Positions 1-29,788 of a DNA stretch of 29,788 nucleotides are shown here, piece after piece. Source of the DNA: Macrostomum lignano (lineage: Eukaryota); contig NIVC01001633.1 of NCBI GenBank assembly GCA_002269645.1, positions 1 through 29,788 of the forward strand, given 5' to 3'. The notes under the pieces are model-generated. The model was not told where the DNA came from, made no database searches, and was given only the letters and a program-made list of their open reading frames with translations. Position 1 is the first letter of the stretch. Each line of letters starts with the position of its first letter. The position numbers were made by a program, and so were the translations under genes.

Positions 1-204
1 ATAGACAATATAAATCTAATGACAACACAAAGGCGACTAGCTGAGTGCTTTTGTTCTTAATACCTGTGAAGATAACCGCTTAAAGTAAAGAGAGCCTATA
101 GAAAATCTTACAATTGGATCCAATTGAACTCACAGAGCCACACAGAGCCATCCATCTGCTTCGATTTCATTAACGGCCTTGCGCGCGTACCCATTCCCAG
201 TCTC

Positions 205-595
205 ATTCTGTTAAATATCCGCCCCTCACTTAGACCATTCGCGCTCTATTTAACCATCTGCCCACTCTGTTTAACCATCCGCCCCTGTGTTTAACCATCC
301 GCCGCCCTCCCTATAATCATCCGCTCCTCTATTTAACTATCCGCCCTCTCTATTTAACCATCCGCCCACTCTGTTTAACCACCCGCCCTCTATTTAACCA
401 CCCGCCCCCTCTATTTACCATCCGCCCCCTCTATTAAACCATCCGCCCCTCTATTAAACTGTCCGCCCCTCTATTTAAACATCCGCCACACGCTATAACA
501 ATCCTTCCCTCCCTATAACAATCTGTCCCTCGATTTAAACCATCCACCCCCTTCCTTTAACCATCCGCCCCCTTAATATAACGCTCCGCCCCTTG
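205..595. repeat. Degenerate minisatellite, ~20-21 bp unit (TTTAACCATCCGCCCCTCTA-like)
   Basis: Repeated ttaaccatccgccc(c)ctctat variants read directly from the sequence; edge copies are more diverged. Confidence 0.85.
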
Positions 596-1758
596 TCAGT
601 TCCAACAACCACAGACTGAATTCTACAGCGTCAAAAGAAAAGCTATTTGTCAACAAGTGCAACTACAAAAAGGCTTACAATTTCTAATTAATTGTACAGG
701 CAATCCCTAGAAGGCTTAAGATCCCTGGGAAACAAATTTTCTAAATGGCTAGTTAATAACTTCTCAATGCCTGATATTCTAAAAAAAACTCAAAAAAATG
801 CGGAAAAAACCATAATGGAACTCAGATATGGCAAAAAAGCAGTTGCACATTAAAGCTGATCAATTTACTTTAATAAACAAATATCATCAAATATTTGGTA
901 ATGCGAAAAAAATTCTTCTCACAAAAATTGGGTTAGAAAATTGTGATAAAAGAAAGCTTTTAAAGCTTGTTTAATAAAGCATTGGTACAGTTATTTAGGG
1001 AACAGTGAAATCATTGTAACAAACAATAGGCGCTCAGGAGAAATGTCCGAAAGTTTATAAATTGCTTTTATCAGTGAATTTGACAATTAGGAGAATCTGC
1101 ATTAGCTGCAGCAAGCAGCCACTGCCACAGAACTGGAATTGGCCATAAACAATATAGCCAACCAAACGGACAGGTTGAACTTCCAAGCTGCACTCCCACA
1201 GACTGCCTAAAGGGGGGGGCAGCCTTAGTGATGTTTCAGCGGCCCAGGCTCGATTCCAAGTGCAGTCACACTATTGGCTACCATTAAATGCCTCTCGCCG
1301 GTTGTGTGACAATGTCGCTTAAAGTGCGCCAGGGTGCACACAGGCTGAGTGTACTACTGCCACAACGAATGGGAATTCTCTAACATCACTGACAAAGTCA
1401 ATATTATTATGTAATGCAAAGCAAAGGCTTCTATTTCAGCTCAAGTACACAATAACACGATAAACGCGAAAAACTAGTTTGCATTAATAATTCGACTAAA
1501 TTTGAAACAACCTGATTGTGGACTGGGTGGCGAAATTAATGACAAATTAATCATGTATAGGATAAGATTATTAATTTTATCGACAGAAATTTCACACAAG
1601 TTAAGTATAAAATATGATACTTTACTAAAACAGATAAATCTGTACGTACATTGTAATGGTATACTAGGTGAAAAGTTTGTGAAATGTATACCTTGCTTAT
1701 TTACTGGCTGTTAACTATTGCGAAATGATAAGCCCTAAGGTTTAAATAACTTAAGAAT

Positions 1759-2570
1759 GAGTGTAGCTTTGGGGTAAGAGGTTGGCGAAGAGCGAGTGTA
1801 CATTGGGGGTAAGAGGTTGGCGAAGAGCGAGTGTACATTGGGGGTAAGAGGTTGGTGAAGAGCGAGTGTACATTGGGGGTAAGAGGTTGGTGAAGAGCGA
1901 GTGTACATTGGGGGTAAGAGGTTGGTGAAGAGCGAGTGTTCATTGGGGGTAAGAGGTTGGTGAAGAGCGAGTGTACATTGGGGGTAAGAGGTTGACGAAT
2001 AGCGAGTGTACATTGGGGGTAAGATGTTGGTGAAGAGCGAGTGTACATTGGGGGTAAGAGGTTGGTGAAGAGCGAGTGTACATTGGGGGTAAGAGGTTGG
2101 TGAAGAGCGAGTGTACATTGGGGGTAAGAGGTTGGTGAAGAGCGAGTGTACATTGGGGGTAAGATGTTGGTGAAGAGCGAGTGTACATTGGGGGTAAGAG
2201 GTTGACGAAGAGCGAGTGTACATTGGGGGTAAGATGTTGGTGAAGAGCGAGTGTACATTGGGGGTAAGAGGTTGGCGAAGAGCGAGTGTACATTGGGGTA
2301 AGATGTTGGTGAAGAGCGAGTGTACATTGGGGGTAAGAGGTTGGCGAAGAGCGAGTGTACATTGGGGGTAAGAGGTTGACGAATAGCGAGTGTACATTGG
2401 GGGTAAGATGTTGGTGAAGAGCGAGTGTACATTGGGGGTAAGAGGTTGACGAATAGCGAGTGTACATTGGGGGTAAGATGTTGGTGAAGAGCGAGTGTAC
2501 ATTGGGGGTAAGAGTTTGATGAATAGGAGCGTACACTGGGGGTTAATGTCTGTGAAGAGCGAGTATACAA
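1759..2570. repeat. 35-bp tandem array (GGGGGTAAGAGGTTGGTGAAGAGCGAGTGTACATT), ~22 copies
   Basis: Period of 35 seen directly (catt at 1801 and 1836). No spacers. It explains the three overlapping minus-strand ORFs at 1701-2670. Confidence 0.95.
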
Positions 2571-3861
2571 TAAAGGTTAGGGGTTGGCTAAGAGTGAATG
2601 TACATTCGTAGTATAGGTTTGTGAAAGCCATTTCTGAGTGTCCATTGGGTGTGTGTGGATACTGAAACAAAAAGTTCTACTTCTGACGAAATATATTCGT
2701 GAATAATTATTTAATTACTAATAAAGAACTTTTGCTTAGTCTATATTCGATAATAAAGCCAATAAATATTTTCTCAATGCCAAGAATTCTAAATATCAAT
2801 GCCAAGTAAATAATAGTTACCAAGCTAAAAAACAATATAAATAGTTTCATTCACAGACACAAAAAACAAAAAAGCACGTAGCATTGCTAGTGAAATTGTA
2901 CTTTGAGAAAAGTTCAACAACCGAGACTTTTCTGTATTATTTACACTAGACATCGGTTGCAAAAAATGACAAAATAAACGGTTTTTTCATACTAAGGTGA
3001 CTAAAATGGCTAAGCGAATTCGATTTACAAAAAAGCAACAAGGTAAAAAAACTTCACAAGAGATTAGTCTGTACTAAGAGACTCCGGCGGCACGAAGGAT
3101 TTTAAAACACAATAAAAACTATTTGCAGCAAGCGCAAGCATTTATAACTGATAAAAATAATCGAATTCGGATTTATTGCTCAAATAATTTTTGATTATAC
3201 ATTAGTAGAAAAGAACCTTTGTGGAAGCCAATGCTATGCAGCTAAGCTGGATGGAAGTAATGAGAGATGATGAGCAAATAAAAAATGGTAAAATACGGAG
3301 ATAAAAGCAAGCGGTTGAAAGGCGAACAGCTGAAGACTTGATCGCATTTAAACAAACTGTATCAAACTGTTTTTCTTTCTTTCTTAACCAACCAACACGT
3401 CTGACTGGGCAGAAGACACTATATAATATAATTGATAAAAACTGCACAAATTATTGAAAGTATCAATTTTAGGTAAAGTTTTGATTTGATTACGCTAAAA
3501 AATACTTGATATAATGCAGGCTTTTTTTGCAAATATTGTACATTATAAATACATTAAATAATACAGTGATCTAATTAATGCGAAAATGTATTGCTTTTAA
3601 TTTTATTAGCAACGCATATACATGAAGATTGCAATACGTCAGATTTCTGCCAAATCTATCGTAATAAACAATAAACAATATAAACTCTTCAAAGTAAGCC
3701 ATGTTTTGAAAAGATTGCTCAAGATGAAAACTAGTTGACAAGTACTGCCATGCTTCTGAATATAACAGACAGCTCAAAGACGATTGTATAAATTCGAGAA
3801 GGCTTCTCAGACTTTTCGAATATTCTTGTACGGTTTAGAGAGCTTCCCGTAAAATTTTAGA

Positions 3862-4421
3862 AGATTCTCGTGGATTTAAAGGAGATTCTCGTGAATTGAA
3901 GGGAGATTCTCGTGGATTGAAGGGAGATTCTCATGGATTTAAAGGAGATTCTCGTGGATTTAAAGGAGATTCTCGTGGATTGAAGGGAGATTCTCGTGGA
4001 TTGAAGGGAGACTCTCGTGGATTGAAGGGAGATTCTCGTAGATTGAAGGGAGATTCTCGTGGATTTAGGCGAGATTCTCGTGGATTTAGGCGAGATTCTC
4101 GTGGATTGAAGGGAGATTCTCGTGGATTTAGGCGAGATTCTCGTGGATTGAAGGGAGATCCTAGCGGATTGAAGGGAGATTCTCGTGGATTGAAGCGAGA
4201 TTCTGATAGATTTAAGGGAGATTCTAGTGGGTTGAAGGGAGATTATCGTGGATTGAAGGGAGATTCTCGTGGATTCAAGGGAGACTCTCGTGGATTGAAG
4301 GGAGATTCTTGTGGAGTTAAGAGAGATTCTCATGGATTTAAAGGAAGATTCTCGTGGATTTAAGCAAGATTCTGATAGATTTAAGGGATATTCTTATGGA
4401 TTTAAGGGAAGATTATCGTGG
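3862..4421. repeat. 21-bp tandem array (GGGAGATTCTCGTGGATTGAA), ~26 copies
   Basis: Direct periodicity. The unit is a multiple of 3, which produces the LKGDSRG and STRISLQ pseudo-ORFs. Confidence 0.95.
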
Positions 4422-4510
4422 ATGTATCGAAACTCTCAGAGAAAAATCCACAAGATCCTAAAACATTGCTGTTAAATGGTTGCGCACAATATAACCGCAC
4501 ACTAACAAAC

Positions 4511-6011
4511 TCAGACACAGTCTGTCAGGTCACTAGCCAAACCACAATTAGCAACCTCCTGTAGCCGCATGAGCATAGCCATCAGTCGGTCATCTGTGGT
4601 GTTGGCATCAGACGATGCTGTAATCACCTCGTCGTTGGCTGCAGTAGAATCTTTATTGACAACTTCGGCTGGGATGTCATCAGCAGCTCCGGTGACAACG
4701 GCTGGTGCGGAAACCCCTGCGGCTGGAGGTCTACTAGCTTCGTAACCCACATCCTCCGGACGGATGCTGATCAACTCCTCGGCGTCCCCGCTGGCACCCC
4801 AGGGCCAGTCAATCTTCAACTTGGCCGCCGGATCTTCCCACGGAGCTCTGGCGCCGCGCAGACGCAGGCCTTCACGGCAAGCTTCGATAACGTAGGGAAC
4901 TAAGCAGTGATTCCACAGCCGCAGGAACCACTGCTCCGCGCCGCGCCACGAGTCCATGGGGCAGGCGGCGAACTGGCCGGGGCCCAGCGACGCCTCAGCG
5001 CCAGCGTGTGTCTCCAACAGGCGATTTAACTTCAACCAGGCGTCCTGCAGCCAGTCAACTATCAGCGACATCTCGGGCAGTCTGGACCCAGCTTCAACTT
5101 CGGCAGCAACCAGACGCTGGCGCAGACACCGGCCCAGAAAGCCGCGCACCGGTTCCATATGAGCCGAGCACAGAACCCAGCGAAAATTGCAAGCGCTGTG
5201 CAGCTCAAGCTTGGCCGCGTGAAGTCGCTCAGCTTGCCCGCTGCCGCCTTGCGTCATCACGCCAACTATGAAATACGGCGGCGGTTCCTTCGGCGGCAAA
5301 CAGGCTGACAGGACCTCAGATAGCGAGTCTACCAGGTGCAAATTATCCAGCACAACTGCACCAACGCTGGAATCGTTATTCAAACTGGTGAGAAAAGTTC
5401 GAAGATTTCTTTCGCTACGCCGATCGGCGGTGAAAGTGGCCACGCTAGAGGAAGAGCCAGACAGGTGAGCTGCTAAACTACCAGCTAGTCTGGACTTGCC
5501 AACACCTGCTGGGCCGCACAGCGCAATACGCCTGTGCTCCTTCAGCAGACCGATATATCTCTGCAGTGTAGGCTTAGGCACCAGAGTCTCCAGTGCCAGG
5601 GTCTCCAACTCGCTAGCCAGATGGAGCTGTAGATAAAGTCGAAGCTGGGGATTTCTAGGATCAATATTGGGATCCGAGGAGGCGGCAGAGGCGGCCGACA
5701 TGCAAGCTACCAGAGGCGGCGGGCAAGAGTGAGATGAAGCGCCACGCCGCCTGAGACCCATGCCGCTGCTGCCGCCATTGCTCCCAAGGATTTCGTAAGC
5801 GACAACGCAGTCCGATCCCAAGCCGAGACCCTGGCTAGGATCAACTCTAGTCAAATATTCTTTAAACAGCCGACCGCAACAGGCGTCTAAAGTTTCCCAT
5901 TTTGTTCTGGGACAGACTGGCAGACAGCCAATTGGCTGCTTGCTGCTCCCAGCCAGCACAGTGAGTCGGAGACTTTCCGCTGAGCTTGGAAATCCATCGA
6001 TTAGGTCAAAT
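4511..6011 (-). CDS. unc-53/NAV: Neuron navigator / unc-53-like, last coding exon (AAA+ ATPase domain)
   Basis: LETLVPKPTLQRYIGLLKEHRRIALCGPAGVGKS (Walker A) and VVLDNLH (Walker B) match the NAV-family AAA region, as do RWVLC..HMEPVRGFL and GPGQFAACP. Acceptor tttcccccgcAG ends at 6012 on the minus strand. A phase-2 join to the upstream exon keeps the frame (AQG-FDLIDGF...TVLAGSSKQ). Stop at 4511-4513. Confidence 0.9.
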
Positions 6012-6064
6012 CTGCGGGGGAAATAGGGTGGGTAGTTACTTTGTGAAGCTTACAGTATAATGTG

Positions 6065-6300
6065 CAACACTGTCAGTGATAAGCACGTCTGACTATCACA
6101 TTACGGCCCCTGGTTCGACTCCCTGAACGGCTCTAACCCTTAAGGCACATAGAGTGTACAAGTCTAACGATTAGTAAGTCAAAGGGCCATTGTACACCTT
6201 GTATGAGCGTGTGTATGAGTGCGTGCCTGCGTACAATATTGTCGCGCTTGCATGTCCTCAGGAGTCAGCGGAAGTATTTCCCCTCATGGAAACTACCGGT
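6065..6300 (+). mobile_element. Possible tRNA-derived SINE inside the NAV intron (antisense to the host gene)
   Basis: B-box-like GGTTCGACTCC at 6112-6122, preceded by an A-box-like tgtcagtgataagc and followed by a GT-rich body. The cloverleaf is degenerate, so this is not a functional tRNA. Confidence 0.4.
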
Positions 6301-6325
6301 CTCTATACTTTAAAATCTTTCTTAC

Positions 6326-8460
6326 CCTTGAGCCCCGTTAACCACTAGGGCGGCATCGCAGCGACCATCCATTGAGCCATCGCCGACAGAGATGGCCGAC
6401 AAAGCTGCTGTCGAGTCCACGCTCAGCCGTCTGGCGCCACCGCCGAAGCCACCATAAACGTCAGTAACCGACCCGCCAAATCCGTGATCCTCGCTTACAA
6501 AATCTGATCTCATCTGTTGTAGCTGCTGTAGGCGACAATTCTCAGCCTTCAAATTGCTAATGTCTGCTCGCATTTTTTCTGTTAGACTGCGCAATTGTTG
6601 CAGCTCGGCAGCGGATTGCTGCTTTTGCTGGAGTTCGAGCTCTGTTAGTGCGGGAGGCTCAACAACAGGTGGCTGCTGTTGCTGAGGAGGAGGCTGTGCT
6701 TGTGACTGCTGCTGCTGCTGTTGTTGCTGCTTTTTTGAGCTGCGCAAACTTCTCAACCAGCCATGATGCCGTTTACTTTGCGAGCCTTGCTGCTGCGACT
6801 CCTTCTGCATCATAAGCTGCATTGGCGCTTCCTCGCGTTTCAGCGCGCCAACAGCGGCCCGGAGACGGGACAGCTCAGTGTCCTTGCGTTCAGCACTGCT
6901 AGCCAGATCTCTCAGCTTGGTGGTGACATCCGACAGAGACTGTTCAAAAGCCTCGGCAGCGTCTGTGTTGGCGCAGAGCTGACCAGCCAGACTAGCGATT
7001 CTCTGCTGGGCCTGCTCAAGCTCAGCTCGAAGCTTTGCAATCTCCATCGCTTGCCGCTCCTCATTAGCCGTAGTGGCTGACGAAGACACGGCCGAGTAGA
7101 TTGACAGCGTGGAGCCTCCGATGCCTCCGCCGCCGCCACTACCCGGGTAGAAGCTCCCAGTTGAACAGCTTGACCGCATGGTGGCGTACGGCAGTCGAAG
7201 GCTCTGACTAGGTGTTGGAGGAACAGCGGCAGACATTGGCAGAGAGGCGGGGGCTTGACCAGCTGCAGACCGAATGGTGCAGTAGCCACTGGTGCCAGCA
7301 GCCAGGCCGGTTTTGCGTCTCTGGTGCTGCTGTAGCAGCTGGTGCTGCTGCTGACGCTGTACAGACTCTGTATCGGAGAAGTAGTACTCTCCACCGCTGC
7401 CGCCGCCAGCTGAGCCCTCCTGAAGGAGTTGCTGAAGCCGACTGGATGAACGAATGGCTCCATAATCTGCCGATGCTTTACGCAAAGTGAGGCCATACAA
7501 GTCTGGAGTGGCCCGGCCCTCTCCTCCAGCGCAGACTGAGCGTTCCAGCTCAGCAACAGCGTCCGACAGTTCGCTGGAACTGATCGACATCTCGTCGGCA
7601 TTGTTTAAAGCATCATCAAGATCGCTGCAGTCGATGTGCAAGGAATTGCTGTTATCCTCGTCGGAAGCATCGCAAGTTAGAAAACTATTACTACTGCTAG
7701 TATTGTTGGAGTTCTTAACAGTAGTAGCGGAGGCAGGGGATGCCGGTGTAACAGATCTGGATGAAGCTGTCTGCCCGATTGTTGGCCTGGACAGCAATCT
7801 ACGTCCAGTGGACGCTGACGAGGATGCCGCCTGAGAATTAGTCGAAGAAGAAGACTGCGGAGTGTCGGCGGTTTCTTTGAGCTGTACGGGATTTCGCGGC
7901 CGGCGATGCAGATGGCGCTGGATGCCGCTACTGTTTGCGACAGATTTAGTCGGTTTAGGAAGCTGAGTAGACTGAACAGTTGGCTGCTTCGGTTGCGCAG
8001 GAGGCTGCTCAGATCGAGCTCGTTGATGCCGCTGCGGCTGAGGCAGCGAGCTGTGCGCAGAGGCGCCAGGCGAAGGCGTTGCTGCAACCACAGCGGCTGC
8101 TGAGCCTCGCCTGCCCTGGGGCTGAGGAATTCCCGACGAAGCGGCTGACTTGCCGCTGCTAGTTGGTATGCCAGACGATGAAGTGCCGGAAGATGCTGTT
8201 GAGTGACCGGTAGGCATAGCGTGACGACCGGATGTCAGTCTGGACGGGGCCAAAGGCGGCGCCGGGCTGGTATTTCTGCTACCTGTGTTGCTATGGCAAC
8301 GCTGCTGCTGCTGCTGCTGCCGAGAACGCAGACCGTATCGAGGAGAAAATGGCAAAGTACCTGCTGTTGCTACTGCTGATGTTGCAGAAGAAGATCTGAT
8401 GATGCGGCTGCTGCGGAGGCTGTGGTATAGCCGAGTGGGAACGATGCTTGCCACTGGCAC
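6326..8460 (-). CDS. unc-53/NAV: Neuron navigator / unc-53-like, large exon (Ser/Gln-rich region, SxIP-type motifs, coiled coils)
   Basis: 712-aa ORF containing EIAKLRAELEQAQQRIASLAGQLCANTDAAEAFEQSLSDVTTKLRDLASSAERKDTEL (the NAV coiled coil), a GWLRS motif and two SGIP motifs. Donor GG|GTAAGA at 6325 gives a 314-nt intron (6012-6325). The 5' boundary is uncertain (8290 or 8460). Confidence 0.85.
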
Positions 8461-8593
8461 CGCTGGGTATGGCAGTGGCGCTTGAGCTGCGATGCTCGCG
8501 AGTTGATGGCTTCACATATACAATGCCAAACTGATTGTATTGTTGCTGTTGCTGGGCCTGATGACCCTGCGGCGGTTTAAGGCTTCGCTGCAT
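8361..8593 (-). CDS. unc-53/NAV: Probable N-terminal coding segment of the NAV-like gene (different frame from the large exon)
   Basis: MQRSLKPPQGHQAQQQ...TAIP...SAIPQPP has the same composition and SxIP-type motifs as the large exon. It joins that exon in frame through a candidate 70-nt GT-AG intron (8291-8360), or through a frameshift. Confidence 0.5.
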
Positions 8594-10929
8594 TACTAAA
8601 TATATCTATTTCAATAGGCAGTCTAAACAGTTGTCTCTGTTGGACGATGAATCTCTTCACCCAGCAGTGCAACTTCCGTCAGAGAATAGCTCAGCGTACG
8701 AAGACTGTTGATTTAATTTCTATCTTTATCTTTAGATTGTTTATTAAAACTAAACACACGGTGCAAAGTAGAACGCCAGTTGGATAAGACATCGGCTTAG
8801 TATTAAACGTGATGCCTACCGATTCAATGCGCAGTGCACACTAACAAGTCTAGTTGCCATCAGTCTTCGGAAACGAGCAGACTTATTCAAAATTGATATT
8901 CTTAACAGCAAGCAGTCAGGCAGAGATAGACGACTGAAAGTTACAGATTGACAGTGAATTGTTAGGACTAGGAATAACTACAAATTAGATCCTAAGAAAG
9001 CGTTGCATTGCAGCTTTTTATTATTTAGCTGCTAATCTACGCTTGACAACCGACCCCACTCGCTGCTTTATAGCTATCCACTAGGCTTGGCTCCCCCCCT
9101 CCCAACCCAGCTATCTGTGCAGTTTCCGAATTGGTCGGCTTTAAAAAAGCTATTTTTAGCTAAAAGCAAAAGTATGCACGCGTACATATATATAGAAGCG
9201 ATGCTAAAAATTAAAGCATGACTATGAAGCCAGATTTAAAGGCCAGGGGACTGGCCACGGAGATCTAAAACTACCTGGAGTTATTGCACTTTTGATCATA
9301 TTCAGATAGATTTAGATTCAGATTGCTACTGTTGGTTAACCGGAATTATGAAAAACCTCGTTTTATTTTAAAGTAAAAAACGAACTTTTTATGGGCGATT
9401 TGGAGGGAAGATTTGTCAATCCAGGTTTTGGATTTAGACCTTCTTGATTTAGGCTAGGAAGGAACAAGAGGCGGCCGCCATTCCACATTCGTTTTATTTT
9501 TTTCTCTCGATGTCAAGCCCAGTTTGACCGTTCCCTTCTCTCCCGCTATGCACCAAACACTCCACCACTGTCTTACCACTGCTTGGATTGAGGATAACTT
9601 CACATCCCCTGTCTCTAAGCATCTAATATATCCCAAAAATGACCAACTGCTAGGGCCGTCATCCTTCAGGCCTTTTTTCTAACTCGCTTCTTTATCTGTC
9701 TCTGGCTTGCCAAAGACACACCTGTACTGTGCAGAACTGTTCCCTTATATCTGTGCAAAAATAACCGGGTATCAGTCCGAAATTAGTCACGAACATACTG
9801 ATTCGCACAGTTTTTTTCATTTAGGAGGAAAAATTGTCTTTTTGTATCATACCTTTTGAACGACTATAAGTAAAGTGTATAACTAAGAGCAAAGTACATT
9901 AAACCCCATATCACTACATATCTTTTAAAGTGGAAATATCAAGAAATTCTGCAGTGTTGACTAAATTACCATAACAGCAAGCTTGGAATAAAGTACAACA
10001 AATAAAGTACATCATTATAATCCTTAAAAATGATCTTTGCTGCACACAATGTTACCTGGTGCTTGGTATGATATAATTTGAAAATTAAACAATATACATT
10101 TAACATCATGAGCCTATCAGAAAAAAATACTAAAATATATGCATAACCTCTGAACTTGTAACACTGGTTATGCTACTAGGTTTTGATTGAAAATGCAACT
10201 TAGTTTTGTAACTTATCCAAAAGCAAAGGATGAGGTTTAGCTACTCATAAAATATTGTTTAGAAAGTTGTCTATTTTGCCACTTACATTTGGCCTACCAC
10301 AGTTTACACTGGCCAAATCAGCTGTGTTAGACAGCAATTGCACAGGTAGTGCAAATAACAACTATCAAGTAAACATTAAACATATTAATAGGAAATTAAA
10401 ATTACAATTGCTTGCATGTAAGCCCTCCACCTCCCTTGTGTGCTCTCTTGCATCAATTCTCTACCCTTTTTTACATGCTGATTGGCTCTGCCATGGCATT
10501 CTGGCTAAGGCAATGCATTTGATTTGCACTCCACTCTCTCCCAGTCTGTTGTCACCTTAGAGTTGTATTTTTTCATCCTTGCATCTATACCAGGGTATAG
10601 CTAACATAACTAACATAAATAAACTAGAACAGTCATAGTAGACATCTAGCCTATGGCTTGAAAGTGAGTAAGATATCTGAGCAATGATAGCAATGATCCT
10701 CAAGTTCAGTAATACCCACATAAATGTGCAAGTTCTTTGGGGTCTGGAGTCGGCATTCTATTACCCAGGCCTGTGCCTTCACCATGACCCTAGTTACTAA
10801 CTTTCAGTCTATGTGTGCAACATGCCTCAGGATTGGTAAGTAGCAAGACTGGAGTGTTGACCCTCCCTGCTTATACTGAGCATGATGTTAGACCACCTGG
10901 TCTGTCTGTTAAAATTGTCTGTCTGTATG

Positions 10930-11200
10930 TTTGTTAAAATTGGGGCTATTGGAGCAAATCTAAAATATATACATAGCCTTTAAAGTAGACATATAGACAC
11001 ATCTTTGATTTCAAGCAGAAAGCTATATTTATGTCCCTACCTCAAGTATGCTGCACTTATATGGATGACTCTTATCTGCAACTTGAATTGGCAATGTCTG
11101 CAGGTAGATAAGAACAATGTCATTTGAACTATTATTGGCAATATATCCATTGCTTTGGAGGTCAACCTCTATTATCATGAGATTTGGCTACTCAATAAAA
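10930..11200 (+). pseudogene. Decayed non-LTR retrotransposon (LINE) RT C-terminal fragment
   Basis: The frame from 11020 reads KLYLCPYLKYAALIW...QVDKNNVI*TI. This is the LINE motif LY.RPHLEYAAP.W...QV.QN..IR.I altered by transitions (CGT>TGT, CAC>TAC, GAG>AAG, CCT>CTT, CGA>TGA, all inferred). Confidence 0.55.
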
Positions 11201-11520
11201 ATAGCATTGTATTATAATCTATGTGTATTATAAAATAGCATTGTATATCTATTTATTGTCAATCTCCCTATGTTGCCTCAAGGACATTGTCTTTACTATA
11301 TATTGTCAAAATCCACACCTTGGCTCATTAACACAACCTGGCCCAATACACATATGTTGAACTACTCAACAAAGTTGTTGGAGTTCAACTAGACATCAAT
11401 GAGTACAAAACTAAGCTCCCTAGGAGCATGCACACTCAGCTTGCTTAGCTGAAGCATACATGCCCAACCTCAAAATTTCACCCATCCAGTGCAACTTAGT
11501 TTTGTCACAAATATTTTTTC

Positions 11521-12594
11521 ACTATTCTGAATAATGAAGAAACAAAGCAGAGTGTCATTTGGTTTTTGTGCAAGCAAGGGAAATGGCAAGCAGAAATTAT
11601 TTATGAGGTACAAGCAACATATGGTAAAAGTGAACAATCAAAAATCACAGTTAACAAATGGGTGCAGTGCTTTGAAGATGGCTAGGAGATGGTTTATGGC
11701 CTTTTGCAGAGCAGCTAGCCTGCCACCATGGTCAATATGAGCTTGTGTATTATGCTCTAGATGTTGAGTCAAGCCATAGTGCAAGAGTTGTCAACTAGTA
11801 CTGGCATCTCATCAATGGCTATTCACTTAATCTTGACAGTTGCACTTGGTATATAACATGTCTTTGCTTATTGGGTCCCAAAACTTCTGACTGACTAGCA
11901 ATAGCAAGAGCAGGTCTAGGTGTGTCAGTAGCTTCTCTAGTCATATTGTAGTGATCCCAAATTTTTGGGCTAGATTGTGACTAGGGATGAATCTTGGTTC
12001 TATTATAGTGAGCCAGGGTCCAAAATGCAGAGCAATGTGTAGAAGAAGGCCAGCCATGAGCCCACACCTATCAAGACCCTAACTGCACCTTTAGCTTAGA
12101 AGCAAATGGCCACTATCTTCTAGGACAAGAAGGGCATTCTGCTTATCAAATAGCATCCCTATGGTGCCAAAATCAATAGTGAATAATATATCTAAGTCTT
12201 GCAGAAGTTGCATGAAGCCATCAAGGCCCAATGATATGGCAAGCTAAGTTGTGGCATCTTGCTTTAGCATGACAATGTCTGCTACAATCGTGGCTATTTT
12301 GGAACTGGGCTTCCAGATGTTGCCACATAAAAGAAGATAAAAGATAAAAAGATAAAAAACATACCTGAGATTGCTAGTAATGCTTTCTACAGACCCTGGC
12401 ATCAGCCATGGTCAAGGGGTTACCTGCTAATTTCTATGCTGCCAGTATAAAGAAGTTGGCTAAGAGGTGACATAAGTGCATAAGTCTCAAAAGTGCCTGC
12501 CCATGTTGAGAAGCAGGAAGAGTAACATTACATTTGTTTAATCCATTAATCTGTTAGACATGTTTGATTGTAGACTTTTCAAACAACACTTGTA
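11521..12594 (+). mobile_element. Hypermutated mariner transposon relic
   Basis: One frame (11521-12288) gives TVNKWVQCF, AYWVPKLLT, IVTRDESWFYY, IF*DKKGILL, INSE*Y and LL*HDN. Later pieces read AILELGFQMLPH and FYAASIKKLAKR*HKCI...HVEK. A right TIR remnant (reverse complement TACAAGTGTTGTTTGAAAAGTC) ends at TA 12593-12594. The left TIR was not found. Confidence 0.9.
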
Positions 12595-13299
12595 CATTTG
12601 GTTTGAGTACCCTAGCCAATTTAGTCTATTTAACCATGGCCAAAAAGAACATCCTCTAGTTTCTAAGATGTTTTTTGTCTAAGATATTAGAAAAATATAA
12701 CTTGCAATAGCACCTCGGCTCTAATAATATAATAATATGAGAAATAAACATTGGGGCAAAGCTCAACTATTTGATTTTCTTTAGGTTTCCTAATTGTATA
12801 ATCAAAACCCAAGGCCAAGTATTCATTTAGACCAGAGTTCACCATCTTGTCCCCAAATGATTATGCAGAGCTAATCTTGTGTCTGGGCTCTGACTTTTTG
12901 GACATTACCTATCTGACAAATGAGTAAGAACAATCTATAGGCCTAATAGTCATATGCTTCAATGTTGTCTTGTCCACTTTGAACAATAAGTCTAATGGAT
13001 ATTATAAATGAGTAAGCTGCCATGTCCATCTGTCTATTCTAATCTATCTGTCTGCCTACCTACCCTAGGTGCTCAGTGAACTACCAGAATAGTACCATAG
13101 TAGAGCAATTTTGCCTGCCCTTGAAAGCAAAACCACAGAGTCCATTGGAATGACTAAAAGACTAAGCATTGTGGCTAATGATTTCAAAAAGTTCTGTGTT
13201 AATCTTGAATTGCCCCTATAACTCTTTAGAAGAATTTCCCCCAAATTGTAGAATAGCCCCTAGAATTTTTTAGAAGAATAGTAGGGATACTTATATTAG

Positions 13300-13420
13300 A
13301 GATCTTTAATAGAGACTCCTTGCTATCTGTGGAATGCTTGCTATCTAGGAGAAGATATTTGCTATTATGGGATGCTTGCTATTGGGAGATACTTGCTATC
13401 TTTAGGATACTTCCTATTCG
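13300..13420. repeat. Short decayed tandem repeat (~20 bp, ggat(g/a)cttgctat core)
   Basis: About five imperfect copies of atgcttgctat / atacttgctat / atatttgctat. Confidence 0.55.
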
Positions 13421-14094
13421 GAAAAGGTGCTTTTGGTCTTAATGTTTTCTATTTAAGGAGAATGCCTATTGTCTTTGTGAAGGCTTTATTTTATTGTCCT
13501 TTTATTTCTTGCATAAAAATAAATTCATAGCAAACATCTTTGTAACAATTTTACTTGAATAAAGTGATTTGCATTTTTTGGAAAATAACAAGGTCTATTT
13601 TTAGAGTTTAAACTTATCATATATATATTAAACTATCTAATTTTTTATAGGCCTAAAATTAAAAAAATGCAACAAAAAGACAATTGCAAACAAATGTATT
13701 CTTATAAATTGATTTGCCATGACTATCTAAATATGTATATTGATTTTTTTTCAATTTTCATAGTAGCCAAATTACTAATGAGCCTAAAAAGCAAAGTATC
13801 CTCTTTTTACCCTATGTCACCTATGTTATATATCACCTATCCATTTGTTTGCCTTGGTAAGCAGGACCAATCATATATCAGTAAGACTAATATATTTATA
13901 TACATTTATTTATACACTACAAAGCCAATTTCTCTATTGGAGAAGAAAAGGGATAGAACTCTATTTCTAGAATTCCATTCCTTAAAATATATTAGCTAAA
14001 TCCTATGACCCAAATTCCATCTTCTAAATCCTTTGCAACACTTCTATAAAATCTAAAATACCATATCTTGTTTTCCCTGTTTGTAAAAACTGAC

Positions 14095-14490
14095 TGTCAT
14101 TGTCTAGACTTGGACTTTCTCCTGTATTTTGTTTTATCTTTACTTTTTTATCTCTGACTCTTATCTATTATCTCTTTTTTTCCTCTTTCTTTTTTATTAT
14201 TTTATCTCTTTTCTCTCTTCTCTCTTTTTTTATCTCTTTTTTCCTCTCTGCACTCTCATTTCTACTCTTCTTTCCTTTCTATTTTTTGCTTTTTTTGCTT
14301 TTATCTTTTCTTCTATCTTTTTGTTCTGTGTTCTCTTATTTCTTTTCTCTCTCTTATCTCTCCTTTTTTCTTTTTATCTATTTTATTTCTCATTTCTTAT
14401 TTGTAATCTAACATTTCTTATTTATTCTATCTTTACTTCTTTTCTTCTCATTTGTATCATTTGTATTCTCTATATTTCTCCTTTCTTATA
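14095..14490. repeat. Pyrimidine-rich (CT/T) low-complexity tract
   Basis: Near-pure T/C sequence; it explains the F/L/S-rich pseudo-ORFs at 14100 and 14129. Confidence 0.85.
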
Positions 14491-15000
14491 TTTTCTCTGC
14501 ATAGGGCTCTACCACTATTGTTACAATACAGATCATACTCAAACTGCTAGCCTGGGAAGTCATCAAATATAATAAATTAGGTTTGGTTAGGAAGCAATAA
14601 AACCTACCAGAAAGAAAGAATAAGGCAAAAAAATGATAAGTGTCCAAGCTTGATATACTTCAATATAATTGGTAAATTTTTTTCATTCTACATAAAAAAT
14701 AAAACTGTTATAAATAAACTTTTACAGACAATATTATTATTTAATAGAATTTTAATTGCAAAAAGTACTAACTGCTTTTAACTTAAATGTAAAAATGATA
14801 ACATGGAAAATCAAAAGCATATAATAACAAAATAATGGAATTAAAAAGTTTAAAAAAATGGCTAGGAAAATTTTCTTTTATATTTTATGCATTAGCAGAA
14901 CTTGACAAAACTTTCTAATACTAGATTGATTCTAATTTCATGACATAGAAAAATTATTTTTCAAATACTAATAAAACTAACATTAACTGTACTAAAAATA

Positions 15001-16760
15001 CAAGGATTTTCCATAAGTACTTATACTTTTGCATGCTGCTCAGGAACTACGCAACCAATCATTGTAAGTTTTATGTCGCTGGAAAGCGGCTTTACTCATC
15101 TTTAATCTGTCGCCAAAATCATTTCGTTCTGTCAACTATGTCAAAAGTTACAACAAAAAACGTAGTCAAAGGTCACCCATAGACTTACAAGAAATTTTCA
15201 AAATCAAAACTTCAAAGTTCAGCACGCAGAGTTATTTCGGATTCTACATAATGCATTCTTTTTTGCTTCATAAGCGAATGCCACACCCTTTTCATCTATG
15301 GAAAATACTGGCCTAAGCTTTCACAGCATCTTAATCTTAAGATCACAGCATCTTAATCTTGTAAAGTTTCACCACCTTGGCTGCTGCTGCATCACCATGG
15401 ATGTGAACTCAAGGGAAGGACAGCGCGCTGCAATTTTTACCCTCTGGAAACTCGGAAAAAAGCGATCAGAGATTTATGCGGATTTATGCAACATTCATGG
15501 AGCTAATGCGGTGAGCAGGATGACCGTCTACAACTGGGTTGAGCAGTTCGAAGCAGGAAGGACCAATGTTGCTGATTTGCCGAGGTCGGGCCGCCCCTGC
15601 ACATCAGGCTCTGATGCTCTCACCGATCGAATTCTTGATCTGCTGGACGAAGATTGTCGGCTAACGATTCGACAGATTGCAGATAGACTGGACACGCCGA
15701 GCACAACTGTGCATCGCTGCTTGTCGCGCATGGACTTTGTCAAGCTGACTGCTCGTTGGGTGCCACGCCTACTCACCTCGGACTTGAGACTGCAGAGGCA
15801 GCAGATTTGTCAGGCCAATATTCGGATGATGGAAGAATACGGTGGTTGGGATCTCTTCCATCGAATGATAGTCACTGGAGATGAAACCTGGATTCCCCAT
15901 TTTGATCCACCAACGAAACGTGATTCCCAGGTCTGGATGCTGAAGGGCTCTGATCCTCCGGTAAAAGCTCAAAGGGACGCACATGGAAAGAAGATCATGC
16001 TGTCTCTGTTTTTCGACTGCAATGGTCCTCTAACTGTCGAGTTTTTGGAGCCAAACACTACAATAAACTCTGAGCGCTACGTTGAAACGCTAACAAAGCT
16101 GCATCATGACATCCAGAACAAGCGTCGTGAAAATCCCAGACCTTTCATTCTTCATCATGACAATGCAAGGCCTCATACAGCACAAAAGACAGTCGAGGCA
16201 ATCAGCAAGCTGAAGCTCCATCTTCTACCTCACCCTCCTTACTCTCCAGACCTGGCACCAGCAGACTTTGCTTTATTTCCAGAGTTGAAGCGCCATCTGA
16301 AAGGACGCGTGTACGAGACCAGGAACCAGATCGAGGAGGAAGTCCGCAGAATTCTGCTGTATGTCATCCCCCGACAGCTGTACGCAGAAGCCATCAAAAG
16401 CATGTTTAAAGTTTAACAGGTGGACCAAGTGCATCAACTCCGGTGGAAACTACGTTGAGAAGGTGTCGGTACCGACTGAGGATGAGTGACAAAGAAGTCA
16501 AACTTTCTGTCATCAACAACGCGCCTCTGTTTTCATGCTTGCCATTGTAGTTGTTGCTCTTTAAATTTCTTGTAAGTCTATGGGTGACCTTTGACTACGT
16601 TTTTTGTTGTAACTTTTGACATAGTTGACAGAACGAAATGATTTTGGCGACAGATTAAAGATGAGTAAAGCCGCTTTCCAGCGACATAAAACTTACAATG
16701 ATTGGTTGCATAGTTCCTGAGCAGCATGCAAAAGTATAAGTACTTATGGAACATCCCTCG
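15001..16760 (+). mobile_element. Full-length mariner (DD34D) transposon with ~197-bp TIRs and TA target duplication
   Basis: TA at 14999-15000 and 16761-16762. 15001-15197 is the near-perfect reverse complement of 16563-16760. A transposase ORF lies inside. Confidence 0.95.
15397..16489 (+). pseudogene. Mariner transposase, frameshifted near the C-terminus
   Basis: Probable start at ACCATGG 15397 (MDVNSREGQRAAIF). Motifs present: RSGRP, ARWVPRLLT, IVTGDETW, HDNARPH and YSPDLAPADF, with 34 residues between the 2nd and 3rd catalytic D. The ORF stops at 16416. The expected tail RWTKCINSGGNYVEK continues in the +1 frame (16418-16489). Confidence 0.92.
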
Positions 16761-16817
16761 TAATTGAGTTATATGCATTAGAAAATAAACATTATCATTT
16801 GTTCAATACATTAACAT

Positions 16818-17230
16818 TAGAGGTCAAGTGGGATCCCCATCCAATCTCAAAATCTTAGGATCCTAAGAAAAATTGGATTTCCATGGGACCAGAATCTCAA
16901 CCCTAAAAAACATGAGAAGCAGGAATAGGTCTTTTGATTAAAAAGTTATAGAATTAGTAATTGCTTGACTTGAATATATTTTGTTTTACATTGTACTCAT
17001 TACATTATTACTTTGTTGGTTACAAAACTTTGCATTAATTTTGTTGTTTTTTACTTTTTGATCTTGACATTTTTTGTTCAATTTTGTTTTTACTTTATAT
17101 GGACCTTTTAGCTACAATACACTAAAAGACCTGATCCTAATTCCCAAATCCCAATCCTAATCCCAATCCAGGAAAAACGTTATTCCCAATCTTGATCCTG
17201 CTTGAAGATTTCAATCCTGTCTAGCCTCCA
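16818..17230. mobile_element. Decayed MITE-like element (possibly hAT-type) with ~17-bp TIRs and ATCCCG-like subterminal repeats
   Basis: The left end TAGAGGTCAAGTGGGAT and the reverse complement of the right end TGGAGGCTAGACAGGAT differ at 7 sites, all transitions. Clustered atccca/atccta/atcctg hexamers lie near the ends. No TSD is evident. Confidence 0.5.
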
Positions 17231-17981
17231 TTTTGGTAAATGATAATGTAAATGATGATAATTAAATGATACCATTTTAGAAGGGTGCTAGTAAACTTGT
17301 CAATTTTTTTCCTCAATTGGCTTTGCTGTGTAATAAATTTGTCAACTGGTAAATTCCTCAGCATAGTACACATGCACAGTATATGCAGCTAGTCTCAGTG
17401 TACAAATAAAACAGATTCATAAAAACAATGAACTGAGCCATGTCATTGTAATGCTGGTTTTTAGGCATAGGCCAGATAAGCAAATCATCTATCATTGGAA
17501 TATGTTTTTGCTAGATTGACTGGATAAGAGACATGCAACAGCGCATTGTAGCACCTAGTAGTCTGCCATATATAATATGATCAAATATGAGATATGATCA
17601 AATTAAAAACAATAAAACCAAGAATCTTCTATTTCAACAACTAGTAGCTAGGGGACCATATTTCTACATCTCTTTTGTTTGCATCACTTATTTCTGTATA
17701 CTTTGTTATACTGCATATTAGTTATACATTATACAAACTGAGGTAAACTCATTAACACAATTGACAAATAAAAAGTTGACAAGTTCACTCAGATCCTTTT
17801 AGAATAGGCCTAATATTCTATTTTGGAATATTATTAATACACTTTATCATGTTTAATACTAATAGGCCTAATCATTCAAATATTGCTAGGCTTAAAAAAA
17901 CTTTTAAAATCTTATTAGAATGCTAGACAGCCTAGTCATATCATTGATTTAATGATGGGAGACATTTTCAATATAAAAAAC

Positions 17982-18726
17982 AGAAGTGCTTATCCCCACG
18001 GTCCCATGTCAATAATTCTAATTTTATCTACACGGATCCATGTCAATAATTTCTAGCTTATTCCCATGGCAGCTTATTGAAATAGTTGCCACTATTCAAG
18101 TCTTATAGGCCATGTCAATAATTCCAATTTTATCACATGGATCCGTGTCAATAATTTTCAGCTTATCCCCATAGCTAGATTGTGCAGTTGTTTGTGTTAA
18201 GTTTTGTGTACTGACATTAAATTGATATTGTCATTATTATCAATATTATTATTATTAGGCCTATTATTACATTTTGAATTTTAAATTTTGCAAGTCTCAT
18301 TTGCCTTACTCAATAGAGTATGTAATTTGGTCATTCTAAGCAAAGCTGGCAGCTAAGCAAATATTTAAAATTAACCCTTTAGTTTTAGTGCAGAAAAAGT
18401 TTTAACAAAGTACTTAATACTATTCAATATTCAGTATTTTATTTAAAAGATTTGTAAAACTATGAAAACAAATAGACAGTTTTATTCATTTTAAGGTTCT
18501 TTATTCCAATAGGCCCTAAGCTGTCGTGGGGATAAGCTGAAAATTATCAACATGGATCTGTGTGAATAAAATTGGAATTATTGACAAGGCCTATAAGACT
18601 TTAATCAGTTGAATGGTGACAACTATTTCAATAAGCTGCTGTGGGGATAAGCTAGAAATTATTGACATGGATCTGTGTGGATAAAATTAGAATTATTGGC
18701 AGGGGACTGTGGGGATAAGCACTTCC
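17982..18726. mobile_element. Non-autonomous foldback/MITE with ~190-205-bp inverted arms containing internal subrepeats
   Basis: 17982-~18171 aligns with the reverse complement of ~18520-18726. Flanks taaaaaac / aaaaaaac may be an 8-bp TSD with one mismatch. The AT-rich spacer is non-coding. Confidence 0.85.
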
Positions 18727-20965
18727 AAAAAAACAATCTAGTATTGGTCTCATGTTTGAAGAAAATTGTTTTTTAAAGCTATTTTTTCTGAAATCTATTA
18801 TATACCTACCTACCTACCTAACCACATTAAGACAACTTATTTTTAGTATTATGGATAAAATATAAGTGGCCTATGGCCTATGCCACCTATGCCGCACATC
18901 TAGCTGCAGCCTACAGCTGCAGGGCACAGAGCTCAGTATTAATTAGGAACAAACAAATTTGGCAACAGAAATTTAACACGGACTAATTCGGCGAAAGCAA
19001 ATTCGGCAACACGTCTTTTTATAGCTAAAGACAAAAGTTAAAGCGAACTACGCACCTTTTTTGGTAGACACGAAAATATCCTGATAATCGATATCTCGAC
19101 ATTTTTTTGATAGAAACAGAGAAGAAACTTTAAAAAAAGTGGTTCATTTCCTAATAAATGTTTAATCATAGGATATAAAAAACCAACTAAACAAATTAAA
19201 AGAAGGTGTAAGAAATTCTAAGAAACATAAAAAACGTTTTAATAAATACAGAAAATTGTTTGACTTTTCGTTTCAAAGAACATAAAAATTTAAGTTGCTC
19301 ATGGTGCGGCGGTGAGCGCATGCAAGCTAACCAGGCTAATTCATCATAGTCTAAATCGGGCAAAAAGCACTATTTTATAGGTAGCTAACTACGTTTCTTC
19401 TTGTTACTGATTAAAATTTCAAACCATAGAAACTTTTGAAATTTCAAGCCCACTTTACAACTTATATCATAAATATAATATTATAACTTTGACTTTTTGT
19501 TTCTCAACCTGTCCGCTGTCTGTGTGTCTGGACTTTGGCTGCTAGCTGCGCAGTAAAAAATGGCTCTTTCTAACACATTGTTACAAAATATAAAACTTCT
19601 ACAGACTAATGAAATGTACGAGGATATCAAAATTGTGGTAAGTAAAGACATTTAAATATAATATCTATGTAATATTATGATTCATTATGGTAGATCTAGA
19701 CTGACTGACTAGTGACTAGGCCCCTAGCCTAGATCTGAAGGCATAATTAAATTGTCTTATTTTGAATTGATAAAGCTAAGTAAATACTTGATTCCTGTAT
19801 TGTGATTTAATCAATTACAATGATTAGCTCTAAAATAATGGCGAAATAAAAAACATTGGATTAAATGATAAAACAAATATGTGTACTGTAGCTTCTGTAC
19901 TGTACTGTACTGTAAATATGTGGACTTCTTCAAGTTTATGTTGATAAAATACTTCCGATTTTTCGATTTTTCTGAAACTTGCGGTGGAGACTTATGGGGG
20001 ATCCAAAATTACATAAATGCAAAAAAAGTGTAGAAAGTTACCTGTATGGTTGATGCAATGATGATTTACTTGATTCCCTATTCTCTTAATAAGGTTCAGT
20101 GAGAAAAAGTTTTACAAATACATTTTTGAAAGTGTATCCACTTGACTTTTTATTTTATGGCACATATGCTAGAACTTCATTAGGCCAATTAAAGATGAAT
20201 ACTAATATCTACAAATGGCAATCCTACACTTCCGTTTGGTAAATTATTTTGACACTGAATTTTGAACAGGCGTGTTAAATAACAATGTAACCAAACAAAA
20301 CTGAAACAGTGGAACATGGTAGCAGTCTGTTAGAGTGCATAGTCACTTAGAGTGTGTCTGCAGGTCATTAAGGTGTCTATAATGGATAGTAATGTCCAAT
20401 CCAGTACAGGATAGCCCCAAATGGACATTGGGGATATAGACAATGCCAGAGGAATTCCTCAATGTGTGCATTGAAGAGAGCATCGCTCGTGCTATGCATG
20501 TTGCAGATCTTGCACTTTGCGTGGGCCTATGTGCCCTCCACGGTGTTGGTGTGGACTATTGGGTCTGCTGGATCTACGAAGTGCAGCCGATGGGAAATGA
20601 GAAATTGAAGCTCAAAAAACAAGCAGCTCACAAGCAACAGCTCCCTTAAACTGACACCCCCTTAAACTCTGTTCGCTCAAACTTTTGGCCATAGACACAT
20701 TGCCAATTGACGTCATTTGACTCGGTGGTACGAATTCAAATGTTAAAATAATTTACCGAACGGAAGTGTAGGATTGCCCTACAAATTAATATGCAAATGT
20801 TTTTTATGTTTGGATTATAGTTTTTCAATTTAGTTATAATGCATAGACAGTGCCACGTCACTGTGTGCTTTTTTTTAAAAACTGCCATGTCACAACTTGC
20901 ACTTTCACTGCACCCAGCCAAAGCAATGTTCAAAACTCGCACTTGTATTTAAGGCAGTAACAGCA

Positions 20966-21751
20966 GGCTCATTCCATATAAGATGGACATATTTGGAAAA
21001 TAGAAAAAAGTCAATATTTTTGCTTGCCATTGCCTAATTAGCCTATTTTTTTACCAAATGTTTATATTGTGCAATATATACAATCTAAGAATAAAGGAAT
21101 GGTAAAATGTTGGATTAGTATGTTATCAATTGGCAAAAAGTCATTTTTGTAAAAATTTGGACATTTTTCGAAGCAAAAGACATCATTAAGATTTTGTACC
21201 TTTTAAAAACAAATAGAAAGCTTTTGAAGGTTGAAACAAACTATAGATAAAAGTATAGTACTTGCATCATCAGATAAAAGCATTGGTGACCAAATAATCT
21301 ATTATATTTTTAATGTATTAGTACCTCAAAGTTACTGAATTGACAGAAAAAAATATGTTACGACCATAATGCTACGACCATAAGGCTGCCTTTTCTTTTG
21401 TATCTTTGTTGCCTTTTGAGTTTATATATTCTAATAAAAGAGTATGATTTCTAAAGATGTTCTTAGTCAAATTTTAAAAATGTATTGCAAAATATCAAAA
21501 ATGAAAAATGTTATAAGACTTTTACCTTTTAGTTTCTATATGTCAAAAATCCTGTCGTTATGACCATAAGTGTCATTTAAGGTTTAATAGCATCTATACT
21601 AATGATGATATCTATATGAAACTCTATAAATATATTCTAGACAAAATAATCTTTCATTTAAAATATTGGTTTAGTATATTCTATTATTAGATTTCATTTT
21701 ATAAGTAAAAATAACCTGTCATGTTACGACCATGCTTATATGGAATGAGCC
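20966..21751. mobile_element. Non-autonomous DNA transposon candidate, 17-bp TIR GGCTCATTCCATATAAG
   Basis: Perfect inverted repeat at 20966-20982 and 21735-21751. AGCA lies directly outside both ends (candidate 4-bp TSD). The AT-rich interior has repeated (t)acgaccat motifs. Confidence 0.65.
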
Positions 21752-23893
21752 AGCACTTAATTTTGGTAAGCAAATTCATTTAGATAAAGTTATGTTAATT
21801 CAAGTTTATGTTGATATAATTAAACACAGTCCACAGATTCATTGTCAAATAAATTCCAACTTGTTTCAACCCCCCCCCCGCCCCCTATTAGAATTGGAAT
21901 TTATCAGCACAATCTTGAATAGGTCTCTATGCCTCTATTCAAGTTTATGTTGATAAAATCAATCCCCATGAAGAATCTCCCCACCCTAAAACCCTCCCAT
22001 TCCCTATGCCCCGGTGGTTGGTTTAAGCTACATATAATTGGGTTAAAGCTACCTAAAAATGGAGCTCAAATTTGAAATCAGCACCATCAAAAACCTCTAT
22101 AGAGACAAAATTATGATCCTATCCAAATTGAAACTATTTTATCAAAAACTTAAAGAAGTCCGCCAGACTACGCGACTAGCAGCACCAGTGTAGCCGCACT
22201 AGAAACCCCCCCGCCTTTGTCTTGCTGAGGTGGGGTGGGTGCGCGCCAAGCTAGCTGGCTTGCTAAGCTAGGGGGGTTGGCATAGCCAATCACACCATGC
22301 CACCAGTTTTGCACCTCCCTTGGCTTGGCCCCTCAATCTGGCATTGTTTGTAAATATATAAATACATGTGCAAAGCAGCACAAACTCTTTGCTGCCATTC
22401 CATCTATTGAAACTAAAAGGCCTTCCGCCTCATTGGTGAGCCTGACTCCCAGCGCGGAACGCTGAGCCTACCTGGTTGGCCTTATGCAGTCCTGGCAGCC
22501 AACCACCTTGGCTGACTGCAACGGCAGCACCGCAGCCCAGCAGCACAGCAGCCCAGCAGTCATAGCAGTACCCCACAGCAACAATCGGCCCAGTCAGCCT
22601 ACCCCCCAGCTAGCTCTTGGGGTCTCGCCTTTTGGCCCCCGCATTAGACCAACCATTGCCACACGCTGCAGCAAATTTTAGGTTAGCACCGCTGCTGCTA
22701 GCCTAATGTCCCCAGCCTCTGTGCAGATGCAGAACCTTCAACCTGGCTCATGGCGGCAACTAACTGTCAATTGCTTTGGGTGTGGTCCAGCTGTGCGCCC
22801 TTGCTCATTTTTTTCAACATGCATTTTAATTCTTCAATTTTTATTAAGGTATATACTCAGCATGATCCTGACTATGGGCTATACTTAGCAATAAGTTACA
22901 AGTTTCTATCCCAAGACTAATGGTCAACTTTCCTTAGATCTTAGCCCCAAACAACCTAAGTCATATTAGCTCTCAAGATTTAATCACATACCAACCTCAA
23001 ACCCATAGAATATCTTATATATAAACTGATATTAGTATATTGTTATTAATGATATTAAAAATGAATTCATTAAATTAATTCATGAATTGATTTAAGCAAT
23101 TGTTCAAACTGATATCCTAGCTTCAAGCATCCTAATAGCATGTCATTGCTTAGCATTTGTCATTTGGCAGACCATTGCAAATTCATAAGAACTAAAAAAA
23201 CTAAGAATAGCAGCCCTCATCTAACAATTGCATCATCCACAGTTGATATGAAAAATGCTGACATAGTGTGAATTGCATCACTTAAGGCTAAGATCTGAGA
23301 AAATTTGACCATTGGCTTTGGAGTAGAAAATTTAACATGTTACTAAGTTTATATTGACTAGTAGTTATGCAGAATATGAATGTATATTATTATATCTTTT
23401 CTTTTACATTGATATTCTATATATATTTGTTTAAGTAAATATCAAATCTAGATTTTTATAGATAACTCATTCTTTAAGTGTCTAGTATTTTATAAAAGTA
23501 GTTCAATACATGTATAAATTGCACTTAATGCAAGTTTAAAAATAGGACAAATAGACAAAATATTCAGAATCAAATCAAATATTCAGAAAAAAAGTTAAGA
23601 GTAAAATTTTGACTTTTTTGACTTATAAATGAAGAGAAAGAATTAGGGATAATTTTGCTCTAAAGAAAGGCAGATAGATAAGAGGTCTAACAGTTGAGCA
23701 CCCAGTTTTAAGATTTGAGTAGGCTTTAGTAGGAGTGGAGGACTTAAATGTTTTAGTTTGAAGAGTTAAGAATGTTAGAGGTTGTGGGCTTGTGGCTCAT
23801 AAAGGTTTCTTGTGTCATAATCTCGCCATGGCAGGCTAAAATTCAAGATATGATAAATAGCCATACAGCCTGTGCGTACCCCTCCCACCTCAG

Positions 23894-24256
23894 CTTGGCC
23901 CCATTGTGACCATCGCCGAGAACAATGAGCGGCTTTTGTCTCACTCTGACCGGCTGACCTTCTATGTACACCTTGGCGATGCCTGTCACAGGACTGGCGA
24001 GCATCAGAAAGCGCTGCGCTATCTGGGCCAAGCTCTGCAACTTCGTCGGTGCACTTCTAGACTGCGCGGCCTGCCAACCGAAGCGGATATCCGGTGGCGA
24101 TCCTACCTGTGCTATGCTGCTCAGCGGCTTCATGCTGAGGCCTGCAGGGAGCTGGCCTGCGTCCCAGAGAAAGCCAGGACGCCTGCAATGCATCTGGCGC
24201 TTGGACAGAGCTATCTGAGATCTGGCGAGGAGAAACTTGCACAGACTGCTTTCAAG
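23894..24256 (+). CDS. ANAPC7: Anaphase-promoting complex subunit 7, first recognisable exon
   Basis: TIAENNERLLSHSDRLTFYVHLGDA, LPTEADIRWRSYLCY and VPEKARTPAMHLALGQSY parallel the APC7 N-terminus as I recall it (TMSNNN.., LPSEIEVKYKMAECY, RQRTPKINMML). Donor AAG|GTGATT at 24257. The 5' boundary and start codon are unresolved. Confidence 0.75.
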
Positions 24257-24299
24257 GTGATTTAAGATGGCATCGGTTATACATTTTTTTAATTAAGAG

Positions 24300-24435
24300 A
24301 GGTTGAAGATTCGAACACGGAATGTCTTTTTGAAGATTCGAACTCGGGATCTCACTTAAAAGATTCGAACTCGGGATGTCTTTTTGAAGATTCGAACTCA
24401 GGATCTCACTTTGAAGATTCAAACTCGTGATCTCT
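24300..24435. repeat. ~27-bp tandem repeat (gaagattcgaactcgggat...), 5 copies, ANAPC7 intron 1
   Basis: Alternating variants read directly from the sequence. Confidence 0.8.
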
Positions 24436-24542
24436 TCAAAATAAATAAAACTCGGATGATCTCAGAAACTCAAAGTTACACTTTTTAAAATGTCATTAAA
24501 AAATTCAAGCCTGAAATCTCTTTCCAAATTCGAAACCCGCAG

Positions 24543-24992
24543 TGCTGCGTGAAAGCTACAGGCGGCCTGTCAATGGAAGCGATCAAAGGCCTCCTGGCCT
24601 GTCGAACTCCCCTATCCGAAGTGCTGCAGCTGCTGGCCAACTGTGGATGCCTCACCCAGCGAGCCGCCAGCGCCACTGGGCCTCTTGAGCAGCTGCTTGC
24701 TCGCTACTTTGACGCCTCCGTCCAAGCGGCCGGTCGAGCATTCCGACCAGCCATCGAAGCTCTGGTAGCTCTGGACGGCAACGATCTCATGACTGGCGAC
24801 TCCAATCTCTTGGCTACCCTTGGCGAGGCGTTCTATCAATGCGGTGACTACACTGAGGCTGAACGGATTCTGACTCGATTGCACAGTCTGGATAGCAACT
24901 GGCTGAGGCATATTGACTCTCTGGCTGAACTGCTGCACAGGCATGCTAATAAGACTAGGCAGTTGGAGTGTCTGGCTGCCAGTCTCATGCAG
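24543..24992 (+). CDS. ANAPC7: ANAPC7 exon 2 (TPR repeats)
   Basis: Acceptor cgcAG at 24542 and donor CAG|GTGAGA at 24993, both phase 0. LSMEAIKGLL, DSNLLATLGEAFYQCGD and LHSLDSNWLRHIDSLAELL match APC7. Confidence 0.85.
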
Positions 24993-24993
24993 G

Positions 24994-25002
24994 TGAGAGA
25001 GG

Positions 25003-25076
<74 letters not shown>

Positions 25077-25083
25077 GATAGAG
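24994..25083. repeat. (GA)n microsatellite at the start of ANAPC7 intron 2
   Basis: Direct (GA)n run that begins within the splice donor GTGAGAG. Confidence 0.95.
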
Positions 25084-25995
25084 AATCTCAGCAATTACCC
25101 CCCATACTTGACATTTCAGCTATTCCACCGTAAGCTTGACATCCCAGCAATTTCCCTCAAGACTTGGCATCTCAGCAATTCTCCCCAAGCCTTGACATCT
25201 CAGCAATTCCCCCCAAGACTTGACATCTCAGCAATTCCCCCCAAGCCTTGACATCTCAGCAATTCCCCCCAAGCCTTGACATCTCAGCAATTCCCCCTAA
25301 GACTTGACATCTCAGCAATTCCCCCCAAGACTTGACATCTCAGCAATCCACCCAAGACTTGACATCTCAGCAATTCCCCCAAGACTTGACATCTCAGCAA
25401 TTCCCCCCAAGACTTGACATCTCAGCAATCCACCCAAGACTTGACATCTCAGCAATCCACCCAAGACTTGACATCTCAGCAATTCCCCCAAGACTTGACA
25501 TCTCAGCAATTCCCCCCAAGACTTGACATCTCAGCAATTCCCCCAAGACTTGACATCTCAGCAATTCCCCCCAAGACTTGACATCTCAGCAATTCCCCCA
25601 AGACTTGACATCTCAGCAATTCCCCCAAGACTTGACATCTCAGCAATTCCCCCAAGACTTGACATCTCAGCAATTCCCCCAAGACTTGACATCTCAGCAA
25701 TTCACCCAAGCCTTGACATCTCAGCAATTCCCCCCAAGCCTTGACATCTCAGCAATTCCCCCTAAGACTTGACATCTCAGCAATTCCCCCCAAGACTTGA
25801 CATCTCAGCAATTCCCCCCAAGACTTGACATCTCAGCAATTCCCCCCAAGACTTGACATCTCAGCAATTCCCCCCAAGACTTGACATCTCAGCAATTCCC
25901 CCCAAGACTTGACATCTCAGCAATTCCCCCCCCCAAGACTTGACATCTCAGCAATTCCCCCCCAAGACTTGACATCTCAGCAATCCCCCAAGCCT
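25084..25995. repeat. 24-26-bp minisatellite (CCCCAAGACTTGACATCTCAGCAATT), ANAPC7 intron 2
   Basis: Direct periodicity; unit length varies with the C-run. Confidence 0.95.
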
Positions 25996-26113
25996 GTACA
26001 GTGTATTGTTATGCATATTCTAACGTGTTAAGACCTCTATCGGACTAAGACTTCAAAGCTTTCGATTTTCAATCGCCGATATGTAGCATAAATAGTTTTA
26101 ATATATCTTTCAG

Positions 26114-26426
26114 GTGTCTGAGCACAGGCCTGAGCCTTACGTAGTCTATGGCTACCTGAACCACAGCAACAAACGGTCCAGCAAGGCAATGTTCTTCGCC
26201 CAGAAAGCCCTGACCATCAGCCCGAACTCCGTGCACGCCCTCATCGTGTGCGGTTATGTAAGCATTAGAAATGGCAAAGAGCGCGATGCTCTGTCCTACT
26301 TCACCGAGGCCAGGAAGCTGGCGCCTAACAGCTTTGAAGTGCAGCACGGTATTGTGTGGACTTATATTAATCGGCACAAGTATAGGAATGCTATTGCTAA
26401 AGCTGAACTGCTGGTTAAACAGCTGG
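26114..26426 (+). CDS. ANAPC7: ANAPC7 exon 3 (TPR repeats)
   Basis: Acceptor tttcAG at 26113 and donor G|GTGAGT at 26427 (phase 1). VSEHRPEPYVVYG..AQKALTISPNSVHALIVCG..FTEARKLAP matches APC7. Confidence 0.9.
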
Positions 26427-26450
26427 GTGAGTGTTTATTCAATCATAGTT

Positions 26451-27620
26451 GAGAATCGCCACTCAATCAACCATCATCAAGAATCGCCACTGAATCAATC
26501 ATCATCAAGAATCGCCACTGAATCAATCATCATCAAGAATCGCCACTCAATCAATCATCATCAAGAATCGCCACTCAATCAACCATCATCAAGAATCGCC
26601 ACTCAATCAACCATCATCAAGAATCGCCACTCAATCAACCACCATCAAGAATCGCCACTCAATCAATCATCATCAAGAATCGCCACTCAATCAATCATCA
26701 TCAAGAATCGCCACTCAATCAATCATCATCAATAATCGCCACTCAATCAACCATCATCAAGAATCGCCACTCAATCAACCATCATCAAGAATCGCCACTC
26801 AATCAACCACCATCAAGAATCGCCACTCAATCAATCATCATCAAGAATCGCCACTCAATCAATCATCATCAAGAATCGCCACTCAATCAACCATCATCAA
26901 GAATCGCCACTCAATCAACCATCATCAAGAATCGCCACTCAATCAACCACCATTAAGAATCGCCACTCAATCAATCATCATCAAGAATCGCCACTCAATC
27001 AATCATCATCAAGAATCGCCACTCAATCAACCATCATCAAGAATCGCCACTCAATCAACCACCATCAAGAATCGCCACTCAATCAATCATCATCAAGAAT
27101 CGCCACTCAATCAATCATCATCAAGAATCGCCACTCAATCAACCATCATCAAGAATCGCCACTCAACCAACCATCATCAAGAATCGCCACTCAATCAACC
27201 ATCATCAAGAATCGCCACTCAACCAACCATCATCAAGAATCGCCACTCAACCAACCATCATCAAGAATCGCCACTCAATCAATCATCATCAAGAATCGCC
27301 ACTCAATCAATCATCATCAAGAATCGCCACTCAATCAACCATCATCAAGAATCGCCACTCAATCAATCATCATCAAGAATCGCCACTCAATCAATCATCA
27401 TCAAGAATCGCCACTCAATCAACCATCATCAAGAATCGCCACTCAATCAATCATCATCAAGAATCGCCACTCAAGTGACTCAACCAACCATCATCAAGAA
27501 TCGCCACTCAATCAACCATCATCAAGAATCGCCACTCAATCAACCATCATCAAGAATCGCCACTCAATCAACCATCATCAAGAATCGCCACTCAATCAAC
27601 CATCATCAAGAATCGCCATT
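26451..27620. repeat. 28-bp minisatellite (AAGAATCGCCACTCAATCAA(C/T)CATCATC), ~41 copies, ANAPC7 intron 3
   Basis: Direct periodicity; the copies are highly homogeneous. Confidence 0.95.
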
Positions 27621-27688
27621 CAAGGAAAGTTTAACCTAAAATTACTTACAGTAGGTAAGAAAAACTTAACATCCAAAATGATTGCCAG

Positions 27689-27894
27689 GCCGAAACCCTC
27701 GAACTCTGGGCATCTACGGCCTCGCCACATCCTACGAGAACAAGGACAAAGCCATCGAGATCCTCGCCGACGCCTTCGCCATGTTCAACGGTCGCGGCTG
27801 CCTGCCTGAGTGCATCTCTGTGCTGGCTGAGTTGTACATGGAGAAGAAGCGCTACCCAGAAGCCAAGGCTCTGCTCGTGCAGAAGATTGAGCAG
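27689..27894 (+). CDS. ANAPC7: ANAPC7 exon 4
   Basis: Acceptor gccAG at 27688 (phase 1 is consistent, giving G-RNPRTL) and donor CAG|GTAAGT at 27895. TPR-like LAELYMEKKRYPEAKALL. Confidence 0.85.
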
Positions 27895-27911
27895 GTAAGT
27901 AGATATCCTAT

Positions 27912-28815
27912 CTCCCCATCACAGTGAAGATAAACCAGCATCCATATCCTCCCCATCACAGGATAATCCAGCATCCATCCTCCCCATCACAGGATAATCC
28001 AGCATCCATATCCTCCCCATCACAGGATAATCCTGCATCCATCCTCCGCATCACAGGATAATCCTGCATCCATATCCTCCCCATCACAGGATAATCCAGC
28101 ATCCATCCTCCGCATCACAGGATAATCCAGCATCCATATCCTCCCCATCACAGGATAATCCAGCATCCATATCCTCCCCATCACAGGATAATCCTGCATC
28201 CATCCTCCCCATCACAGGATAATCCAGCATCCATATCCTCCGCATCACAGGATAATCCAGCATCCATCCTCCGCATCACAGGATAATCCAGCATCCATCC
28301 TCCCCATCACAGGATAATCCAGCATCCATATCCTCCCCATCACAGGATAATCCAGCATCCATCCTCCCCATCACAGGATAATCCAGCATCCATCCTCCGC
28401 ATCACAGGATAATCCAGCATCCATCCTCCGCATCACAGGATAATCCAGCATCCATCCTCCGCATCACAGGATAATCCAGCATCCATCCTCCCCATCACAG
28501 GATAATCCAGCATCTATCCTCCGCATCACAGGATAATCCAGCATCCATCCTCCGCATCACAGGATAATCCAGCATCCATCCTCCCCATCACAGGATAATC
28601 CAGCATCCATATCCTCCCCATCACAGGATAATCCAGCATCCATCCTCCGCATCACAGGATAATCCAGCATCCATCCTCCCCATCACAGGATAATCCAGCA
28701 TCCATCCTCCCCATCACAGAATAATCAGCGTCCATCCACCCAATCACAGGATAATCCTGCATCCATCCTACCCATCACAGGATAATCCAGAATTTATCCT
28801 CCCCATTACCGGACA
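27912..28815. repeat. 31/33-bp minisatellite (ATCACAGGATAATCCAGCATCCA(TA)TCCTCC(C/G)C), ANAPC7 intron 4
   Basis: Period 31 seen directly (ggataat at 27961 and 27992), with a 2-nt insertion variant. Confidence 0.95.
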
Positions 28816-28952
28816 ATCCGACCGTTAGTAACCGCAGTTAGTATTCTAAATGATCTCCCAATCAAAGTTGAGGCCCTCCAGAATCTTCCTAGCAACTGTA
28901 CTCCAGCGCTTAAGTATCCCAATTATCCCAAATGTGGGTGTACCTGTCGCAG

Positions 28953-29186
28953 GAGCCAGCCGGTGAGACCACAGCGGAGCTGCACCGCCTGCTTGGCGAC
29001 TGTCACTCCCGATGCGGCCAGCAGCAGGAGGCCCTGGTGCACTACGAGATCGCAATCAGATTGGACAGCAAAAATCGTAAAGCTCACGAAGGCGCGGTTG
29101 CTATGCGATCCGTGCTCAATTTGGACTCGCGAACGGCCGGAACTCATCAGCATCATATGGATCACTCGGATGAGTTCTCTGATTGA
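28953..29186 (+). CDS. ANAPC7: ANAPC7 last exon
   Basis: Acceptor gtcgcAG at 28952, phase 0. ELHRLLGDC..EALVHYEIAIRLDSKNRKAHEG matches the APC7 C-terminal TPR as recalled (LHRILGDF..EAMDQYSIALSLDP..KSLEG). Stop TGA at 29184-29186. Confidence 0.9.
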   Translation, partial: EPAGETTAELHRLLGDCHSRCGQQQEALVHYEIAIRLDSKNRKAHEGAVAMRSVLNLDSRTAGTHQHHMDHSDEFSD

Positions 29187-29354
29187 GTTGGAATTCTTAA
29201 ATTTAATTTAATCATTGCTGCATTTTTAATTTCCATTTTTGTGCAAGTTTCTTGAACTTCTAAGGGCTTTTATTATTTGCAAATTTTTATTGGCTTGTTC
29301 TTAATCAATACGGCAATTTATCAGTTCATCGGAGAAGTTATTGCGTTTATGTGG

Positions 29355-29611
29355 TATTTACTCAAAAAATTAGTCAAAGTCCCAAATTCACGATCTAGCC
29401 CCATCATGAATATTTTCTCTGGCTACAACTACTGACAGTAGTGTAAAAGCATATCTGCCCTATTACAGTAGTATTTACTCAAAAAATTAGTCGAAGTCCC
29501 AAATTCACGATCTAGCCCCATCATGAATATTTTCTCTGGCTACAACTACTGACAGTAGTGTAAAAGCATATCTGCCCTATATCAGTAGTATATTTACTCA
29601 AAAAATTAGTC
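29355..29611. repeat. ~117-bp direct tandem duplication (2 copies plus a partial third)
   Basis: tatttactcaaaaaattagtc at 29355, 29472 and 29591; the first two units are near-identical. Confidence 0.9.
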
Positions 29612-29788
29612 GCCCGCCAGCTGCAACGAATAAAGTGAAACACGGCCAAAATTATGAGCAGTCAAGCAAAAAAATAGGCGATAAAACTTTCTAAATGACC
29701 TGACAGTGATTTGGTTCTGTGTATAATAATCATGGCGTGATTAAATTAAATTACTTATTCGTTAGTATTTACATACAACAGTCCCTGT

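What the first reader, a model, noticed from the sequence alone, without database searches (positions are those of the whole stretch)
11521..12594. Mariner relic destroyed by directional C>T/G>A hypermutation without frameshifts: a RIP-like signature in an animal genome
Seen: one unbroken frame of 256 codons (11521-12288) still spells a mariner transposase. It contains 18 in-frame stops (14 TAG, 3 TAA, 1 TGA) and no CpG. Inferred from conserved mariner motifs: Trp TGG>TAG at 12040 and 12121 (IFWD), Gln CAG>TAG at 12265 (LLQHDN), and Gly GGG>AGG at 11983 (VTGDESW). Arg codons appear to be hit twice: CGG>TAG at 11716 (SGRP) and CGT>TAT at 11869 (ARWVP). Known: simple 5mCpG deamination gives TG or CA. 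Reaching TA needs a second CpA>TpA step, which is the hallmark context of fungal repeat-induced point mutation (RIP). Many stops with no indels suggests a burst of targeted transitions rather than great age. CTAG is visibly frequent, so a CAG/CTG preference is possible. I know of no established RIP-like system in metazoans. An alternative is germline methylation of TEs at both CpG and CpA (DNMT3-type non-CpG activity).
Basis: partly seen in the sequence, partly recalled or inferred. Interest (0 to 1): 0.85.

Follow-up and report, generated by a model that had tools for sequence, protein, structure and literature searches.

The report
Old mariner relic eroded by methylation decay
This is an old, dead mariner transposon in a flatworm genome (almost certainly Macrostomum lignano), sitting in a 5-kb stretch that has lost nearly all its CpG sites; the damage fits slow DNA-methylation-driven C-to-T decay of transposon-rich DNA rather than a fungal-style RIP burst, though an extra C-to-T excess at non-CpG (CAG/CTG) sites deserves a methylome test.

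Summary
Window 11521-12288 is a mariner transposase frame with 18 stops (14 TAG, 3 TAA, 1 TGA) and no CpG. Of 215 substitutions, 150 are C>T or G>A, in equal numbers on both strands.

"No frameshifts / burst" does not hold. The copy carries 7 indels, including 10-nt and 2-nt deletions that cancel, plus a ~370-bp 5' deletion. It also has 4% transversions.

The family forms a graded series, from 48 of 59 CpGs intact down to 0. TpA products appear only late. They occur at the same rate at former CpGs as at ordinary CpA/TpG sites.

The CpG void is not confined to the repeat. It spans 9862-15049 (4 CpGs, o/e 0.03), while the adjacent gene keeps o/e 0.83. Classical RIP indices are negative. The genome has DNMT1-, DNMT3- and UHRF1-like genes, and no RID-like or APOBEC-like hit.

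Best reading: CpG methylation of transposon-rich domains followed by deamination, acting on an old copy.

One signal is left over. Non-CpG C>T (CAG > CTG > other CH >> CC) is 6-15 times T>C per site in copies that diverged in place, and it is enriched in elements relative to their flanks.

The parts
11500..12592 (+). Relic mariner element. It is 5'-truncated: the 5' inverted repeat and about 170 bp of element are missing. It is about 75% identical to roughly 40 other genomic copies.
   Evidence: Pfam Transposase_1 hit. The start lies in the microhomology junction 11497-11506. The left-flank homology with the orthologous locus on C3374 ends at 11506.
11521..12288 (+). Homology frame of the transposase: 256 codons, 18 stops, no CpG.
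11738..11767 (+). Segment read out of the ancestral register, lying between a 10-nt and a 2-nt deletion that together restore the frame.
12560..12594 (+). Decayed 3' inverted terminal repeat ending at 12592, followed by the TA target-site dinucleotide (12593-12594).
   Evidence: All full-length copies share sequence up to this point and diverge after TA.
9862..15049 (.). CpG-void domain containing the relic. It holds 4 CpGs in 5188 bp (o/e 0.027) at GC 0.34, with TpG and CpA in excess.
   Evidence: Only parts of it match other repeats.
15004..16756 (+). Young mariner inserted in the CpG-void domain and forming its right border. It has 221-nt terminal inverted repeats (15004-15224 and 16536-16756) and an intact 372-aa ORF at 15298-16416. 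CpG o/e is 0.77.
16760..18892 (.). Continuation of the CpG-poor domain beyond the young insertion (9 CpGs in 2.1 kb).
4511..8460 (-). Exons of a neuron-navigator-like AAA+ gene, used as the local CpG-normal comparator (CpG o/e 0.83). The CpG-normal sequence continues to 9861.

Best explanation
The feature is an old, immobile mariner copy lying inside a transposon-rich intergenic domain. I infer that this domain is CpG-methylated in the germline/stem-cell lineage of the flatworm.

Step 1. DNMT3-type de novo methylation and DNMT1/UHRF1 maintenance keep such domains methylated. Genes and their upstream regions are left unmethylated.

Step 2. Spontaneous deamination of 5-methylcytosine converts CpG to TpG or CpA on either strand. 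This runs roughly 30-100 times faster than other substitutions, so every CpG is eventually lost.

Step 3. A slower, AT-biased C>T process at non-CpG sites then turns some TpG/CpA into TpA. Its order of preference is CAG > CTG and CAT > other CH >> CC. This creates TAG/TAA stops and CTAG.

Step 4. Ordinary transversions and indels accumulate in parallel, at the rate expected for an old copy.

What is shown: the spectrum, the graded family series, the in-place accumulation after segmental duplication, the domain-wide CpG void, and the presence of the methylation genes.

What is inferred: that the domain is actually methylated, that deamination is the cause, and that the non-CpG excess reflects low-level CpH methylation by DNMT3. 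I put about 0.4 on that last point alone.
For: Spectrum in the relic:
- 150 of 215 substitutions are C>T or G>A, symmetric between strands (78 and 72) and spread evenly along the element.
- C>T rate per cytosine by context: CpG 0.60, CpA 0.23, CpT 0.15, CpC 0.14. A/T transitions are 0.041 and transversions 0.042.
- All 56 consensus CpGs are gone: TG 20, CA 18, TA 13, other 5.

Family series:
- Intact CpGs out of 59 run 48, 37, 35, 32, 29, 26, 20, 19, 14, 13, 3, 0. TA products appear only in the most decayed copies.

Changes accumulated in place:
- In paralogous locus pairs that share flanks, changes since duplication are CG>T 47, CA>T 39, CT>T 17, CC>T 11, T>C 8, transversions 17.
- In the same pairs the ts:tv ratio is 122:20 in elements and 163:121 in flanks (p=1e-9).

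Domain level:
- 9862-15049 has CpG o/e 0.027, while the adjacent gene has 0.83 and the young mariner 0.77.
- 21% of 140 sampled 500-bp windows have o/e below 0.1, next to a broad mode at 0.6-1.2.

Gene toolkit:
- DNMT1-like (BAH domain plus PCQ and ENV motifs), DNMT3-like (best PDB match DNMT3A, 4.5e-19) and SRA/UHRF1-like genes are present.

Literature:
- Macrostomum lignano retains DNMT1 and DNMT3 and has low global 5mC (PMC11292947, PMC10658182). Low global 5mC is what one would expect if the methylated domains have already lost their CpGs.
Against: - No methylation data were available for this locus, so the methylated state is inferred only from its mutational footprint.
- The spectrum rests on one transposon family and a majority consensus of 11 distinct copies. 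The relic belongs to an old lineage of that family, so some differences may be lineage differences rather than mutations in place.
- Polarised recent changes among the assembly copies of this locus show no C>T excess in the CpG-void block (C>T 8, T>C 7, transversions 19). The numbers are small and may include assembly errors.
- Flank transversions may be inflated by misalignment in AT-rich DNA. That would exaggerate the contrast between elements and flanks.
- A CpG:other rate ratio of about 80-100 is higher than the vertebrate figure I recall (roughly 15-30).
Confidence: 0.72

Rival explanations
1. RIP-like process. A duplication-sensing machinery mutates repeated DNA in bursts of C>T with a CpA preference, killing copies soon after they arise.
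For: - Strong C>T/G>A bias, many TAG/TAA stops, and 13 CpG>TpA double hits.
- Among non-CpG contexts the order CpA > CpT > CpC is the same as in Neurospora RIP (from memory).
- C>T is enriched in elements relative to flanks in the same locus pairs.
Against: - CpG, not CpA, is the dominant target.
- TpA/ApT is 0.85 and (CpA+TpG)/(ApC+GpT) rose to 1.73, so the classical indices are negative.
- The decay series is graded rather than all-or-none.
- Double hits are no commoner at former CpGs than at ordinary CpA/TpG.
- Flanks without a detected repeat match are equally CpG-void.
- In this redundant neopolyploid assembly genes also occur in 3-4 copies, yet they keep their CpGs.
- A young mariner family with 100 or more copies at 98-100% identity is undamaged.
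- The PF00145 search found only DNMT1, DNMT2 and DNMT3 groups.
Confidence: 0.04
2. Ordinary age only. A genome-wide neutral process (universal CpG decay plus AT drift) acts equally everywhere, and the relic is simply very old. No targeting of transposon-rich domains is involved.
For: - The copy is old: 4.2% transversions, 4.1% A/T transitions, 7 indels and a large 5' deletion.
- No ongoing C>T excess is seen in recent changes at this locus.
Against: - CpG loss is sharply regional: o/e 0.03 beside 0.83.
- Copies with only 0.1-0.6% transversions have already lost 9-42% of their CpG cytosines.
- Element and flank spectra differ over the same time span.
- Non-CpG C>T against T>C is 67:8, where about 1.7:1 is expected from an equilibrium process (p=4e-7).
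Confidence: 0.08
3. CpG methylation explains the CpG loss, but the non-CpG C>T excess is only a general AT-biased mutation pressure acting on a GC-rich newcomer (50% GC in a 33% GC neighbourhood). On this view there is no CpH methylation and no targeted deamination.
For: - Elements are far from the compositional equilibrium of their surroundings.
- In the old relic the C>T:T>C per-site ratio falls to about 4.
- Recent changes in the CpG-void block are balanced.
Against: - In young copies the per-site ratio is 6-15 for changes made in place and 9 by unique columns.
- The context dependence is strong: CAG 49%, CTG 35%, CCN 11%; CWG against other CA/CT gives p=3e-4.
- The ts:tv ratio in elements is 4.5 times that in flanks.
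Confidence: 0.35
4. Editing by an AID/APOBEC-like DNA deaminase acting on transposon DNA.
For: - Directional C>T.
- AID/APOBEC-like deaminases exist in several invertebrate phyla (from memory).
Against: - The changes are strand-symmetric (78 and 72; 115 and 108) and not clustered.
- The decisive context is the 3' neighbour (G, then A/T), not a 5' T, C or WR. The 5' effect is only about 2-fold.
- Mariner has no single-stranded cDNA stage (established knowledge).
- There were no hits to APOBEC_N or NAD1. This is a weak test, because the search works exon by exon and the NAD1 control was uninformative.
Confidence: 0.03

Closest known systems
CpG decay of methylated transposons in vertebrates (for example Alu and L1), and CpG depletion of repeats in some invertebrates (cnidarian survey, PMC8857923)
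   Same: The conversion is strand-symmetric CpG>TpG/CpA and accumulates gradually with copy age. It depends on the DNMT1/DNMT3 toolkit. CpG o/e serves as a footprint of germline methylation.
   Different: Here the void is far deeper: o/e 0.02-0.05 against about 0.2 in vertebrates. It is mosaic, with sharp borders. It spares the one gene body examined, which is the opposite of the usual invertebrate gene-body pattern. It also comes with a marked non-CpG (CWG) C>T excess.
Fungal repeat-induced point mutation (Neurospora RIP; RID-dependent)
   Same: Repeats are inactivated by C>T/G>A transitions that create many stops. Among non-CpG sites the order is CpA > CpT > CpC.
   Different: The dominant target here is CpG. 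RIP indices are negative. The process is graded, not a burst. It is not limited to duplicated DNA. No RID-like gene was found.
CpG/TCG hypermutation of transposons in basidiomycete fungi (Microbotryum and rust fungi; recalled from memory, not checked here)
   Same: Transposon-directed C>T centred on CpG, attributed to methylation followed by deamination rather than to classical RIP.
   Different: A different kingdom and different enzymes. No 5' T preference was seen here: TCG 34/38 against ACG 28/28.
DNMT3-dependent non-CpG methylation (mCAG/mCAC) in mammalian embryonic stem cells, oocytes and prospermatogonia, and plant CHG methylation by CMT3 (both from memory)
   Same: The context hierarchy of the non-CpG C>T excess matches these methylation preferences: CA > CT >> CC, CAG/CTG favoured, CCG low.
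   Different: Only a mutational footprint is available, with no methylation measurement. No chromomethylase-like gene appeared in the PF00145 search.

Membership tests
Tc1/mariner DNA transposon | DDE/D transposase of the mariner type | tested here: met
   Pfam Transposase_1 at E=3.7e-8 on the stop-masked frame. The relic is 74-79% identical in DNA to about 40 genomic copies.
Tc1/mariner DNA transposon | Terminal inverted repeats and a TA target-site duplication | tested here: inconclusive
   The 3' repeat and TA are present at 12560-12594. The 5' repeat is deleted in the window copy but present in the orthologous copy on C3374.
Fungal RIP | C>T/G>A transitions dominate the divergence of repeats | tested here: met
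   150 of 215 substitutions.
Fungal RIP | CpA>TpA preference. Indices: TpA/ApT above 0.89 and (CpA+TpG)/(ApC+GpT) below 1.03. | tested here: not met
   CpG 0.60 against CpA 0.23. The indices are 0.85 and 1.73.
Fungal RIP | Acts on duplicated DNA only, ending at the repeat borders | tested here: not met
   The CpG void spans 9862-15049, well beyond the 1.1-kb element. Triplicated genes and a family of 100 or more young copies are spared.
Fungal RIP | Burst-like: many transitions with few other changes, all-or-none among copies | tested here: not met
   Continuous series from 48 of 59 CpGs intact down to 0. The relic has 4% transversions and 7 indels.
Fungal RIP | RID/Masc1-type cytosine methyltransferase homologue | tested here: not met
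   PF00145 hits resolve into DNMT1-, DNMT2- and DNMT3-like groups only. The search works exon by exon, so a divergent gene could be missed.
5mC-deamination decay of methylated repeats | Strand-symmetric CpG>TpG/CpA, far faster than other changes and progressive with age | tested here: met
5mC-deamination decay of methylated repeats | Maintenance and de novo methylation machinery encoded in the genome | tested here: met
   DNMT1-like, DNMT3-like and SRA (UHRF1-like) genes. PMC11292947 and PMC9246332 report the same for M. lignano.
5mC-deamination decay of methylated repeats | The locus is methylated in the germline | not testable with these tools
AID/APOBEC editing | Strand-asymmetric, clustered C>T with a 5'-neighbour motif, and a deaminase gene present | tested here: not met
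   The changes are symmetric and evenly spread. The 3' neighbour is decisive. There were no PF08210 or PF18778 hits; gene absence is only weakly tested.

The most novel reading that the evidence does not exclude
Macrostomum lignano subjects transposon copies to a DNMT-dependent cytosine mutagenesis that extends beyond CpG to CAG/CTG and other CpA/CpT sites. The cause would be either substantial non-CpG methylation or enzyme-promoted deamination on targeted (perhaps piRNA-guided) elements. This would amount to an animal counterpart of methylation-linked repeat mutagenesis. It would act in place, preferentially within elements rather than their flanks, and would leave gene bodies unmethylated.
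Probability: 0.25. Interest if true: 0.75.

Novelty: new member of a known kind. Interest (0 to 1): 0.42.

Why it matters
[quoted passage not shown] M. lignano is one of the few flatworms that keep DNMT1 and DNMT3.

The mutational footprint here predicts a specific pattern. Methylation should be concentrated on transposon-rich intergenic domains, which are now almost emptied of CpG. The one gene and upstream region examined should be spared. That is the opposite of the usual invertebrate gene-body pattern, and it would explain why measured global 5mC is low.

The footprint also makes a concrete, testable prediction: methylation at non-CpG CAG/CTG sites on young transposon copies.

For genome annotation, the result shows that stop-riddled but frame-preserving transposon relics in this genome need no exotic mechanism.

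Tried and rejected
1. Identifying the organism from proteins. The best homologues of the navigator-like exon are only about 40% identical, and the exact-protein look-up found nothing. Identity was inferred instead from assembly statistics: 764,410,778 bp in 5269 contigs, against 764,424,962 bp in 5270 scaffolds for Mlig_3_7.

2. Transposon-specific hypermutation since the homeologue split. At first sight the relic is 85% identical to its orthologue while the flanks are 97-98% identical. This was rejected. The 11-14% divergence block (11501-13000) extends into non-mariner DNA, contains about 40% transversions, and fits a deep haplotype block in a mosaic of 0-4% elsewhere.

3. Majority polarisation in triplets of paralogous loci. 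It proved unreliable because two members are sisters. It was replaced by polarisation against the family consensus.

4. Random genomic sample and a second transposon family (the young mariner). No other family had enough copies in the sequence already held.

5. Node-by-node ancestral states on a family tree.

6. The primary M. lignano genome paper, which reports the bisulfite data, is not in the held library.

7. The CpG-free stretch at 25129-26024 is merely a 28-bp minisatellite whose unit lacks CpG.

Full report
**Observation.**
- The first 256 codons (11521-12288) contain 14 TAG, 3 TAA and 1 TGA, and no CpG.
- With stops masked, the frame hits Pfam Transposase_1 (mariner) at E=3.7e-8.
- The frame is recognisable only by homology. 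The other five frames carry 9-21 stops over the same span.
- A search of the window's own genome found about 40 related copies at 74-79% identity. It also found three further copies of the whole locus.

**Organism.**
- The genome has 764,410,778 bp in 5269 contigs.
- The Macrostomum lignano DV1 assembly Mlig_3_7 has 764,424,962 bp in 5270 scaffolds (PMC5730564). The two differ by one scaffold of 14,184 bp.
- That assembly is known to be highly redundant, because the species is a neopolyploid and the DV1 line carries extra large chromosomes.
- Consistent with this, the locus occurs four times: the window on C1633, C2465 at 99.5%, C896 at 98.8%, and C3374.
- The methyltransferase genes occur in threes.
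- I therefore treat the animal as M. lignano. This is an inference from assembly statistics, not a direct identification.

**Anatomy of the relic.**
- Alignment to 18 full-length relatives shows that the family element is about 1.3 kb long. It has terminal inverted repeats and a TA target site.
- The window copy runs from about 11500 to 12592, with TA at 12593-12594. It lacks the first ~170 bp of the element.
- The copy on C3374 is orthologous. It shares a 17-nt deletion, a 9-nt deletion, a 4-nt insertion and 128 substitutions with the window copy. It still has the 5' inverted repeat.
- The window's 5' truncation is therefore a later deletion of about 370 bp, at a short microhomology.
- Against the family consensus the window copy has five deletions (10, 2, 17, 28 and 9 nt) and two insertions (3 and 4 nt).
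- The 10-nt and 2-nt deletions lie 30 nt apart and sum to 12. That is the only reason a single frame can be read from 11521 to 12288. The 17-nt deletion is where that frame ends.
- 'No frameshifts' is therefore incorrect.

**Mutation spectrum of the relic.**
- I used a majority consensus of 11 distinct copies, with CpG restored where at least two copies keep it.
- Against it the relic shows 854 identities and 215 substitutions: C>T 78, G>A 72, T>C 10, A>G 10, and 45 transversions.

| Context | C>T per cytosine |
|---|---|
| CpG | 68/113 = 0.60 |
| CpA | 0.23 |
| CpT | 0.15 |
| CpC | 0.14 |
| A/T transitions | 0.041 |
| Transversions | 0.042 |

- Within non-CpG contexts CAG (0.36) and CAT (0.31) stand out. 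CWG against other CH gives p=0.0015.
- Of 56 consensus CpGs none survives: 20 became TG, 18 CA, 13 TA and 5 something else.
- The TA share of converted CpGs (13/51 = 25%) does not differ from the rate at which ordinary consensus CA/TG became TA (37/182 = 20%; p=0.44).
- The 'second hit' therefore needs no mechanism beyond the general CpA>TpA rate in this DNA.
- The changes are strand-symmetric and spread evenly along the element.
- The classical RIP indices are negative. TpA/ApT is 0.85. (CpA+TpG)/(ApC+GpT) is 1.73, up from 1.38 in the consensus, because CpG decay feeds TpG and CpA.

**The family shows a gradual process.**
- Intact CpGs out of 59 in different copies run 48, 37, 35, 32, 29, 26, 20, 19, 14, 13, 3 and 0. 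TA products are absent from the least decayed copies and appear only late.
- Copies with only 0.1-0.6% transversions and 0.2-0.8% A/T transitions have already lost 9-42% of their CpG cytosines. They also carry 1-5.5% non-CpG C>T.
- Counting each alignment column once among the younger copies gives the fractions below.

| Context or class | Columns hit by C>T, or changed |
|---|---|
| CG | 88% |
| CA | 32% (CAG 49%) |
| CT | 27% (CTG 35%) |
| CC | 11% |
| A/T transitions | 2.8% |
| Transversions | 2.5-4.5% |

- The relic is the end point of this series, not an outlier.

**The process acts in place.**
- Nine pairs of paralogous loci share flanks, so they arose by segmental or whole-genome duplication after insertion.
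- Polarising their differences with the consensus gives CG>T 47, CA>T 39, CT>T 17, CC>T 11, T>C 8 and transversions 17.
- In the same pairs, transitions to transversions are 122:20 inside the elements and 163:121 in the flanks (p=1e-9).
- Non-CpG C>T against T>C is 67:8. About 1.7:1 would be expected if the flank process at equilibrium also applied to the GC-richer element (p=4e-7).
- Caveats: flank transversions may be inflated by alignment problems in AT-rich DNA, and only one family could be analysed.

**The CpG void is a domain, not a repeat.**
- CpG positions show a block from 9862 to 15049 with only four CpGs: o/e 0.027 at GC 0.34, with TpG and CpA in excess.
- On the left, the CpG-normal sequence (9861 and below) is the ~1.4 kb lying upstream of a navigator-like gene, whose exons have o/e 0.83.
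- On the right, the block ends at a young mariner (15004-16756). It has 221-nt inverted repeats, an intact 372-aa ORF and o/e 0.77. It has at least 100 genomic matches at 98-100% identity.
- CpG-poor sequence resumes after that insertion.
- Only parts of the block match other repeats.
- Flanks of other mariner copies range from o/e 0.02 to 1.0.
- In 140 sampled 500-bp windows, 21% lie below 0.1, next to a broad mode at 0.6-1.2. This sample is small and biased towards transposon neighbourhoods.

**Enzymes.**
- PF00145 hits fall into three groups, each present in three assembly copies.
  - A DNMT1-like gene, with a BAH-domain exon matching DNMT1 structures and a catalytic exon carrying the PCQ and ENV motifs.
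  - A DNMT2-like gene.
  - A DNMT3-like gene, whose best structural match is DNMT3A at 4.5e-19.
- Two SRA-domain (UHRF1-like) genes are present.
- No additional RID-like methyltransferase appeared. APOBEC_N and NAD1 gave no hits. The deaminase searches are weak evidence of absence.
- Reviews state that M. lignano keeps DNMT1 and DNMT3 and has low global 5mC (PMC11292947, PMC10658182). A 2022 review says the genomic pattern is unknown in free-living flatworms (PMC9246332).

**Interpretation.**
- The best-supported account is methylation of transposon-rich domains followed by 5mC deamination, acting for a long time on an old copy.
- The relic's stops are mostly TAG because CAG, TGG and CGG codons feed TAG through C>T and G>A. 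CTAG accumulates by the same route.
- RIP in the strict sense fails four of its five defining features tested here.
- One thing remains unexplained by simple CpG decay: the size and CAG/CTG bias of the non-CpG C>T excess in young copies, and its enrichment in elements over flanks.
It could also partly reflect AT-biased mutation acting on a GC-rich insert.
- Recent polarised changes at this already CpG-void locus show no C>T excess (8 against 7). If real, this suggests that the non-CpG excess accompanies the CpG-rich, presumably actively targeted, phase of a copy's life.

**Limits.**
- Further genome sequence could not be fetched. A second family, a random genomic sample and genome-wide statistics are therefore missing.
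- The primary paper with the bisulfite data is not in the held library.
- Statements about vertebrate rate ratios, basidiomycete hypermutation, mammalian mCH motifs and plant CHG methylation come from memory.

Noticed in passing
window 15004-16756: A young mariner-type element with unusually long terminal inverted repeats (221 nt, 94% complementary) and an intact 372-aa transposase ORF (15298-16416; Pfam Transposase_1, HTH_48). The genome holds 100 or more matches at 98-100% identity, so the family looks recently active.
   Followed up: partly
genome hits listed (for example C264:277941-279269, C202:329405-330735): At least 14 loci carry an internally deleted derivative of the young mariner: query positions 1-528 are joined directly to 914-1723. 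A non-autonomous deletion copy appears to have been amplified.
   Followed up: no
window 6860-25134 against contigs C3374, C896 and C2465: The locus exists in four assembly copies. Divergence is mosaic: 0-0.4% over most of the length, 3-4% at 9501-10500 and 13001-14000, and 11-14% at 11501-13000. This looks like a patchwork of coalescence times or gene conversion between subgenomes or haplotypes.
   Followed up: partly
C3374, about 30572-32021 (held as L043/L044): The orthologous locus carries an extra ~1.4 kb next to the relic, containing 16 CpGs. This is probably a younger insertion absent from the window. It was not characterised.
   Followed up: no
C4239:25997-34951 (L004-L006): Three copies of the mariner family sit exactly 3,911 bp apart and are 99.7-99.9% identical, flanks included. 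The transposon has been captured in a long-period tandem array.
   Followed up: no
window 217-571, 1759-2606, 3862-4423, 25085-25989, 26452-27623, 27929-28819: Six minisatellite arrays with 20-35-bp units and 17-42 copies lie in one 30-kb window. Arrays whose unit contains CpG (for example 26452-27623) keep it, unlike the neighbouring CpG-void DNA. The array at 3862-4423 lies just beyond the 3' end of the navigator-like ORF at 4511.
   Followed up: partly
L034, L037, L040 (DNMT2- and DNMT3-like loci): Long tandem repeats lie immediately beside the catalytic exons of the methyltransferase genes. They give spurious open frames of 200-450 aa.
   Followed up: no
window 6322-8460 (-): A 712-aa open frame upstream of the AAA+ exon has no Pfam match. 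Only about 100 residues (6817-7110) resemble the N-terminus of fish navigator-like proteins.
   Followed up: no
window 20960-21752: A 97% match to the left flank of an unrelated mariner locus (L020). This indicates another repeat family in the window.
   Followed up: no
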